Shown here piece by piece: positions 1 through 63,096 of a DNA stretch of 63,096 nt. A model generated the notes under the pieces. That model saw nothing but the letters and a program-made list of their open reading frames with translations. It was not told the DNA's origin and ran no database searches. This stretch comes from an uncultured virus (IMG/VR IMGVR_UViG_3300043811_000078) (lineage: Duplodnaviria; Heunggongvirae; Uroviricota; Caudoviricetes): the IMG/VR virus record IMGVR_UViG_3300043811_000078, one strand, 5' to 3'. Position 1 is the first letter of the stretch. Each line of letters opens with the position of its first letter. Both the position numbers and the translations under genes were made by a program.

Positions 1-1260
1 GAGAACTTTCTGCAGGGAGTCGACGGCACCGCGGATCGCGGCCTCGTTCGGCGCGGACAGGACACGGCCGGCCTTCTTGACTGCGGCGAACGTCTCGATG
101 ACCTTCAGGTCGGCGGGCCGCACGAACCCGGCGGCCTTGGCGATGCCCTCCATCTCCATCGCCCCGCAGTCAGCCTCGGACTGCTCGCCGACGGCGTACG
201 GGGCCAGGACGCTGATGGCGTAGTCGAGGGCGCAGCCCACGTCCTGCAGGTCCCAGGCGTTCTCCTGGTCGTCGGGGTCCGCGCTGGCCGCCTCGAGCAT
301 TTCCCGCTCGGCGAGGAGCCCGATCGCGTACCCGGCCCTGGCCAGGATCGCGGTCCACTTGCAGGCGGTTGCGGCGTCGATGGCCTCCCATGCGGGGGAG
401 CCGGGGTCGGTGGGGTCGCCGGGAACGTCCGGGTCATCCGGCGCGGCGAGCGGCACCGTCGGGTCCAGGCCGTCGATGCCGTCATCTAGCGGGGCGGCGT
501 CGCCTGCGGCGTCCATCAGGTCCTTCGCGACGGCAGTCACGGGCGGCTCCTCTTCCTTGCTCACGGGCTGCTTGAGGCTGCCGTCGGCGTTCCAGTTACC
601 CGGGATCTCGGAGGACTTGCCGAGGGCCTTCGCGCGCTTGATGACATGCCGCCTGATGGCGTCGTGGTCGGCACCGCCGCGACCGACCGCCTTGATAGCG
701 TGATCAAGGTCGGCTTCATCCTTGACCGGGTAGGAGCCGTCATCCATGGCCTCGCCGGAGGCCGCCATCTTCCGCTTGTCGCCGGCGGAGTACTTGGCCT
801 TCACGATCTGCTCGTACTCGGCGACCGCCTTGGCCACGTCGGCGCGGTGCTGCTCCGCGAGCTCGCCGGTGTCCGGGACGGCCTTCACGTAGGCGGTTGC
901 GAGCCGGAAGCCGTCTGCGCCGCCGGCGCCCTCCCGGTCCCTCGCAGCGATCGCGGCCTTGTGGATGAACGAGGCGATGTCTCCCGGGGAGCCGGTCAGG
1001 GTGAGGCCGTTCGGGGTGACGAACCGCTCCCGCTCCCTGGTGGCAGTCGAGTCAGGCACGTAGCCTCCCGTGGTGGTGTCTTGAGGTCCGGACTTGCCGA
1101 TGAGGCTGCGCACGAACTCCGGCTCCAGCAGGCCGACGGAAGCGTCCTGCTTGGCGATGAGGAATCTCATGCCGTTCGCTGCTTTCCCGACGAGGTCCAC
1201 GCGGTCGGGGTGGAAGTCGACAAGCTCGGTGAAGTCGTCCTCGTCAGGCGCGATCGTCAC
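1..1260 (-). CDS. Head scaffold/protease-associated protein (XkdF C-terminal-like segment plus DUF6582-like domain), truncated by the window start
   Basis: Absent from the ORF track because it has no stop in the window. Read by hand from GTG at 1260 (GTGA overlap with the upstream stop): ELVDFHPDRVDLVGKAANGMRFLIAK ... GEAMDDGSYPVKDEADLDHAIKAVGRG ... KAGRVLSAPNEAAIRGA. The frame is open to base 1. Confidence 0.7.
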   Translation of the reverse strand, partial: MTIAPDEDDFTELVDFHPDRVDLVGKAANGMRFLIAKQDASVGLLEPEFVRSLIGKSGPQDTTTGGYVPDSTATRERERFVTPNGLTLTGSPGDIASFIHKAAIAARDREGAGGADGFRLATAYVKAVPDTGELAEQHRADVAKAVAEYEQIVKAKYSAGDKRKMAASGEAMDDGSYPVKDEADLDHAIKAVGRGGADHDAIRRHVIKRAKALGKSSEIPGNWNADGSLKQPVSKEEEPPVTAVAKDLMDAAGDAAPLDDGIDGLDPTVPLAAPDDPDVPGDPTDPGSPAWEAIDAATACKWTAILARAGYAIGLLAEREMLEAASADPDDQENAWDLQDVGCALDYAISVLAPYAVGEQSEADCGAMEMEGIAKAAGFVRPADLKVIETFAAVKKAGRVLSAPNEAAIRGAVDSLQKVL

Positions 1261-1754
1261 GCCGCCTCCCTCGTGATCACGGTGAGCGGGATGAGCGGGC
1301 GGCTTCCCTCGGGGCGCTCCGCGCGGGGGACATCGGCGAGATAGGAGCAGTGCGAGGGCAGGCTGGCTGCCCGTTCTGCGCATGGGGCGCCGCTATACCA
1401 CGGGTAGTTACGGCAGACGGGCGGCCGGGAGTCGTGCGCGCCGCACAATCCGGTCGCCGGGTCGAAGGCGTCACACTTGCATCCGCTGTCGCCGTCCGGG
1501 GTCCAGTGCGCGGCGATGAAGTCGGCGTCCTGCCGCCATGGGCCGGAAGGGTCGGTGCGCCCGATCGCTTTGTCCCGCTCGGCCGCGTCCCAGCCGTGGT
1601 CCAGCCACCATGCCCAGCCGTCGTCCGTGCGCGGGTCGGGGATGCCGGCGGCTTTCATTGCCGCGCCGGACCATGCCGAGACTGTCTCGTGCTCGGCGGC
1701 AGTGAACGGCACCGGGTCGCAGCAAGAGGCGCAGCGAGCGCAGCCGGCGGTCAC
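1257..1754 (-). CDS. YkgJ/CxxCxxCC family cysteine-cluster protein
   Basis: CARCASCC, CDAFDP..LCGAHDSRPPVCRNYP motifs; GTGA overlaps at both ends. Confidence 0.75.
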   Translation of the reverse strand: MTAGCARCASCCDPVPFTAAEHETVSAWSGAAMKAAGIPDPRTDDGWAWWLDHGWDAAERDKAIGRTDPSGPWRQDADFIAAHWTPDGDSGCKCDAFDPATGLCGAHDSRPPVCRNYPWYSGAPCAERAASLPSHCSYLADVPRAERPEGSRPLIPLTVITREAA

Positions 1755-2329
1755 GCCGCCGTCCTGAACTTGCGCCGCCGCGCCACGCCCTGCGGTGACC
1801 AGCCTGTTACGAGCCCGCGCTGGTGCATGTCCCACGCCTTCGGGCTGAGGATGGCACCCAGGAGCCAGTCGCCGGGCTTGGCGACGATCCCGTCACCGAG
1901 ATCCCAGTCCGGGCCGCGGTAGATGTAGGACTCGACCACGGTCGCGAGGCCGTCCTCGTCGGTGCCGTCGAGATGGAACGCCCCGACGCGCGGGCCGTTG
2001 GCCAGGAATTCCCATGCGGCTTTTTCGAGCTCGGCGGCGGTGAAGAAGTCCCGGGCGCCGTCCTGCCCCTTGGCGATGCGAGCATCCCGGCCGGCCTGGT
2101 AGGCGATCCCGAGGACGTACCGCTGCGGTTCAGCGGCCTTGCAGACCATCCGTGCCGAGTCGGGGACGGGCACGCCGGGTGCCGCCTCGGTGTGGATGTC
2201 CTCGCCGAGAGCGCACCCGCACACGCAGTTCCCGGTGCCCGACTGGACGCTCCGGGCGTAGACGTGAGGCTCGGCGTACTCGTTCGGGAACGGGCCGATG
2301 GAGCCCTCGCAGCCGGGGATGCCGTCCAT
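1751..2329 (-). CDS. XkdF-like putative prohead serine protease
   Basis: RYVLGIAY, DFFTAAELEKAAWEFL, GAFH, VVESYI, GDWLLG and TGWSPQG motifs; located downstream of portal/MuF. Confidence 0.75.
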   Translation of the reverse strand: MDGIPGCEGSIGPFPNEYAEPHVYARSVQSGTGNCVCGCALGEDIHTEAAPGVPVPDSARMVCKAAEPQRYVLGIAYQAGRDARIAKGQDGARDFFTAAELEKAAWEFLANGPRVGAFHLDGTDEDGLATVVESYIYRGPDWDLGDGIVAKPGDWLLGAILSPKAWDMHQRGLVTGWSPQGVARRRKFRTAA

Positions 2330-2357
2330 GCGGTCACCCCCTGGCAGAATCGGGCGC

Positions 2358-2717
2358 ATGAGCGAAGAAGACGCGCCGGAGGGTTACAAGCTGCTGCTGG
2401 TGCCGGCGGAGCGCATCGAGCAGACCGAAGCCATGCGCCGCGACGGCAACGCGTACGTGATCCGCGACAAGCACGGCGTCGCCTGCCTGGGGCCGTTCGA
2501 GGTGGTGGGTGAAACGGACTCGGTCGGGCGGATGGTTATGTCCGGACAGGTGTTCGACGGCATCATCGTAAAGCGGGGGCCTGGTGGCCCTGGCAAGCGC
2601 CAGCGCCTGACCTGGAACTTTTCTGCCGACCCGCCGCTGTGGACGTGCTCAAGCTGCGGGAGCGGGCTCGTGGGCGGCATCCTGGCGCATCACGACTCAT
2701 GCACGGAGGTGCGATGA
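2358..2717 (+). CDS. Hypothetical protein (antisense insertion in the head module)
   Basis: ATG 7 nt after a CAGAAT box; C-terminal CxxC; ATGA overlap with the next gene. Confidence 0.55.
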   Translation: MSEEDAPEGYKLLLVPAERIEQTEAMRRDGNAYVIRDKHGVACLGPFEVVGETDSVGRMVMSGQVFDGIIVKRGPGGPGKRQRLTWNFSADPPLWTCSSCGSGLVGGILAHHDSCTEVR

Positions 2718-3157
2718 GCGACGAGCTAGTGACCTGGCTGCGCCGCGAGATCGAGGGCCGGCGCGCACTCGCCTTGAACGCGGTCACGGTCGAGGCGGAT
2801 GTGCATGCCGGGGCGGTCACCGTTCCCGCCGGGCCTCCCGCCGCCTCGTCGGCGTGGCGCGAGCAGTCCAGCGGCGTCCTCGTGACCAGTGAGGGCCGCG
2901 AGGATGATGCCTGGTACGGGACGTGGGCGATGGGCGATTCGCGCCTGACGCGGCTCATCGCGGCGAACGACCCGCGTGACACGATCGCCCGGTGCGAGGC
3001 AGAGCTTGCGATCCTGGACCTGCACGCCAGCAACGATTACGAGCGTTACCCCGAGTGCGTCCACTGTGCCGTCGAGGCGTTCCCGTGCCGTACAGTCCGC
3101 TACCCCGGCTACGGCTACCGGCACCGTCCGGGGTGGCGGGAGGAGTGGAAACCGTGA
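2714..3157 (+). CDS. DUF6221-like actinobacterial phage protein
   Basis: LVTWLR..., DPRDTIARCEAELAILDLH, FPCRTVR..YRHRPGWREEWKP pattern. Confidence 0.7.
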   Translation: MSDELVTWLRREIEGRRALALNAVTVEADVHAGAVTVPAGPPAASSAWREQSSGVLVTSEGREDDAWYGTWAMGDSRLTRLIAANDPRDTIARCEAELAILDLHASNDYERYPECVHCAVEAFPCRTVRYPGYGYRHRPGWREEWKP

Positions 3158-3260
3158 GCCTCCTGTGGGTCCTCAAGGCCTATGCGGGTATGGGTGCCGC
3201 CGCGATCGGATGCATAGCGCTGTGGTGGCTCCTGGCTGCCGTCATGCGATGGTGGGAGTC

Positions 3261-3491
3261 ATGAGCGACGACGAGCCGGTCACCGAGTACAGCCAGAAGG
3301 GGCTGTGCGGCACCCGCCTGTTCGAGCCGGGCATCCCGGTCATGCGCCTGGCCGCCTATGAGATCCCGGTCGCCTCGCACGATCTCTGCTACTGCGGTCC
3401 CGTGCACGGACCGTCTCCGCTGGCCTGCGCTCTGGAGCCGCATCCCGAGGGGACGTGGCACCGGGACGGGCGAGGGACGTGGTTCCGCTAG
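3261..3491 (+). CDS. Small Cys/His hypothetical protein
   Basis: ATG at 3261; C-terminal CALEPHPEGTWHRD; preceded by a 36-aa hydrophobic ORF at 3154-3264. Confidence 0.5.
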   Translation: MSDDEPVTEYSQKGLCGTRLFEPGIPVMRLAAYEIPVASHDLCYCGPVHGPSPLACALEPHPEGTWHRDGRGTWFR

Positions 3492-3507
3492 CCCGGATGG
3501 CGACGGG

Positions 3508-4293
3508 TCATGACGCCGGCACCGTTGCGCACCGGCAGCCATCGTGAGCAGGTTCCGTAAGGTCACCCGACGGGAACGGGTCGCCCACCCGGACAGGCCC
3601 GGCTGCGGCGTTCGCGTCGCAAACGGGACACACTCCGGCGTCCCCCTCCGTGATCCAGGCATGGCGCTCAACCTGCCGGTGCCGGTACCACGCCAGCGCC
3701 GCCGCGCCGATCGCGGTCACGATCTGCCCGAGCGCCCCGGCTGCCGCTTTCACGGTGTCGGCCAGTGCGGTAATCAGCGTCTTGCCGGCCGCCGCCGCGG
3801 ACAGCCCGGCCGCCGCGCCCTCGGCGAGCAGCCGCCCGAGCGTGACCGCGATGCCGTGCGCCATCTGCTGCGCTGCCTGCCCTGCGCCGGCGAGCGCCGC
3901 GGCGAGCTGCGGGCCGATGCCGAGGTTCCCGACCGCCGCCGTCGCCTCGGCCGACGCGCCGGGCTTCCACTTCCCGGCCGCCGGCTTGCCGCCGTCCGTC
4001 ATCACCTGGCCGGAGACCGCGCCGATCAGCCAGCCGTCCGTGATGATGCCGGGCATCAGCGGGGCCAGCGCCGCGGCGAGATCCGGGCCGCTGTTGCCGA
4101 GCCACAAGGCTGCGGCGGCGGTCGCGTCGCGTTTCTTCTGGCCCTGCTGCGGCGGGTTCGCCGCGGCGTAGGCGTCCGCGAGGCGGGTCGCCTGCGCTTC
4201 GGTGAGCGACGCCGACAGGGCTTGCGTGATCTGGCCGCCCCAGTAGTCAGCGGCGGGGAGGTCTAGAGCCCATCCGGGCCACTCGCTTTTGGG
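3508..4293 (-). CDS. MuF-like (Phage_Mu_F) minor head protein, probably entered by -1 frameshift from the portal gene
   Basis: C-terminal WITEGDAGVCPVC...EPAHDGCRC; frame is open from an in-frame TGA at 4300-4302 with no start codon before a TTG at 4107. Confidence 0.75.
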   Translation of the reverse strand, partial: PKSEWPGWALDLPAADYWGGQITQALSASLTEAQATRLADAYAAANPPQQGQKKRDATAAAALWLGNSGPDLAAALAPLMPGIITDGWLIGAVSGQVMTDGGKPAAGKWKPGASAEATAAVGNLGIGPQLAAALAGAGQAAQQMAHGIAVTLGRLLAEGAAAGLSAAAAGKTLITALADTVKAAAGALGQIVTAIGAAALAWYRHRQVERHAWITEGDAGVCPVCDANAAAGPVRVGDPFPSGDLTEPAHDGCRCATVPAS

Positions 4294-6752
4294 GCCGCAT
4301 CAGCCGCCTTGGCAACCTTACCGGTCTGCGCCGCAACACTGTCATCAGGTGAAGCGCAGCCGAGAGCGGCCGTCACGGCGCCGATGCCGGCGAGCAGCTC
4401 GGGCCGTACCGCCGGGTTGCCGGGGATTGTCGCCGGATCCCACCATGCAATGGATTCGGCCTGGTCGCCATCGGGGTCATCCGGGTCCGGGATCATGGTG
4501 CCCGAGCGGACGGGCACCATTGCCTCGCGCTCGATCGTCCACACGATGCCCTGGTAGATACCGGACGTCCACGAGCCGGTCTGCACTCCGGGGGCGCACG
4601 CCGTCCCCGTTTCCTCCTGCCACTCCCGCCACGCGGCGGCCAGCGGCGACTCATCGCCTTCGATGTGGCCGCCCGGGAATTCCCAGGTCCCCGCCGCCGG
4701 GTCGTCGGCACAGAGTGCCCGCTGGAGCATCAGCACGCGGCCGGTGTCCGCGGCGAGGACCGCCAGGCCGGCGACCGCGACTTCACCGGCGTCCTTGCGG
4801 ACGGCCAGCCGGCCGGAATCGTTGAGGTTATGAGCGGCGGTCTTGCCGACGGCGGTGAACGGGAAGTCGCGCCACTCGCGCTCGCGGCGGCGCGCCTGCC
4901 GGTAGGCGCAGAACACGGCGAGCTCGGACTTGGCGACCCGCTCGCGGTCGCCGTCTTCCTCGCCCTCATCGCCCCGGTCAAGGTCGTAGCCGTACAGGCC
5001 GGTCTCCGCCGTGATCCCCGTTGCCGGGGCCGCGCCGTCGCCTTCCTTGGCCACCGGCTTACTGCCGTCGCCGTCGTCCGCGCCTGCCGGCTCGTCCGCC
5101 GGCATCGGCTGGGACGGGGGCATCGGGGGCAGTGCGCCCGGCCCGTACTCTTCCACCGCAAGCGGCGTCCCGAGGACAGGCGGGTTGGAGATGACCCCCT
5201 CAACGTCGCTGAACGCCGTGTCCGGCAGCACCGCATCGGCGGCGGGGGCGGCGGTCTCCGGGTCGATCTTGCCGGCCAGGGCGAGGAACGAGTTGAGCGG
5301 GATCGGGCCGCCGCGTTCGGTAAAGAAGATCCTGCCCACCCTGCGCTGCTCGTCGACGGGGAGGCCGAACCGCATTTCCCTGATCTCGTCCGCGTCCACG
5401 ACGGCGGACTGAATGTAGATCTGGTCCGACTGCGCCTGCACGAGACGGTCATCCTGGTCTTCGCCGCGGTCCCACTCGAATTTAACCGGCACCCGGATGT
5501 CGTCATAAAGGAACTGGCTGAGGATTTCCTCGGTATATTCCATCAGCGGCAGCTCGCCGGCCTTGTGGGCGACGTCTGCCTGGCTTTCCCCGGTGGAGTA
5601 ATTCGAGGAGTCCGTGAATCCCAGGTCTGTCGGGACGACGTGGTAGCCGGCGCAGGTCTTGCGCATCATGAACAGCGAGAACGCGTCAGTGAAATCCCGC
5701 TCGTTAGTCCACGAAATGGAACTCCCGCCGGGCATCCACCTGATCTGGTGTTTCCTCGCCGCGTCTCCGTACATGAAACTGTCCCAGTAGCCCTGGAAAA
5801 GCTCAATCTGATCCGGTGTCCACGATTCCGGCGAGCTTGCGAAAGCCTCCGGGATATTTCCTTCCGTGTATCTCTGAAGGAAGTGGATCTGCGTCCGGAT
5901 GTCCGTGTTGGCATTCAGGATGACAAGCTCGATCGGCGGCTGCCCGTAAATCGAGTCATTGACCGGGCGCATCGGCTCGTAAATGAGGTCGTCGGGTGTC
6001 AGCCAGTTCCAGATCAGCCCGTTGACGATCTGGACGTGGCTTGGCGCCGGGGCCCCGGGCTCGTCGCCCCAGTAATCGAGGAGCGGCGCGAGAGTCGTGC
6101 CGTCAATTGTTTTCAGGCCGGTGCAGCGGCCGGCCCTGTTCCGGAGGCGGAAGAGCGCCCCGGCGTCGTAGGCGAGGACGTCGTACAGCCAGCGCGCCAG
6201 CCAGTTTTTGAAGTGGTGGCGCCCGTCGGGCTTGCGGAGTACCTGCTTGGCCAGCTCGACAGCGCCGGTCACGTCACCGCTGTAGCCGTCGGCGGGGACG
6301 AGCCGGTACTTGACGGACCGCAGCGTGTCGATGCGGTGCCAGATGCACATGCCCGCCACGTCATAGGCCCTGATAAGGCCCCGCAGCGTCTCGAAGCTGA
6401 CCCGCTCGTGGAGCCGCGGGCGGGTCGCCACGTTGACGCTGGCGGGGAAGTCGCGGGTGCGGGGGGTGCGGGAGTACCCGTCGAACGGCGGGAGGGGCGT
6501 ACCCGGGGCGAACGGCGACCCGGGGGTCATCTGCTGGAGCGCCTCGGACGCCTCGATGCCCGGGGGGACTCCGGTGCCGGACATCTTGGCGACGGCTGCC
6601 GAGGGCACGACGACGGGGGCTGCTGCGCCGAGCTGCTGCCGCTGGGCGGCGAGCATCCCGGCGACCTGCTCGGCCGTGTAGGTGACGCCGCCCGGGCCGG
6701 TGTAGGCGGAGGGGCGGATCGCGCCGTGCGGCCGGCCTCGGCGCTTGCCCAT
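4263..6752 (-). CDS. Phage portal protein with C-terminal Nudix hydrolase domain
   Basis: Portal motifs (YGQPPIE, RYTEGNIPEAF, RKTCAGYHVVPTDLGF); Nudix box GHIEGDESPLAAAWREWQEETG; follows TerL. Confidence 0.85.
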   Translation of the reverse strand: MGKRRGRPHGAIRPSAYTGPGGVTYTAEQVAGMLAAQRQQLGAAAPVVVPSAAVAKMSGTGVPPGIEASEALQQMTPGSPFAPGTPLPPFDGYSRTPRTRDFPASVNVATRPRLHERVSFETLRGLIRAYDVAGMCIWHRIDTLRSVKYRLVPADGYSGDVTGAVELAKQVLRKPDGRHHFKNWLARWLYDVLAYDAGALFRLRNRAGRCTGLKTIDGTTLAPLLDYWGDEPGAPAPSHVQIVNGLIWNWLTPDDLIYEPMRPVNDSIYGQPPIELVILNANTDIRTQIHFLQRYTEGNIPEAFASSPESWTPDQIELFQGYWDSFMYGDAARKHQIRWMPGGSSISWTNERDFTDAFSLFMMRKTCAGYHVVPTDLGFTDSSNYSTGESQADVAHKAGELPLMEYTEEILSQFLYDDIRVPVKFEWDRGEDQDDRLVQAQSDQIYIQSAVVDADEIREMRFGLPVDEQRRVGRIFFTERGGPIPLNSFLALAGKIDPETAAPAADAVLPDTAFSDVEGVISNPPVLGTPLAVEEYGPGALPPMPPSQPMPADEPAGADDGDGSKPVAKEGDGAAPATGITAETGLYGYDLDRGDEGEEDGDRERVAKSELAVFCAYRQARRREREWRDFPFTAVGKTAAHNLNDSGRLAVRKDAGEVAVAGLAVLAADTGRVLMLQRALCADDPAAGTWEFPGGHIEGDESPLAAAWREWQEETGTACAPGVQTGSWTSGIYQGIVWTIEREAMVPVRSGTMIPDPDDPDGDQAESIAWWDPATIPGNPAVRPELLAGIGAVTAALGCASPDDSVAAQTGKVAKAADAAPKASGPDGL

Positions 6753-6783
6753 TCGCGCCTCCCCCGGCTGCGAGAACGGGCGG

Positions 6784-7284
6784 GTGAGCGATGAGACGTG
6801 CCGCCACTGCGGGCGCCGCGGCGCTGAGGCCTTCGCCGGGACTGCCGGCCGGAAGCCCGGCGCGCACCTGTGCCACCCGTCTGATGCGTCCCTGCCGGAC
6901 TGCTGCCGGCGGGTGACGGTCTGGGCCGAGCCGCTCGGGGCACTCCAGGTGTTCTTCGGCGACGGCCCGAAGCCTGCGGGCACCGGGAAGATCATCAGCG
7001 CACGGGAGTACGCGGAGGCGTACCGCCGGTGGCGCCAGTCGCTGCCGCATGACCCGGTGTGGAACCTGATCCCCCGGACCGGGCAGGCGGTCCCGTGGGA
7101 GTGCGACTGGCACGGGACGATCGCGACTGTGCTGTGCGCGGAGTGCCGCCGCGAGCATGCCGGGTACCTGGAGCGGGGCATGTGGGCGCCGTCGGTCCCG
7201 CCCCCCGCAGAAGGGCTGAATCAGCTACCGGGGGCGGAAGAGTCAAGGCCCGGGGCGGACGGCGGTCAGTCCTCGCTGCCGTAA
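6784..7284 (+). CDS. Cys-rich hypothetical protein (antisense insertion between terL and portal)
   Basis: GTG at 6784; CRHC, LCHP..DCC and CAEC motifs; GC-rich third codon positions on the + strand. Confidence 0.5.
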   Translation: MSDETCRHCGRRGAEAFAGTAGRKPGAHLCHPSDASLPDCCRRVTVWAEPLGALQVFFGDGPKPAGTGKIISAREYAEAYRRWRQSLPHDPVWNLIPRTGQAVPWECDWHGTIATVLCAECRREHAGYLERGMWAPSVPPPAEGLNQLPGAEESRPGADGGQSSLP

Positions 7285-7391
7285 CAGCAGCCGCAGTTCC
7301 GGTCGCGGCACCGGGAGCACTGGCCGCGATCGCAGAACGGGCAGATGTATTCCGGTGCGGCGGTGGCGTCGCCGTTCAACGGTTCCTCCAT
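7266..7391 (-). CDS. 41-aa Cys-rich peptide
   Basis: ATG directly after the terL TAG; MEEPLNGDATAAPEYICPFCDRGQCSRCRDRNCGCCYGSED. Confidence 0.55.
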   Translation of the reverse strand: MEEPLNGDATAAPEYICPFCDRGQCSRCRDRNCGCCYGSED

Positions 7392-8978
7392 CTACCGGAT
7401 CGCCCTGAACGCCGCGTCCCTGGCCAGCTTCAGCAGCAGCGCCGGGTCCGCGGTCGCGTGCGCCTCGGCGACATGCCTGCACCGTTTCCCGTGCGTCCCG
7501 GCCTGGCAGTCGCACCGTCCGTCGGCGGTCACCGTGTAGTCCCGCTGCCCGTCGCTCGAGCGCACCAGCCATGTGCCTGGCTCCGGTCCGTCCGTCACGG
7601 CCGGGCGGCCGGCAGGCTCCCCGGACTGCGCCGGCTGCGGTTCGCCGGCTGCGGTGATGCCCGGCGTACCGGGCGTTTCCTGCGCCTGGGTGCCCTGCGC
7701 TTCCCCGGCTTTGCGCTTCGCCCATGCCAGCCATGCGTCTGCCCCGAAGTTGCCCGTCAGCTCAGTCACGGCCCACACCAGTGCGTCGAGGCGGTCTGGA
7801 CTCGTCCCGTCCTGCGGAGTCCACGTCGTCATCTGGTCTTCGAGCTTGGCCAGCGCGCCGACGTGGTGGATACGGTGCTTCTCGTAGGCGGCTGACACCG
7901 GCTCGGCGCGCTGCACCTTGCCCCGCGATGCGGTGATGACCTTCACCGGGACCGCGGAGTCAACCTGGCCGATCGTCGAGGCGACCATCGCGCCGCCGTA
8001 GTTGACCTCGGCGATGATCCGGTCCGCCGCGAACTCGCAGAACGCGGCGACCGCCCGCGACGCCCAGCCGTGCGGGGACAGCTTGCACGAGCGGTCCGCC
8101 AGGATGTACACGTCGCCGTCGACACCCAGGCCCGCGACGACGATGCCCTGCTCGTCGCTGTGCGGCCCGTCACCGCCGGAGGGGTCCACCGCGACGACGA
8201 TCCGGCTCATGTCCGGCGGGGCGCCTACCCGGTCGCCGTCGATCATGGCGACGGTCCACAGCGCGCCTTCGACGTCTTCCAGCAGCTCGCCGAGCAGTTC
8301 CTGGCGGCCGATGCGGGTGCCCTCGTAGGCGGTGAGGACTTCCTCGCGGAATGACGGGGCCAGGTTCGCCAGGTTGTCGTACGTGGAGCCGCGCGTGACC
8401 GCCGTCGACTTGCGGCCCAGGATCGTGCGGATCAGGGCGACGGGTTTGGGTGTCGTCGTCGCCACGCACCGCGGGTCGCTCCCGAGCCGGAGTCCCAGCA
8501 TGAGGTTGTTCCATGCCGTGTCCAGCACGTCGCCCTTGCGGGCATCGGTCCACGCCGCGGGCTCGTCACACCACGCGTAATGGTGCTGCGGGCCGCGGAG
8601 CTGGGAGGGGACCTCGGCTGAGTAGGCGTAGGCCGTGGAGCCGTTCGGCCACGTCAGGCGGCGTTTCGTCGACTGGTAGACGGGCGTGTTCTCGCGGGCG
8701 ACCGCGAGGATGCCGGACTCGCCTTCGATCATGACGTCGCGGACGTCGGCGGGGGTGCGGCCGACGAGCGCGATGCGGACTCCGGGGCTGGACTGCGCTT
8801 TCTCGTTGACCCACTCGGCGGCGCTCCGGGTCTTGCCTGCGCCGCGCCCGGCGATGAAAGCCCAGGTAAGCCACTGGCCGTCCGGCGGGAGCTGCTCGGG
8901 CCGGGCGGTGTTCCGCCATTCCGGCAGTACGGGACCGTTCCATCCAGCGGCGGCGGCCTCGAAAGCCATCGCCGTCAC
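7392..8978 (-). CDS. terL: Terminase large subunit (Terminase_6 type) with C-terminal SWIM-like zinc finger
   Basis: Walker A AGRGAGKT, Walker B WCDE, ATTTP motif, nuclease VAVDP...DRLDALVWA. Confidence 0.93.
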   Translation of the reverse strand: MTAMAFEAAAAGWNGPVLPEWRNTARPEQLPPDGQWLTWAFIAGRGAGKTRSAAEWVNEKAQSSPGVRIALVGRTPADVRDVMIEGESGILAVARENTPVYQSTKRRLTWPNGSTAYAYSAEVPSQLRGPQHHYAWCDEPAAWTDARKGDVLDTAWNNLMLGLRLGSDPRCVATTTPKPVALIRTILGRKSTAVTRGSTYDNLANLAPSFREEVLTAYEGTRIGRQELLGELLEDVEGALWTVAMIDGDRVGAPPDMSRIVVAVDPSGGDGPHSDEQGIVVAGLGVDGDVYILADRSCKLSPHGWASRAVAAFCEFAADRIIAEVNYGGAMVASTIGQVDSAVPVKVITASRGKVQRAEPVSAAYEKHRIHHVGALAKLEDQMTTWTPQDGTSPDRLDALVWAVTELTGNFGADAWLAWAKRKAGEAQGTQAQETPGTPGITAAGEPQPAQSGEPAGRPAVTDGPEPGTWLVRSSDGQRDYTVTADGRCDCQAGTHGKRCRHVAEAHATADPALLLKLARDAAFRAIR

Positions 8979-9041
8979 GAGGGACCTCCGCCAGCGTTAC
9001 CGTTCAGTATTCGCGCGGCCCGCGAAAGCGCGGCACCGCGG

Positions 9042-9662
9042 CTAGTTCGCTGACGCCATCACCGCGGCGCGCCTCAGCTCTTCGGGCACCACGGCCGGCA
9101 GCAGCGCCGATTGCTCCCCGGTCAGGTCCAGCCTGGCCAGGATGCGGCGGATGACGTCGTTCAGCAGGGCGCCCTGCGCTTCGGCGAGCTTGACGCGGCG
9201 TTCCTCGATGCCCGCAGAGATCGCCGCCTTGGTCACGTCTACCAGGTGCTTGCGTTCCCGGTAGTACAGGTCCAGCCACACGGACGGTTTCGCCGCGTAC
9301 GTGATGTCGGTGCCGGGGAACTCCGTCGCGGACTTCTCCGACTGCTCCGTGATGCCCCACACGAGGTCGTCCTCTTCGAGGTCGCGGACTTTCTCCCGCA
9401 GCCATGCGACGTGGCCGGCGGTGCAGCGGACCTCTTCGAGGAGGGCGTCGGCCGGGGAGATGTCCCGGGGGAGGCCGTAGGTGATGACGGCTTTGCGGGC
9501 CAGGGCTTCCATGCCGGCTTTGCGGCCGGAGGGGGCGCATCCGCCGTGGAGTTTGCAGCGTCCCGCGCCGGGGTGGCCGGTGCCCCATCCGGCGGGCCGG
9601 GTGCATGTCCCGTCGCGTTTCCTGAGGCGGGCGCCGCAGTACCGGCTGCTGTCGTCTGCCAT
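9042..9662 (-). CDS. terS: Terminase small subunit (HGGxSTG-type)
   Basis: CGAR...C...GRCKLHGG; directly upstream of terL. Confidence 0.75.
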   Translation of the reverse strand: MADDSSRYCGARLRKRDGTCTRPAGWGTGHPGAGRCKLHGGCAPSGRKAGMEALARKAVITYGLPRDISPADALLEEVRCTAGHVAWLREKVRDLEEDDLVWGITEQSEKSATEFPGTDITYAAKPSVWLDLYYRERKHLVDVTKAAISAGIEERRVKLAEAQGALLNDVIRRILARLDLTGEQSALLPAVVPEELRRAAVMASAN

Positions 9663-9800
9663 GGATGCGCCGCCGATCCGCTGCTGTCATGGATGAGGGC
9701 GGGCGTCAGGCGGCGGGCGTCGCCTCCCGCTACTGGACGGTCACGTTGAGGACGGTGCCCGCTGTCCCGGAGGAGCCTGAGGTACCGGTACCCCGCGCGC

Positions 9801-12800
9801 CTATCCGGCCGCTATCCACGTCCAGGTGGGCGCGGCGGAGTAGGTGAGGGTGATGGTCTGCCCGGCGGGGACGAACACCATGCCCGTGGTGATGCCGGTG
9901 GCCGTGGATCCGACCGTGATGGCGGTGACGGTGCCCCCGGCGATGTAGGCGAATACGTCGTGGCCGGTGGCGTTCTGCTGCGCGGTGGTGCTGGACGGCA
10001 CCGAAGGCGTGGACACCGAGGGAGGGAGCAGGGATCCGCTGATGATGTTCCTGCGGGCGGCCGAATGCGTCCCGGCGAGGGTGAGCTGTGCGGACGTGTT
10101 GCCGTCCAGCTCGTTGGCCTCGTAGACGTTGTAGTCGCTGTTGCCGGATTCCAGGATTCCGGTCTGCTGTGAGTAGTTGCCGTTGGTGGCGACGTTCGCG
10201 CCGGTCCCGGAGGCGTCGTTGCGGCAGGTGTTATTGATGACCCGGCAGTTCGTGCACCCGGTGCTGCTGGAGTTGGCCAGCTTGATGCCGGCGATGCTGT
10301 TGGAGTTGCTCGTGTTGGCCTCTACGATGCAGTTCGTGCAGCCGTATAGGGTCAGGCCGGCGTCGCCGGTGCCGCAGCCCCAGATCCGGTTGCCGGTGAT
10401 GACGCACGAGTCGGCGAGGTTGAGCGCGAGGCCCTGCTGGCTGATCCGGTACAGGTGGTTCTCGGTGATGATCAGCCGGGAGCAGTTCGTGCCGCTGTTC
10501 GGCCCCGTGTTGATCCCTGCGGCGTTCCACAGGTCATGGACGGTGTTTCCGGCGATGCGGGAGTCCAGGACGCCGAGGAGCTTGATCCCGCCGACCTCGG
10601 CGGCGTTGCTGACGTCGTTGTCCAGCACCTGGATCCTGGTGCTGCCGACCGCGTAGATGGCCGCGCCGGACGAGGTGCCGTAAATGTCGCGGACCGAGTT
10701 CTGCGATACGACGGTGCCGTCACCCTGCACGGTGCTGCCGCCGGATTCGGTGGTGCCGGAGCCCATGTAGATGCCGGAGCCACCGACCCGGCTGATCTTG
10801 TTGCCGTGGACGAGGTTGCGGACGGCGGCGAGGATGTCCAGGCCGTTTCCGTCCGAGTGCGCCCCGGTACCTCCCGGCTGGGCGTAGGACACGTTCCGGA
10901 TGGTGTTGCCGATGACCGAGTTGTCCTGCGCGATGCGCGGCCCGATGTAGGTGGTCGTCGCGTTGTGGCTGAACTGGACGTCTTCGGCGATCGTGACGTG
11001 CGTGCCGTCGATGATCGAGGCGACCGTGATCGCCTCGGACTGGTACCCGTCATCGAACGAGTACTTCCCGCCGGTCATGAGCGCCGACGTGGCCGAGACG
11101 GCGATCGAGGTTCCCGCGACGGTGCCCGCTTCGAGGAACGCCGTCAGGTACGGGTTGCTGCTGCTGCCCGGCAGCCCGAACTTGACGGGGCTGATGATCA
11201 GCCGGATCCCGGAACCCCATCCGCCGGTGATCACGTTGCCGTGGACCTGGTTGCCGACGCCGCCCTCGACGGTGATGCCGTGCCCGGCGTCCTCGGCGAC
11301 CCACCGGTACACGGTGTTCATCACCTGATTGCCGGTGACCGTGCAGTTGTCCGACCCGGTGAGGGAGATGCCCGTCCAGCCGGTCGCGTTCTCCAGGCAG
11401 CCCGTGACGGTGATCTGCGTGGAGTTCCAGACGCTGACGCCCTGGTCGTAGCAGTGCGTGCCCGTGCAGCCGTCGACGAGGCCGTGGCTGCAGCTGTCCG
11501 TGATCAGCGACGCCGGGGACTCGCCGGTGCCGATCTTGACCGGCGACTCCCAGAGGTTCCGGCCGGTCAGCCGGGACAGGACGAACCGCTGGCAGTTGAT
11601 GATATGGATGCCGCACTGCTGGTCCTCGCCGCTCAGCGTGCGGCCGGCGACGCTGTTGTCATAGCCGGTCTGGTAGCAGGTGACGAACGCCCCGTTGTAG
11701 GCGTACGGGCCGAAACCGTCCGTGTACGGGGTCGTCCCGGTGACCGTGTACGTGTTGGCCAGGTTGGCCGTGAAGGTGATCAGGTCGCCGCCGCCGGACC
11801 CTCCGCCGGGGGTAATCGACGCGATGACCTTCGGCGTGCCCGCGCCCACCGATGTTCCCTCGGCCAGTAGCTGATCGCTCGTCCCGAGGCCGCCGCTGAC
11901 GCAGAGGTACTGCCCGGCCTGGTAGTTCGCGCCGGCCCCTGCCGCCACGGTGACGGACGGCTGCCCGGACGCGGCGCTCGCTGTGAGCGGGGTCATCGGG
12001 GACACCGTGTCGCGCTTGCCGTCTAGCGTGAGCGTCTCGACACGGAAGTCGGTGCAGTCGGCGACGGTGAAGATGTTTCCCGTCACGTTGTTCGGGAGGG
12101 CGCTCCGGTTCGGGGCCTGCGCGATCACCGTGCCGCCGCTGCCCCTGACAGTGAAATTCGACAGGCAGCCGGTGACGGCGTTCCCGGCCGACAGGGTGCC
12201 GGACGGCGACCCGGACAGGTACGTGCAGCCGGTGAACGTCGAGCCGCTGGTGCCCGTGTAGGCGACCAGGGCCACGGTGTTACCGCTGCACGCCAGCCAC
12301 AGTTGCCCCGAGGACGGGAACGCCGACGTGGACGAGGTGACCGTGAGCGTGCCCGTCGCGCCGGCCACCCAGGTAGCCGGCTCCGCGCCGTTGCTTCCGC
12401 TGGCGACCGTCGTCGTGTTCGGGGACCGGATGACCAGGCTGTTGGAATCGACCTGGTAAACGCCGTCCTGGAACAGCAGCGTCGCGGGCGCGGAAGCTAG
12501 TGCCGTCACCAGGCTGCTGATGGCGGCCGTCACGTTCGGCGTGTCGGTCGCGGTCGCCCCGGTCGGTGCCGGGACGAGAACGGTCACGCCGCCGCCCGCG
12601 CCCCACCTGGACGCTTCGCCGGTCCCTGTCGCGACAGGGACGGACCCGTTCGCGGCGGTCCCGGAGGGAAGCGGGAGGGAAGCCGCCTCGGCGTTGGCCT
12701 GCGCGGCAGCCTCGGCAGTCTCGGCGCGGGTCGTCTCGGCAGCAACGGCAGTCGCCACGAACGCGTCGGTAGCGATCTTCGCGGAGCTGTCACCGCTGGT

Positions 12801-14042
12801 CTGCGTCGGCGCGGTCGGTGCTCCGGTCAGCGCCGGGGACGCGAGCGGGGCTTTCAGTGCCTCGGCAGCCTCGGCCCTGGAAGTCTCCGCCGCCACGGCG
12901 GAGTCCGTGTAGGCCGTCGTCGCCACGTCGGTGTTATCGGTCAGTGCGGGCTTGGTCGGTGCGGTCGGCGATCCGGTGAACGCGGGTGAGGCGAGCGGGG
13001 CGAGCAGTGCTTCCGCCGCTTCGGCTCGGCTTGTCTCAGTGGCCACGGCGGTCGCGACGAACTGGTCTGTGGCGATCCGTGCCGACGTGTCCCCGGTAGT
13101 CGCCGTGGGCGCGGTCGGGGAGCCCGTGAGGACGGGTGACGCCAGCGGGGCCTTGAGGGCTTCCGCTGTTTCCGCCCGGCTCGTCTCCGCTGCGACAGCC
13201 GCGTCCGTGTACGCCGTGGTAGCGACCTGCGTGCTATCGGTCAGCGGGCTCGCGGTCGGGGCCGTCGGCGAGCCCGTGAAGGCCGGGGATGCCTTGGGCG
13301 CCAGGAGCGCCTCAGCCGTCTCCGCGCGGGCCGTCTCGGCAGCGACGACACTCGTAGTGAACGTCTCCGCCGACGACAGCGCGGCCGATGCCTGCGACGC
13401 CGCGTACGACTCCGCCGCCGCTTGCGCTGATGCCGCCGACCCTGACGGGTCCGCCCCCACCTCAGCCGCCGTGTAATCACCGGACTCCGCGGCCACCGCG
13501 CCGGCCCGGCCGAACACCGACGAGACCGCGCCCGGCGGGACATCCCACGTGCCGTCACCCCGCAAGTACTCCGTCGTGCCGCCCGGCGGGGCCTCGATCA
13601 CGGTGCCCTGGATCCGCGCCACGACCGGGTCCGTCGTCGTCCCGCCGATGTCACCCGCCGGAGGGAGGATTCCTGCCGCGCCGGGAACCGTGTTCGCCAG
13701 GCTCCAGAGATCCACCGTGGACGGCTCATGCGGGAGGAAGAACTCCCACGGGCCGAGCGTCTGACCGGAGATGACAACCTGCACCGACCAGAAGAAAAAA
13801 CCCGTGTTGCCCTCGTACGACAGGCCGCTGTTGTCCGTCGCCAGGAGGGTGAGCGGCCCGCCGGACGGCCCGAACAGTTCCCCGGCGACGATCTGCGCCT
13901 CAACGGGGACACCGGGCTGCAAGACGGGAATCCCGGCGGCGTAGACCGTGGTATTCGGCGTAAACGTGACGGCACCGGACAGCGGGGAACCGCTGCCGTC
14001 ATCGAACGTGCCGGTGATGGTGACGTAGCTGAGGGCAGGCAT
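9801..14042 (-). CDS. Virion fibre/spike-like protein with right-handed parallel beta-helix (pectate-lyase-like) domain
   Basis: ~1410 aa; fibre repeats SPAFTGSPTAPT; VSSVFGRAGAV motif; many xxxGN/xGIx beta-helix rungs. Confidence 0.75.
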   Translation of the reverse strand: MPALSYVTITGTFDDGSGSPLSGAVTFTPNTTVYAAGIPVLQPGVPVEAQIVAGELFGPSGGPLTLLATDNSGLSYEGNTGFFFWSVQVVISGQTLGPWEFFLPHEPSTVDLWSLANTVPGAAGILPPAGDIGGTTTDPVVARIQGTVIEAPPGGTTEYLRGDGTWDVPPGAVSSVFGRAGAVAAESGDYTAAEVGADPSGSAASAQAAAESYAASQASAALSSAETFTTSVVAAETARAETAEALLAPKASPAFTGSPTAPTASPLTDSTQVATTAYTDAAVAAETSRAETAEALKAPLASPVLTGSPTAPTATTGDTSARIATDQFVATAVATETSRAEAAEALLAPLASPAFTGSPTAPTKPALTDNTDVATTAYTDSAVAAETSRAEAAEALKAPLASPALTGAPTAPTQTSGDSSAKIATDAFVATAVAAETTRAETAEAAAQANAEAASLPLPSGTAANGSVPVATGTGEASRWGAGGGVTVLVPAPTGATATDTPNVTAAISSLVTALASAPATLLFQDGVYQVDSNSLVIRSPNTTTVASGSNGAEPATWVAGATGTLTVTSSTSAFPSSGQLWLACSGNTVALVAYTGTSGSTFTGCTYLSGSPSGTLSAGNAVTGCLSNFTVRGSGGTVIAQAPNRSALPNNVTGNIFTVADCTDFRVETLTLDGKRDTVSPMTPLTASAASGQPSVTVAAGAGANYQAGQYLCVSGGLGTSDQLLAEGTSVGAGTPKVIASITPGGGSGGGDLITFTANLANTYTVTGTTPYTDGFGPYAYNGAFVTCYQTGYDNSVAGRTLSGEDQQCGIHIINCQRFVLSRLTGRNLWESPVKIGTGESPASLITDSCSHGLVDGCTGTHCYDQGVSVWNSTQITVTGCLENATGWTGISLTGSDNCTVTGNQVMNTVYRWVAEDAGHGITVEGGVGNQVHGNVITGGWGSGIRLIISPVKFGLPGSSSNPYLTAFLEAGTVAGTSIAVSATSALMTGGKYSFDDGYQSEAITVASIIDGTHVTIAEDVQFSHNATTTYIGPRIAQDNSVIGNTIRNVSYAQPGGTGAHSDGNGLDILAAVRNLVHGNKISRVGGSGIYMGSGTTESGGSTVQGDGTVVSQNSVRDIYGTSSGAAIYAVGSTRIQVLDNDVSNAAEVGGIKLLGVLDSRIAGNTVHDLWNAAGINTGPNSGTNCSRLIITENHLYRISQQGLALNLADSCVITGNRIWGCGTGDAGLTLYGCTNCIVEANTSNSNSIAGIKLANSSSTGCTNCRVINNTCRNDASGTGANVATNGNYSQQTGILESGNSDYNVYEANELDGNTSAQLTLAGTHSAARRNIISGSLLPPSVSTPSVPSSTTAQQNATGHDVFAYIAGGTVTAITVGSTATGITTGMVFVPAGQTITLTYSAAPTWTWIAAG
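12715..13345 (-). repeat. Four ~150-bp (50-aa) coding repeats in ABAB arrangement
   Basis: AETxRAExAEAL(L/K)AP(L/K)ASPxxTGxPTAPT units alternating between TD..VATTAYTD and GD..IATDxFV endings. Confidence 0.85.
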
Positions 14043-14079
14043 CCGGCCACCCCCCACGTCACCGGGCGGTCGCCCAGGG

Positions 14080-14232
14080 TCAGGCCGCGAGCCTCATGTC
14101 CGCCGTGTCACGGTTCGCGGCGGCGGCATCACGGTCCTCGCCGGCGTCGCGGGGACGCTGGATCCACCAGACGAGACCCAGCCAGCCGAACAAGGACGCG
14201 AAGCAGGCGGCGATCACGATGGCATGCAGCAC
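14080..14232 (-). CDS. Small membrane protein
   Basis: VLHAIVIAACFASLFGWLGLVWWIQR hydrophobic N-terminus. Confidence 0.45.
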   Translation of the reverse strand: MLHAIVIAACFASLFGWLGLVWWIQRPRDAGEDRDAAAANRDTADMRLAA

Positions 14233-14358
14233 AAGGGGGGGCCGATCAGGAGGATTTCAGCAGGTGAGAGGGCCGAATGGCCGTCTCCAGCCTACCGCCC
14301 CGGCGCGGCGGGGCGCCTCATGCCGGGCGCGTCCCGGCGAGACGTGACGCAGACGTGA

Positions 14359-14613
14359 TCAGGCGGCGCGGACGGTCTTGCGTGTCCGGCGCGGGTCGAA
14401 GTGCCCCTTGGCGATCGCGTTCTCCCGCACCCGCCGCTCGGCGTCGCGCACCGCCTCGGCGCTGTGCATCGGGTAGCCGTGCTCGTCCAGGCCCTGAGCG
14501 GCGAGGTAGCCGAGCCGCCGCCACTGGCGGATCGTAGGCGCCCTGACGCCCGCCAGGAGGGCCGATTCGGCGGTGGACAGCAGTCCCGAGGGATGGGCGG
14601 CGATCACTGTCAC
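14359..14613 (-). CDS. MerR-like helix-turn-helix protein
   Basis: LSTAESALLAGVRAPTIRQWRRLGYL. Confidence 0.7.
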   Translation of the reverse strand: MTVIAAHPSGLLSTAESALLAGVRAPTIRQWRRLGYLAAQGLDEHGYPMHSAEAVRDAERRVRENAIAKGHFDPRRTRKTVRAA

Positions 14614-14710
14614 CTGCCCCGGACGCAAGAAATCCCCGGACGCACACGGCTCCGGGGACACTTCTGCTTACCTGAGAGAGATGTTATGGGCTGGACGGCT
14701 GATGTTCAAG

Positions 14711-15670
14711 TCACGCCGCGCGGTGGCCTGCGAGTTTGCACGAGCACGACGGCCAGCAGCAGTTACCGCAGTCACCGCGATCGCAGCGGCGGCAGGTCAG
14801 CACCCCCGACCCGCGCGTCCACGCGACATACATGGCGGTCCACGCGTCGTACTCGGTACGGGTCATCACAGCCTTGCAAGACGCGGACAGGCAGGCACAG
14901 AAAGGCGGCTCGGGCTTCTCCGGATCCGGCGGCGGCTGCTCCAGCCTCGCCAGCGACGACATCTCCTCGCATGACCGGCACGGGACGCCTTCGAGGATCT
15001 CCGGGGGCGCGGGCGTCTCGCCGAGCAGCCGGGAGGCGCTGCGGTGCAGGTCGAGGATGTCCAGGCCGGCGGCGGTCCCCCCGAGGCGCGTCTGCGCGCT
15101 CACCCAGCCATCGCCGATGAAGATGATCTCCAGGTCCGCTATCTCCGCTTCGAGCTCGGCGGGCATCGGGGAGCCTGCCCGCCACGTCCACGTCCGGCTC
15201 ATCCACCCGTCCGCGAGAGCCAGCAGCGGGACGGGGTGGGTGACGAGGACGCCGCAGTCGGCTCCGACCGCTTCAAGGGTGCCGTGCGGGTGCCTGTTGG
15301 GTACGAGCCTGAGGCCGGGGACGGCGCGGACTCTCGCGGCCCATCCGCCGAGGATCGCGGCCATGAGCCGCAGCAGGGCGTCGTAGTCGCCGTTGACCAG
15401 GACACGGGATCCGGGAGGGACGCGGACGGCGCGGCCCGAGCGGACCGGGTCGCCGATACGGGCCGCGAGCCGCCGGTAGGCATCAGGAAGGGCGCGGGCG
15501 TCGGCGAGGATCTTCGCTTCGTCGGCGAGGCAGAACGCGCGCGGGCCGGACGCGGGATGCCAGGTGCCGTCGTCGTCGCGGGTCTGCGACGAGCACCAGT
15601 CCCCTCTCGCGCACGGGCGCTGCCCGTCATCTGACGTGACCGGGTACCGGTACTGCCGCCGCGCCGCCAT
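14711..15670 (-). CDS. Zn-finger phage protein, possible late-gene regulator
   Basis: GVPCRSC...CLSASC zinc ribbon; lies upstream of the HTH, fibre and terminase genes. Confidence 0.55.
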   Translation of the reverse strand: MAARRQYRYPVTSDDGQRPCARGDWCSSQTRDDDGTWHPASGPRAFCLADEAKILADARALPDAYRRLAARIGDPVRSGRAVRVPPGSRVLVNGDYDALLRLMAAILGGWAARVRAVPGLRLVPNRHPHGTLEAVGADCGVLVTHPVPLLALADGWMSRTWTWRAGSPMPAELEAEIADLEIIFIGDGWVSAQTRLGGTAAGLDILDLHRSASRLLGETPAPPEILEGVPCRSCEEMSSLARLEQPPPDPEKPEPPFCACLSASCKAVMTRTEYDAWTAMYVAWTRGSGVLTCRRCDRGDCGNCCWPSCSCKLAGHRAA

Positions 15671-15722
15671 GCGCCCATGATCACGCACGGCACTGACCTG
15701 CGCAAAACGCCACGCGGGGGAC

Positions 15723-15764
15723 GCGGCCCCCAGGTCAGGGGGTTGACCGGAGGCCGCGCTTTCT
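15723..15764. terminator. GC-rich hairpin, possible intrinsic terminator
   Basis: CGCGGCC..GGTCA / TGACC..GGCCGCG followed by CTTTCT; lies between the conjugation-like block and the late arm. Confidence 0.4.
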
Positions 15765-15832
15765 CCGACGTCTAGACGCTACAGGAAGGCGCGGCGGGAA
15801 CGGGATGCGGCACGCTCATCACGCCAGGCAGG

Positions 15833-16126
15833 TCAGTCATCTTCCATCAGCCGGTACACAACACGGGACAGGCGCTCCCAGATCTCGCAGAGGTGCTCGT
15901 AGCGCGGATCCGTGCCGCTGGTCTTCCCGGCCTCGCGGAACAGCGTGAGCATGTCCTGAACAGGCAGCGTGATCCCGGACTCGGTCTCGCTGCGCACCGT
16001 CCAGTCGGCGACGGGGATGATGCCGTGGATCACGGCGAGGGTCGCCGTGCTGGTCACGACGGTGATGGCGGCGACTTTCTCGTCGTCGTCCAGGGCGATG
16101 GACGCCAGCCGGAACTTAGCTGCCAA
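15833..16126 (-). CDS. Hypothetical protein
   Basis: GAGGAGGAG ribosome-binding site before TTG; last gene of the leftward block. Confidence 0.55.
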   Translation of the reverse strand: MAAKFRLASIALDDDEKVAAITVVTSTATLAVIHGIIPVADWTVRSETESGITLPVQDMLTLFREAGKTSGTDPRYEHLCEIWERLSRVVYRLMEDD

Positions 16127-16147
16127 GATCTCCTCCTCGCGATGCCT

Positions 16148-16858
16148 TCACCGCGCCAGGCGCGCGGCGAGATGGACGTGAACGACAGCGAGGCCCTGGA
16201 CATCCCGCCACGCCAGCCACCCGAGAGCGACAGCCAGCAGCGGGGTGACGATGACATGCTCGGGCCACGTCCCGGTCGTGAAGGCGAGCGGGCGGGGCAG
16301 CAGGCGGAACCGGCGCCTGCTCAGCGGGTAGAAGACCATGCAGCCGGACTCGGTCAGCATGTCCCCGGCGATGTGCGTGCAGCAGCCGAGCGCCACCGCG
16401 AGCGGGATCAGATTCAGCCCGTAGCCGTACTTGATCTCGGCCGCCGCGACCGCGATGCCGATCAGGTCGGCCACGTGACCGCGGGCGATCCGCAGTGCCT
16501 CGAGCGCGCCCGCGACCGGCAGCGTCATGAGCAGCGCCAGCCCGGCCCTCCCCGCGATATCGGCACGGTAGTGACACGAGACCCAGGCCAGCGCGGTGAA
16601 GATCACGACTCCGGGAAACGAGTGCGTCGCGTGCCGGTGGCCGCCGCTGATCTTGCCGCATACCCGCGCCACCGCCTCGGATATGAAACCGAGACTGCGG
16701 GCCGCTGACGAACCGCACTTGTCCAGGTCCGGCAGAAGCGCCATGCCCGCGGTGAACCCGGCGAGCGCCGCCGCCTCCGGGGCGCCGTAGCGGAGCCAGA
16801 TCCCGGCGGCGAGTCCCGTGACCGCGCCCGAGAGCGCATGGGTATGCCCGACGCACAC
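16148..16858 (-). CDS. YdjM-family membrane-bound metal-dependent hydrolase
   Basis: TH, LLPDLD, HRHATHS and HIAGDMLTESG motifs. Confidence 0.85.
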   Translation of the reverse strand: MCVGHTHALSGAVTGLAAGIWLRYGAPEAAALAGFTAGMALLPDLDKCGSSAARSLGFISEAVARVCGKISGGHRHATHSFPGVVIFTALAWVSCHYRADIAGRAGLALLMTLPVAGALEALRIARGHVADLIGIAVAAAEIKYGYGLNLIPLAVALGCCTHIAGDMLTESGCMVFYPLSRRRFRLLPRPLAFTTGTWPEHVIVTPLLAVALGWLAWRDVQGLAVVHVHLAARLAR

Positions 16859-16888
16859 GTCAGGACTCCCCGTCCTCTTCCAGGTAGC

Positions 16889-17839
16889 TCATGACCGGTC
16901 CTCCCCGCGGTCCTGGACCGGATCCGAGGACCGGTCATCAACGATGTCACGGGGGCGGTCCCGTGCGTTCAGCTTGCGCAGGGTCTTGCGGGCGTAGCCG
17001 TCGCTGCAACCGGTCCTCTCGACGAGTTCCGGGGCACGCACCTCACGCCCCGACTTGGCTGCTTCGTCGAGGATCTCCAGGATCTTCGCCTCGATCGTCA
17101 TGGCCTCAGGACCGGTCTCGGAACCGGCCTTAGGACCGGTCCTGGCTGACGACCTGGGACCGGTCTTGCGTCCGCGAGGACCGCCCTTGGCGGCGTCGAG
17201 TTTCCGGGCGAGAACTTCCGCGTCCGCGACCGCCCTGGCGGCTTCCGCGCGGGCCGCCGAGAGGTCGTCCGCGAGCTTCCCGGCGGCGGCTTCGGCTGTG
17301 ATCCGCGCCTCCCGTTCGGCGTCCATCTCGGCACTGAACGCGGCTCGCAGCGCGGCGTCACGCTGGGCTTGCGCGGCGGCTTCCGCGGCTTCGTCCGCGG
17401 CGCGCGGCCCGTTCATGATGAAGAACGCGGCGAGCAGTTCGGCGGCGTCCAGCAGCGCGCCGAACAGCAGCGAGAAGTGGGGCGGCGCGGCGTACATGAC
17501 GACAGCCCCGGTGCCGCTCGCCGACATGTACATCGAGCCGAGCATGATCGTGTACGCGACGCCCTTCGCCACCCACGAGGATGCGTGCCACTCGGCGACG
17601 ATCTCCAGGATGAGCATCGCGATGAGCAGCGGCATGATGCCGTAGAGGATGGCCAGCGGCCATGGCATGTGGCCGCGGGTAACGGAGTGGAAGACCTGGA
17701 ACGCCATGGTGGTGCCGCCCATGGCGAACGTGACGATCCATGCGGCGATCCACGCGCGGCGCAGCGGGCCGCCCTTCCCTGCGGAGTGAACACCCATACG
17801 GTTCATCGTCGCGTTCCCTTCATGATCATTTCGGCTCAT
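16889..17839 (-). CDS. Spd-like (SpdB/DUF2637-type) membrane protein with coiled coil and C-terminal HTH
   Basis: Four hydrophobic segments, Ala/Glu coiled coil, RAPELVERTGCSDGYARKTLR; lies near traB. Confidence 0.6.
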   Translation of the reverse strand: MSRNDHEGNATMNRMGVHSAGKGGPLRRAWIAAWIVTFAMGGTTMAFQVFHSVTRGHMPWPLAILYGIMPLLIAMLILEIVAEWHASSWVAKGVAYTIMLGSMYMSASGTGAVVMYAAPPHFSLLFGALLDAAELLAAFFIMNGPRAADEAAEAAAQAQRDAALRAAFSAEMDAEREARITAEAAAGKLADDLSAARAEAARAVADAEVLARKLDAAKGGPRGRKTGPRSSARTGPKAGSETGPEAMTIEAKILEILDEAAKSGREVRAPELVERTGCSDGYARKTLRKLNARDRPRDIVDDRSSDPVQDRGEDRS

Positions 17840-18480
17840 CACGCAACATCCCTGGTCAGGAAGTCGCCGGAGTACGGCACGGCACGGATCCCGCGCCGCC
17901 GGATCAGGTCGGCGACCTCCTTGTACGTCTCGGCGATGTCGTCGGGCACCTGCCGCATGCAGTTGGCCGCCGCGGCGAGCTTGCGGCCGGCGGCGGCGAG
18001 GATCTCCAGTGCGGCCTCGCAGTCGCTCATGGCGTCCGCGGCGTCCTTCATCCGCTGCTCCGCGGTCTCGATCTCGGCTGCTGCGGCGTCCCGTACGGCC
18101 TGCTCCCCGGATCCGAGCCCGGCTTCGGCGCGGCGCGCGGCTTCCCGCGCCTCCGCGTAGTCGCTCTCGGCGCGTTCCCCGGTCTCGGCGCAGGTCACGG
18201 CCATGTCCTGGGCGTGCCTGAGCATCCCGGCGAGTTCGGCTTCGAGTTCCTCGCACCGGGCCAGGAGCGTCGGGCCGTCCGGCACGGGGCCGTCGCGTCC
18301 CCATAGCTGCCTGCGGGCGTCGCCGTCGGTGAGGGTGACGGCGGCCTGCACGATGCTGCGGGTGGCGGCGGGGTCGACGCGGGCACGCCAGGCGGCGGTG
18401 TCCATCCCGGCGGCACGGAAACCGGGCTCGCGGATGTCCTCGGCGAACGCCTCTGCGGCGGCGGTCCATGTGGCGGTCAC
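17839..18480 (-). CDS. Coiled-coil hypothetical protein
   Basis: Ala/Glu-rich helical ORF; TGATG-coupled to the next gene. Confidence 0.6.
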   Translation of the reverse strand: MTATWTAAAEAFAEDIREPGFRAAGMDTAAWRARVDPAATRSIVQAAVTLTDGDARRQLWGRDGPVPDGPTLLARCEELEAELAGMLRHAQDMAVTCAETGERAESDYAEAREAARRAEAGLGSGEQAVRDAAAAEIETAEQRMKDAADAMSDCEAALEILAAAGRKLAAAANCMRQVPDDIAETYKEVADLIRRRGIRAVPYSGDFLTRDVA

Positions 18481-18514
18481 GCCCCCCTCCCCCGGCTACG
18501 GTGAGTGACCGCCA

Positions 18515-18606
18515 TTGGCCGGCCGGCCAAGTTGGCCGGCGCTCCCGCGCGCGCGCATAGGGGCGACGAAACATGTTGGCCGGCCGGCCAAGCCTCTTGG
18601 CTGGCG
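18515..18606. repeat. Two perfect 16-bp palindromes TTGGCCGGCCGGCCAA plus half-sites downstream of traB
   Basis: Copies at 18515-18530 and 18576-18591; half-sites TTGGCCGGC at 18532-18540 and TTGGCTGGC at 18598-18606. Confidence 0.85.
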
Positions 18607-18607
18607 T

Positions 18608-20701
18608 TCACGATCCGTCACCGCCATCCGTGACGAGACGCCACCGGGCGAGCGCTGCTTTCCCGTGGACGTATGCCTTCTTCTCGTAGCGGAGGCGGTT
18701 CAGGTAGAGCATGACCGCATTGCGCGTCGGCTTGTCGGCGGGGAAGTCTTCGGCGAGGGCGTCGACGATGCGGCGTCCGCTCATCCCTTCCCCGGCAAGG
18801 TAGGTGAACAGTTGTTCACGGATAAGCGGAGGGATCTCCGTTTGCCGTGCGGCCTGTTCCCACCGGGCCTCTGCCATCTCGGCTTCCTTCCCGGGGTTGC
18901 CGTCCGGGGCAGCCGCCCTCATGGCCGCGGTCTCCTCATGGGTCTTGCGCAGGCCCGCGAGCTTCGCGTCGAGGGCGGAGAATGCCGCGTTGTCGGCGGG
19001 GTCCATCGTCATGGTCTTGTCCAGGTGCCTCAGGTAGTCGTCGTCGGTCAGGAGCGCGCCCGGCTGTACCGCGGTGCCGGGGCTGCCGGGGGGAGGGGGC
19101 GCCGCGGCACGGACGGTGACGGGGGCGGAGGTGCCGTCGCGGCGGTGGGTGAGTGCCCATTTCGCGTACACGTCGGTGCTCAGGAGAATTTCATACTTTT
19201 CCCCTAGGAATTCCCGGCAATCGGGGTGGAGGTCCGGCTGCCAGTGCGCCCGCTCCGCGACGATCGCCTGGATATCCCGCACCTCGTCCAAGTCGAACGA
19301 CCGGCCCTTGGTGTATCCCGCGCCAGGCGACGTGATCGCCCACCCGCCGGGGCGGCCACCTGTGTACGCCGCGATGTCCGGGAGCTGGTAGCCGGCACTC
19401 CCCGCCGCATGGTAGATCTCGCTGTCCCGGCCGACCGCCCCGACGCACACCACGTCATCCTGGGAGCGCATCTTCGCCGAGCCGTAGTCCTGCGTCCCGC
19501 GCTGCCCGGCACGGACCGGGTTCACGCCGAACTGGCGCCCCTTCGTCGCCACGTCGTCCATCTGCCTGGCGAGATTCGGGGCCGACTTTGCCGAGTCTGC
19601 CTCGTCGAAGATGATGAAGACCGCGGGGTCCTGCGGGGAGGGGACGTACTTGCGGCCCGCGTACCGGGCGGCACGCCACGCGATGATGCCCTTGGCGATC
19701 TCCAGCACCCGGGCGGCCCTGGCCGCCTGGTGCGGGCCGAACGCCGTCAGGTGGCACGCGGGTCCCCACCGCTCCGCTTCCGACAGCCCCACGTCGGACA
19801 GGTTGATCCGGAACTGGATCGCGTCGCCAGCTTTGGTGATGCGCTCGCTGAGGCAGTTCAGCAGGACCGTTTTGCCCATGCCGCGCCGGGCCGTGAAGCT
19901 GACGCTCTTGCCGCCGATCTCGTCGTACAGCGTGATCGACAGCAGCTCCCCGCTCGCCGGGTCCTGGCCGACGACCGCGGGCTCCATGATGCTGTACGGG
20001 CCCGACAGGTCGATCTCCGGGGCGTCATCGAACAGCGGGTGCGGGACCGGGTGCTTCCACGGATCGTCGTACTCGATGCTGATCTCAACGAGACCGGGGC
20101 GCACGGACCGGATCTGGACGCGCTCCATGTCGAGTCCCTCGTGTTCGGCAATGTCCTCCCTGAGGTTCCGGTTCCCGGCGACCGCGCTGGCGCGCCTGCC
20201 GCTGCCTTTCGTCCAGACGAGGTACCGCTCGCCGACCCTGGTTCTCCCGTAGTCCTTCAGGTGCGTGCCGTGCAGCCCCCAGCTCCGGGACTTCTCCAGC
20301 CATCCGGCGCGGGCCAGCCGCTTGTCCCGTGCCTCCACGACCGCCTCGTGCCGGTGGGCGAGCTTCCACGCGGTGATCGCCGTCACGCCCCACCCCCAGG
20401 TGAGGGGGGCGTACGGCCATCCTGCGAGCGGCCCGGCATTTACCGCGAACGCCATCCACGCCCCGCCGAAAGCGGTCCACGACGGGAGCCGCCACGTCCA
20501 GCCCTTCTTCGCCGCGACGCCGTAGGCGACAGCGGTCCCCGTGGCCGCGACCAGGGTGATGTCGAGCGAGCCGGGCCACGCGCAGGCGTGCATGATCTCC
20601 GCCGCGCCCCACACCAGGCCGGAGACGGGCAGCACGGCACGCGCCGCCCGCTCGGCGGGGGCGCGGCGCAGGTTCGCCGGGGTGATCTCGGGCTCGGTCA
20701 C
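18608..20701 (-). CDS. traB: FtsK/SpoIIIE-family TraB-like conjugative dsDNA translocase
   Basis: N-terminal TM helices, VVGQDP, Walker A ARRGMGKT, Walker B IIFDEA, KGRQFGV..AGQR, C-terminal winged helix. Confidence 0.8.
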   Translation of the reverse strand: MTEPEITPANLRRAPAERAARAVLPVSGLVWGAAEIMHACAWPGSLDITLVAATGTAVAYGVAAKKGWTWRLPSWTAFGGAWMAFAVNAGPLAGWPYAPLTWGWGVTAITAWKLAHRHEAVVEARDKRLARAGWLEKSRSWGLHGTHLKDYGRTRVGERYLVWTKGSGRRASAVAGNRNLREDIAEHEGLDMERVQIRSVRPGLVEISIEYDDPWKHPVPHPLFDDAPEIDLSGPYSIMEPAVVGQDPASGELLSITLYDEIGGKSVSFTARRGMGKTVLLNCLSERITKAGDAIQFRINLSDVGLSEAERWGPACHLTAFGPHQAARAARVLEIAKGIIAWRAARYAGRKYVPSPQDPAVFIIFDEADSAKSAPNLARQMDDVATKGRQFGVNPVRAGQRGTQDYGSAKMRSQDDVVCVGAVGRDSEIYHAAGSAGYQLPDIAAYTGGRPGGWAITSPGAGYTKGRSFDLDEVRDIQAIVAERAHWQPDLHPDCREFLGEKYEILLSTDVYAKWALTHRRDGTSAPVTVRAAAPPPPGSPGTAVQPGALLTDDDYLRHLDKTMTMDPADNAAFSALDAKLAGLRKTHEETAAMRAAAPDGNPGKEAEMAEARWEQAARQTEIPPLIREQLFTYLAGEGMSGRRIVDALAEDFPADKPTRNAVMLYLNRLRYEKKAYVHGKAALARWRLVTDGGDGS

Positions 20702-21000
20702 CCGGTGCCACCCCCGGTGATGAAGCGGTAGTACCCGTCGGCCCGGACGAGGAACTGGGCAGGCGACAGGGTGCCGGGCCGTGCTGCGGTGTTGTCGTGC
20801 GCCCGCTGCATGGCGGCCATGCGGCACCGCAGGTCTGTACTGTCCGCAGCCGAGGATGCCCACTCGAGCAGCGGTGCCGAGCTGTCCAGGACCTGCCGGG
20901 TATCGGCCCGGTCCGCGTGCGTGAGCAGCCAGCTGGCGAACCTCAGTATGTCGGCCCGCTGGCCGGGGCTGACGGTTACGGGTGCAGTGGCCTGGTTCAT
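20698..21000 (-). CDS. Hypothetical protein
   Basis: ATG at 21000; GTGA overlap with traB. Confidence 0.55.
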   Translation of the reverse strand: MNQATAPVTVSPGQRADILRFASWLLTHADRADTRQVLDSSAPLLEWASSAADSTDLRCRMAAMQRAHDNTAARPGTLSPAQFLVRADGYYRFITGGGTG

Positions 21001-21023
21001 GATTGCTCTCCGTTTCGCGATGC

Positions 21024-21221
21024 TCAGTCGTGGCGGTGCCGGAGGTTCCATGCCGGGTACGATTCGGCGCGCAGCCGACCCCGGAACCGGACCCTCACGC
21101 TCCCGTCGTTGCGGCGGCCGCGGCTGACGACGATGCCGACGCGGCCCGGGACCGTGCCGCCGTACGTGGGAAGCGTCTGCACCCGGGTGCCGCGGGGAAA
21201 CGGCTCTGCTCGCTTGCTCAT
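21024..21221 (-). CDS. Small basic beta-rich (SH3/KOW-like) protein
   Basis: FPRGTRV..GRVGIVV..SVRVRF. Confidence 0.5.
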   Translation of the reverse strand: MSKRAEPFPRGTRVQTLPTYGGTVPGRVGIVVSRGRRNDGSVRVRFRGRLRAESYPAWNLRHRHD

Positions 21222-21556
21222 GGGTTCCTTTCCGATGCGTTAGCGCGGATCTTGTCCAGCACGGCGAGGATGGCGAGCGCGCCCATCGCGGACGCGAGGG
21301 CCGCCGAGGTGACCAGTGCCGAGCCGAATGTCTCATCGGTGCACAGCAGCGCCAGGCAGGCGGTTCCGCCGAGGCCCGCGCCGGTCCCGGCGATGCCGCG
21401 CCACGGGAAGCCGCCGCGGCGCACCCGCCGGCCGCCGCGGACGATCAGCACGGGGACCGTGATCACGAGGCCCAGGGCCGACAGCGCGGTGACCGCGGGG
21501 TCTATCCCCGCGGCGAGCAGCAGCACGCAGGCGCATGCCGTTCCCGCGGTGATCAC
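21218..21556 (-). CDS. Membrane protein
   Basis: About four hydrophobic segments; overlapping starts and stops. Confidence 0.55.
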   Translation of the reverse strand: MITAGTACACVLLLAAGIDPAVTALSALGLVITVPVLIVRGGRRVRRGGFPWRGIAGTGAGLGGTACLALLCTDETFGSALVTSAALASAMGALAILAVLDKIRANASERNP

Positions 21557-22419
21557 GCCGCCTCGCCTCCCGCCGCAAAGAACTTGCGGGCGTCGAACGG
21601 CAGGACGGTGCCGTTCTCGACGGCCCTCATCACGTCGCCGTAGATCGCCTCGAACCGCTTCTCCACCTGGATCACGGCCCCGGTCAGCTCGGCCACCTCG
21701 TCGGCGAACTCGGCATGGCCCGTCCCGTAGGACGGGTCGAGGCCGACAGTGTTGACGAGGGTGTCGGTGCGGGCGCGGATCGCCTCGGCCCACGCGAGGA
21801 TCCCGGAGGCTTCCTCGGCCATGTGCTGCCGGAGGTCACCGGCGTCCTCGGGCTCGAAGTCGGCGGCGCGCTGGCAGACGGCGATCCACTCGGGGGGTAC
21901 CGGGACGCCGTCGATGATCTGCGCGGTCTCGTCAGCCCCCGGTACGGGGCCGAGCTCAGGGTCGTTGCGGAACGAGGGAACGTCACGGGGCGGCGGTGCC
22001 GTGCCTGCGGCTGGCTGCGGCTGCGCCTGGGCGGGGGCGGCGCTGCCGTCGCGGCGCCGGCTGGTCAGGCCGCGGACGTGGAGCGCGAGCCCGCGGGCGT
22101 CCTCGATGAGGAATGCCCGGAGGATGAGCCGGCCCGCGCTTCTGTCATCGCGGCGGACGGCGCGCTCCCTGCGCGTGTCGCGGACGATCAGGATCACTGT
22201 CGGGATGCCGGCGAAGGCCGCGAGCATCGCTCCCTGCGCGATCCCGGGCAGCCCGGTGACGGTCAGCCCGATCAGGGTGAGGGTGAGCCACCCGGTGACA
22301 TGCCCCCACCACCCGGAGGACTTCCAGGCGGCGGGGATCCGGGTCATGTGCACAGCCTGGGAGACGAACACCGCTGCGCAGTACAGGGTGACCGCCCACG
22401 CGATCAGGGTGATGATCAT
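21553..22419 (-). CDS. Membrane-anchored protein with helical C-domain (possible TraA-like transfer accessory)
   Basis: Three TM segments, Pro-rich linker, helical domain; upstream of traB. Confidence 0.5.
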   Translation of the reverse strand: MIITLIAWAVTLYCAAVFVSQAVHMTRIPAAWKSSGWWGHVTGWLTLTLIGLTVTGLPGIAQGAMLAAFAGIPTVILIVRDTRRERAVRRDDRSAGRLILRAFLIEDARGLALHVRGLTSRRRDGSAAPAQAQPQPAAGTAPPPRDVPSFRNDPELGPVPGADETAQIIDGVPVPPEWIAVCQRAADFEPEDAGDLRQHMAEEASGILAWAEAIRARTDTLVNTVGLDPSYGTGHAEFADEVAELTGAVIQVEKRFEAIYGDVMRAVENGTVLPFDARKFFAAGGEAA

Positions 22420-22423
22420 CGGG

Positions 22424-22600
22424 CTAGCTGCCTTCTTCCCGGCGTCCGCAGCACCGGCAGCGCCAGAGCCGCACGGTCTTCTTCTTGAGGGTTGACCAGG
22501 TCTTGCGCCGGGTGCGGCGCAAGCGTCCGCGGCACCCCGGGTTCCAGGCTTGGTGGCGGCGCGAGGCGCAGTCCGCGCACGGCCGCGAGAGGATGTTCAT
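22424..22600 (-). CDS. Small basic Cys-rich protein
   Basis: CADC...WRCRCC; TGATG coupling. Confidence 0.45.
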   Translation of the reverse strand: MNILSRPCADCASRRHQAWNPGCRGRLRRTRRKTWSTLKKKTVRLWRCRCCGRREEGS

Positions 22601-23172
22601 CAGCAGACCTCCTCGTATCCGCCGTCGGACCAGGTGGAGAACTCGGCGGCGAACCCGTAGCCGCACAGGCCGGTCCCGGCCCGGAGCGCGGCGGCGATCA
22701 GCGGGTAGTTCCCGTTGGCGAGGGTCGCGGCGTCGGCCTCGGCCCCTTCGCTGGCGTCGGGGTAGCTCTGGACGTGCAGCCCGTCGCCGAAGCTGTTGAA
22801 GTCCCACGACCCCGGTTCCCGCAGGATCGAGTCGAGGGGGTTCCACTGCGCGAGAGACGGCCAGGGTTCCTCGTGCGGGAGCCATGCGTCCAGGCTGGCC
22901 AGGTTGGCCTGGGTGGCGGGCGCGCCGAGGTCGGCCAGGAGCGCCCGCCAGAACGCTGTCTCGCTGCCGGAGGTCACCGGCGCGGCCTGGGTCGCCGTCG
23001 TGCGGGGCGCGGCGGCGTGGTGGCGGACGACCGTGACGGTCTTCGCCCCGGCCCCCGCGATGGCGACAGCAGCGATGGCGATGCCCGCGATCATCTCCCG
23101 GCTGCCGCCCCGCTTGCCGGATCCGCGGCGGAACCGGCGCGGGGGGCGGTACCGGTACGGACGGGCGCCCAT
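22600..23172 (-). CDS. Exported lysozyme-like/transglycosylase-like protein
   Basis: Basic N-terminus and hydrophobic anchor; ALLADLGAPATQAN..WNPLD..VQSY..G..AATLANGNY..I.AALR pattern resembles actinobacterial cell-wall hydrolase domains. Confidence 0.5.
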   Translation of the reverse strand: MGARPYRYRPPRRFRRGSGKRGGSREMIAGIAIAAVAIAGAGAKTVTVVRHHAAAPRTTATQAAPVTSGSETAFWRALLADLGAPATQANLASLDAWLPHEEPWPSLAQWNPLDSILREPGSWDFNSFGDGLHVQSYPDASEGAEADAATLANGNYPLIAAALRAGTGLCGYGFAAEFSTWSDGGYEEVC

Positions 23173-24527
23173 CAGTGCATCGCCTCCCGTCGCTTGCGCC
23201 ACCGTCGCGGGCCGAACAGGATCCACAGCGCGCCGGACGCGCACCATGCCGCGAGGATGATCAGTGCCGTGGTGTGCGACGGGAACCACGACGGCCAGTA
23301 CAGCGGACCCCAGGAGTGCGACGTGACGGCGTGCGGGCAGCACGACGGGTACGGACCGCAGTAGTCGGTACCGGGCTTGGCCGTAGGCCAGTACGCGCCG
23401 GGGGGGCCGGGCATCGGCCGGCACGGGTCGCCGGTGATCACGGCCGCACCCGGAAGATCTCCGTGAACCCCGCGGCGATGCCTCCGCTGTTGAGGGTCTT
23501 CGCGTGGTCGCGGGCGCGGGACCGGGCGAACTCACCGGAGTACGTGGCGACGTAGCACCCTTCCTGGTAGTCGAAGACGCCCCAGCGCCAGTAGCGGCCC
23601 CGGCGCCTGAGATCCGGCTTGACCGCCTTGTACCGCGTGGCCATCAGTGCCTCCCGTCGCGGTCATCTGACCGGTAGACCCGGTTCTGGTGCTCGTTCTG
23701 CCAGCGGAGTGCGCAGGCCCCGGCGACGACGGCGGCGATGATGACGGCAGCTACCAGCAGGTGCACCGGTCAGCCCTTCTTCCTGTTCCTGAGCCACTTG
23801 CGCAGCCTCCAGGCGGCGTAGACGGCGAAGGCGATGACGGCCAGCAGCAGCCAGCCGCTCGTACTGGACTGGTGCGCGGCCTGCGCGGCGAGGATCATGT
23901 TCACCGCGCGCCTCCCGTCAGCGAGCGGTGCCTGTCCGTGGCGTGCTGCCATGCGGCGTCACCCCGGTAGACGCGGGTCCACTTCGACAGTGCCGAGTCA
24001 TAGACACCCCAGGAGCCGCCTCCGGCACCCTGGACCGTGTAGCGCCTGCGCATCCGGTCGCTCTTCGGGATGCCGCGCATCGCCCTGCGCCATCCCCAGA
24101 CCCGTCTGGCGCGCCCGGCGAGCACCACGACGGCGGACGCCGCCGCGACGTAGGCGACGCTGATGACGTACGTCGCGGCGGAGTCCAGCCCGCGGGGATG
24201 GTCGTGGATGAACCACGCCGGAGGGGCGGCAATGAACAGGAATGCCGTCCACGCAGCAATTTCGTTCCGTGCCATGGCTCACCGCCCCCCGCCGATGCTG
24301 CTGCCGTAACGGGGGCGCGCCGTTCCCGGCCCCGGCTCCGCCTTCTTCGGGCGCGCCAGCCACGCGAGCACGCCGAGGCTGGCGAGCAGGATGACCGCGT
24401 ACACGGCCAGCGCCGCCGTGTGCGGCGAGCCGTGAGCGGGCATGATCTTCGGCCAGCTGTGCACGAGGGACGGGATCACGATCCCGGCGTTGGCGGCGAC
24501 GATGACGCCGCCGATGATGAACTTCAC
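23172..24527 (-). other. Chain of six tiny, mostly single-TM ORFs (23172-23441, 23438-23644, 23644-23766, 23770-23904, 23901-24275, 24279-24527)
   Basis: Tightly coupled starts and stops; hydrophobic helices with basic tails. Confidence 0.55.
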
Positions 24528-24545
24528 GGTGGTTCCTTCCGGTGG

Positions 24546-24953
24546 TTACGCGGCGACTGGCGTCGCGGCAGGTTGCTGGGCGCTGGCACGGAGCCGGCGG
24601 TGTTCATGTGCGGCTTCCGCCGCGTCCTGCCTCGCGTAGAACCGGGCGTCGTCGGCGGCGATGACGGTCTCGGCGTCCGTCCGGGTCGCGATCTGCCCGA
24701 TGCCGGGCCGGCGCCGCTGCCGCTCGCTGAAGCCGCCCCAGATGCCCCACTGCTCGCGGCCGGCAGCGGCGTACAGGAGGCAGTCAGGGCGCACCTGGCA
24801 TGACCGGCATACCGCCTTCTGCCGGTCGGCTGGCTCGCCGACCTCCGGGTAGAACGCGTCCGGGTCGGTGTACTGGCAGGCGGCCAGCGCCATCCACGGC
24901 GGGGCGCCCGGGGACGCGTCGCCGGGGCGCGGCGGCCAGAGGCGGCCGGTCAT
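24546..24953 (-). CDS. whiB: WhiB-family Fe-S transcriptional regulator
   Basis: AACQYTDPDAFYP..KAVCRSCQVRPDCL..GIWGG. Confidence 0.92.
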   Translation of the reverse strand: MTGRLWPPRPGDASPGAPPWMALAACQYTDPDAFYPEVGEPADRQKAVCRSCQVRPDCLLYAAAGREQWGIWGGFSERQRRRPGIGQIATRTDAETVIAADDARFYARQDAAEAAHEHRRLRASAQQPAATPVAA

Positions 24954-25303
24954 GACGCGGCCTTCCGCCGGTGCTCGCCGTCGCGGGCGCACTGAGCGCA
25001 CCTGCCGTCAGCGCGGCGGCTGGCCGCGGTGAGCGCGTGCAGTTTCTTCCGGCACAGGGGGGCAGGCGCGGGGCGCCGCATCTGCCGGCGTTCGGTGCCG
25101 GAGGTGCCGCCCCAGATCCCGGCGGGGACGCGTGCGGCGAGCGCGAACGCGAGGCAGGCACCCTGGACGGGGCATCCGGCGCAGACGGCTTTGGCTTCGG
25201 CGGCTACGCGCCAGTCGGAGGTGTAGAACATGTCAGGGTCTTCGCCGGCGCACGCCCCTGCGGCGCGCCAGTCGGTCACCTGGTCCAGGGTCGCGGCGCT
25301 CAT
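24950..25303 (-). CDS. whiB: WhiB-family regulator with C-terminal Zn finger
   Basis: GACAGEDPDMFY..AKAVCAGCPVQGACL..GIWGG, then CRKKLH...CAQC. Confidence 0.92.
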   Translation of the reverse strand: MSAATLDQVTDWRAAGACAGEDPDMFYTSDWRVAAEAKAVCAGCPVQGACLAFALAARVPAGIWGGTSGTERRQMRRPAPAPLCRKKLHALTAASRRADGRCAQCARDGEHRRKAAS

Positions 25304-26038
25304 GACGTCACCGCGTTCTCGCCGGCGGCGATGACGGCGATGGCGTCGAGGATGACCCGGAACGCCCTCCGCTCGGCTGACGGCAGCGTGTTCGCGGCGA
25401 AGGTCGCGTCGAGCAGCGGGCCGACCGCGCCGTCGAGGCCGTCTCCGGCTTTCAGGACGGCGAGGGACGCGCCGTCGAGGGCGGTCCACAGTGCGGACCG
25501 TCGCGGGGTGGAGGCTCGCGTGCTGTCCAGTTCGACGGCGAGGAGGATGTTCGTGAGCGCCGTGGCGAGCCTGGTGTGGCGGGCGGCTGCGCGGGCGGCG
25601 GCGATGCCGGCTTCGCGGCGGGCGTCCCGCGCGAGGGCGGGGCGTCCCGATCCTGCCTCGTCGATGGCGGTGGCGGCGCAGTTGAGGGTGTCGTAGAGGT
25701 CGGGGGCGCTGGTCATGACCGGCTCCTGTCCCGTGCCCGGTCGCGGGCCTCGCGGTCGGCGTCGGCTTCTATGTCGCGGATGTCGCGGGTGACGCCGGCG
25801 TCGCGGGGTGCCTGGGAGAGCCCGTAGGCGGCGCTGCGCATCCGCAGGGACAGGTCTGCCAGCTCGGGTCCGGTGAGCTTCCCAAAGAGGCTCATGACGA
25901 CGGGGCGGGCGTGACGGTCGCGACGTGCATGATCGCGCCGAGGCGGCCGGGGGTGTTGAGCCCGTGGGCTTCGAGGACGGCTTCGAGATCCTCGCGCAGC
26001 TCGTCCGTGTCCGGGGCATGTGTTAGGGTCATCGTCAT
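25300..26038 (-). other. Three small hypothetical ORFs (25300-25716, 25713-25895, 25892-26038)
   Basis: ATGA overlaps throughout. Confidence 0.5.
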
Positions 26039-26067
26039 GTCCTTCCTGTGAGTGGAAGTGATCCTCG

Positions 26068-26106
26068 GCAAGCCCGGCGGTTCGATCGCCGGGCTTGCTC
26101 TCGTTT
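26068..26106 (+). terminator. Intrinsic terminator-like hairpin
   Basis: GCAAGCCCGGCG-GTTCGAT-CGCCGGGCTTGC followed by TCTCGTTT. Confidence 0.55.
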
Positions 26107-26263
26107 ACGGGGTTACTTCGAGCCGGACCCGTGATAGGGGCAGCCCACGAACGGGTTGGCGCACATGGGGGCGCTCCGTTCGTGATGGTGGCGCGGCGGC
26201 GCGGCATGCCTTTCCAGGCGTTGCGCTGATCGCGGCGCGAGACGCGGGTGTTCTGGGGTCGCA

Positions 26264-26470
26264 TCAGAACCGCACCGCCTTGGCCTGGCATCCGGGGTTG
26301 TCGGCGGGGATGGCTGCGGCGTACCGCTCGGCCTTCTGCTTTGAGGCGAGCGCGGCGTGGATGCGCCGCGAGGTCAGGTACCCGTCGCCGCCGAGGAACA
26401 GCCAGCGCTTCGCGCCGGGCTCTTTCACCTTTACGGCGTACGCCGGGCCGTCGAAATCGAGGAGACCCAT
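26264..26470 (-). CDS. Hypothetical protein
   Basis: ATG one base after the Xis-like stop codon. Confidence 0.55.
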   Translation of the reverse strand: MGLLDFDGPAYAVKVKEPGAKRWLFLGGDGYLTSRRIHAALASKQKAERYAAAIPADNPGCQAKAVRF

Positions 26471-26471
26471 C

Positions 26472-26771
26472 TCACGCCACCCCTTCGGTGATGGTGTTGC
26501 TGGCCGCCCATGTGCGGCAGAAGTCACGGAGCTCCACCTGACCGCCGGACATGACCGCCGCGCGGAGGTCGTCGGCTAGGCGGCGCGGCAGCCAGTGAGT
26601 GTTCCGCTTGGCCCCGGCGATCCGCATGGACGGCATGACGCCCTCGTTGCAGAGCTGGTTGATCAGCGACGAGGAGAAGGGCAGCAGGTCGGCGAACGCG
26701 CCGATGGTGAGCCAGTCACCATCCGGCTTTGCCGTCGTCTCCGCAGTCTCAGTCACTTGCGCCGTCCTCAT
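26472..26771 (-). CDS. Excisionase-like (HTH_17/AlpA) DNA-binding protein
   Basis: WLTIGAFADLLPFSSSLINQLCNEGVMPSMRI; first gene of the leftward block. Confidence 0.65.
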   Translation of the reverse strand: MRTAQVTETAETTAKPDGDWLTIGAFADLLPFSSSLINQLCNEGVMPSMRIAGAKRNTHWLPRRLADDLRAAVMSGGQVELRDFCRTWAASNTITEGVA

Positions 26772-26799
26772 GGTCGGTGGCCTGCCTGCCATCTACGCG

Positions 26800-26889
26800 A
26801 TCAGTAAATACCAGGGTTGACGGCCTGTCAAGGGCACTCTTTACGGAGCCGTCAAGGGACCCGTTGATCCCGGCGTCTATGCTCGGTAT
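26800..26889. promoter_or_regulatory. Divergent promoter/operator region
   Basis: Palindrome TTGAC-N5-GTCAA at 26817-26831 contains a minus-strand TTGACA; a second GTCAAG half-site follows; TATGCT at 26878-26883 lies 6 nt before ATG 26890. Confidence 0.6.
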
Positions 26890-27657
26890 ATGAGCGAGCA
26901 GGGCGACGAGGACCGCTTCATGGCGACTCTCGCCGCCATGCGCGAGGCATGGCAGCTGACACGGGAGCAGCTGGACGCGCTCACTAGCCCGCTGCGCCAG
27001 TTCAACGAGGCAACGTCGCTTGCGGAGGAGCTGAGATCCATGAGCGGTGAGGCGGCCATCCGCCGCGCGGTCGCCGCCGCGCGTCTCCAGGACGCCGGGT
27101 TGTCCCTGGCGGAGATCGGCGGGGTCCTGGGCAACATCTCGAAACAGCGCGCCGGGGAGCTGGCCAAGAAGGGCCAGGACGTCATCAGGGCACTGGCGGC
27201 AGCCGGTGCCGCCGGGGAAGAGGATTACATGACCGGACCATCGACAGCGCCCGAGCCTGAGCCCGTGGTCGCGGCCATCGTGATCAGCGACCTCGGGGTC
27301 CTGATCGCGCGGCGCAACGACGGGAAACCGCCGTGGACGTTCATCGCCGGGAAGATCGAGCCCGGCGAGTCGCCGGCCGACGCCGCCGTCCGCGAGGTCA
27401 AGGAAGAGACCGGGCTGCGCATCCGCGCCGGCGGCGTCATAGGCCGGCGGGTACATCCCCGGACGGGGCGCACCATGGTCTACATGGCGGCACGCCCCAC
27501 TCACGGGACCGAGGTGACCGTGGGCGATCCGGAGGAGCTGGCCGAGGTGCGGTGGGTGAGCTTCGAGGAAGCGGACAGCCTCACGGGCGGGACGATCTTC
27601 GAGCCGGTACGGCAGCACTTGCGGCACATGCTCGGGAACGGCAACGGCGGAGAGTAG
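26890..27657 (+). CDS. HTH-Nudix hydrolase fusion (repressor/Pif-like)
   Basis: GLSLAEIGGVLGNISKQRAGEL HTH; Nudix box GKIEPGESPADAAVREVKEETGL. Confidence 0.85.
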   Translation: MSEQGDEDRFMATLAAMREAWQLTREQLDALTSPLRQFNEATSLAEELRSMSGEAAIRRAVAAARLQDAGLSLAEIGGVLGNISKQRAGELAKKGQDVIRALAAAGAAGEEDYMTGPSTAPEPEPVVAAIVISDLGVLIARRNDGKPPWTFIAGKIEPGESPADAAVREVKEETGLRIRAGGVIGRRVHPRTGRTMVYMAARPTHGTEVTVGDPEELAEVRWVSFEEADSLTGGTIFEPVRQHLRHMLGNGNGGE

Positions 27658-27675
27658 GGGCGCTGGCTGCGGACC

Positions 27676-27909
27676 CTAGGCCCTCCGGTCAACGCGCACG
27701 ATGACGATGGTGCCGTCCTCGATCTCGTACAGGATGCGGAAATCGCCCGCGCGCAGCCGCCGGTAGCCGCCGCGCACGAACGCGGCGGCCGGTCCGGGAT
27801 CTTCGGCTAATGAGTCGACGGCGGCGTTGATTGCCGCCATCGCGGCCTGGTCCTTCATGAACTTCTCGCGTACCGCGAGCTTCGCCGGCTCTTCCCAGCG
27901 GATCCTCAC
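27676..27909 (-). CDS. relE: RelE/ParE-family toxin
   Basis: YRRLRAGDFRILYEIED; GTGA overlap with the antitoxin gene. Confidence 0.85.
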   Translation of the reverse strand: MRIRWEEPAKLAVREKFMKDQAAMAAINAAVDSLAEDPGPAAAFVRGGYRRLRAGDFRILYEIEDGTIVIVRVDRRA

Positions 27910-28160
27910 CGGCTGCCGCCGAGCAGTTCCGCCCTGACTTCCTCGTGGGGGATGGTGCCCCCGGGACGCCCTGCGGCCTTCCATGCCTCGTGCTCGGTGA
28001 TCCACGCGTCTGTCCACGCCTCGTCGATCTCTTCCGGCGCGGCGCGCCTTTTGAGGGCGGCGAGGACGATGTACTCGTCGTAGGGGACGACGACGGCTTT
28101 CTCGCCGCCGACCTGTATCACGTTGGGGAGTCCCGCGCTCTCTGCTGGTTCGGCGCTCAT
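27906..28160 (-). CDS. Phd/YefM-like antitoxin
   Basis: GEKAVVVPYDEY...TIPHEEVRAEL; acidic; upstream of the toxin. Confidence 0.8.
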   Translation of the reverse strand: MSAEPAESAGLPNVIQVGGEKAVVVPYDEYIVLAALKRRAAPEEIDEAWTDAWITEHEAWKAAGRPGGTIPHEEVRAELLGGSR

Positions 28161-28364
28161 GAGGGCATCGTAACGCGGCGGCGGGTCGCGGGGTACGATG
28201 CCAAGCGGATACGCTGAGCGCGTTCGACAACTTAAACGAAGCGGCCCCGACCGGTGCGTCAACACCGAGACGGGGCCTAGGAACCAGACCCCATGGAGGT
28301 CGGGAACCATGATCAGTGATCGTACTAGTTACGCGCCCCGAGCACGCCTCCGGGCCTGACGCGC

Positions 28365-29030
28365 GTGGGTCATGACCTGACCCGGATGCTCCGCGCCGGG
28401 ATGCCGCCCGACTGGACGGCCGGGGAACGCGTCGTCGCGATGATCCTTGCCGATGTCTGCAACGACCGGACGCGGCGCGGCTACATCTCCAACGAGCAGC
28501 TCTGCGAGGAATCCGGGCTGGAGCCGGGCAGCCTGCGCTCGATCCTGGCGCGGCTCGGGAGGCACGGCTTCGAGTTGCGGGTTCCGCTGTCTACCGGCAA
28601 GGACGGGCGTCCCGTGTACGCGACGAGCGGTCGCTGTCGCGGCGGACGGGCGGTTACTTACGAGTGCCCGATCCTGGTGCCGCGCGAGGCTAAAGACGCA
28701 ATCCTCATCTCGTCTTTCGATGACGAGGCTGTGGATAACCTGTCTCCGGAGCCGCCGAAAGGCGCAACCGTGAGCGCACCTTTGCCGGAAAGGCGCAACG
28801 CTGGTTGCGAAAGGCGCAACGAGGGCAGCGCCCATACCCCTGGAACCCCACAAGCTTTTATCCCCGACCAGACTTCTGCGGTTCCCCGTCTGACAACGTC
28901 CGTGAAAGGTGCGCGCGTGCGCGAGGTGAGCCCGGACGAGTTCGAGGCGGAGCGGAAACGGCAGATGGACGCGCTCCAGGCACTGATCCGTGAACAAGAC
29001 GGCGGCAACCGCCGCCAGGAGAGGAACTGA
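28365..29030 (+). CDS. Phage replication initiator-like wHTH protein (Rep1)
   Basis: WTAGERVVAMILAD..ND..G...S.EQLCEESGL pattern; internal DnaA box and iterons. Confidence 0.6.
   Translation: MGHDLTRMLRAGMPPDWTAGERVVAMILADVCNDRTRRGYISNEQLCEESGLEPGSLRSILARLGRHGFELRVPLSTGKDGRPVYATSGRCRGGRAVTYECPILVPREAKDAILISSFDDEAVDNLSPEPPKGATVSAPLPERRNAGCERRNEGSAHTPGTPQAFIPDQTSAVPRLTTSVKGARVREVSPDEFEAERKRQMDALQALIREQDGGNRRQERN
28730..28820. promoter_or_regulatory. Putative origin 1: DnaA box plus iterons
   Basis: TGTGGATAA at 28730-28738; GAAAGGCGCAAC at 28757, 28788 and 28809. Confidence 0.65.
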
Positions 29031-29032
29031 CC

Positions 29033-29554
29033 GTGAACGACCCGCTGCATGTACTCGCCACCGCGATCGCGCAGGCGCACACGCTGGGCATCAGGGAGCC
29101 TGGCGCCATCGCCGCCGTGATCGTGAACGCGCTGCCCTCCACGGGATGGTCCGTCGTCCGCACCGTGGAGCTCGAGCGCCTGGAGGAATCCGCGAGCACT
29201 GCCCGCGGCCAGTTCCCCCGCTGCGAGGTCATCAAGCCTGACCGGGACTCCGACTTCTACGTCGGATGGTCGCACGGCGTCGAGGCTCCCGTGATAGCCG
29301 GGACGCGCGCGGAGATGCTCGCGGAGGACTGCCCGGAGTCCCGGCTGCGCCGCGCCGACGAAACCGGGTCGTCCTACTATCCGGAAGCCCCCGGCTGCCG
29401 GTGGGATGATTCGGGGCTGATCGCCGAGCAGCGCGGCCACCTGCCGCGCCGCAACCTCGCCGCGTATACGGTCGCGTGCGCGGAAAACCGGATGGACGAT
29501 GCGTGGGATCTCCTGGAGCCGTTCGATGACGAGACGGAAGTCCGTCGCGGATAA
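29033..29554 (+). CDS. Hypothetical protein
   Basis: 173-aa ORF coupled to Rep1. Confidence 0.6.
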   Translation: MNDPLHVLATAIAQAHTLGIREPGAIAAVIVNALPSTGWSVVRTVELERLEESASTARGQFPRCEVIKPDRDSDFYVGWSHGVEAPVIAGTRAEMLAEDCPESRLRRADETGSSYYPEAPGCRWDDSGLIAEQRGHLPRRNLAAYTVACAENRMDDAWDLLEPFDDETEVRRG

Positions 29555-29576
29555 GCCTGACACCGGATACGGAAGG

Positions 29577-30302
29577 ATGAACGACGTGACCGGCCCCGAG
29601 ATCAAGCCCCCGCCGAACGTCCTGCTTGCAGGCATCGCCGGCTCAACCGCCTACGGCCTGGCGCACGAGGGCTCCGACATCGACCGGATCGGCACCTATG
29701 CCGCCCCGACATCGGAGTTCCACGGACTGCACCTGCCGGTCGGGAAGGCCGCGACGTGGGTCAGCTCGAAGCCTGACGCGACATTCCATGAGGCGGGCAA
29801 GCTGGTTGCCCTGCTGCTGAAATCGAACCCGACGGTCACGGAACTGCTGTGGCTGCCCCGTTACGAAGTGACGACGCCCGCAGGCGAGGCACTGACCGCT
29901 ATCCGCAGCAAGTTCCTCTCGGCAGGCATGGCCCGCAACGCCTACTGCGGGTACGCGACCAGCCAGTTCGGGAAGCTGGAGAACCGTGGCGACGGATCGT
30001 TCAGCGCCGACACGCGCAAACGCACAGAGAAACACGCGCGCCATCTCTGGAGGCTGCTGCATCAGGGAGCGGAACTGCACCGGACCGGCTATCTCCCGGT
30101 GCGGCTCCTGCCTGACGATGCGGCCACCTGCCGGGAGTTCGGCGAGCGCGTAGCCGCCGGGGACCTGGATCTGGCGCGGAAGGCGCTGAGCGACGCGGAG
30201 AACGTCTATCTCACTCCCGGCGAGCTTCCCGCCCGCCCCGACGAGGCGGCAGCCGAAGCGTGGCTCCAGGACGTGCGGCGAGCCTACTGGGAGGACCGGT
30301 GA
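29577..30302 (+). CDS. Pol-beta superfamily nucleotidyltransferase (RlaP/YcgL-like)
   Basis: GIAGSTAYGLAHEGSDID (hGS..DxD), LLKSNPTVTELLW, KHARHLWRLL. Confidence 0.85.
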   Translation: MNDVTGPEIKPPPNVLLAGIAGSTAYGLAHEGSDIDRIGTYAAPTSEFHGLHLPVGKAATWVSSKPDATFHEAGKLVALLLKSNPTVTELLWLPRYEVTTPAGEALTAIRSKFLSAGMARNAYCGYATSQFGKLENRGDGSFSADTRKRTEKHARHLWRLLHQGAELHRTGYLPVRLLPDDAATCREFGERVAAGDLDLARKALSDAENVYLTPGELPARPDEAAAEAWLQDVRRAYWEDR

Positions 30303-31669
30303 CCACGATCCCGGGACCGGGGCCGGACGCTGAGCGCGTGCTGGCCGCTATCCGCCGTGCGGGCGGCCGGCCGATGCTTGTCGGCGGCTGGGTCCGTGAC
30401 GCGCTTCTCGGCGCGCCCTCCAAGGACATCGACATCGAGGTGTACGGCGTAGACGGCCCTGACATCCTCGCTGCCGCACTGTCCGGCGTCGGCAACGTGA
30501 CGGAGGCCGGGAAGTCGTTCGGGGTCCTCAAGGTCCGTTCCGGCGCGACAGAGATCGACGTGTCGCTTCCCCGCCGCGAATCCAAAACGGGCGCGGGTCA
30601 CCGCGGATTCGCCGTCGTCCCGGACAGTGACCTCGGTTTCGCGGAGGCCAGCGCCCGGCGGGACTTCACGATCAACGCGCTCATGGCCGACCCGGAAACA
30701 GGGGAGGTGACCGACTGCCACGGCGGCCTAGCGGACCTGGAAGCGGGCGTGCTGCGGCACACGTCGGCGGCGTTCTCTGAGGATCCGCTGCGTGTCCTGC
30801 GAGCCGTCCAGTTCGCGGGCCGGTTCGGGTTCACGCTCGCACCGGAGACCGCCGCCACGTGCCGCCGCCTGCGCGGCTCGTACCGGGAGCTGGCGACCGA
30901 GCGCGTCTGGGGTGAGATGGCGAAACTCGGCACCAGGGGCACCGATCTGCGGGCCGCGCTCACTGCCCTGGCCGGCACCGGATGGGAGGCGTGCTTCCCG
31001 CAGCTCGCCGCGCTCCACGGCATCGAGCAGGATCCGGGCTGGCATCCCGAAGGCGACGTGCACGCCCATTCGGGTCTCGCCGCGACGCAGGCCGCCCGGC
31101 TCGCCGATGAGGCCGGGCTGACCGGGACGGACCGCCTCGTGATCGTTTTCGCCGCCCTCCTGCACGACACGGGGAAGGTGACGCACACGCAGCGGGACGG
31201 AGGCCGGATCACCTCCCGCGGCCACGCTGCGGCGGGCGTGGAGCCGGCGACCGCGTTCCTGCGCTCGGCCGGCTGCCCGGAGAGCATCACGGCCCGCATC
31301 GTCCCGCTCGTCCGCGAGCACATGTGCTGCGCGGACAGCCCGACGAAACCAGCAGTCCGCCGGCTCGTGCGGCGGCTCGTGCCGGCGACCCTCGCCGAAC
31401 TGGCGCTCGCCGTCGGCGCTGACCGCAAAGGCCGGGGCGACCCGGACGCACCGAACCCGGCGGAGGCGTGGATGGAGATCGGCCGGGACCTCAAGGTGAC
31501 CGACCGCCCGGCCAGGGGGCTGCTGACCGGTGATCACCTCATCGCGGCGGGAATGAGGCCGGGACCGGCGTTCAAGCCGGTCCTCGCTGAGGCGCTGGCC
31601 GCGCAGGACGCAGGGGAATTCGCCGACGAGGCCGGGGCGGTCCGGTGGCTGACGGCACGGGCAGGATAG
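30299..31669 (+). CDS. cca: Class II CCA-adding tRNA nucleotidyltransferase with HD domain
   Basis: LVGGWVRDALLG..KDIDI, RRDFTINAL, EDPLRVLR, WHPEGDV..H, ALLHDTGK. Confidence 0.92.
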   Translation: MTTIPGPGPDAERVLAAIRRAGGRPMLVGGWVRDALLGAPSKDIDIEVYGVDGPDILAAALSGVGNVTEAGKSFGVLKVRSGATEIDVSLPRRESKTGAGHRGFAVVPDSDLGFAEASARRDFTINALMADPETGEVTDCHGGLADLEAGVLRHTSAAFSEDPLRVLRAVQFAGRFGFTLAPETAATCRRLRGSYRELATERVWGEMAKLGTRGTDLRAALTALAGTGWEACFPQLAALHGIEQDPGWHPEGDVHAHSGLAATQAARLADEAGLTGTDRLVIVFAALLHDTGKVTHTQRDGGRITSRGHAAAGVEPATAFLRSAGCPESITARIVPLVREHMCCADSPTKPAVRRLVRRLVPATLAELALAVGADRKGRGDPDAPNPAEAWMEIGRDLKVTDRPARGLLTGDHLIAAGMRPGPAFKPVLAEALAAQDAGEFADEAGAVRWLTARAG

Positions 31670-31702
31670 ACCGGTGAACATCACGCGAGGGGTGACTGCA
31701 CG

Positions 31703-32908
31703 ATGGAACAACTGAGCAAGAAGCTTCTCAACTGGGCATCGATCCTGGAGCCGGACACCCGGGAGCAGGCGGAACGTACCGCATCGATGCCGTTCATCTA
31801 CCCGCATCTGGCGCTCATGCCGGACGCGCATCTCGGCAAGGGCGCCACGGTCGGGTCGGTCATCCCGACGCTCGGCGCGATCATCCCGGCCGCCGTCGGT
31901 GTCGACATCGGGTGCGGGATGCACGCCGTACGGACCCAGCTCACGGCAGAGGACGTGCGAAGCCGCGGGAACCTGGCGGACCTGCGCGTCGCGATCGAGA
32001 ACGCCATCCCGCTATCAGCCGGCAAGTACAACACCGGCATCTACGATGCGGAGACCGAGGGCCGGATCGGCGAGCTGGTCCTGATGGACGCGTCGGAGAG
32101 CGCCGAGACCGTCGCGCCGAACTGGAACATGCAGCTCGGCTCGCTCGGCAGCGGCAACCACTTCATCGAGATCAGCCTCGATGAGCTGGATCGCGTGTGG
32201 GTGTTCCTGCACTCAGGATCACGCGGCGTCGGCAACAAGCTCGCCGGCAAGCACATCAAGGCCGCACGCGACCTGTGCGACAAGTGGTGGGTCAGCCTGC
32301 CCGATCCCGACCTCGCCTACCTCGTCGAGGACACCCGCGAGTTCTGGGATTACATCCGGGATCTCCGCTGGGCGCAGCACTTCGCGCTGCTGAACCGGCA
32401 GGAGATGATGCACCGCGTGCTCGGCTGCCTCGGCGAGTGGGCCGGGGAACCCGCGCAGGGCCTTGAGGTGGTCCAATGTCATCACAACTACACCGAGCAG
32501 ATGCCGGATGATCTCGCGCGGCACTGGCGTGCGAAGAATGCCGGTCACTCCGGTCACGTCTGGCTGTCCCGCAAGGGCGCGATCGACGCCAGCGAAGGCA
32601 AGCCGGGCCTGATCCCCGGATCGATGGGCACCGCGTCGTACGTCGTCACAGGGAAGGGGAACCCGCTGTCGCTGAACTCGTCCCCGCACGGGGCGGGGCG
32701 CGAGTACAGCCGGTCGGCAGCCCGCAAGACGTTCACCCGCGAGCAGCTCGACGCGGCGATGGATGGCATCGAGTGGCGGCACACGGACGCGTTCCTCGAC
32801 GAGATCCCGGGCGCATACAAGCCCGTCGAAGTCGTGATGAACGACGCCCGCGATCTCGTGGAGATCCGGCACCGGCTGCGGCAGATCGTCAACGTCAAGG
32901 GTGACTGA
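31703..32908 (+). CDS. rtcB: RtcB RNA 2',3'-cyclic/3'-phosphate ligase
   Basis: MPDAH, GVDIGCG, GSGNHF, HSGSRG, HHNY, RKGA, PGSMG, SSPHGAGR. Confidence 0.96.
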   Translation: MEQLSKKLLNWASILEPDTREQAERTASMPFIYPHLALMPDAHLGKGATVGSVIPTLGAIIPAAVGVDIGCGMHAVRTQLTAEDVRSRGNLADLRVAIENAIPLSAGKYNTGIYDAETEGRIGELVLMDASESAETVAPNWNMQLGSLGSGNHFIEISLDELDRVWVFLHSGSRGVGNKLAGKHIKAARDLCDKWWVSLPDPDLAYLVEDTREFWDYIRDLRWAQHFALLNRQEMMHRVLGCLGEWAGEPAQGLEVVQCHHNYTEQMPDDLARHWRAKNAGHSGHVWLSRKGAIDASEGKPGLIPGSMGTASYVVTGKGNPLSLNSSPHGAGREYSRSAARKTFTREQLDAAMDGIEWRHTDAFLDEIPGAYKPVEVVMNDARDLVEIRHRLRQIVNVKGD

Positions 32909-32929
32909 TCCGGTGCCGGCCGCCGCCGT

Positions 32930-33535
32930 TCAGCAGCCGCTCCCGGTATCCATCACTTCCCGCACCCCGGACGGCAGCGGCCCGGTACTGGCCGCCGGCA
33001 GCTTCCACGTCACGCTCTTCCCGTCGGCGTCCTGCCATCTCAGCTCGGCTGGCCCGGCGGCCACGTCCCACACGGCAGCGTCGGTGACGCCGCGGCCCGG
33101 CCTGATGACGGTCCCGCCGGCGAGGACCGGCAGGCACCCGTCCCAGGCGACGCTGGCACTGGTCCCGTCGCCCGTGCCGGGCCACACCCGGCCGCCGGAG
33201 ATCACCTCCAGGCCGTCACCGGACGCCGGGTCCGGGACGGTGCCGGCCCCGCCGACAGGGGCCACGCGGATCTCCGTGATGAGCCACCGCCCGTGCAGGG
33301 GCACGATCTCATCGGTCTGCGTGCCGGCGTAGGGGAGCCACCAGGCACCGGACGGGGCGGCACGCAGCATCGCCCCGCTGCCGCCCTCGACGACGGCGGG
33401 AGCGGCGAACGGGAGCGCGGCGGGGCTGGTCCGGGCATCCTGCACGGTGCTGGCGGGAGCCGGGACGGCGCCCGGCGTCGCGCATCCGGCGGCGGCGACG
33501 GCGAGGAGCCCGGCGGTGACGGCGAGTTGTCTCAT
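32930..33535 (-). CDS. Lipoprotein
   Basis: MRQLAVTAGLLAVAAAG-C lipobox; Pro/Ala linker. Confidence 0.65.
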   Translation of the reverse strand: MRQLAVTAGLLAVAAAGCATPGAVPAPASTVQDARTSPAALPFAAPAVVEGGSGAMLRAAPSGAWWLPYAGTQTDEIVPLHGRWLITEIRVAPVGGAGTVPDPASGDGLEVISGGRVWPGTGDGTSASVAWDGCLPVLAGGTVIRPGRGVTDAAVWDVAAGPAELRWQDADGKSVTWKLPAASTGPLPSGVREVMDTGSGC

Positions 33536-33751
33536 GACGTTATCGTCGCGGCACGCCGGCGGAAAGTTCACGTGACCCGGTGACGACACGCCGGCAGGAC
33601 GGTCACGATACGGCAGGATGAGCGCGGTGAGCATCCTGCGCGTACTTGCCGCCGTCAGCGCCGTCGCCGCCTCGCGGTACATCCGCAGGCTCGCCGTCCG
33701 CGCGGCGTTTCCCCGTCCCGGTCACTCCGGGCGCACGGAAGAATTGAGCAC

Positions 33752-35002
33752 GTGAGCGAAATCGAGGCACCGTCACCGCGCGTTCCCGTATCCGACCTGA
33801 TCGCCGCCCTCCGCGAGAAGGCACCCCGGCTGGCGATGGCGCTGGCCGCCGGCCAGGCGGCGCTCCCGGCGGCCCGCTGGCTGCGGAACACGGCCAGCGA
33901 GCGGACCCGGTACACCGTGAAAGTCCCCGGCAGCGATGACGTGTACGACGAGCTGCACGAGTGGGTGCTCGGCATCCTGGCGCCGAAAGAACAACGGGCG
34001 CTCGTGGCATGGTCGTCGAAACGGTACGCGGAGGTTGCCGTGCCGGGAGAGCGCCCCGCGCCGCCGTCGCTGCGGCTGCGCTACGACGGCACCCGCGAGC
34101 AGGTCATCACCGTCGCCGGGCACAAGGTCAAGGTCGTGGTGGCGGACGGCGAGCGGTCCGGCAAGGAAGACGGCTACTGGAAGCCCCCCGAGATCGTGTT
34201 CACCGCCCGTTCCCTCGCCGGCCGCCAGGCGCTCCTGGAGGAGATCGGCGGGGTGCTGCGCCGCAGCCACGACCGCAAGCGCAAGCCCGCGTTCCGGATG
34301 CTCGGCAGGTGGGATGACTGGGAGCGGCTCGACGACCTCCCGGCCCGTGACCTGGACAGCGTGATCCTCGCACCGGGACAGCTCGAACGGCTCACCGGTG
34401 ACGTCGCCCGGTTCCTGGCCAGCGAGCAGGACTGCGCGCGCCGCTGCATCCCGTGGCACCGCGGCCACCTGTACGAGGGGCCGCCGGGCACCGGCAAGAC
34501 GTCGGTGGCCCGCGCCATCGCCACCCATTTCGGGATGGACACGTGGTACCTGCCGCTGGCTGACGTGAAGAAGGACGGCGAGCTGCTGCGTGTCGCCTCC
34601 CGCATCAGCCCGCGTAGCATGCTGCTGCTTGAGGACGCCGACGTGTTCCATGCCACCACCCGGCGCGACGACGACGCCGGCGAGGTCACCTTGTCCGGGC
34701 TGCTGAACACGCTCGACGGGATCGCCACCCCGCACGGGCTGCTCACCGTGATGACCACCAACACGCCGGAAGTCCTCGACTCCGCAGTGGTCCGGGCCGG
34801 GCGCATCGACCTCGTGGAGCATTTCGGGCTGGCGGACGCAGAGCAGGCCGGGCGGCTCATCGCCCGCTGGTACGGGTGCCCCGCGCCTGACGTGAGGGGA
34901 ATCTCCGGGGTGTCGCCGGCGGACGTGATCGAGGCGTGCAAGCGGCACGACGACCCGGCGTCCGCTGTTGCCGAGCTGGCCGGGGAACTGGTGACCGCGT
35001 GA
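33752..35002 (+). CDS. BCS1-like AAA+ ATPase
   Basis: GPPGTGKTS, LLLEDAD, VTLSGLLNTLDG, MTTN..LDSAVVRAGRID. Confidence 0.85.
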   Translation: MSEIEAPSPRVPVSDLIAALREKAPRLAMALAAGQAALPAARWLRNTASERTRYTVKVPGSDDVYDELHEWVLGILAPKEQRALVAWSSKRYAEVAVPGERPAPPSLRLRYDGTREQVITVAGHKVKVVVADGERSGKEDGYWKPPEIVFTARSLAGRQALLEEIGGVLRRSHDRKRKPAFRMLGRWDDWERLDDLPARDLDSVILAPGQLERLTGDVARFLASEQDCARRCIPWHRGHLYEGPPGTGKTSVARAIATHFGMDTWYLPLADVKKDGELLRVASRISPRSMLLLEDADVFHATTRRDDDAGEVTLSGLLNTLDGIATPHGLLTVMTTNTPEVLDSAVVRAGRIDLVEHFGLADAEQAGRLIARWYGCPAPDVRGISGVSPADVIEACKRHDDPASAVAELAGELVTA

Positions 35003-35058
35003 ACCTCCCGCCCTCTCTCCGCGTCGCGGGTACTCGCCGGTGAGGCACACTAGGGGCC

Positions 35059-36337
35059 GTGGAGAGCGCAGGCATCATGCGAGGCAAGACCAGGGTCATG
35101 CACGGCGACATCGCCCTGTGGGACCCGGAGAACCCGGAGCCGTTCAAGACGATCGCCGGGGACCAGTTCCTCGGCCAGGAGGACGACACCGCCCTGGTGC
35201 GGGACGTGTCCGGGTGCGTCATGCACGTCCACCGCGGATGGCTGGCCGTCCAGGTCGACGGGGACGACCGGGGCGCGCATTTCGCGTCGCCGGGATTCGG
35301 GGAGCCGGGGCACTGGTGGGGGCCGGAGTAGCGCGCTATCCTGATCGCACGCGAGGGACCCGCAGGTCCCGAATAGAGCGGCAGCCCTCCGGACGGCGGG
35401 TGGGCCGCTCTTAGCGTCTCCGGGGCCGGTACGCTCGCCCGCATGACCGGCGACGCCGAAGCGGCCACGGGACCCACGCCGACCGCGATGGCCGCGAAGG
35501 CATTCATGGAGCGGATCGACAACCTCACCTACCTGGGCATCATCGGGACCCGCGCGAAAAACGGCGGCTGGGTCGGTGCCCGCGCTGCCGGCCTGCGGGA
35601 CGCCCGCGCCTCGGACGCGGTCGCGCTAGCTGCCGTTGAGGCAGTCCTTGACCTCTTCCGGGATTGGGCGGCGGAAACGGACGGGGCCGCTAGGCTCGCC
35701 GCATTCACCTGCCCGTGCTGCGGTGCCACGTCGCCGAACCCGAACGATATCCGGGAGGGTTACTGCGGGCGGTGCCACTGGTGGACGGGAGACCCGGTGC
35801 TCGGGCCGGCGCACCTGAGCGAGCCGTGCGAGGCTCGCCGCCGGGAGCGGGCAGGCTAGGCTCATGGCACCGATGCTCGGCAGGCGCAAGGTCCCCGGCT
35901 GCTGCCCCGGTACGCGGGCCGGGCGCGATCCCGGACCGGACTGCTCCGGGGGAGGCCCGGCAGGCACTAGGGCGGCGAAGCGCGCTGAGGCGAGGATGGT
36001 GGCGGCAGAGCTGGCACCGGAGGCGGATGAACGGGAGTGGCTCGCGACCCTCGGGCCGCTGTACGACGTGCCGGATTGCATCCACGGGTGCAGCGGGTCG
36101 CCGTCGTGCAGCGGGGAGCGGTGCACGTTCACCTGCCACGACGCGGAGCAGGTCTTCTGCCGCCACTGCGGCGAAGAGATCATCCCGTGCGGCGGCTCCC
36201 TGATCCCGTCGGTCTGCACGGGATGGGTCCACGCCGGGTACGAGAGCCAGCCGATCGGGCGGCACTACTGCGGCGGCAGGTCGGTCAGGCCGTCCGCTGA
36301 GCCCGCGCCGGACTACTGCCCGGATACGCGAGAATGA
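35059..36337 (+). other. Three hypothetical genes (35059-35331, 35443-35859, 35864-36337); the last two are Cys-rich
   Basis: FTCPCCG..YCGRCH and multiple CxxC/CxH motifs; each start is preceded by a -10-like hexamer. Confidence 0.55.
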
Positions 36338-36405
36338 CCGCGTGAGCGTTACGCACGCTGCCGCTGACCCCATCGCCACATCTTGCTTACCTTCCCGCGA
36401 ACCTC

Positions 36406-36449
36406 TTGTGGTGTCACCACGTAGGCCGTAGATTCAGTGGTGTCACCAC
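36406..36449 (+). promoter_or_regulatory. Promoter overlapped by two GTGGTGTCACCAC operators
   Basis: TTGTGG-N17-TAGATT; 13-bp palindromes at 36408-36420 and 36437-36449. Confidence 0.7.
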
Positions 36450-36465
36450 AAACGGAAGGGGAACC

Positions 36466-37395
36466 ATGAACGATCAGCACGTACTCACCAAGACGCTCCG
36501 CGACGGCGGCCGGCTGGACATCAGCATCGCCCCGTTCGGCAGCCCCGACAGCAGCGCATGGGAACTCGTCCTGACCCGCGACGGCCGGGAATGGATCAGG
36601 ACCCGGAACCACCCTCGCGAAGTGGCGGCGCCGCCCGCACCCGGCATCACCCACGCGCTTCCCATCGATGACGGGCGTGACGGCGGCAAGGCGGTCGGCC
36701 TCACCGCGGCCGAGGCGGACAAGATAACCGCCGCGTTCAAGGCCCACTACGAGCGGCAGGCGCAGCGGCAGAAGGACCGTATCAAGGCGGAGATGGCAGA
36801 GGCGGAAGCCCGCGCCCGCGCAGCCGCGCCGGACGCTCCCGTATTCACGCTCTCCGGCCCGGACGGTGCCGCGCCTCCCGGACCGGGCGAGACCGCCCGG
36901 CTCGGCGACGGCCGCGCCGTCACCGGACTGCGGACCTGGAAGAAGTACTACGGCGAGGATGGCTGGACATTCGGCGTCATGGACGAATCCGGCTACCTGT
37001 ACTTCTCTGAGTGCCGTGAGGCCACCCCCGAGGAGCGCGCCGGACTGGAGGGACGCGAAGCGCGGCAGGCACGGCGCGAGGGCCTCATGGAGCGCGCCGC
37101 GGAACTGTCCCGCACCGCCGATGGCGAGATCCCCGCCGAGGTTACCGGCGACCTGCATGCCCTTCCGTCCGCCCGGATCAGGCCCGCGCGGCGCACCGAG
37201 GCCGGCGCGCCGTACATCCAGCTGCGCACGGACGAGGGGGCCGGCGCGCTGTGGCTGCTCATCTACAACGGCGCTGACGGCGACAACTGGTCCTACAGCA
37301 ACTACGGGGCCTACATCGCCCGCCGGATCCCGCTGACCCCGGAACTGGCAGCGCTCGCGGCGGACCTGCGTGCCGAGTTCGGGAGCGTGGACTGA
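36466..37395 (+). CDS. Hypothetical protein
   Basis: GGAAGGGG ribosome-binding site; 309 aa; IYNGADGDNWSYSN motif. Confidence 0.65.
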   Translation: MNDQHVLTKTLRDGGRLDISIAPFGSPDSSAWELVLTRDGREWIRTRNHPREVAAPPAPGITHALPIDDGRDGGKAVGLTAAEADKITAAFKAHYERQAQRQKDRIKAEMAEAEARARAAAPDAPVFTLSGPDGAAPPGPGETARLGDGRAVTGLRTWKKYYGEDGWTFGVMDESGYLYFSECREATPEERAGLEGREARQARREGLMERAAELSRTADGEIPAEVTGDLHALPSARIRPARRTEAGAPYIQLRTDEGAGALWLLIYNGADGDNWSYSNYGAYIARRIPLTPELAALAADLRAEFGSVD

Positions 37396-37716
37396 ATGCC
37401 GGAAAGCGACCGCCACGCGCGGAACCCGATCACCTTCCGCCCGGCAGCCGATACGTGGGGCTGGCTCGACGACATCGCAGCCCGCGAAGGGCGGCCCGTC
37501 CGCGCGGTCGTCAGGGACGCCGTGGAGCGGGAGCGCGTCATCAGCGAGGCGGGGCTGGCAGCGTTCGACCGCGAGTGCACCCGCCGCCTGGCAGCGTTCT
37601 TCGATGCGCGGTCGAAAGGCCGTGACGGGGCCGAAGAATCCCGGGCGCTCATGGCGGCAGAGGCCGCTTACCGCCGGGCCATTGCCGAATGGGAGCCGCC
37701 CGGGGGTGAAAGCTGA
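37396..37716 (+). CDS. Ribbon-helix-helix (CopG/Arc-like) regulator
   Basis: PITFRPAADTWGWLDDIAAREGRPVRAVVRDAVE. Confidence 0.65.
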   Translation: MPESDRHARNPITFRPAADTWGWLDDIAAREGRPVRAVVRDAVERERVISEAGLAAFDRECTRRLAAFFDARSKGRDGAEESRALMAAEAAYRRAIAEWEPPGGES

Positions 37717-37794
37717 CCCCCGTGCGGGTGTCAGCACGCTCTGTCAAAGATTAGACCTCGCGGGCTACGCTGGGGATTGCCCGGATCAAGACAG

Positions 37795-37827
37795 CGCCCC
37801 CGCCGTTCGATAGCCGGCGGGGGCGTT
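37795..37827. terminator. Hairpin between convergent genes
   Basis: CGCCCCCGCCG-N9-CGGCGGGGGCG. Confidence 0.6.
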
Positions 37828-37851
37828 ATCGCGCGCTTTGGGACGCGGCTC

Positions 37852-39036
37852 TCATCGTATCGCTTCCCCGAGCCCCGCAATAGCCGCATCGCCGGGCCAC
37901 CGGGAAGCCATCCCCGCGTGAAGCTGGACGAGCATCCCGCGCAGCCGCACCGATCCGGTCGCCTCCGCGATGCCCGCGCACCGCATCGCCACCTCGCACG
38001 CCCGCCCCGGATCCCCGCCGCGCGCGTGCACGGCCGCCAGCCGCACCAGCAGCGTCGACGCCCACGCCGACGACGGCTGATCGCCCGGCAGCCGCGCATA
38101 CCCGCCCTCCAGCGCGCTGACGGCCAGGTCCCGGTAGCGCGGGTCCGGTGCGAGGTAGCCGTAGGCCGCGCCGCGCGCGCACTCGAAATACCACGGGTTC
38201 ATCCAGTACAGCCACGGCGGCAGGCGGCCGAGGTTCCCCGCCAGCTCCGCCGCCTCGGCTAGCTTGCGCTCGGCGCGCAGGCCGTCCCCGGCTGCGGCGT
38301 ACGCGCGGGCTTCCAGGTCGGCGGCATCCGCCCGCTGCCCCGCCGCTGCGCGCCTGTCCCGCTGGGCGGCCTGCGCGAGGCCGATCGCGGAGCCGAGTTC
38401 CCCGGCACCCAGGGCCAGCGAGCCGCGCTGGACGAGGACCGTCGCGGTCATCGTGGCGTCGCCTGCTTCCTGCGCCCATTCGAGGGCCTGCGCGAGGCGC
38501 GCCCGGTCACCGGGACCGTCCCCGGCGTCCCGGCGCAGGTAGGCGGCGAACTGCGCCCACTGCTGGGCGACGCCGATCAGCGCGGGGCGCACGGGGCCGC
38601 GCACATGGCGGACGAGATCCTCGATCTCGCCGAGCTGGGCGAGGACCGGTTTCATGACGGCGGCTGCCCCGACCGCGTCCTCGGCGCGGCGCTGGGCGGC
38701 CAGCACCCCGGCGAGGGATTCCACTGCGGCGGTGTCGATGCGGAGGGGGTGACGCTGCGCCCATTCCAGGCGGCCGGCGTCGAGGACGCCGAGCAGGGGC
38801 GCGCTCGCCAGCGCCGCCGCGCCGGCCAGGACAGAGCGCCGGTTCACGGCGGCCATGAGGGTACCTCCCGCACCGAGGATGTCGTCGAGGACGGCTGCTA
38901 CCCCGGGGGTGGCCGGCTTGACACCTGTGCAGAGCTTGTTGATGTGGCCGCAGTCGTAGTGACTGCGGCGCGCCAGCTCTCGCTGGCTCATGCCGCGTTC
39001 GCGGAGAAGGCGGCATAGCTCGTCGCTGAATGTCAT
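37852..39036 (-). CDS. XRE-family regulator with helical (TPR-like) C-domain
   Basis: GMSQRELARRSHYDCGHINKL; NRRSVL linker typical of actinomycete XRE proteins. Confidence 0.85.
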   Translation of the reverse strand: MTFSDELCRLLRERGMSQRELARRSHYDCGHINKLCTGVKPATPGVAAVLDDILGAGGTLMAAVNRRSVLAGAAALASAPLLGVLDAGRLEWAQRHPLRIDTAAVESLAGVLAAQRRAEDAVGAAAVMKPVLAQLGEIEDLVRHVRGPVRPALIGVAQQWAQFAAYLRRDAGDGPGDRARLAQALEWAQEAGDATMTATVLVQRGSLALGAGELGSAIGLAQAAQRDRRAAAGQRADAADLEARAYAAAGDGLRAERKLAEAAELAGNLGRLPPWLYWMNPWYFECARGAAYGYLAPDPRYRDLAVSALEGGYARLPGDQPSSAWASTLLVRLAAVHARGGDPGRACEVAMRCAGIAEATGSVRLRGMLVQLHAGMASRWPGDAAIAGLGEAIR

Positions 39037-39170
39037 CGCGCGTCCCATTTCGCGAGGTGGTGCTGTCCGCTGTCTCCCGGAGGCGACAGCACGACAGCAC
39101 TGCCAGCTTACGCCCCGTGCGCGATGTGATGCTATGCATCAGCGACGACACCGGGAGGGGCGGCGGCATT

Positions 39171-39869
39171 ATGGCAGCGGAGGGAAACGCTGCGGGGGGT
39201 TCTGCGGAAGTACAGGACGATCTGGAGCACCATGAGATGACGGGCGCCGCGCGGGACGCGGCGCTGGAGGCGCTGGAGTTCAACTGGGGGGATGCGTACG
39301 AGATCGGCTGCGAGGACGGCGAGTGGTGGTTCGGGCGGCGCGACGGGATCGGCGGCCGGGAGAGGGCTGCCGCACCTGACGAGCTGCGCCGGATGATCAT
39401 CGCCGACTACGAGTTCCGGCCGGTGCGCAAGGACGGGCCGCGCGGTGATTGCTTACCCGTGGGACGCCGGCACCGCCTGCGGCGTGACCTATGACCGGCA
39501 GAGATCCCAGCGGGCGGCAGCGGGCGTCCTGCGCGCCGGGAAGGCCGACGAGGCGGTGGTGACGGAGGTGAGCGCCCACCTGGGCACCGTGACCTTGGTG
39601 AGCGGCTTCCTGCCGACCGGGAACCAGTGGCGGGGGCGGTTGCGGTCCGATGGCCCCTGGGTGCGGTGGCGGCAGGACCGGAACGCCCGGTGACAGCCGT
39701 CGCCCCCGACGACCGGGAGCGGGTCAGTCCCGCCGGTCAGGCTGACGACGCCCGGCGGCGGGCGTTCGAACTGCTGAACGCCCGGACGCTGCTGGCGGTC
39801 GCCGAGTGCGCCGCGAACCGAGGCGACATGCGGGAAGCTGCTGCCGCCCGGCGGGCCATCGGCGACTGA
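39171..39869 (+). other. Three small hypothetical ORFs divergent from the XRE gene (39171-39494, 39445-39693, 39690-39869)
   Basis: LEFNWGDAYEI..PDELRRMIIADY; overlapping ORFs. Confidence 0.5.
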
Positions 39870-39906
39870 AGACCGAAGAGAACACGCGACAGCCTGAGGA
39901 GGCACA

Positions 39907-40788
39907 GTGCCATCGTTAACGCCAGTGACAGAACTGCGGGTAGCGTCCGCGAACCTCGAGCGCGGCGGCCTCGGCGACGACGGGGCGTCCCGGTGGGAAG
40001 CCAGCATGACGGCGCTGGCCGAATGGGACCCGCACGTCGTGCTTCTCCAGGAGATGAGCGCCCGGGAGCCGTGGCGGCTGGCCGCCCACCTGTACCGGAC
40101 CGCGAACGCGCTCGGCATGACCCCTGTACTCGGGCCGCCGATGCCGGGCGCTGCCGGAGGGCATCATCCCGCGATCCTCGTCGCGGGCGGCCTGCGCATC
40201 ATCGACTCGGGTCCCCCGGAACTGCCGGGGCTGTTCCCGGCCTGGTGCCAGGCAACGGTCGAGATACCTGGCATCCCGTATCCCGTCACGTGCGTCAGCG
40301 TGCACCTGCCGTCCCGGTCGGCGCTGGCGCAGCTCGCGCAGGGGCAGCACCTGGCCAGCATGCTCGCCCAGCGCGGCGGCGCGGCCGTCGCCGGCGGAGA
40401 CTGGAACGGGCTCGCGCCCGGCGGCAACCTCGCGGGCCTGGAGAACGAATTGCCTCTGCACCTGCGCAACGCCCGGACCCTGGTCATCCCCGGCGACAAC
40501 GGGTACCTGCTGGAACCGGACTACTCGGTGCATCACGCGCTGGCAGTAACGGGGCTCACCGACGCGGCCGCGGCGCTGCCGCCGGAACACCGCGAGCCTC
40601 CCGTGCTCGCGTCGACGGGCGTGCTCGGCCGGGGCCGGATCGACCGGTTCTACCTCACACCGGAACTGACACCGGCGCTGACGGGATACGTGCAGCGCGA
40701 CACCGGCGGCAGTGATCATCTCGCGCTGATGATCAGCCTCAGCCTCGAAGCGATGGGCATCGCCACTCCTGGCGGGCCGGTGCCGTGA
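39907..40788 (+). CDS. Endonuclease/exonuclease/phosphatase (EEP) family protein
   Basis: ASANL, VVLLQE, SVHL, GGDWN, RIDRFY, SDH. Confidence 0.9.
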   Translation: MPSLTPVTELRVASANLERGGLGDDGASRWEASMTALAEWDPHVVLLQEMSAREPWRLAAHLYRTANALGMTPVLGPPMPGAAGGHHPAILVAGGLRIIDSGPPELPGLFPAWCQATVEIPGIPYPVTCVSVHLPSRSALAQLAQGQHLASMLAQRGGAAVAGGDWNGLAPGGNLAGLENELPLHLRNARTLVIPGDNGYLLEPDYSVHHALAVTGLTDAAAALPPEHREPPVLASTGVLGRGRIDRFYLTPELTPALTGYVQRDTGGSDHLALMISLSLEAMGIATPGGPVP

Positions 40789-41066
40789 TGTCGACGCCAG
40801 AGCCTCCGCCATCCCCACATCCATCAGTGGACCCGGATCAGCGATGACGTCTGGTCGTGCCCGTGCGGCCGCCGCCCGGTCACCCTGGTCCCCGTGCCAG
40901 CGGGCGGCGGCCCCTCGATAGCGGGAGCGGGACAATCACCGAGAAGAGGAGGATCCGTGCGAGGACCCGACGAGACAGACGAGACGGACGACGAACCGGA
41001 ACCAGCTGCGGTGCCGGAGTGCGAGCGCGACTTGCCTGGCGACGGCCTGATCGGCATCATGTAGAC

Positions 41067-41219
41067 CCCGGCCCGGGGATTCACCCGCTCGAATCCCCGG
41101 GCCGGGCATGACGGGGCACCGTCGCGAAGCGTGCCAGGTCCCCAGACGGGTACGCGGCCGGGCGGTGCCTCCCCGGAACGCCCCCGTGTGCCCAACCTCG
41201 CCGGGGGCGTTCCCCTTTT
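41067..41219 (+). terminator. Two strong hairpins, the second with a T tail
   Basis: 16-bp stem 41067-41082/41091-41106; GAACGCCCCCG..CGGGGGCGTTC followed by CCCTTTT. Confidence 0.55.
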
Positions 41220-41337
41220 CAGCGATCCCGCAGCCTCTTCACAGAATGCGACGGAGCGGGACAGGATAGTGACGTGCGCCGCGCCCGGACCCGCGCGGCA
41301 TCCCCGCTGCACCACTCACGAGAGGACTGCCAGGGCC

Positions 41338-42141
41338 ATGGCCGCCACGCGCCCCGAGAGGCACGACCACCGCGAGACGGATACGACGAGACCGAACGTG
41401 GCGCGCATATACAACTACCTCGCCGGGGGGTCCACGCACTTCGCGGCCGACCGGCGCGCGGCCGAGCTGATCCGCGAGGCCAACCCCGACGTGACCGCCG
41501 TCGCGAGGGACAACAAGGCGTGGACGGCACGGGCGGTCCGGTGGGCAGCGCACCAGGGGATCGCGCAGGTCCTCGACCTCGGCGCGGGACTTCCGCTGGA
41601 CCCGATGCCGCACCAGGTCGCCCGCGAGGTCATCCCGTCGGCGCTGACCGCCTACGTCGACAACGACCCGGTGGCCGCCGAGCACCTGGCCGCCCTCGCC
41701 GCCGAGGAGGGGCCGGCGGTCGCGGCCGTCGACGCGGACCTGACCGGCACCGGGGCCGTGCTCGCGCTGGCCGGGGAGACCCTCGATTTCAGCGAGCCGG
41801 CGTGCGTGCTCATCGCGTCCGTCCTGCACTTCATGAGCCCCGCGGAGGCACGGCGGATCGTCAGCGCCTACGCCGCTGCCGTGGCTCCCGGATCGTGCAT
41901 CGCGCTGTCGGCCGGGTACGCCCGCGACGCGGCGCGGATTCCCCGGCTCCGGGAAACCTACGAGGCGGCGCAGGTGCACAACCACTCGCCGCAGGCCCTG
42001 GCGTCGTTCCTGGCCGGCCTGGACATCGTTCCCCCCGGAGTGGTCCCGGCACGCCGCTGGCGGGGCGACTGGGGGCCGTCAGCGCCCGCGCCCGCGGCCG
42101 TGATGGAGGTGCTGGCCGCGGTGGCGGTCAAGCGCCGCTAG
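41338..42141 (+). CDS. SAM-dependent methyltransferase (Methyltransf_19/DUF574-type)
   Basis: PNVARIYNYLAGGSTHFAADR, VLDLGAGLP, YVDNDP. Confidence 0.9.
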   Translation: MAATRPERHDHRETDTTRPNVARIYNYLAGGSTHFAADRRAAELIREANPDVTAVARDNKAWTARAVRWAAHQGIAQVLDLGAGLPLDPMPHQVAREVIPSALTAYVDNDPVAAEHLAALAAEEGPAVAAVDADLTGTGAVLALAGETLDFSEPACVLIASVLHFMSPAEARRIVSAYAAAVAPGSCIALSAGYARDAARIPRLRETYEAAQVHNHSPQALASFLAGLDIVPPGVVPARRWRGDWGPSAPAPAAVMEVLAAVAVKRR

Positions 42142-43013
42142 GCGGCGTGGCGGGGGCGCCTGCGGTGCGCCCCGCGGACGGCCCGGACAGGGACCGTCGC
42201 CGAAGCGCTGGCCGCAGGCGACGGGGATGCGGCCGCCGTGACGACGGCGGACGGGACCGGGGAGGCGCTGACGCGGACACTGGCGGACGCCCGGACCGGC
42301 AGCGGGGGCGCGACGGGAGCCGCCACGGTGGCCTTGGCCTTGACCGCCGCGGGCGTTGCTTTCGCCGGCGCGCACACGGAGACCGCGTGAGCATCCTCGT
42401 GCTGCCGCGGCGTGAGCACGGCGGGATCTCCCGGCGCGGGAGCCGTCGCGGCCGCGACGATGACGGCGCGGGCAGGCTCCGGGGAGTGGCCCGGAGCGCT
42501 CAGCCACACCAGTCCGGGCACGGCGAGCCCGGCGACGCCGACAGCGACCCCGGTCATCGCGGCCGGGCCCGCGTGGGCGGCATGGACCGCGGCGCGGCGC
42601 GCGGCGAGAGCCGCGGCGGGGATGACGACCGCGGAGAGCAGCCGCAGGTCCGGGCGCTGCGGTTCTGCGGCATGGCGGGGACGCCTGCCGGCCGGCGCGG
42701 CGGGGGCCTGCCGGGCCCGCTGATCGGCGTAGTCGACGCCCATGTCGAACGCCTCAGCGGCGACCTCGGATACCCCGCCGAAGGCCCGGATGCCCATGGT
42801 GAGCCGCTCCAGTGCCGCCGCCGTGTCGGCGAGCTGCCCGGCGGCGGTCAGGCGGGGGCCGCCCTCGCAGGCCGCGAACGCCGTCTCGGCGCGCTCGAGC
42901 GCGGCGCGGTTGCGCTCGAGCGCGGCCATGATCTGCCGCATGAGCCGTTCCTGCGCGTAACGGCCGGTCTCTTCCTCGGGTCCGGGCACCGCAGGCCGCG
43001 ATCGTCCCGTCAT
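42138..43013 (-). CDS. Hypothetical membrane-anchored Pro/Ala-rich protein
   Basis: Hydrophobic segment and low-complexity tail; downstream of the repressor. Confidence 0.4.
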   Translation of the reverse strand: MTGRSRPAVPGPEEETGRYAQERLMRQIMAALERNRAALERAETAFAACEGGPRLTAAGQLADTAAALERLTMGIRAFGGVSEVAAEAFDMGVDYADQRARQAPAAPAGRRPRHAAEPQRPDLRLLSAVVIPAAALAARRAAVHAAHAGPAAMTGVAVGVAGLAVPGLVWLSAPGHSPEPARAVIVAAATAPAPGDPAVLTPRQHEDAHAVSVCAPAKATPAAVKAKATVAAPVAPPLPVRASASVRVSASPVPSAVVTAAASPSPAASASATVPVRAVRGAHRRRPRHAA

Positions 43014-43126
43014 AGGTCCCCCCCTCAGGTACCCCCGCGCCCCGCGGTGCCGCTCCCTCCGGGGCGGCTGGTGCGGCGCGGTTGTGCAGTTGCCTGCCTG
43101 TCAGTCGCGCATCATTGCCTGATTGT

Positions 43127-43717
43127 TCACGTGTTTTGCCCCATCGTTACATTGCCGCCGGCTAACTGGGCACGGCGGCGCGCGCGGGTGTCGTGAGCCG
43201 CGACCCGCGCCCTGAAGTTCGCGATCTCCGCCGCCTTCCTGCCGGAGTCCCACTGCTGGCGCAGGATGACGGATTCGACGGAGTCCGCGGGCGTGAACGT
43301 CCCGGCGTCGATTGCCGCGGCGATGATGTCCGCGTCGGTGCGGAGCGCGGCATCGGTGGCGTCGACGAGGTAGAGACGCACGTCGGAGGGATCGTCCGGT
43401 CTCGGTGGCGGCTCCGGCTCGGCCGCGGGCTCGCGGCGCAGGATCTCCCGCAGCACCTCCGCGGCGTCCCGGCGCTGGCCCTCGGTTTCGAGCTGCTCGG
43501 GGGTGATGCCGAGGTGGCGGGCGACGCGGGCCAGCGTTCCCGGTTTCGCGTGGACCACCTTGGCGACGTCGCCGCGTGTCTCGTACCCGCCGGCGATCTG
43601 GGACAGGCGCGCCTTGCTGATGCCCGCTCTCGCGGCGGCCTCTCTGGCCGTGAAGCCTGCGGCGTCCAGTGCCACGCGGATGAGCGCGGCCTCAGGCGGC
43701 GGCGGCGGTTTTTCCAT
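43127..43717 (-). CDS. CI-like XRE immunity repressor
   Basis: FTAREAAARAGISKARLSQIAGG; divergent from the Cro-like gene. Confidence 0.75.
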   Translation of the reverse strand: MEKPPPPPEAALIRVALDAAGFTAREAAARAGISKARLSQIAGGYETRGDVAKVVHAKPGTLARVARHLGITPEQLETEGQRRDAAEVLREILRREPAAEPEPPPRPDDPSDVRLYLVDATDAALRTDADIIAAAIDAGTFTPADSVESVILRQQWDSGRKAAEIANFRARVAAHDTRARRRAQLAGGNVTMGQNT

Positions 43718-43740
43718 GGCCTGCTTGACTTCCCATCGCT

Positions 43741-43863
43741 AACTGTCCGAACTAGGTCCGAACGCTACTACCTTCGCCCCCCGATATCCAGTTACCCGCG
43801 CGTTACGAGAAAACTGAACGAAACATCTTGCGTTCGGACTCAGTTATGGCTACTTTGATCAGC
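43741..43863. promoter_or_regulatory. Lysis/lysogeny switch promoter-operator region
   Basis: Two GTCCGAAC copies at 43745-43763 and an inverted GTTCGGAC at 43832; TTGCGT-N17-TACTTT ends 7 nt before ATG 43864. Confidence 0.6.
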
Positions 43864-44112
43864 ATGAGCGATCACCCCGAGAGCGTCAAGACCGCGGCAC
43901 CCCGGGAACTCAGCCAGGATCCCACCCGGCTGATCCGCCGGCGCTTCGAAGCGGGAATGACCCTCCGTCAGGCAGCGGCGAAGGCCGGATGTTCCTACAG
44001 TCACCTCTCTGAGCTCGAACGCGGCACCCACTCGGCGCGCGTCACGACACTGGTCACCCTCGCCGGCACGTACGGCTGCAAGGTCGCCGACCTGATGCCG
44101 GTGGCCGCGTGA
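43864..44112 (+). CDS. Cro-like XRE protein
   Basis: GMTLRQAAAKAGCSYSHLSELERG. Confidence 0.8.
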   Translation: MSDHPESVKTAAPRELSQDPTRLIRRRFEAGMTLRQAAAKAGCSYSHLSELERGTHSARVTTLVTLAGTYGCKVADLMPVAA

Positions 44113-44591
44113 GCGACCGCACCTGGCAGGACATGCCCGGCTGGCTCCAGTTCGAGGTCCGCCTGCACCGCGCCCGCGCGGTCGCGGCCGGGCTGGACGA
44201 GACGGCCGAGGACGCCGTCGCCGCCATCACGGGCAAGGTGCTCGCCGACGACCCCGAGTTCGCCCGCCTCCTCGTCGCCCGCTTCGTCCGCTCCCTCGTC
44301 CGCGCCGCCCCGGCCGCCGGGAAGAGGCCGGCGACCGAGAAGCAGGAGAAGAAGGCCCGCGAGCGCAGGCGGCTCGCGCAGGAGTGCGCCGCCCTCGCTG
44401 ACGGCGGCATGACGCTCCGCGAGATCGGGCGGGCGAAGGGCATCAGCCACCAGACGGCCGCGAATCTCATCAGCGAATGGCTGATGTCGGTCGACTCGAC
44501 CATCTCCCGTCAAGACTCCCCGTCAAAATCCGCCACGGATTTGACGGCGGATTTTGACACGAACGTCGTCCCCCTCCGGAGGCCCGCATGA
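44109..44591 (+). CDS. HTH DNA-binding protein
   Basis: GMTLREIGRAKGISHQTAANLI. Confidence 0.6.
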   Translation: MSDRTWQDMPGWLQFEVRLHRARAVAAGLDETAEDAVAAITGKVLADDPEFARLLVARFVRSLVRAAPAAGKRPATEKQEKKARERRRLAQECAALADGGMTLREIGRAKGISHQTAANLISEWLMSVDSTISRQDSPSKSATDLTADFDTNVVPLRRPA

Positions 44592-46283
44592 AGACCCCGC
44601 CATGGCTCGCGACCGCGATCGCCGGGAACGGCGCCGCAGTCCTCGGCGGCCAGAAGACCCGCGCCGAGGCCGACGCCGACGTGATCAAGACGGTGAACGA
44701 CCACCCCGGGTACCTCGCCGACCTCGGTGCCACGGAGGCCCTCCGCCTGCTCAGCAGGTGGGTCGCCGAGCACACCAGCGGCGGCGACCTCTTCCAGGCG
44801 CAGATGTTCCCCGACCTCCCCGCCACCCTCCGGGTCACCCCGAAGAAGGCGTCCGAGGTCGCGTCGATGACCGCGCACGACCTCGACAGCGCCCGGAACA
44901 TCCTCTGGGCGCGCACCGAGAACCAGATGAACGGGGCACGGGAAGCAGCCGAGCGGGAGCGGGCTGCATTCCTGGCCTTCTATGACAAGGTCCGCCCGCT
45001 GCTCGCGGACGGCAAGACGGTCGGCGAGGTCCTCCCCGGGCTGGCCGCTAAGGACGCCGGCGCGGAGAGCGCCGCCTAACGAATTAAAGCCGGGACGAGT
45101 GACCGTCCCGGCACCGGACACACCGGCAAACCCACGATAACTGACTGATTGAAAGGACACACCGGGATGACGACTACTCCCACGTCAGCGGCTTGCGCTG
45201 ACACCCTCGCCGACGACGTGCGCCGCTTCGCCGATTTCGTCGCCGCCCACGATCACGACGAGGACATCGTGATCCAGAAGCGGGTACCCGGCTCCACGGT
45301 CGCCGAGCGGCTGGAGCGGCTCCGGCTGATCGCCGAGGACTGGGGCGTGCGGACCGGCCGTGACGGCAACGGCGTGCAGATCGCGGAGAGGCGGTTCGGG
45401 CACGTCCGCTACGTCGCCTGCGTCGACCCGTACGTCACCGAGCGGGCCGCGGGGACGCTGGAGGCACAGCGGGAGATCGCTGACGAGCGGGCGCGCATCG
45501 CGGCGCTGAAGGCGGCTGCGGCATGAACACTCCGTTCAGCAGGCGCGGCAGGCACGTCGCAGGCCCCGGCAAGCCTGACGGGCACCGGGAGCACCCCGCG
45601 GACGAGATGCCGCTCCCGGCCCCCCCTGCCGAAGAGGAAACCCCGTCCGGGCAGCTCAACGCGGCGATGACGGCAGACCTTCCCGGTGCCCCGGAGCTGC
45701 CGCGCCGCGTGACCCCGGTGTACCTGTCGACCATCGGCCCGGACGGGTCGCTGGGGGCGCGGATGCCGCTGGCCGGCGCCATGAAGGGCGTGATCCGGAC
45801 CTGCCCGGACGGCTCTGTCGTGGCCGGCGTGATCCTCGGGCAGAACAAGAACCTGCGCTACGTCGTGGAGTACAGCACGGACGCGCAGCTTGACGCGGCC
45901 CTCGCGGCGCTGATGCAGGCGAGGGATGCCCGCGCCGGCGAACTGGCGCTGAGTGCGGAGGCGGCGGAGTTCACGCCGACGGGCCGCACCGTCGAGGTTG
46001 ACGGCCTCGCCGACGCCGGGGAGGTGCACGGGTGAACGTCATGACCGGGCTGCCGCTGAAGGCCAGGATGCTCGCCCTCATCGATGACGCGATCGCCGGG
46101 CGCGAGCCGGACACCTACGGCTGCGCCGGCTGCCGCGACGCCGCCGGGGACCGGTGCGAGGGCCACGGCAATGACGCCGCCGACACGGCGGCCTACCAGG
46201 AGATGCGCCGCGCGGTCGAGGCCGCGCAGGACGCCGGGGAGATCATCGCGGCCCTCGGGCTGCGGGCAGGGGGGACGGAATGA
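44588..46283 (+). other. Early hypothetical genes (44588-45079, 45167-45526, 45523-46035, 46032-46283)
   Basis: Coupled + strand ORFs in the early operon. Confidence 0.55.
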
Positions 46284-47209
46284 GCGAGACGACTGTGCCG
46301 GGAAGCCTGTTCGAGGCGCTGGCCGCCCTTCAGACCCGGCTGCCGAAGATCGGCAAGGGCGAGACGGCCAAGGTTCCCGGCAAGGACGGGAAGCAGGGTT
46401 ACACCTACAAGTACGCCGACCTGGCCGACGTGAGCGCGGAAGTGCTGCCCCTCATGGGGGCGCTCGGGCTGTCGTTCACGTCCCGCCCGACGCTGATCGA
46501 CGGGCAGTTCGTTCTCGCCTACTCGCTGATGCACGTGGCGGGCGAGCGCGAGGACGGCATGTACCCGCTGCCATCAGGCGGCTCGCCGCAGCAGATCGGC
46601 TCCGCGATCACGTACGCGCGCCGGTACTGCCTGTGCGCCGTGACCGGCGTGGCGCCGGACAGCGACGACGACGACGCGGCCGCCGCCGAGGACCGGCACC
46701 AGCGATCGGCGGGCGACGTGTTCGATAACGCGGTCCCGGCACAGCGCCCGGCGAACGGCCGCGGCCCGCGTTCAGGGCGCGCCTCCGCCGAGGCGCCACA
46801 GGAGACGCAGGCCGCCGCCGATCAGGGATGGCTTGACGACGCGCTCGCCCGTGCCGCGAGCATCCCCGACGCCCAAGGCTGCCGGGCGCTCTGGAAGGAA
46901 TCCGCCGAGAAGGCCCACGCGGGGCAGTGCACGAAGGACGACGCCCTGCGCGTCCAGGAGATCCTCCGGGCGCGCATCGAGGACCTCGGGCGCGCCGCGC
47001 AGCAGAGGGCCGCCGTACTGGATCCGGAGGACCCGTGGTCGGCGAAGGTCGAGGGACTCGCAGGCGACGAGGAAGCAGCAGCCGCAGTCGCGGAACTGAG
47101 GGAGCTGTTCCAGGGCGGCCAGATGGACGCCGCCCGCGCGGACCGCATCTTCGCCGCGATCCGCGCCCGCTTCCCGCAGGCCGCAGACGAGGCGAGGAAG
47201 GCGGCGTGA
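46280..47209 (+). CDS. erf: ERF-family single-strand annealing recombinase
   Basis: YKYADLADV, PQQIGSAITYARRY, GVAPDSDDDD. Confidence 0.9.
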   Translation: MSETTVPGSLFEALAALQTRLPKIGKGETAKVPGKDGKQGYTYKYADLADVSAEVLPLMGALGLSFTSRPTLIDGQFVLAYSLMHVAGEREDGMYPLPSGGSPQQIGSAITYARRYCLCAVTGVAPDSDDDDAAAAEDRHQRSAGDVFDNAVPAQRPANGRGPRSGRASAEAPQETQAAADQGWLDDALARAASIPDAQGCRALWKESAEKAHAGQCTKDDALRVQEILRARIEDLGRAAQQRAAVLDPEDPWSAKVEGLAGDEEAAAAVAELRELFQGGQMDAARADRIFAAIRARFPQAADEARKAA

Positions 47210-48203
47210 CCGAGATGACACCCCGCCAGCACGCGCTGAGGGTCGCCGCCCTGGAGGCCCTCGGCAAGGCGGTGGAAGCCGAGTACGCGAAGGCGCGCAA
47301 GGCCGCCGAGCCGGTGTTCCGGGTGGTCCGCACCGTGGACGGCCACCCGCAGCAGGCGGTCACCCTCCCGGACGGATCGGAGATCGGCATGATCTCCATC
47401 AAGGACGGCTCGGAGTCCGTGACCGTTGCCGAGAGCACGCTGATGGCATGGTTCCGGGAGCACAACCCGGAGGCGATCGAGGAGTACGTGATCACGTCCG
47501 CGTGGTCGGACGCGGAGATCATCGCCATGGTCAAGGCATGCTTCCCTGGCACCGTCCGGGAGCGGATCCGCCCGGCGAACCGCGAGGCGCTGCTGAAAGA
47601 GCTGATCGACAGCGGCGGCAAGCTCATCGACGAGGAAACCGGGGACACCCTGCTCGCCGAGATCGAGCACCACAGGCCGACCGGGTCGTTCGCCTTCAAC
47701 GGGCGCGGGGCGAAGGAGCGCCGCGAGCAGATCATGGCCGCGTGGCAGGCCGGTGAGCTGGCGGGCATCGAGCTGGGGGCGCTCGCCCTCCCGGCCGCCG
47801 GTGACGAGGCGGACGACCGGGAGCCGGAGACGGGAGCGCGGGAATGATGAGCGCGCCCGGTCTCGGCGACATCGCCGCCCGGCTCTCCGACCTGTCCCGG
47901 CAACTCGACAAGGCCACCAGCGGCGCCGACGTGCTCGACCGCAAGGCGGTCACGACGCGGCACGCCTACGAACTCGCCTACTCGCGGGCGTTCCTGTCCG
48001 CCGAAGGCGCGATGGACGTCCGCAAGCACAAGGCGGTCCTGGCGACGGCGACGGAGAAGCTCGACGCGGAGATCGCCGAGCAGGTGCTCCGGGCCTGCCG
48101 CGGGCGTATCGCCACCATCAAGGTCCAGATCGAGACAGGCCGGTCCCTCAGCGCCGCGATGCGCGCTGAGGTGTCGCTGGCCGGGAGCGGGATCATGCCA
48201 TGA
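47206..48203 (+). other. Two hypothetical genes (47206-47847, 47844-48203)
   Basis: Coupled ORFs after erf. Confidence 0.55.
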
Positions 48204-48814
48204 CGCGCCTCTGCTTCATCGACACCGAGACGACCAGTCTCCGTCCCGATCGCCGCGCCTGGGAAGTGGGTCTCATCGTCCGCGACGGGCGCGGGGCCGG
48301 CGAGGAGTACCGCTGGTTCGTTCGCGCCGGTGACCTCGACCTGGGCAACGCGGAGCCGTCCGCGCTGAAGGTCGGCCGGTTCTATGAGCGCCACCCGGAC
48401 TACTCCGCTGCCGCCGCGTCGCAAGGCTGCGTGCCCGAGGAGTATGTCCTCACGCAGGTCGAGCAGCTCACCCGCGGCGCGCACCTCGCCGGCGCGGTCG
48501 TGAGCTTCGACGCCGGCGTGCTCGGCACGAGGATGCGGGCGCACGGCATCCTCCCGTCGTGGCATTACCACCTGATCGACGTGGAGGCGCTGGCAGCCGG
48601 GTGGCTGCACCGCAACGCCGCCGTGCTGGAGAACCGCCAGGCGACCCTTGAAGAGGGGAGCTGGCAGCGGCACCTGGCTACGCCGCCGTGGAGTTCGGAC
48701 GAGCTGTCAGCCGCTCTCGGCGTGACGGTCAGCGACGAGGACCGTCATACCGCGCTCGGTGACGCGAAGTGGGCGATGGCGCTCTATGACGCGGTGACGG
48801 GGCGTGCGGCGTGA
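48200..48814 (+). CDS. DnaQ-like DEDDh 3'-5' exonuclease
   Basis: FIDTETT, SFD, HTALGDA. Confidence 0.8.
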   Translation: MTRLCFIDTETTSLRPDRRAWEVGLIVRDGRGAGEEYRWFVRAGDLDLGNAEPSALKVGRFYERHPDYSAAAASQGCVPEEYVLTQVEQLTRGAHLAGAVVSFDAGVLGTRMRAHGILPSWHYHLIDVEALAAGWLHRNAAVLENRQATLEEGSWQRHLATPPWSSDELSAALGVTVSDEDRHTALGDAKWAMALYDAVTGRAA

Positions 48815-49365
48815 AGCGGTCAGGCGAGCCTTCCCGCGTGACCCCGCCGGCACGCCGGGCGCCGATGGCCCCGGGCGGGCCGCTGGCGGGGAACGCCCTC
48901 CCGGCGCGCAGGACGCCGCTGAGGGCACGCAGGCCCGCGGGGAGGTCCCGCAGGCCCCCCGGCGAGTTCACGCCCCGCGTGAAGCTCCTGGTGCGCGCCA
49001 GGGCGGGTCGCGGGGATCCCTGTGAGGCCGTGTGCGAGTCGTGCGGGGTGTTCCTCGGGATCGGCGGCGGTGAGTTCCAGCGCAGGGCCGCGCGAGGTGC
49101 CGGGGGTTCCCGTGACTCGGTGATCAACGGGGCGGCGAACTGCGTGCTGCTCTGCCCGTCTTGCCACCGCCGCGCCGAGACGCGCGACCGCGAGATGGGG
49201 ACGGGAGCGCAGGGGTTCTGGATCGGGCACGGGTCCACGCCCGAGTTCGACCCGCGGCTCGTCCCGGTCCTGCTCTATGCGAACGGGTCCTCGGGGATCC
49301 CGGTGTGGCTGCCTGAGGACGGCGGCGAGTACCTGTACGAGCGACCTGAGGGGATAGCGGCATGA
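48811..49365 (+). CDS. HNH-like Zn-binding protein (catalytic His apparently degenerate)
   Basis: CESCG..EFQRR..RGAGG..NCVLLCPSCH. Confidence 0.6.
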   Translation: MKRSGEPSRVTPPARRAPMAPGGPLAGNALPARRTPLRARRPAGRSRRPPGEFTPRVKLLVRARAGRGDPCEAVCESCGVFLGIGGGEFQRRAARGAGGSRDSVINGAANCVLLCPSCHRRAETRDREMGTGAQGFWIGHGSTPEFDPRLVPVLLYANGSSGIPVWLPEDGGEYLYERPEGIAA

Positions 49366-51142
49366 ATATCGCTCTTTACATCATCGCCGGGTGGAACGTG
49401 CTCGGCGCGGTGACGGCCATCGGGTCTGTCGGCAAGCAGCGCAAGCCCACATCGCACGGGGCGGCGACAGTAATCACGGTCCTGTGCGCCGTGTGCGCCA
49501 TAGTGCTGGTCCTTGCCGCCAGGAGGCTCGGGTGAGCGCCCGGTTCCGTGCCCTCGCTCTGCGGCTCGCCGGGGTGCGCCCCGTGCCGCAACTGCCGGCC
49601 GCGCGGCACCGGGAGGTCACGCTCCTGGCCGTCCCTGCGCCCCGGCCCGTCCGGCGCGTTCCGCCGCCCGTGGCGTCGTACGCCACGCTCGACCCGGTTC
49701 CGCCGCTCGCCGCTGACGGGTTCACGAACTTCGGGGATGAGCTTGTGTTCGGCCCCGGCCGTCACCGGCTCGCGCAGCCCGAGGCGGAGAACCGGCTCAT
49801 GGCAGACCTCCGCAGGGACGGAGGCGCGCGGTGACCGCGAAGACCGCCCCGCCCCCGCCGCGAGTCCTGGTCTCTGCGTCCGGTGTCCGCCAGATCCCCC
49901 GGCTGTGCCCCTGTGACTGGGAGCTGAGATTCGAGGACGGGAAGGCCGCCGGGTGGGTGCTGGCGGCACGTAACCCGCACTGCGGGATGCACCAGGAGGA
50001 GAGAACGTGAGCACCGAGGAGAACTTCCCCGTGGTCACCCTGCACACGGGCGCCACGGTCCCGGAGTCCGTCGTGCGGACCACCGGGTTGACCCTGGAAC
50101 TGCTGGAGCGGGTCAACCCGACCGCGCTGTACGAACTTGTCCGGCTCGCGAAGGACCCGTGTCACGAGCTGTTCGGGAACACGGGGGGGGGTCCTGGCCG
50201 GACTCGGGCTAGCAGAGTCAGACGGCTCACTGGCCTCGACTACGCGGGACGTGATCCTCGCGTCGCCGTACGCGGAACTGGGGGATGAGCTGTGAACGAC
50301 GAATCACCAGCGGAGACGATCCGCCGCGCCGCGCAACTCATGCGGGAGCGCGCCGAGGCGATGCCTCCTGGTCTGTGGCGCGCGGAAGGCCGCGACGTCA
50401 CCGCCACCCAGGATTACGAGGGTGACGAGCCGGACTGGGATTGCGCGTTCAACGTCGCCGTGTGCCGTCGTCAGGACGAGGCGCAGCACGTCGCCGCGAT
50501 GCACAACGCAGCGCGGGACATTGCGGGCTGGCTTGAGCGTGAAGCCGCGCTTATAGACGCACCGGGCGGAGCGGCGGCGGAGCGGTACCCGCTGGCCGCC
50601 GCACGCGCTTACCTCGGGGAGCCGTCATGACGGAGCCGTGGAGCTACACCGACGAGGACGGCGTGACGCTGGCGCTGATCCCGTGCGGGGAGCGGCACGC
50701 CGAGCTGCGCGTCAGCACCGACACCCTGGCTGCCGGGGTCTGCGTAGGACCGGGACGGCCGGCGGAACTCGTCACCGAGCTGTACAAGGCGTCGGGGCAG
50801 CGCCCCCCGGTGATCCTGGACCGCCCCGGTGATCCCGCCGCCGAGATCTGCTTCTTCGCGGCAGGTGCTGACCTGAGGTTCTTCGCCGAGGGCGGCCGCA
50901 TCGAGGTCCGGAACAAGACCGGAGGGGGCGTGTCCGGGCAGGCGTTCCCCGTTGCCGGGATCCGTGACCTGGCGGCACGGCTGGCGGTCCTCTGCGATGA
51001 GGCGGAGGACGAGCCGGATCCTGCCGAGGTTGACGACCTGGCGGCCGTGCTCATGGAGCCCGGCGTGATGGGCCTGGATGGCGCGAGGCCGCTGGCCCGC
51101 CGGATCCTCGCCGCCGGGTACACGCGGGAGGCCGGGTCGTGA
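49362..51142 (+). other. Small early hypothetical genes (49362-49535 membrane, 49532-49834, 50007-50295 frameshifted, 50292-50630, 50627-51142)
   Basis: Coupled ORFs; G9 tract at 50183-50191. Confidence 0.5.
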
Positions 51143-51540
51143 CCGTCACCCGCCGTCGCCCCGTCTCGTTCCTGGCCGAGGTGGGACAGCCCGTCAACGG
51201 CGCTCCCGTCCCCCGGTACTACCAGCACGCCGATCACATGGAGGAACCCGAGGCGGTCGTCGCCAGGGTCACCGCGCAGGTACTGGCCCGTCACCCGGAA
51301 CTGGCCGCCGCCATACCGGGACCTCCCCCTCCGCTGCCGTGCGACGCAGACCTCGGGGCGCTCCGCAAGCGGTGCCGCATCTCCGTCGCCGCGATCGCTG
51401 CGGCCTGCGGGACCGGGGCAGCGGAGGTCCTGTCATGGGAGAGGCGCAGGACCGTGCCGGGGGGCGACGCCGGGGACGAATACGCGCGCCTCGTCGCCGA
51501 GATGATCGCGATGGACGAGGAACGGGAGGCCCGGTCGTGA
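51139..51540 (+). CDS. XRE-like HTH protein
   Basis: LRKRCRISVAAIAAACGTGAAEVLSWE. Confidence 0.55.
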   Translation: MTVTRRRPVSFLAEVGQPVNGAPVPRYYQHADHMEEPEAVVARVTAQVLARHPELAAAIPGPPPPLPCDADLGALRKRCRISVAAIAAACGTGAAEVLSWERRRTVPGGDAGDEYARLVAEMIAMDEEREARS

Positions 51541-51708
51541 AGATGACCGTAGCCCAGATCCGCGCGGCGGTCGCCGAGGAGATCGCGACCGCGATCGAGC
51601 AGTCAGTACCCGAGCCGTCCGGCTGCGACCGGAGCCCGTGCCCGGAGTGCTGCCGTTACGACCAGGCGCGGCTTGACGCTGCCACGGCACGCAGGACCGG
51701 GGCGTCAC

Positions 51709-52092
51709 GTGAACGACCCTGATATCCGGCGGCGCGTCGGCGCCAAGGTCCGCGAAGCCAGGAAGGCGCTCGGGCTGAGTCAGGGAGACCTCGCGTCCAG
51801 GATCGGCGTGACCCGCACCTCCATCGCGAACATCGAGGCCGGGCGCCAGAGCATTTCGATGGCCAGGCTTCTGGCGCTCATGTCGGTGCTGAACGTCAAC
51901 CTCGCCGCGCTGATCGAGCCGGGAGACCTGCCGAGCGCGCCCCCGGTACCGCACAGCGTCGTGATCAAGCAGGTCTATGAGGTGACCTGCACGACGTGCG
52001 GAGACACCGTCATCGACGTGACGGAGAAGCGCGGCGCCGCGAACCAGGCCCGGCATGACCACATCGAGCGCATGCAGCAGGGGGGATCGTGA
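51709..52092 (+). CDS. XRE HTH protein with CxxC tail
   Basis: GLSQGDLASRIGVTRTSIANIEAG. Confidence 0.85.
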   Translation: MNDPDIRRRVGAKVREARKALGLSQGDLASRIGVTRTSIANIEAGRQSISMARLLALMSVLNVNLAALIEPGDLPSAPPVPHSVVIKQVYEVTCTTCGDTVIDVTEKRGAANQARHDHIERMQQGGS

Positions 52093-52397
52093 GCTACGAC
52101 CACCTCCCGCAGGCCGCCAGGGTGCACCAGGCGTTCGGCGCGCGCGTCCGCCGGCACCGGGAACGGCACGGGTGGAGCGCCCGCGAGCTTGCCCTGCGAG
52201 CCGGGATGTCGGCGAACACCATCCCCCGCATCGAGGCGGGGAACGGTACCCCCCTCGGCTACGCCGTAGTGATCTGCGAGACCCTCGGCGTGCCGCTGGC
52301 CGAGATGACCGGGCCGGTGGAGTGCGCCCGGTGCGACGGAGCACCGCCCGCCGGTTTCCGGTGCACGGCATGCGGCACCGACGGGGAGATACCGTGA
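52089..52397 (+). CDS. XRE HTH protein with C4 Zn finger
   Basis: GWSARELALRAGMSANTIPRIEAG; CARC..CTAC. Confidence 0.8.
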   Translation: MSYDHLPQAARVHQAFGARVRRHRERHGWSARELALRAGMSANTIPRIEAGNGTPLGYAVVICETLGVPLAEMTGPVECARCDGAPPAGFRCTACGTDGEIP

Positions 52398-53278
52398 CGG
52401 ACATCCGCCCCCCGATCCCGCTGAGCCTCGCGCACCGCCCGGTCGCCGGGGGACTCGCGCTGCCGTGGGTGAACGCCGAGCTGGCAGGCGGCGGCGTCGA
52501 CTTCCGGTCACCGCACACCGCGCGGTACGAGCGGGCATGGAAGGAATGCCTCTGCCAGTCCTGCGGGAACCCGGCCGCGCCCCGCGCGGTCCTCGTCTGC
52601 GGCCCCCGGCAGCTCCTCACCCTTCACTTCGACGAGCCTCCCGCCTGCCCGCCGTGCGCCGCCTACGCCGGACAGGCGTGCCCGTTCGTGTCGGGCCGCT
52701 CCGTCACCTACCCGGACCGCCTGAGGATCACCGAGGGGCACCGGGGAGAGAAGTGCCCCGACCCGTCGTGCGGGTGCGGCGGATGGACCGCGACCGACCC
52801 AGGGAACAGCGCGGACATGGGCGGCCAGCCGAACCTTCCCTGGTACGCATGCTGGATCAGGCCCCGCGATTACGTGCTCACCGCCCACATCGCGACCGTC
52901 CGGTGCTCCGATCTGGACTGCGAGCACCAGCGGACGCTGATCAACGGGGCGGAGCTGACCCGGCTTCCGGCGAAAGTCCAGCTCATGTCCGAGCCGGGGA
53001 AGGCGGCGGAACGGCGGACGCTGGCCCCCGCTGAGGCACTGGAGCATGCTGCTGCCGCGATCACTTCGGCAGGCGTGAGGGTTGCCGAACGGTCGCCGTT
53101 GTGGGGTGCGCCCGCGGGGACCGCCGCCGTGCTGGCGGCGTCGCCGGCACGCGCCCCGGCTGTCGCGCCCCGCAAGCGGCGGGAGCCGCAGACGGCAACG
53201 GAACTCCGGCGCGCCATCGCGGAACTGGAGGCACGGCGGGCGTCGCTGCTGGACAGTGCCGAAGGGGAGACGCCGTGA
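52394..53278 (+). CDS. Cys-rich hypothetical protein
   Basis: LCQSCG, EPPACPPCAAYAGQACPF. Confidence 0.6.
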   Translation: MTDIRPPIPLSLAHRPVAGGLALPWVNAELAGGGVDFRSPHTARYERAWKECLCQSCGNPAAPRAVLVCGPRQLLTLHFDEPPACPPCAAYAGQACPFVSGRSVTYPDRLRITEGHRGEKCPDPSCGCGGWTATDPGNSADMGGQPNLPWYACWIRPRDYVLTAHIATVRCSDLDCEHQRTLINGAELTRLPAKVQLMSEPGKAAERRTLAPAEALEHAAAAITSAGVRVAERSPLWGAPAGTAAVLAASPARAPAVAPRKRREPQTATELRRAIAELEARRASLLDSAEGETP

Positions 53279-53757
53279 CGCGCCGCCAGTTCGCCCGCGA
53301 AGGCCGAGGCTTCTTCGCCATCGGCATCTACCACCCCAAGTCCGAGGTCAACACCGGGTCGCTGTGGCGCTCCGCCTCCCTGTTCGGTGCCGCTTTCGTC
53401 TTCACGGTCGGGCGCCGCTACAAGCGCCAGGCCAGCGACACGCCCGGCACGCCGTCCCATACCCCGCTGCTGCATTTCGCGGACCTGGACGACCTCGTGG
53501 AGCACCTGCCGCATAGCTGCCCGCTGGTCGGCGCCGAACTGGACCCGGGGGCATCGGAGCTGTCACGGTTCACCCACCCGGAGCGCGCCGCCTACCTTCT
53601 CGGTGCCGAGGATCACGGGCTGCCGCGAGCGGTACTGGACCGCTGCCACCGGCTGGTGCAGATCGAGACGGCACGCCCGGAGTCCATGAACGTGGCTTGC
53701 GCCGGGACGGTGCTGCTCCATCACCGCCATGTCGCGGCGAAGGCGGTGTGCCCGTGA
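53275..53757 (+). CDS. SpoU/TrmH-family SPOUT RNA 2'-O-methyltransferase
   Basis: NTGSLWRSASLFGA, YLLGAEDHGL, SMNVACAG. Confidence 0.88.
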   Translation: MTRRQFAREGRGFFAIGIYHPKSEVNTGSLWRSASLFGAAFVFTVGRRYKRQASDTPGTPSHTPLLHFADLDDLVEHLPHSCPLVGAELDPGASELSRFTHPERAAYLLGAEDHGLPRAVLDRCHRLVQIETARPESMNVACAGTVLLHHRHVAAKAVCP

Positions 53758-54267
53758 TCCGCTGGGACTTGATGCCTGAGCCTCCCGCGTCCCGTGACGC
53801 GGCGGCGGTCACCGTCCTCGCGGTGCTGGCCCTGGCCGGTGCCTGCGTGGTCATCGCCGCTATCGGGCTGGGCTGCTTCTGGATTTCGGGTGTGCTCGCA
53901 TGACGCGCGCCCGTGCAGTCCCGGACGCGGGATCACCTCCCCGCGTCCGGGGCACCCTCCGAGCCCCCTGCGGTGCGCCGGACCCGAGTGCACCGCAGGG
54001 CCGGGGAGATGAGCGGCCCCTCGTCACCGCCCTGTGGCGCGAAGCCGGGGGCGCCACGAGCGGGTTCGACCCGGCGCGGTTCGCCGTGTCGCTCCAGCGT
54101 CCGGAGGGCTGGAGGGCCGCCGACGTGTGCGCGTCCGGCTGCTGGGACCGTCCGCCGCACCTGTGCTGGTTCTCGGCGCTCGGTGCGGTGGTCCGGGCGC
54201 AGCGGGAACGGCGCAGGCCCGTCAGGGCGGCTGAGGGTGATGCCCTGTTCGGCGCGGAGGCTGCCTC

Positions 54268-54507
54268 GTGAGGCCCCTGGACGGCGCGTGCCCGCTCTCC
54301 CTCACCGCGGCGGAGAACATGCGGCGGCTGCGGTCGCAGCGGGGCCTGGGTCAGCTCACGGTCGCCCTGGACGCGGGGATCTCGCAGGCCGCCTTGTGCC
54401 TCATCGAGACGGGGCAGCGGAATCTCACGCTGCCCGTGCTGGCGGAGATCGCGCGGGCGCTCGGCACCGAGCCGCACGAGCTGCTGAGGCCCGGTGACCG
54501 CGCGTGA
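54268..54507 (+). CDS. XRE HTH protein
   Basis: GISQAALCLIETGQRNLTL. Confidence 0.75.
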   Translation: MRPLDGACPLSLTAAENMRRLRSQRGLGQLTVALDAGISQAALCLIETGQRNLTLPVLAEIARALGTEPHELLRPGDRA

Positions 54508-54803
54508 GCGAGACGGGAGAGCTGCTCGCCAACGCGGACGTGATAGGGGCCGCGGGCATCACCTACCGCCAGCTTCACCACTGGACGGTACAGGGGTACC
54601 TGGTGCCTGCGGGCGGGACGGGGAAAGGCTCCGGGTATGCCCGCGAGTGGACGCGGGGGGAGCTTGCCGTGGCGTGCCTGATGGGCAGGTTGACTGCTGC
54701 GGGGCTGCCCCCCGCGATCGCCGCGCGGGTGGCCCGGTGCGGGCAGGAACGGTGCGAGATAGCGCCCGGTGTCACGGTCGAGGTCACGGGGGCAGCGGGG
54801 TGA
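54504..54803 (+). CDS. MerR-like HTH protein
   Basis: AGITYRQLHHWTVQGYL..GSGYAREW. Confidence 0.75.
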   Translation: MSETGELLANADVIGAAGITYRQLHHWTVQGYLVPAGGTGKGSGYAREWTRGELAVACLMGRLTAAGLPPAIAARVARCGQERCEIAPGVTVEVTGAAG

Positions 54804-54814
54804 GGCGGGGAGGG

Positions 54815-55183
54815 TCAGGAGCCGTCCGGGGGCCGGGTGCCGCCGGACGGCTCCGGCGCGGCCGGACCCTGGCAGCCCTGCGCGATCCGGTCGCGGGTCT
54901 TGGTCGCCATCTGCTGCAAGGTCGCCTCGACGGCGGCGGGCCGCGTGCGTGTCGGCTTGCGCGGCGGCTTGCCGCCGAACGCGGGGGATGTGCGGCGGCT
55001 GATCGTTCCCCGGTCGAGGTACTTGCCGATCAGCGTCTCAAGGTCGCCGACGCCGAATTCGGGCCGTTCGCGGCGGTGCTGGATGAGCAGGTCGATGACG
55101 TGCTCATGGTCGGCGTCGGCCTGCGCGCGGCTTGCACGCGCTGCCGCCACGGCGGCCAGCAGTTCTTCGGTTACGTCACCCAT
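54815..55183 (-). CDS. Hypothetical possible DNA-binding protein
   Basis: Isolated minus-strand ORF divergent from Rep2. Confidence 0.5.
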   Translation of the reverse strand: MGDVTEELLAAVAAARASRAQADADHEHVIDLLIQHRRERPEFGVGDLETLIGKYLDRGTISRRTSPAFGGKPPRKPTRTRPAAVEATLQQMATKTRDRIAQGCQGPAAPEPSGGTRPPDGS

Positions 55184-55440
55184 GCTCCCATCTTCGGTGA
55201 CCTGGCATCACGTTGCCAAGTCATGCCGGGCTATCACCTTAGACAGGTTAGCATGACGGCTGGACACGAGTCATTAACATGCGCTAGCGTCATGCTTAGA
55301 TTGACCGACCCACACGAAGGCCCGAACCAAAGGTGACTAGTGCTCATCGCGCAAGGCGCAGGAACCCGGTTAGCGCATGGCGACCCGCTCAGGAACCACG
55401 CGCCCGGCTCCGCCTCGTCCCGCCGTGGCGGGAGGCTGAC

Positions 55441-56424
55441 ATGGGCATCCGGCTCGTAATGGAAGCCGCCGGCCGCGCCCCCGCCGAACTGACCTGGCGG
55501 GAGCGGTACGTACTGCTCGTCCTCGCAGCGTCCGCCATCGATGACTCGCGTGAGTGCCCCGCAGGCATCGAGGACAAGCCAGAGATCGTCACGCGCCTGC
55601 GCCTGTCCAGGACGCAGCGCTACGCGGTCATCGCGGCTTTGTGCGACAAGGGCGTCCTGCTGCGCATGGAGCGCGGCAGGAACGGGGTGAAGGCGTCCTA
55701 CGCCATCGCCCCCTTCGTCAAGATCCCCGGACTGGGAGGGCCTGGAGACCCAGACCTCACAGCCGGGCAAAACGGGGCGAAGAGGCCCGGAGATCCAGAC
55801 TCTTCGCCTGTGGATAACCCCGTGAAGCGTCCCTTGAACCGGGACCCTTCAGAGCCCGTGAAGGGTCCCGGTTCTGAAAACGAAGCGTCCCTTGTTCCGG
55901 GACTCAAGGGTCCCGGTTTCAGGGACGCTTCAGAGCCGGACACTGTCCTTAGGGGATTTAGGGATTTTAAAACCGGAGGGGGAACCCCCTACCCCCTCGC
56001 GCCGCAACACCCGGACCCGTCCGCGCTGCCTGACGTCCCCGAGGGGGAACATCCCGATGGCGAAAAACCCGCAAACGGACGAAACACGCATTCCATCGCT
56101 GCCGAGATCTGCGCCACGCGGCCCGACTGGTCCGCGAGGTCCGTCGCCCGCGCCCTGGAAAACCCCTCCGTGGCCGACCGGGACTGGGCCATTGCCTGCG
56201 AGGCCATCCGGATCCTCGCCGCCGACCCGGCGACGAAACACCCCGGACGGCTCCCGCACGACGGCCCCTGGTGGCCCGAAGCCGAGCGCAAGACGCGCGC
56301 CGCCAGAGCGCGCCTCGCGCCGGAAGGCGTCCACGAGTTCCGGGCAGGCCCGGATCCCGCGTACTGCCGGGACTGCAACACGCTCAAGGCCAACTGGCGT
56401 CACCCGGAAGCGAGGTCGGCATGA
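55441..56424 (+). CDS. Phage replication initiator-like wHTH protein (Rep2)
   Basis: LTWRERYVLLVLA..; Pro-rich linker containing a DnaA box and iterons; GGAGG ribosome-binding site. Confidence 0.65.
   Translation: MGIRLVMEAAGRAPAELTWRERYVLLVLAASAIDDSRECPAGIEDKPEIVTRLRLSRTQRYAVIAALCDKGVLLRMERGRNGVKASYAIAPFVKIPGLGGPGDPDLTAGQNGAKRPGDPDSSPVDNPVKRPLNRDPSEPVKGPGSENEASLVPGLKGPGFRDASEPDTVLRGFRDFKTGGGTPYPLAPQHPDPSALPDVPEGEHPDGEKPANGRNTHSIAAEICATRPDWSARSVARALENPSVADRDWAIACEAIRILAADPATKHPGRLPHDGPWWPEAERKTRAARARLAPEGVHEFRAGPDPAYCRDCNTLKANWRHPEARSA
55809..55974. promoter_or_regulatory. Putative origin 2: DnaA box, direct and inverted iterons, AT-rich tract
   Basis: TGTGGATAA at 55809-55817; four AAG(C/G)GTCCC and two GGGAC(C/G)CTTC; TTAGGGGATTTAGGGATTTTAAAA. 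Confidence 0.65.
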
Positions 56425-56723
56425 CCGCCCAGCCAGGAACCGGCGTCATCGCCTGCCCGGACTGCGGGCATGACGTGCTGTACGCGCTCATGCCGTCCGG
56501 CGCGGCAATCGCCCTGACCCCCGACGAGTCCGGGACGTTCGCCGGCCGCGAGGACGAGCACGGCACCGCCCGCTGCCGCCCCGCTCCCGCTGACGGGCGC
56601 CTCTGCATCGGGGAGTTCCTGTTCGCCGCCCACTCGGCGTCATGCTCCCCGGCGCTAGCCGAGGTGATCCCTATCCAGCGCGGACGGACCCGGCGAGACG
56701 AGACGTCGAAGAGGTACGCGTGA
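56421..56723 (+). CDS. Hypothetical Zn-ribbon protein
   Basis: CPDCG ... AHSASC. Confidence 0.55.
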   Translation: MTAQPGTGVIACPDCGHDVLYALMPSGAAIALTPDESGTFAGREDEHGTARCRPAPADGRLCIGEFLFAAHSASCSPALAEVIPIQRGRTRRDETSKRYA

Positions 56724-57370
56724 GCGACATGGACACCGCCCGGTCGGTCATCTGCCGGATCGCCACCCAGCGCGGGCTCAAGCCGCCCTGGCCCGACCCT
56801 CAGGTGACGCTGCCGGACTGGCTCGCCTGCGAGGACATGGGCGGCTGGGGCGCGGAGGAACTCGGCGCGATGCGCGAGCGGCTCCTCGACGCCGAATCGG
56901 GCAGGCGCGCGGCACAAGGCTCCTGGTACACCCCGGACGGGGTTGCCTTGCCGTTGAGCCGGATGAGCATCGACCTGGCCATCGACAAGATCATCAAGCC
57001 GCGGGAGCCGCACGAGGTACTGCGGGTGACCGCCTATGACCCGGCGTGCGGATGCGGCATCTACCTGGTCGCCGCCGCCCGGCATATCGCCTCTCGCTGG
57101 CTCGGCCTGATCGGCGCGGACCTCAGCGGCCGGGACCGTGAGCGCGGTATCGCCATGCTGCTGCCCGACGTGATGCGCGAGTGCGTCTACGGCGTCGACC
57201 GCGATCCCGTCGCCGTCGAGATCGCCAGGGCGGTCCTCTGGCTCGCCGTCGGTGGCGCGGAGCCGGTCACGTTCATGGACCGCAACGTCATCACCGGCAA
57301 CACGCTTGACGGCGACGAGCCGCCCGCGCTGACCGCGAGGCACGGCACCGGCAACCGGAGGTGCGCCTGA
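56720..57370 (+). CDS. Short N6-adenine methyltransferase-like protein (SAM-binding half, no NPPY)
   Basis: GSWYTP, DPACGCGIYL, YGVDRDPVAVEIAR, GNTL, then stop. Confidence 0.7.
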   Translation: MSDMDTARSVICRIATQRGLKPPWPDPQVTLPDWLACEDMGGWGAEELGAMRERLLDAESGRRAAQGSWYTPDGVALPLSRMSIDLAIDKIIKPREPHEVLRVTAYDPACGCGIYLVAAARHIASRWLGLIGADLSGRDRERGIAMLLPDVMRECVYGVDRDPVAVEIARAVLWLAVGGAEPVTFMDRNVITGNTLDGDEPPALTARHGTGNRRCA

Positions 57371-57663
57371 TGGATACCTCCCGGCAGAACGCCATCACCT
57401 CCTGTGGCCGCTGCGGCCAGCCCGAGGACGCCCACAAGCACAAGACGGGCACCGACCCGGAGGACATCGAGACCATGTCCGTCCTCGGGGGCCCGTGCTC
57501 GGCGTTCGTCGTGTCGGACGCGGCGGTGATCTACCTCAAGCACCTGGCGATCACTGACAACCGGGCACCGCGGCGCAGGCCCGGAGGTCCGATCCCGAAG
57601 CGCGGGCAGATCTGCGGGCGGTGCGGCCACCGGGGCCATCCGAAGGAGAAGTGCCCGCTGTGA
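57370..57663 (+). CDS. Small protein with CCHC zinc knuckle
   Basis: CGRCGHRGHPKEKC. Confidence 0.55.
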   Translation: MDTSRQNAITSCGRCGQPEDAHKHKTGTDPEDIETMSVLGGPCSAFVVSDAAVIYLKHLAITDNRAPRRRPGGPIPKRGQICGRCGHRGHPKEKCPL

Positions 57664-58001
57664 CCGACGCCGACCCGGGCGAGATCCACGCCCCTCCTGT
57701 CCATGTCCTCCTGGACGTGGCGTGCTGCATGCGCCCCTGCTGGGACCGGGACGAACTGGAGCGGGCCATCATCGCTGCGACCAATGCCACCTGGCACCCG
57801 CTGGACGTCACCGCCGAGGTGTGGCGGCTCATCCATGACCCGGACGGTGAGCCTGCGGACCTGAGGAACGCGGCCCGCAGGCCGGTACTGCGGCCCGCGA
57901 CGGGGGCGGAAGTCGCCGCGCGGGGGAAAGCCGCGGTGCTCGCCGCGATCGAGGAGGCCCGGCACTCCGGGGAGATGCCCGTCCTCCGGGAGGGTCCCTG
58001 A
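57660..58001 (+). CDS. Hypothetical protein (paralogue of 62740-63078)
   Basis: C-terminal ~70 aa identical to 62740-63078. Confidence 0.65.
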   Translation: MTDADPGEIHAPPVHVLLDVACCMRPCWDRDELERAIIAATNATWHPLDVTAEVWRLIHDPDGEPADLRNAARRPVLRPATGAEVAARGKAAVLAAIEEARHSGEMPVLREGP

Positions 58002-58019
58002 GCGGCGCGGGAAGCGCCG
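57785..58019 (+). repeat. 235-bp exact direct repeat, copy 1
   Basis: Identical to 62862-63096. Confidence 0.92.
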
Positions 58020-58056
58020 CTGACGGAAGAACCAGTCAACGAGAGGAAACATACTC

Positions 58057-58512
58057 ATGGGGCGCGACGACGACCCGTTCATGTACCCGAGAGAAGCCCG
58101 GCAGGGCTTTTTCCGCTGGCTCCCGACCGCCCTGCTGATCGGCGGCGCGTGCCTCGCCGTGATCGGCGTGCTCACGCTGGTCATGTGGCAGGCCGGCTGG
58201 TGGTTCGCCAGCCACGACGCCACCCGGCAGGCGCACGTCGTACAGAACAACTACGCGACGCAAGAGGGTTACATCACCGCCATCACTAATGATGTGGCCT
58301 CGCTCGACGGCGTGATCGCGGAGGAGTCCGGATCGCCGGACGCCGCCGCGCTCCGCGCCCAGGCCATCGGCATCGGCAACCAGGCGTCCCTGGAGGCCAG
58401 CTACCTGACGGGCAGCGTCCCGCTTGTCCCGTCGGTGAGGTCATGGATCGCCGCTAACTGCTCAGCGGGAGCGGTCAGCCTCGCGTCACCGATACGCACC
58501 GGGGGAAACTGA
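58057..58512 (+). CDS. Membrane-anchored protein
   Basis: Single N-terminal TM segment; TGATG-coupled to the lipoprotein gene. Confidence 0.65.
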   Translation: MGRDDDPFMYPREARQGFFRWLPTALLIGGACLAVIGVLTLVMWQAGWWFASHDATRQAHVVQNNYATQEGYITAITNDVASLDGVIAEESGSPDAAALRAQAIGIGNQASLEASYLTGSVPLVPSVRSWIAANCSAGAVSLASPIRTGGN

Positions 58513-59165
58513 TGAAGACGATCACGAGAACCATCACCGCCATCACCGCCATCGCCGCCGCCGTGTCCCTCGCGGTCGCGGTCACCGCATGCAACAGCGG
58601 GAGTAGCGCGCCGAACGGCAACGCGCTCACTAACCAGCAGCAGCAGAACGACGACACGCAGTTCGCCTACGTTCAGCCGCTGCCGTACTTTCCGTTCAGC
58701 CAGATCCGGCAAGACCTCATCGAGATCGAGGCCATCAACGCCCTCGGTATCGCCTCGACCACGTTCGACTTCGTGCCCGGCATCGGTGCCCCCGTTCTGT
58801 CGTGCCCGTCGATCGGGGTGCCGATCCCGGACACTGACAACCTGTCCAATCCGGTCGTCGCCCAGTGGAACAACGGCGGCACCAACGGCGAGGCTGGCGT
58901 CGGCGTCGGCCAGGAGGAACCGGAGGGCGTCTTCACCGGGGACACGACGGGTACCAGCGGCCTGCGCGTCAACAGCACTGGCGGCCAGTACCTCAACGAC
59001 GACGAGGCGTACGACATCTCGGTGACCGCCCCCGCCTACTGGGACCAGACCATGAACGGCGGCCGGGGTGGCATTCACATCAACGGGACGCCCGTCATGC
59101 CGGTATGCAAGGTCAAGATTCTCAACGCCGCGAAGCAGCAGGCCGAGGAAGTCTGCACCAAGTAA
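58512..59165 (+). CDS. Lipoprotein
   Basis: SLAVAVTA-C lipobox; CPSIGVPIP, EPEGVF motifs. Confidence 0.7.
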   Translation: MKTITRTITAITAIAAAVSLAVAVTACNSGSSAPNGNALTNQQQQNDDTQFAYVQPLPYFPFSQIRQDLIEIEAINALGIASTTFDFVPGIGAPVLSCPSIGVPIPDTDNLSNPVVAQWNNGGTNGEAGVGVGQEEPEGVFTGDTTGTSGLRVNSTGGQYLNDDEAYDISVTAPAYWDQTMNGGRGGIHINGTPVMPVCKVKILNAAKQQAEEVCTK

Positions 59166-59363
59166 CCATCCCCGCGCCCGGCCACTGCATCCCTGGAGGA
59201 CGACGCGGAGGCCCTGAACCCCGCCGAGTGGACGCGCCTCTACGACCTCGCCCTGGCAGCCGACGACGCCCGCCCGGCCGCCAGGCGCCCGTAACCACCC
59301 GTCCCGCGCCCCTGGCCGGAGGTAGCGGCCAGGGACACGGGCAACCGCAAGGAGATCACCAGA

Positions 59364-59576
59364 GTGAGCAGAAACTCCAGTTCATCCTCATCGTCTAGCG
59401 GCATCGGCTTCGCCGGACTGCTGACGATCGCATTCATCGTCCTCAAGCTGATCCATGAGATCCGCTGGTCGTGGTGGTGGGTCCTGTCGCCGCTGTGGAT
59501 CGGCGCGGCACTGGCCGTCGTCATCGTCCTGCTGGTGCTCGGCTTCGCCGCGATCGTCGCGGTGGTGAAGCGATGA
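59364..59576 (+). CDS. Small phage membrane protein (LKL...WSWWWVLSPLW type)
   Basis: GIGFAGLLTIAFIVLKL..WSWWWVLSPLWI. Confidence 0.75.
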   Translation: MSRNSSSSSSSSGIGFAGLLTIAFIVLKLIHEIRWSWWWVLSPLWIGAALAVVIVLLVLGFAAIVAVVKR

Positions 59577-60130
59577 AAATGCGCACCAGCGTCAAGGGCG
59601 CCACGACCGACGACCTAGACGAGTACGCGGGCGCGGCGATCCGCGAGTCTCTCGCGAACGGCGCGGCCGGCATCCGCGACGTGATCATGACCAGCACCGA
59701 CGACCTGCGGGATGTCGGCACCGAAGAGCATGTCACCATCACCGAGGACGACGGGACGGTCCTGTGGTCAGGATGGCTGGATAAGCACCTGACCGGACCC
59801 GCGCCCGACGCCGCCGAATCGGCAGCGGCCGGGATGCTCGCCGCCCTGTATGAGGGGACGGACGACTCTGCCGCCCGGTGGGCTGCCATCAATATCGCCG
59901 AGCAGGCCGGGGTCACGGCGCAGTCCGCGGGCCGGCCGCCGGGCGTCCCCGGCGATCCGGTGGAGGCCGCCCCCGGACTGGACGCCGCGATGGCCGAGAC
60001 GCGCGAGCTCCGCTCCCTCCTCACCGAGGTCCTGGCGGACTTTGAGCACACCGTCCGCTATGACCTGACGCCCGCGATGCGCGCACGTTTCGCCGGGTGG
60101 CGCCAGCGCGCCGGGATCGGGGAAGCCTGA
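59573..60130 (+). CDS. Hypothetical protein
   Basis: Coupled ORF. Confidence 0.55.
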   Translation: MKMRTSVKGATTDDLDEYAGAAIRESLANGAAGIRDVIMTSTDDLRDVGTEEHVTITEDDGTVLWSGWLDKHLTGPAPDAAESAAAGMLAALYEGTDDSAARWAAINIAEQAGVTAQSAGRPPGVPGDPVEAAPGLDAAMAETRELRSLLTEVLADFEHTVRYDLTPAMRARFAGWRQRAGIGEA

Positions 60131-60420
60131 TGGAGATCCGCAACCCTGACCTTCTCCGCGCCGCCGCCAAGGTGGCCGTCACGGAACGCCGGGCGGGTGC
60201 TGCGATGATCCAGCGGAAGGTCCGTGTAGGTTTCGCGGCTGCCGCCGGGCTGCTGGACCAGCTGGCCGCGCTGGGGATCGTCGGCGAGCGCGACCCGGAG
60301 GGGTGGCGTCACGCGATCGTCACCGCGGACGAGGCGCAGCGCATCCTTGAGCGCGCCGGGATCGGAGACGAGGCCGCCGCCCGCCGCCTTTCCCAGATGG
60401 TCCTGGAGATGCCGTCATGA
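60130..60420 (+). CDS. Stand-alone FtsK-gamma (winged helix) domain protein
   Basis: DLLRAAAKVAV..AGAAMIQRKVRVGFAAAAGLLDQLAALGIVG. Confidence 0.8.
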   Translation: MEIRNPDLLRAAAKVAVTERRAGAAMIQRKVRVGFAAAAGLLDQLAALGIVGERDPEGWRHAIVTADEAQRILERAGIGDEAAARRLSQMVLEMPS

Positions 60421-61268
60421 CCAGCCTCAAGCCCCCCTTTACATATTTCGGCGGCAAGCTGGCCATCGCGGAGAAGATCGCCGCGCTTCTCCCGCCGCAT
60501 GAGCACTACGTGGAGCCGTTCGCCGGGAGCCTCGCGGTGCTGCTGGCCAAGAAACGGTCACCGATGGAAACCGTCAACGATCTCGACGGCAACCTGATGT
60601 GCTTCTGGCGGGTACTCCGCGACCGCCCGGGTGATCTGGAGCGGGTCTGCGCGCTGACCCCCCACTCGCGGGCCGAGCATGAGAACGCCCGCACCCTCGA
60701 CGGAGATGATCTTGAGCGGGCGCGGAAGGTCTGGGTGCTGCTGACGCAGGGCCGCGCCGGCCACCTCCCGCCCGTGAGCAGCGGATGGCGGCACTACCAG
60801 GACCCGCGAGGGTCAGGCTCGTCATCGATGCCGGACTACCTCGGCTCGTACATCGGCCGCATGGGCGCCGCCGCCGAGCGGCTGCGGGCCGTCTCGCTGG
60901 AATGCCGTCCCGCTGCTGAGCTGATCGAACGCTACGGCCGCCACGGCGGTGTCCTGATCTACGCGGACCCGCCGTACCTCGCCTCGGTGCGAACCCTGAA
61001 CAAGGGCCGGTGCCGGGGACCGGACTACGCCCATGAGCTGCGCACTGATGACGAGCACCGCGAGCTGGCCCGGTCGCTGCGCGACGCCCGGGCGGCAGTC
61101 GTCGTGCCCGGCTACGACAGCCCGCTTTACGGTGAGCTGTACGACGGGTGGCACCGCGCCGAGCTGGCGGGCGTGGCGGGCAACGGGACCAGCACGGCGC
61201 GTACCGAGGTCATCTGGTCCAACCGGCCGTTCCCCCAGGGGAGCCTGTTCGACCTGGAGTCAGCGTGA
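60417..61268 (+). CDS. Dam-like (D12 class) N6-adenine DNA methyltransferase
   Basis: YFGGK, YVEPFAGS, VNDLD, YADPPY. Confidence 0.9.
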   Translation: MTSLKPPFTYFGGKLAIAEKIAALLPPHEHYVEPFAGSLAVLLAKKRSPMETVNDLDGNLMCFWRVLRDRPGDLERVCALTPHSRAEHENARTLDGDDLERARKVWVLLTQGRAGHLPPVSSGWRHYQDPRGSGSSSMPDYLGSYIGRMGAAAERLRAVSLECRPAAELIERYGRHGGVLIYADPPYLASVRTLNKGRCRGPDYAHELRTDDEHRELARSLRDARAAVVVPGYDSPLYGELYDGWHRAELAGVAGNGTSTARTEVIWSNRPFPQGSLFDLESA

Positions 61269-62743
61269 GCGCGGTCATCCTGCGCGGGGACGCCGCGCAC
61301 CTGCCGATGGCGGACGCAAGCGTGGATTCTGTCGTCTGCGATCCTCCGTACGGCTTGGCCGAGTTGCCCACGGCCATGGTGCTCAAGGCGATCGCGGCGT
61401 GGATGGCGGGCGACCGGACCCACGTCCCGGACGGGCGCGGTTTCATGGGCCGCGAGTGGGACAAGTTCGTCCCGCCACCCGGTGTGTGGGACGAGTGCCT
61501 GCGGGTCCTCAAGCCTGGCGGCCACCTGCTCGCGTTCGCCGGCCCGCGCACCGTGGACCTGATGACGCTCTCGATCCGCATCGCCGGATTTGAGATCCGC
61601 GACAGCATTTCATGGGTATTTGGCCAAGGATTTCCGAAATCGCATGATGTGTCCAAGGCTATCGACCGGATGGCCGGCGCGGAACGCGAAATCACCGCGA
61701 CGGGCACACCCCTCAAGCGGATGATCCCCGGCGCGACCCAGAACCGGACCGGACAGTGGGCCAAGGACGACGGGCGTGAGTTCGTTCCCGCGCAGACCGC
61801 GCCCGCCACCGAGGACGCTGCCCGCTGGGACGGATGGGGCACCGCACTCAAACCGGCTCACGAGCCGATCGTCGTGGCCCGTAAGCCTCTCGCCGGGAAG
61901 ACCGTCGCGGCCAACGTCCTGGAGCACGGGACCGGCGCGCTCAACATCGACGGCTGCCGCGTCTCCGTCACGGATCCCGACTACGCCCGCAACGCATCCG
62001 GCGACCGGGGACACGACGAGAACCGGACCCGCGCGATGGACTTCGCCATGACCGCAGGAAAGGCACACGACGCGGGCCGCTGGCCGGGAAACATCCTGCT
62101 GAGCCACTCTCCGGGGTGCGAGATGACCGGGATGCGGCGGGTGCGCCCTGCCGCACATGGGCCATCGCGCGGAACAACTCCCCGCGCCGCCAGCGACGTC
62201 TACGGAACGATCAGTGACGACGCCCCAGGCTCCCATGCCGACGCTGATGGCATGGAGACCGTCGAGGCGTGGGACTGCGCAGACGGCTGCCCGGTAGCCG
62301 AGCTGGACCGGCAGAGCGGGGTGTCCACCTCCCAGGGCGGCCGGATGCGTCGCACCGCCCTCGGGGTCATGAACGACGATGGCTGGCAGCCGACCGGACA
62401 GGAAACCCTTCACTTCGGCGACACCGGAGGCGCGTCCCGCTTTTTCCCGGTGTTCCGCTACCAGGCGAAGGCCCCGGCATCCGAGCGTCCCCGCCTCGAG
62501 GACGGCACTGCTTGGCCGACCGTCAAGCCCGTCGAGCTGATGCGCTGGCTTGCCCGGCTGGTGACACCGCCCGGCGGCACGGTCCTCGATCCCTTCTGCG
62601 GTACCGGCACGACCGGTGAGGCCGCGATCCTGGAGGGCTTCGACGCAGTCTTGATCGACAAAGATCCGGACGCCCTGGCGCTCACCCGCGTCCGGCTGGC
62701 CAAGCCGGTACAGCCGGGCCTGTTCGGCCTGGAGGCGTCATGA
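61265..62743 (+). CDS. N4/N6 DNA methyltransferase (beta class)
   Basis: VVCDPPYGL, GFPKS, TALKPAHEPI, PTVKP, VLDPFCGTGTT. Confidence 0.9.
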   Translation: MSAVILRGDAAHLPMADASVDSVVCDPPYGLAELPTAMVLKAIAAWMAGDRTHVPDGRGFMGREWDKFVPPPGVWDECLRVLKPGGHLLAFAGPRTVDLMTLSIRIAGFEIRDSISWVFGQGFPKSHDVSKAIDRMAGAEREITATGTPLKRMIPGATQNRTGQWAKDDGREFVPAQTAPATEDAARWDGWGTALKPAHEPIVVARKPLAGKTVAANVLEHGTGALNIDGCRVSVTDPDYARNASGDRGHDENRTRAMDFAMTAGKAHDAGRWPGNILLSHSPGCEMTGMRRVRPAAHGPSRGTTPRAASDVYGTISDDAPGSHADADGMETVEAWDCADGCPVAELDRQSGVSTSQGGRMRRTALGVMNDDGWQPTGQETLHFGDTGGASRFFPVFRYQAKAPASERPRLEDGTAWPTVKPVELMRWLARLVTPPGGTVLDPFCGTGTTGEAAILEGFDAVLIDKDPDALALTRVRLAKPVQPGLFGLEAS

Positions 62744-63078
62744 CCGGTACCCCGGACCCGGTCCGCCCCCCTCCCCCCGGGCTCCTGGTGGACTTCGCCT
62801 GCGCGATGCGCGCCGACTGGGACCCTGACGACCTCCGCAAGGCGATCACTGCCGCTGTCGGTGCCACCTGGCACCCGCTGGACGTCACCGCCGAGGTGTG
62901 GCGGCTCATCCATGACCCGGACGGTGAGCCTGCGGACCTGAGGAACGCGGCCCGCAGGCCGGTACTGCGGCCCGCGACGGGGGCGGAAGTCGCCGCGCGG
63001 GGGAAAGCCGCGGTGCTCGCCGCGATCGAGGAGGCCCGGCACTCCGGGGAGATGCCCGTCCTCCGGGAGGGTCCCTGA
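62740..63078 (+). CDS. Hypothetical protein (paralogue of 57660-58001)
   Basis: Diverged N-terminus, identical C-terminus. Confidence 0.65.
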   Translation: MTGTPDPVRPPPPGLLVDFACAMRADWDPDDLRKAITAAVGATWHPLDVTAEVWRLIHDPDGEPADLRNAARRPVLRPATGAEVAARGKAAVLAAIEEARHSGEMPVLREGP

Positions 63079-63096
63079 GCGGCGCGGGAAGCGCCG
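62862..63096 (+). repeat. 235-bp exact direct repeat, copy 2 (runs to the window end)
   Basis: Identical to 57785-58019. Confidence 0.92.

Follow-up and report, generated by a model that had tools for sequence, protein, structure and literature searches.

A candidate TraB-type DNA transfer module beside the packaging genes of a soil tailed phage

Gene content of the locus

The element in the window (the whole stretch of DNA analysed, 63,096 nucleotides) is a tailed phage, as originally predicted: terminase, portal, protease and capsid-region genes lie within the window, and its complete 132-kb relative G004 carries neck, minor tail, tape measure, tail fibre and endolysin genes after the colinear ones. 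GC3-based gene calling and translations gave about 20 genes on the minus strand between 26756 and 15833, hereafter the block, and the minus strand runs on past it through the next four genes listed below to that of TerL. The packaging/head arm (4263-8978) is thus downstream of the block on the same strand, with ~6.9 kb between the block end and the terminase gene, in agreement with the co-orientation claimed for the two. The main features are as follows.

26890-27657, plus strand: Nudix hydrolase gene, 255 aa, Nudix domain at residues 125-230 (Pfam NUDIX 7.9e-23)
26472-26756, minus strand: putative small HTH protein of 94 aa that opens the minus-strand block
24950-25489 and 24546-24953, minus strand: tandem pair of WhiB-family regulator genes (Pfam Whib 3.4e-20 and 1.7e-17)
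24279-24527, minus strand: small predicted membrane protein, 2 TM (hydropathy scan; no family match)
23901-24275, minus strand: small predicted membrane protein, 1 TM (hydropathy scan; no family match)
22600-23172, minus strand: membrane-anchored protein, 190 aa, possible lysozyme-like C-terminal domain (weak fold support)
21553-22419, minus strand: 2-TM protein, 288 aa, conserved C-terminal domain (tblastn, alignment A4; no family match)
21218-21526, minus strand: small 2-TM protein, 102 aa (hydropathy scan)
18608-20701, minus strand: predicted TraB-like FtsK-fold dsDNA translocase (the pump), 697 aa (motifs, AlphaFold model, profile comparison)
18490-18607: clt-like repeat array 1, intergenic, directly 3' of the pump gene
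17839-18480, minus strand: coiled-coil protein, 213 aa, downstream neighbour of the pump gene (tblastn synteny; no family above threshold)
16889-17839, minus strand: 4-TM protein, 316 aa, with coiled coil and C-terminal HTH-like tail (hydropathy, translation)
16893-17165: repeat array 2, within the 3' part of the 4-TM gene
16148-16858, minus strand: YdjM-family membrane-bound metal-dependent hydrolase, 236 aa (Pfam YdjM 1.7e-24; phrog_20744 7.1e-20)
15833-16126, minus strand: small protein with one hydrophobic helix, 97 aa, last gene of the block (hydropathy; no match in Pfam, PHROGs or NCBIfam)
14711-15670, minus strand: Cys-rich DNA-binding-type protein (phrog_1568 4.2e-10)
14359-14607, minus strand: small MerR/HTH_17-like protein (HTH_17 0.0032)
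9801-14057, minus strand: beta-helix ORF, 1418 aa
9042-9662, minus strand: ORF
7392-8978, minus strand: large terminase TerL (Pfam Terminase_6N 2.9e-20, Terminase_6C 2.7e-14; tblastn against phages)
4263-7181, minus strand: portal fused to a C-terminal Nudix domain (Phage_portal 3.7e-13, NUDIX 8e-16; tblastn against phages)
1751-2359, minus strand: XkdF protease
1-1383, minus strand: capsid-region ORF

G+C is flat across the region (0.68-0.74). Pfam found no integrase, Rep or Par among the 107 ORF translations scanned in the window, about half of the phage genome lying outside it, and no homologue of the relatives' integrase was found in the window; the absence of a flanking integrase or AICE-type Rep, noted at the outset, held. 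A ParE/RelE toxin-antitoxin pair adjoins the block at 27676-28310.

The predicted pump ATPase

At E ≤ 0.01 the 697-aa protein matched no family in Pfam, PHROGs or NCBIfam, neither FtsK_SpoIIIE nor any other curated family, and phmmer against the PDB found nothing. Despite this absence of family matches, its AlphaFold model (pLDDT 81) indicates an FtsK-fold pump: the model matched the FtsK motor 6t8g best (E 7e-13), as well as the conjugation coupling protein TcpA (1e-11) and EccC, with HerA complexes further down the list. Hydrophobic N-terminal helices (residues 15-116) are followed by a beta domain (147-270), a P-loop motor (270-490), a disordered linker (523-565) and a winged helix (603-689). 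Walker A is GMGKT (274-278) and Walker B is IIFDEAD (363-369). The protein was intact in all 30 aligned homologues (37-80% identity), in which the Walker residues, G276 and K277 among them, are invariant. The transmembrane N-terminus and winged-helix tail of the original prediction were both recovered, the former as three to four moderately hydrophobic predicted helices (Kyte-Doolittle 0.95-1.46; 7 charged residues in 97), the latter as an H-H-H-beta-beta arrangement in the model and as matches of family members to winged-helix Pfam families (e.g. HTH_29 in 18/30).

The pump family comprises 1217 representatives at E ≤ 1e-3 and 190 at E ≤ 1e-30. The top PDB sequence match of its profile was FtsK (E 1.9e-4, in the Walker B/sensor region). 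Using hhalign, the profile matched pZL12.71c (probability 94.5, E 7.5e-8, 246 columns) and pIJ101 Tra (probability 92.4, E 5e-7, over 226 columns that take in the pre-motor domain) better than the motor of E. coli FtsK (probability 61, E 7.9e-5, 95 columns). The links to Tra proteins are weak at the profile level (23-27% identity). To the extent that profiles can show it, the pump groups with conjugative Tra proteins rather than with chromosomal FtsK, and Tra proteins appear to be its closest characterised relatives. The assignment to FtsK/TraB ATPases is thus supported by fold and profile, although the FtsK_SpoIIIE match proposed as a check did not appear.

Repeat arrays

Directly 3' of the pump gene, array 1 holds five copies of CCGGCCAA/TTGGCCGG, which include two identical 16-nt palindromes (18515-18530 and 18576-18591) and flank a spacer with a TATG/TATAG-like core. 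Only 3 of the 1258 200-bp windows of this DNA reach five copies. An equivalent array built on a different, lineage-specific 8-mer occupies the same position in relatives. The best 8-mer within 200 bp past the pump stop reached at least four copies in 10 of 17 loci and at least three in 15 (L009 and L010 being identical), and few background windows matched this density (e.g. 3/1258, 1/438, 2/439). The array was missing from L012 (two copies) and L011 (one copy), and none follows the tra gene of pZL12 or of the 90-kb plasmid H1.

Array 2 consists of six copies of GGACCGGTC, the core of the palindrome GGACCGGTCC. All six matches of the 63-kb window fall within these 273 bp (2.27 expected window-wide), and 8-mers cluster in just one other place in the window. 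L006, L002 and L003 have an analogous second array as well, at a distance of 1.2-1.7 kb past the pump gene.

Other roles are conceivable for the arrays, namely as operators, a terminator or a promoter region. In array 1, the first palindrome was flagged as a weak terminator-like hairpin, and a conserved GTCACTCACCGT-like motif precedes the next gene, which suggests regulation. The match between recognition helix and 8-mer follows phylogeny and is therefore not independent evidence.

Neighbouring genes

The 2-TM protein at 21553-22419 is the most widespread pump-gene neighbour among the window proteins compared; tblastn placed a homologue directly upstream of the pump gene in 8/11 viral and 7/7 chromosomal loci. 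The coiled-coil protein has homologues in 7/11 viral and 3/7 chromosomal loci (tblastn). Hydropathy supported the small membrane proteins predicted for the block (15833-16126, 21218-21526, 21553-22419, 23901-24275 and 24279-24527). The start ATG of the 4-TM gene overlaps the preceding stop codon (TGATG), and homologues at 45-48% were detected by tblastn in L004, L006 and L011. Its product had been called Spd-like: the four hydrophobic helices stand, but the likeness is one of architecture; the protein matched nothing in Pfam and showed no similarity to SpdA or SpdB of pIJ101. Known Spd proteins have no homologue among the accessory proteins of the block.

The membrane-anchored protein at 22600-23172, expected to resemble a cell-wall hydrolase, is 65% identical to its G004 homologue, and E101 is invariant across the 31 sequences of alignment A2. 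Foldseek with its model (pLDDT 71) returned nothing significant. A wide VIA-align search gave FlgJ GH73 (Z 5.5), glucosaminidase (5.3) and AtlA (5.2), then endolysins, all at Z < 8, and a protein-atlas search gave SLT/lysozyme clusters (scores 0.85-0.86, a lead only). These matches point weakly to a lysozyme-like fold, and we keep the hydrolase label as a weak one.

The WhiB pair, which the first reading of the sequence did not mention, has homologues upstream of the pump gene in 9/11 viral loci (tblastn). The gene described as an Xis-like HTH is present at 26472-26756, its sole domain match being a weak HTH_17 (E 0.19). Similarly, the divergent HTH-Nudix gene proved to be a Nudix gene on the opposite strand, while the N-terminal 110 aa, its supposed HTH part, matched no family.

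Viral and chromosomal relatives

The block is syntenic beside packaging genes in related viral contigs of 107-132 kb, two of which, G002 and G003, end in terminal repeats and carry a completeness rating of 100%. In G004, 34 of 83 window proteins have colinear homologues. There and in other viral loci the order is WhiB, the 22600 homologue, 2-TM protein, pump, coiled coil, the 14711 homologue, the 14359 homologue, portal and capsid. The 14711 and 14359 genes are conserved links between pump block and packaging genes, their order being kept in G004 (82.9 and 84.2 kb) and in L003, L008, L011 and L012. The same order beside packaging genes persists in contigs whose pump proteins are just 31-43% identical, which argues for long-term selection within the phage lineage. 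A tyrosine recombinase was found in four of the five related records searched, and ParB_N above cut-off in just one.

Pump homologues also occur at seven Streptosporangiaceae chromosomal loci, in what appear from their gene content to be AICE-like settings (GntR, Nudix, WhiB, Xis, integrase). In a Pfam scan of four of these loci, GntR/UTRA, Xis and a tyrosine integrase were present in L023 and L024, a serine recombinase in L021, SsgA in L021, L023 and L024, and WhiB in L022, L023 and L024; by tblastn, a divergent Nudix gene lies upstream of the pump homologue in 4/7. In the pump tree, nine virus-contig proteins including that of the window form one clade (SH-aLRT 80; inner 7-row clade 99), whose sister comprises six chromosomal proteins and L005.

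Across 12001-30000, every one of the 30 bins was covered by Logan contigs from four other runs. Single contigs from other soil samples bridged both block ends, where a break near 15.7 or 27.7 kb had been named as a concern: the left by X5 record 2 (15222-16379) and X7 record 15 (15379-15906), the right by X5 record 4 (18433-27786). Neither att-like direct repeats nor a tRNA flanking the block were found. Population variants comprise a 180-bp deletion at 22420-22599 in X8, which falls between GC3-called genes, and a replacement of 189 letters at 23900 in X5 and X7.

Discussion

With a probability of roughly 0.55, we propose that the pump carries phage dsDNA from one hypha or compartment to another independently of virions. 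The block would then be a TraB/clt-type dsDNA transfer module, a stable, conserved part of temperate 107-132 kb tailed phages of soil actinomycetes, sharing ancestry with transfer modules of Streptosporangiaceae AICEs (small integrative conjugative elements). The 697-aa protein would anchor in the membrane by its N-terminal helices and form an FtsK-like ring, its C-terminal winged helix would dock on the lineage-specific 8-bp repeats directly 3' of its own gene, and the motor would drive phage dsDNA, unprocessed, through the hyphal envelope or the cross-walls of septa. Putative helpers are the 2-TM neighbour, the coiled-coil protein, the small membrane proteins and the possible lysozyme-like wall enzyme; the 4-TM/HTH protein may also assist, perhaps bound to array 2. 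The WhiB pair and the divergent Nudix gene may regulate transfer or give transfer immunity. In this way the phage genome would reach nearby hyphae or compartments with no need of virions. What the analysis shows is the fold, the architecture, the homology links, the conserved synteny and the repeat arrays; that the protein binds and pumps DNA, and which DNA it takes as substrate, we infer. The lack of an integrase, rep or par gene in the window counts against this reading. Of the original candidate, a conjugative phage(-plasmid), the phage with a Tra-like pump and AICE-like homologues stands; nothing supports a plasmid lifestyle, and no par or rep lies in the window.

It is possible, if rather unlikely, that the module serves the phage otherwise than by moving its own genome: by excluding or expelling incoming DNA (superinfection exclusion, lysogen defence), mobilising DNA of the host or other elements, or aiding genome entry or membrane-anchored replication. 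Defence systems do include ATPases of the FtsK/HerA type, and HerA complexes are among the lower fold matches; the module sits beside regulators rather than inside a virion operon, with the toxin-antitoxin pair adjoining; and PADLOC matched the Nudix protein to PDC-S07 (7e-15). The pump itself drew a weak PADLOC match to mad8 (E 1.9e-5, with no single stretch sufficient alone), but this spans only the P-loop (residues 243-291), and 22 of the 24 block proteins had no match. The profile proximity to conjugative Tra proteins and the AICE-like chromosomal sets with integrase and Xis also count against such a service, and the cis array adjoining the pump gene fits self-transfer better than exclusion.

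Less probable again is a selfish AICE remnant, kept by descent or by its own mobilisation with no benefit to the phage. The sister clades of phage and AICE-context proteins indicate that an exchange took place, the window has neither an integrase nor a rep gene alongside the block, as a remnant would predict, and variants carry indels inside the block (X8; X5, X7). Against this, the pump is intact in every aligned homologue, gene order is kept at low pump identity, and the 180-bp deletion is intergenic. That the contig is an assembly chimera, or that an independent AICE recently entered a prophage, might be suggested by the metagenome-type data and the existence of AICE-like relatives, but is close to refuted by synteny in independently assembled relatives, the bridging contigs, flat G+C and the lack of att-like repeats and tRNA; the original view that the block is no complete inserted AICE is upheld.

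For virion-free transfer, the proposed role of the WhiB pair and Nudix gene resembles that of KorSA and Pif of pSAM2; Pif, a Nudix protein, is described as a conjugal immunity factor (te Poele 2008, PMC2440964). clt regions are described as holding direct 8-bp repeats recognised by the cognate TraB (Thoma et al. 2015, PMC4447253), and an array 3' of the pump gene with at least three copies in 15/17 loci is the pattern described for clt. A precedent is already known in the Streptomyces plasmid-phages pZL12 and pFP4, for which virion-free genome passage has been reported; in pZL12 the terminase gene.67c has the FtsK-like gene.71c, with neighbours.72c and.73c, immediately upstream, and the pump family profile is nearer to pZL12.71c and pIJ101 Tra than to E. 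coli FtsK. New here are the lineage-specific 8-mer arrays directly 3' of the pump gene. Carrying a membrane DNA pump and docking repeats of the kind by which small conjugative elements push dsDNA between hyphae, this large soil phage of filamentous actinomycetes may spread by a route other than virus particles too.

Gene organization of the window

Because the window has a G+C content of 71% with a composition that is flat along its length, ORFs were called by third-position G+C. The called genes match the layout of the original prediction, and approximately 6.9 kb separate the block from the terminase gene.

Features of the window (coordinates, strand, description)
1-1383, minus: capsid-region ORF, 54% identical to the related 132-kb viral record G004
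1751-2359, minus: XkdF protease
4263-7181, minus: portal-Nudix fusion
7392-8978, minus: TerL
9042-9662, minus: ORF
9801-14057, minus: beta-helix/NosD-type protein, 1418 aa
14359-14607, minus: MerR/HTH_17-like protein
14711-15670, minus: Cys-rich DNA-binding-type protein
15833-16126, minus: small protein
16148-16858, minus: YdjM hydrolase
16889-17839, minus: 4-TM protein with HTH-like tail
17839-18480, minus: coiled-coil protein
18608-20701, minus: predicted pump, 697-aa ATPase
21218-21526, minus: small 2-TM protein
21553-22419, minus: 2-TM protein, neighbour of the pump
22600-23172, minus: 190-aa membrane-anchored protein
23901-24275 and 24279-24527, minus: small membrane proteins
24546-24953 and 24950-25489, minus: two WhiB genes
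between 25489 and 26472, minus: several small ORFs without family
26472-26756, minus: small protein, weakly HTH_17-like
from 26890, plus: Nudix gene, start of the plus-strand arm
27676-28310, minus: ParE/RelE-type pair (77-aa toxin as called, preceded by an antitoxin-like ORF)
29499-32908, plus: RNA-repair set (RlaP-type nucleotidyltransferase, CCA-adding/polyA polymerase-HD, RtcB ligase)
43127-43717 and 43828-44112, plus-strand arm: CI/Cro-like pair
plus-strand arm, plus: AAA ATPase
plus-strand arm, plus: ERF recombinase, exonuclease, several HTH proteins, SpoU methylase, DNA methylases
60097-60420, plus: 107-aa protein holding little besides an FtsK gamma (KOPS-binding) domain (5.6e-13), among DNA methylase genes

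The ParE/RelE-type pair separates the Nudix gene from the early genes and shares 48-54% identity with its counterpart in G004; the RNA-repair cluster, which is likely an answer to host tRNA-cleaving defences, is 65-75% identical there. The 107-aa FtsK-gamma protein could interfere with, or borrow, DNA recognition by the host FtsK. A Nudix domain was also found at the C-terminus of the portal protein (residues 806-919), and the same fusion is present in G004 (1070 aa) and in the Arthrobacter phages Sonali and Mufasa8. Since the portal carries this domain, the phage has two Nudix genes, and one of the two proteins is possibly packaged with the virion. The beta-helix gene contains five 150-nt (50-aa) tandem units, with the repeats at 12709-13363; its homologue in G004 lies at the far end of the tail region (129.7-130.8 kb), and therefore the gene has moved. 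The plus-strand ORF at 28365-29030, which is weakly HTH_36-like, holds three 21-nt direct repeats starting GAAAGGCGCAAC at 28757-28829, and these iteron-like repeats could mark a replication origin. Similarity of this ORF to the HTH_36 protein of L023, a chromosomal locus encoding a pump relative, was not significant (E 0.29). A sigma-70 promoter scan returned 0 sites.

Related phages share the gene order around the pump

Eleven IMG/VR loci, several of them cut by contig ends, encode relatives of the pump, and we compared them with the window proteins by tblastn. The window and these loci have a gene order in common, with homologues of WhiB in 9 of the 11, of the 2-TM neighbour of the pump (21553-22419) in 8, of the coiled-coil protein (17839-18480) in 7, of the proteins at 22600-23172 and 14711-15670 in 6 each, of the protein at 14359-14607 in 4 and of TerL in 2. 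G002 (124.5 kb) and G003 (125.0 kb), two related records with terminal repeats, are both rated complete; G004 and G005 span 132 kb and 107 kb. One large tyrosine recombinase, distant from the pump gene, was found in each of these four out of five records searched, and ParB_N scored above cut-off in one of the five. In G004, 34 of the 83 window proteins have colinear homologues, running from WhiB through the pump, the portal (63%) and the protease to the capsid region (54%). PHROGs identified in the same record a terminase, the portal-Nudix fusion, neck and minor tail proteins, a 1154-aa tape measure, a tail fibre and an endolysin. The assignment to a tailed phage was thus confirmed by TerL, portal and XkdF protease in the window and by tail genes seen in G004, beyond the extent of the window.

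The record nearest to the window is 51.6 kb long and rated 41% complete; from this rating, and from an identical pump protein on a 125,096-base contig, the full genome of the window's phage is probably about 125 kb. A close homologue of the window TerL was found in only 1 of 10 related records (G005), and in G004 an HNH gene interrupts the terminase, which belongs to a different PHROG family. Packaging genes are thus exchanged within the lineage, and the pump block is retained. At 7160-9531 of the complete relative G004 (locus L030), the HNH endonuclease gene overlaps an ORF whose match to the large-terminase profile phrog_38 is limited to C-terminal positions 405-711.

Pump relatives in AICE-like chromosomal loci

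Counting one genome per species, seven chromosomal loci with pump relatives were found, in Streptosporangiaceae and uncultured Actinomycetota. By tblastn, the 2-TM neighbour is present in all seven, the divergent Nudix gene in four and the coiled-coil protein in three. Pfam searches of four chromosomal loci detected GntR/UTRA, WhiB, SsgA, an anti-sigma-type kinase and an HTH_36 protein. L023 and L024 also gave matches to Xis (HTH_17) and to a tyrosine integrase; the recombinase in L021 is of the serine type and adjoins a tRNA gene. Such a gene set is the one described for AICEs, with Nudix (Pif) and GntR (KorSA) as typical members (PMC2440964). The borders of the elements in L021 and L023 were searched for and not found. 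Beside the AICE-like element of L023 (Planomonospora), a CRISPR-like array occupies 1974-2857 with a repeat of ~30 nt, a 61-nt period and at least 12 units, and type I-U-like Cas genes (GSU0053/0054) lie upstream of the element of L022.

Pfam found no integrase, Rep or Par family in 107 window ORF translations, and the G004 recombinase has no homologue in the window. Neither att-like repeats around the block nor a tRNA was detected. The block, which has no integrase or att site of its own and no recognisable Rep, is not an AICE; lacking these features and embedded in conserved phage synteny, it is not a complete AICE inserted into a phage, in agreement with the original prediction, and independent AICE insertion was rejected on the missing att-like repeats, tRNA and integrase. 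The additional suggestion of a phage-plasmid was not supported: alongside the virion genes, no ParA, ParB or Rep gene was found in the window, which covers about half of the phage genome.

The stretch 14501-24500 was found in 24 metagenome runs, seven with at least half of its words, and four of these seven are possibly the source; no RNA run was listed among the 24. In four other runs, contigs were found for all bins of 12001-30000, and they span the two ends of the block, where a coverage break had been raised as a concern; an assembly chimera was rejected on these bridging contigs. Population variants were also seen in other soil samples: contig set X8 has a clean 180-bp deletion (22420-22599) between the 2-TM and 190-aa genes, and sets X5 and X7 have 189 other letters at ~23900.

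The pump is an FtsK-fold ATPase of a divergent family

The pump contains a Walker A motif (GMGKT, 274-278) and a Walker B motif (IIFDEAD, 363-369), and G276 and K277 are invariant in its 30 aligned homologues. No family match was obtained in Pfam, PHROGs or NCBIfam, and no PDB sequence match by phmmer. The proposed search of 18608-20701 with the FtsK_SpoIIIE HMM (PF01580) did not reach the gathering threshold; the pump was unmatched even at E<=10, and PF01580 is absent from the 25 families listed for 30 family members. Sub-threshold matches to PF01580 were found for L021 (5.1e-4) and for the 90-kb circular Streptomyces plasmid H1 (0.0045). pIJ101 Tra passes FtsK_SpoIIIE (9.3e-10), and pZL12.71c, the FtsK-like gene of the plasmid-phage pZL12, fails, like the pump. 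tblastn of the pump against 50,697 phage records gave nothing at 1e-5, and against plasmids it gave 7 weak Streptomyces matches (27-30%). A database search retrieved 105 homologues of ~700 aa, none with a named product, on metagenome contigs of up to 137 kb, and the family comprises 1217 representatives at 50% clustering, 190 of them at E<=1e-30.

Built with the alignment of 30 homologues (A1), an AlphaFold model of the pump reached a pLDDT of 81. Along the chain, four N-terminal helices are followed by a beta domain and the P-loop motor, and a disordered linker connects these to a C-terminal H-H-H-beta-beta domain (603-689); the C-termini of the family were matched by the winged-helix Pfam families HTH_29 (18/30) and FaeA (16/30). 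In the predicted helices at 15-116, 7 of 97 residues are charged and hydropathy is moderate (0.95-1.46). Foldseek placed FtsK motor structures on top (E 7e-13 to 1e-11), followed by the coupling protein TcpA, which acts in conjugation, and EccC, with HerA weaker, and the best sequence match of the A1 profile in the PDB was E. coli FtsK (E 1.9e-4). When pump residues 1-500 were modelled together with the C-terminal domain of its 2-TM neighbour, the predicted complex scored 0.00.

Several homologues, among them P0017, P0167, P0200, P0207 and P0211, are 1074-1281 aa long. Their match breaks in two around profile position 280, immediately behind Walker A, and P0017 matches LAGLIDADG (PF14528). P-loop inteins occur in essential phage ATPases, and the extra sequence is probably of this kind.

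The pump family leans towards conjugative Tra proteins

We know of no solved TraB structure, and for this reason profiles were compared with record sequences. By hhalign, A1 matched pZL12.71c with a probability of 94.5 (E 7.5e-8, 246 columns) and pIJ101 Tra with 92.4 (E 5e-7, 226 columns, beginning in the pre-motor domain), whereas the control, E. coli FtsK motor plus gamma, reached 61 (E 7.9e-5, 95 columns). The alignments to Tra proteins are thus the longer and more probable ones, in line with the TraB rather than FtsK affinity originally predicted, and identity in them is 23-27%, a weak signal. BLASTP of the pump against pZL12.71c gave E 6e-5 with 27% over 248 aa. A 713-aa protein of H1, encoded 3 kb upstream of a terminase and major capsid gene, bridges both groups (E 4e-8 against the pump and 2e-15 against pZL12.71c). 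The profile scores and this bridge suggest that the pump family leans towards the conjugative Tra side.

A quick IQ-TREE phylogeny was calculated from 20 rows, among them the 458-aa piece L019; L011 and L025, being fragments, were left out. One clade (SH-aLRT 80; an inner 7-row clade 99) unites nine virus-contig proteins, that of the window among them, and its sister consists of six chromosomal rows and L005 (SH-aLRT 95). L007 falls below both clades, and pZL12.71c and H1 are on long branches towards the pIJ101 root.

Repeat arrays 3' of the pump gene

In a scan of the whole window, only two non-trivial 8-mers reached five copies within 300 bp. The first, CCGGCCAA/TTGGCCGG (18515-18591), forms the intergenic array 1 directly after the pump stop codon, which holds two identical 16-nt palindromes; of the two, the first is additionally picked up as a weak terminator-like hairpin. 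The second 8-mer, GGACCGGTC, has all 6 of its window matches within 16893-17165, inside the 4-TM gene in its 3' part, and forms array 2. A conserved GTCACTCACCGT-like motif is found ahead of the next gene.

We then scored the best 8-mer in the 200 bp after the pump stop at 17 loci, a set that excludes L019 and L025, whose ORFs are broken, and includes the identical loci L009 and L010. At least 4 copies were present in 10 of the 17 and exactly 3 in 5 more, with 2 in L012 and 1 in L011. Background windows of the same locus scored as well in 3 of 1258 cases for the window, 1 of 438 for L006, 2 of 439 for L010, 3 of 437 for L004 and 4 of 437 for L024, but in 35 of 439 for L003. The usual layout is 2-3 copies, a spacer with a TATAG-like core and then copies in the opposite orientation. 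Such an array follows the pump gene in AICE-like and phage contexts alike, and its word varies by lineage.

Best 8-mer after the pump stop codon, by locus
L021, L023, L024: AATGTCCC
L022: ATCGACCC
L006: CGCTCAAG
L004: CACTCAAG
L009, L010: CGCTCAAA
L002: AACGTGCG
L003: AATGCGTG
L007: GTGACCGG
L008: ACGTTTCC

The same word goes with the same putative recognition helix, but this pattern tracks phylogeny. The window, L006, L002 and L003 each have a second array, built on another word, 1.2-1.7 kb further downstream; in the other loci it is less clear. The 4-TM/HTH gene that holds array 2 had no homologue in the 7 chromosomal loci by tblastn, and for this reason we regard array 1 as the putative site of the pump and, tentatively, array 2 as that of the 4-TM/HTH protein. 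Known clt regions, the recognition sites of TraB, contain 8-bp direct repeats that the matching TraB recognises (PMC4447253), and in the clt of pIJ101 and pJV1 direct repeats are combined with inverted ones (PMC3583192). According to a recent survey (PMC9513070), a clt motif is still to be described for the model AICE pSAM2. Array 1 matches the clt sequence pattern and is a candidate docking site of the pump. No such array was found at the same position in pZL12 (after.71c) or in H1.

Accessory proteins of the block

The label Spd-like, given to the 4-TM protein, was not backed by homology: in a tblastn search of all window proteins against pIJ101 nothing fell below E 0.002, and nothing matched spdA, spdB or kilB. 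The 190-aa protein (22600-23172), proposed to resemble cell-wall hydrolases, is 65% identical in G004. A wide structure search with its model ranked glycosidase-type folds on top (FlgJ, Z 5.5; glucosaminidase, 5.3; AtlA, 5.2; then endolysins), all at Z<8, and Foldseek gave no match at E<=0.001; the claim is thereby left as a lead towards a predicted relationship with peptidoglycan glycosidases. The proposed Xis-like HTH corresponds to the protein at 26472-26756, which is weakly HTH_17-like. A protein-atlas search with the 2-TM protein (21553-22419) returned unnamed clusters only.

Discussion

Streptomyces-type conjugation, in which one FtsK-like pump moves dsDNA, is known from plasmids and AICEs, and reports of its combination with virions concern just two plasmid-phages, pZL12 and pFP4. 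We propose, with a probability of roughly 0.55, that the block is a TraB/clt module that would move the phage genome as dsDNA between hyphae or compartments; the pump gene always stands beside packaging genes in its phage lineage and has AICE-borne sisters. It is rather unlikely that the block serves another role, such as exclusion or defence: PADLOC returned only a P-loop-level mad8 match for the pump and a generic Nudix match, and the profile alignments place the pump family nearer Tra proteins. Still less probable is a selfish remnant. That the juxtaposition is an artefact can practically be dismissed given the bridging contigs.

As for the TraB/clt reading, a wider form of it seems to us speculative, and we would sooner doubt it than accept it: a clade of large temperate phages of mycelial actinomycetes might keep TraB/clt as a core movement function that pumps naked dsDNA. 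After one infection or induction, naked phage dsDNA would pass through cross-walls into neighbouring hyphae. If true, plant-virus movement proteins would have a bacterial counterpart in this apparatus, and the lineage-specific 8-bp arrays would be the first defined clt for an AICE-related Tra family. If the pump moves the phage genome, particles alone cannot gauge phage spread, lysogeny and gene flow in soil mycelia, and plaque-based host range would understate transfer. The repeat arrays provide a directly testable candidate docking site.

Comparison with known systems

Chromosomal FtsK/SpoIIIE proteins share with the pump the RecA-like motor fold and a similar Walker B/sensor stretch (E. coli FtsK), but differ in the N-terminal part and the pre-motor domain and act in cell division rather than in a mobile-element context. 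AICEs of the pSAM2, pMEA300 and SLP1 type resemble the window in that the pump, its 2-TM neighbour and the coiled-coil protein have homologues in AICE-like chromosomal loci; they differ in having their own integrase, att site and Rep, which the block lacks. The TraB/clt/Spd systems of pSVH1, pIJ101 and pJV1 likewise use a single FtsK-like membrane pump with a C-terminal winged helix, as predicted for the window. According to published descriptions (PMC4447253; PMC3583192) and the pIJ101 gene map, these Streptomyces plasmids also have in common with the window small membrane proteins whose genes lie nearby, a regulator gene in divergent orientation and a cis site made up of short (8-bp) repeats, some of them inverted, for which array 1 is the candidate in the window. 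In contrast, pIJ101 Tra matches Pfam FtsK_SpoIIIE and the pump does not, the window block has no GntR gene and no SpdA/SpdB/KilB homology, and a small plasmid replicon stands against a tailed phage.

The closest parallels are two Streptomyces plasmid-phages: pZL12/phiZL12, from work by Zhong et al. in 2010, and pFP4, from work by Chen et al. in 2012, both of which reportedly form virions and conjugate. Later papers likewise describe pZL12 and pFP4 as plasmid-phages that conjugate as episomes and form particles (PMC4170104; PMC3583192; PMC4487206), and a search of the freely accessible literature (subscription papers not covered) for phages with TraB yielded nothing beyond these two. Both combine, as predicted for the window, a virion-forming element with an FtsK-like tra gene. 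In pZL12 (GQ919031),.73c-.72c-.71c lie directly upstream of, and co-oriented with, the terminase.67c and the portal-region.66c, a placement as in the window, and WhiB, Nudix and Dam-methylase homologues are shared. Only 5 of the 83 window proteins match pZL12 at E<=1e-2, however. pZL12 is a 90-kb circular plasmid with ParA/ParB, whereas the window has no par or rep gene and its relatives are 107-132 kb, two with terminal repeats and each with a large tyrosine recombinase; moreover, pZL12 has no 8-mer array after.71c, and the neighbours of its pump gene are unrelated to those of the window. The combination of a virion with a Tra-type pump is therefore not confined to 90-kb plasmids. New here are a Tra-type pump in a distinct lineage of 107-132 kb phages that bear terminal repeats and a recombinase, a large and very divergent pump family missed by curated libraries, and, as judged from sequence, AICE-borne sister genes together with a defined candidate docking array.
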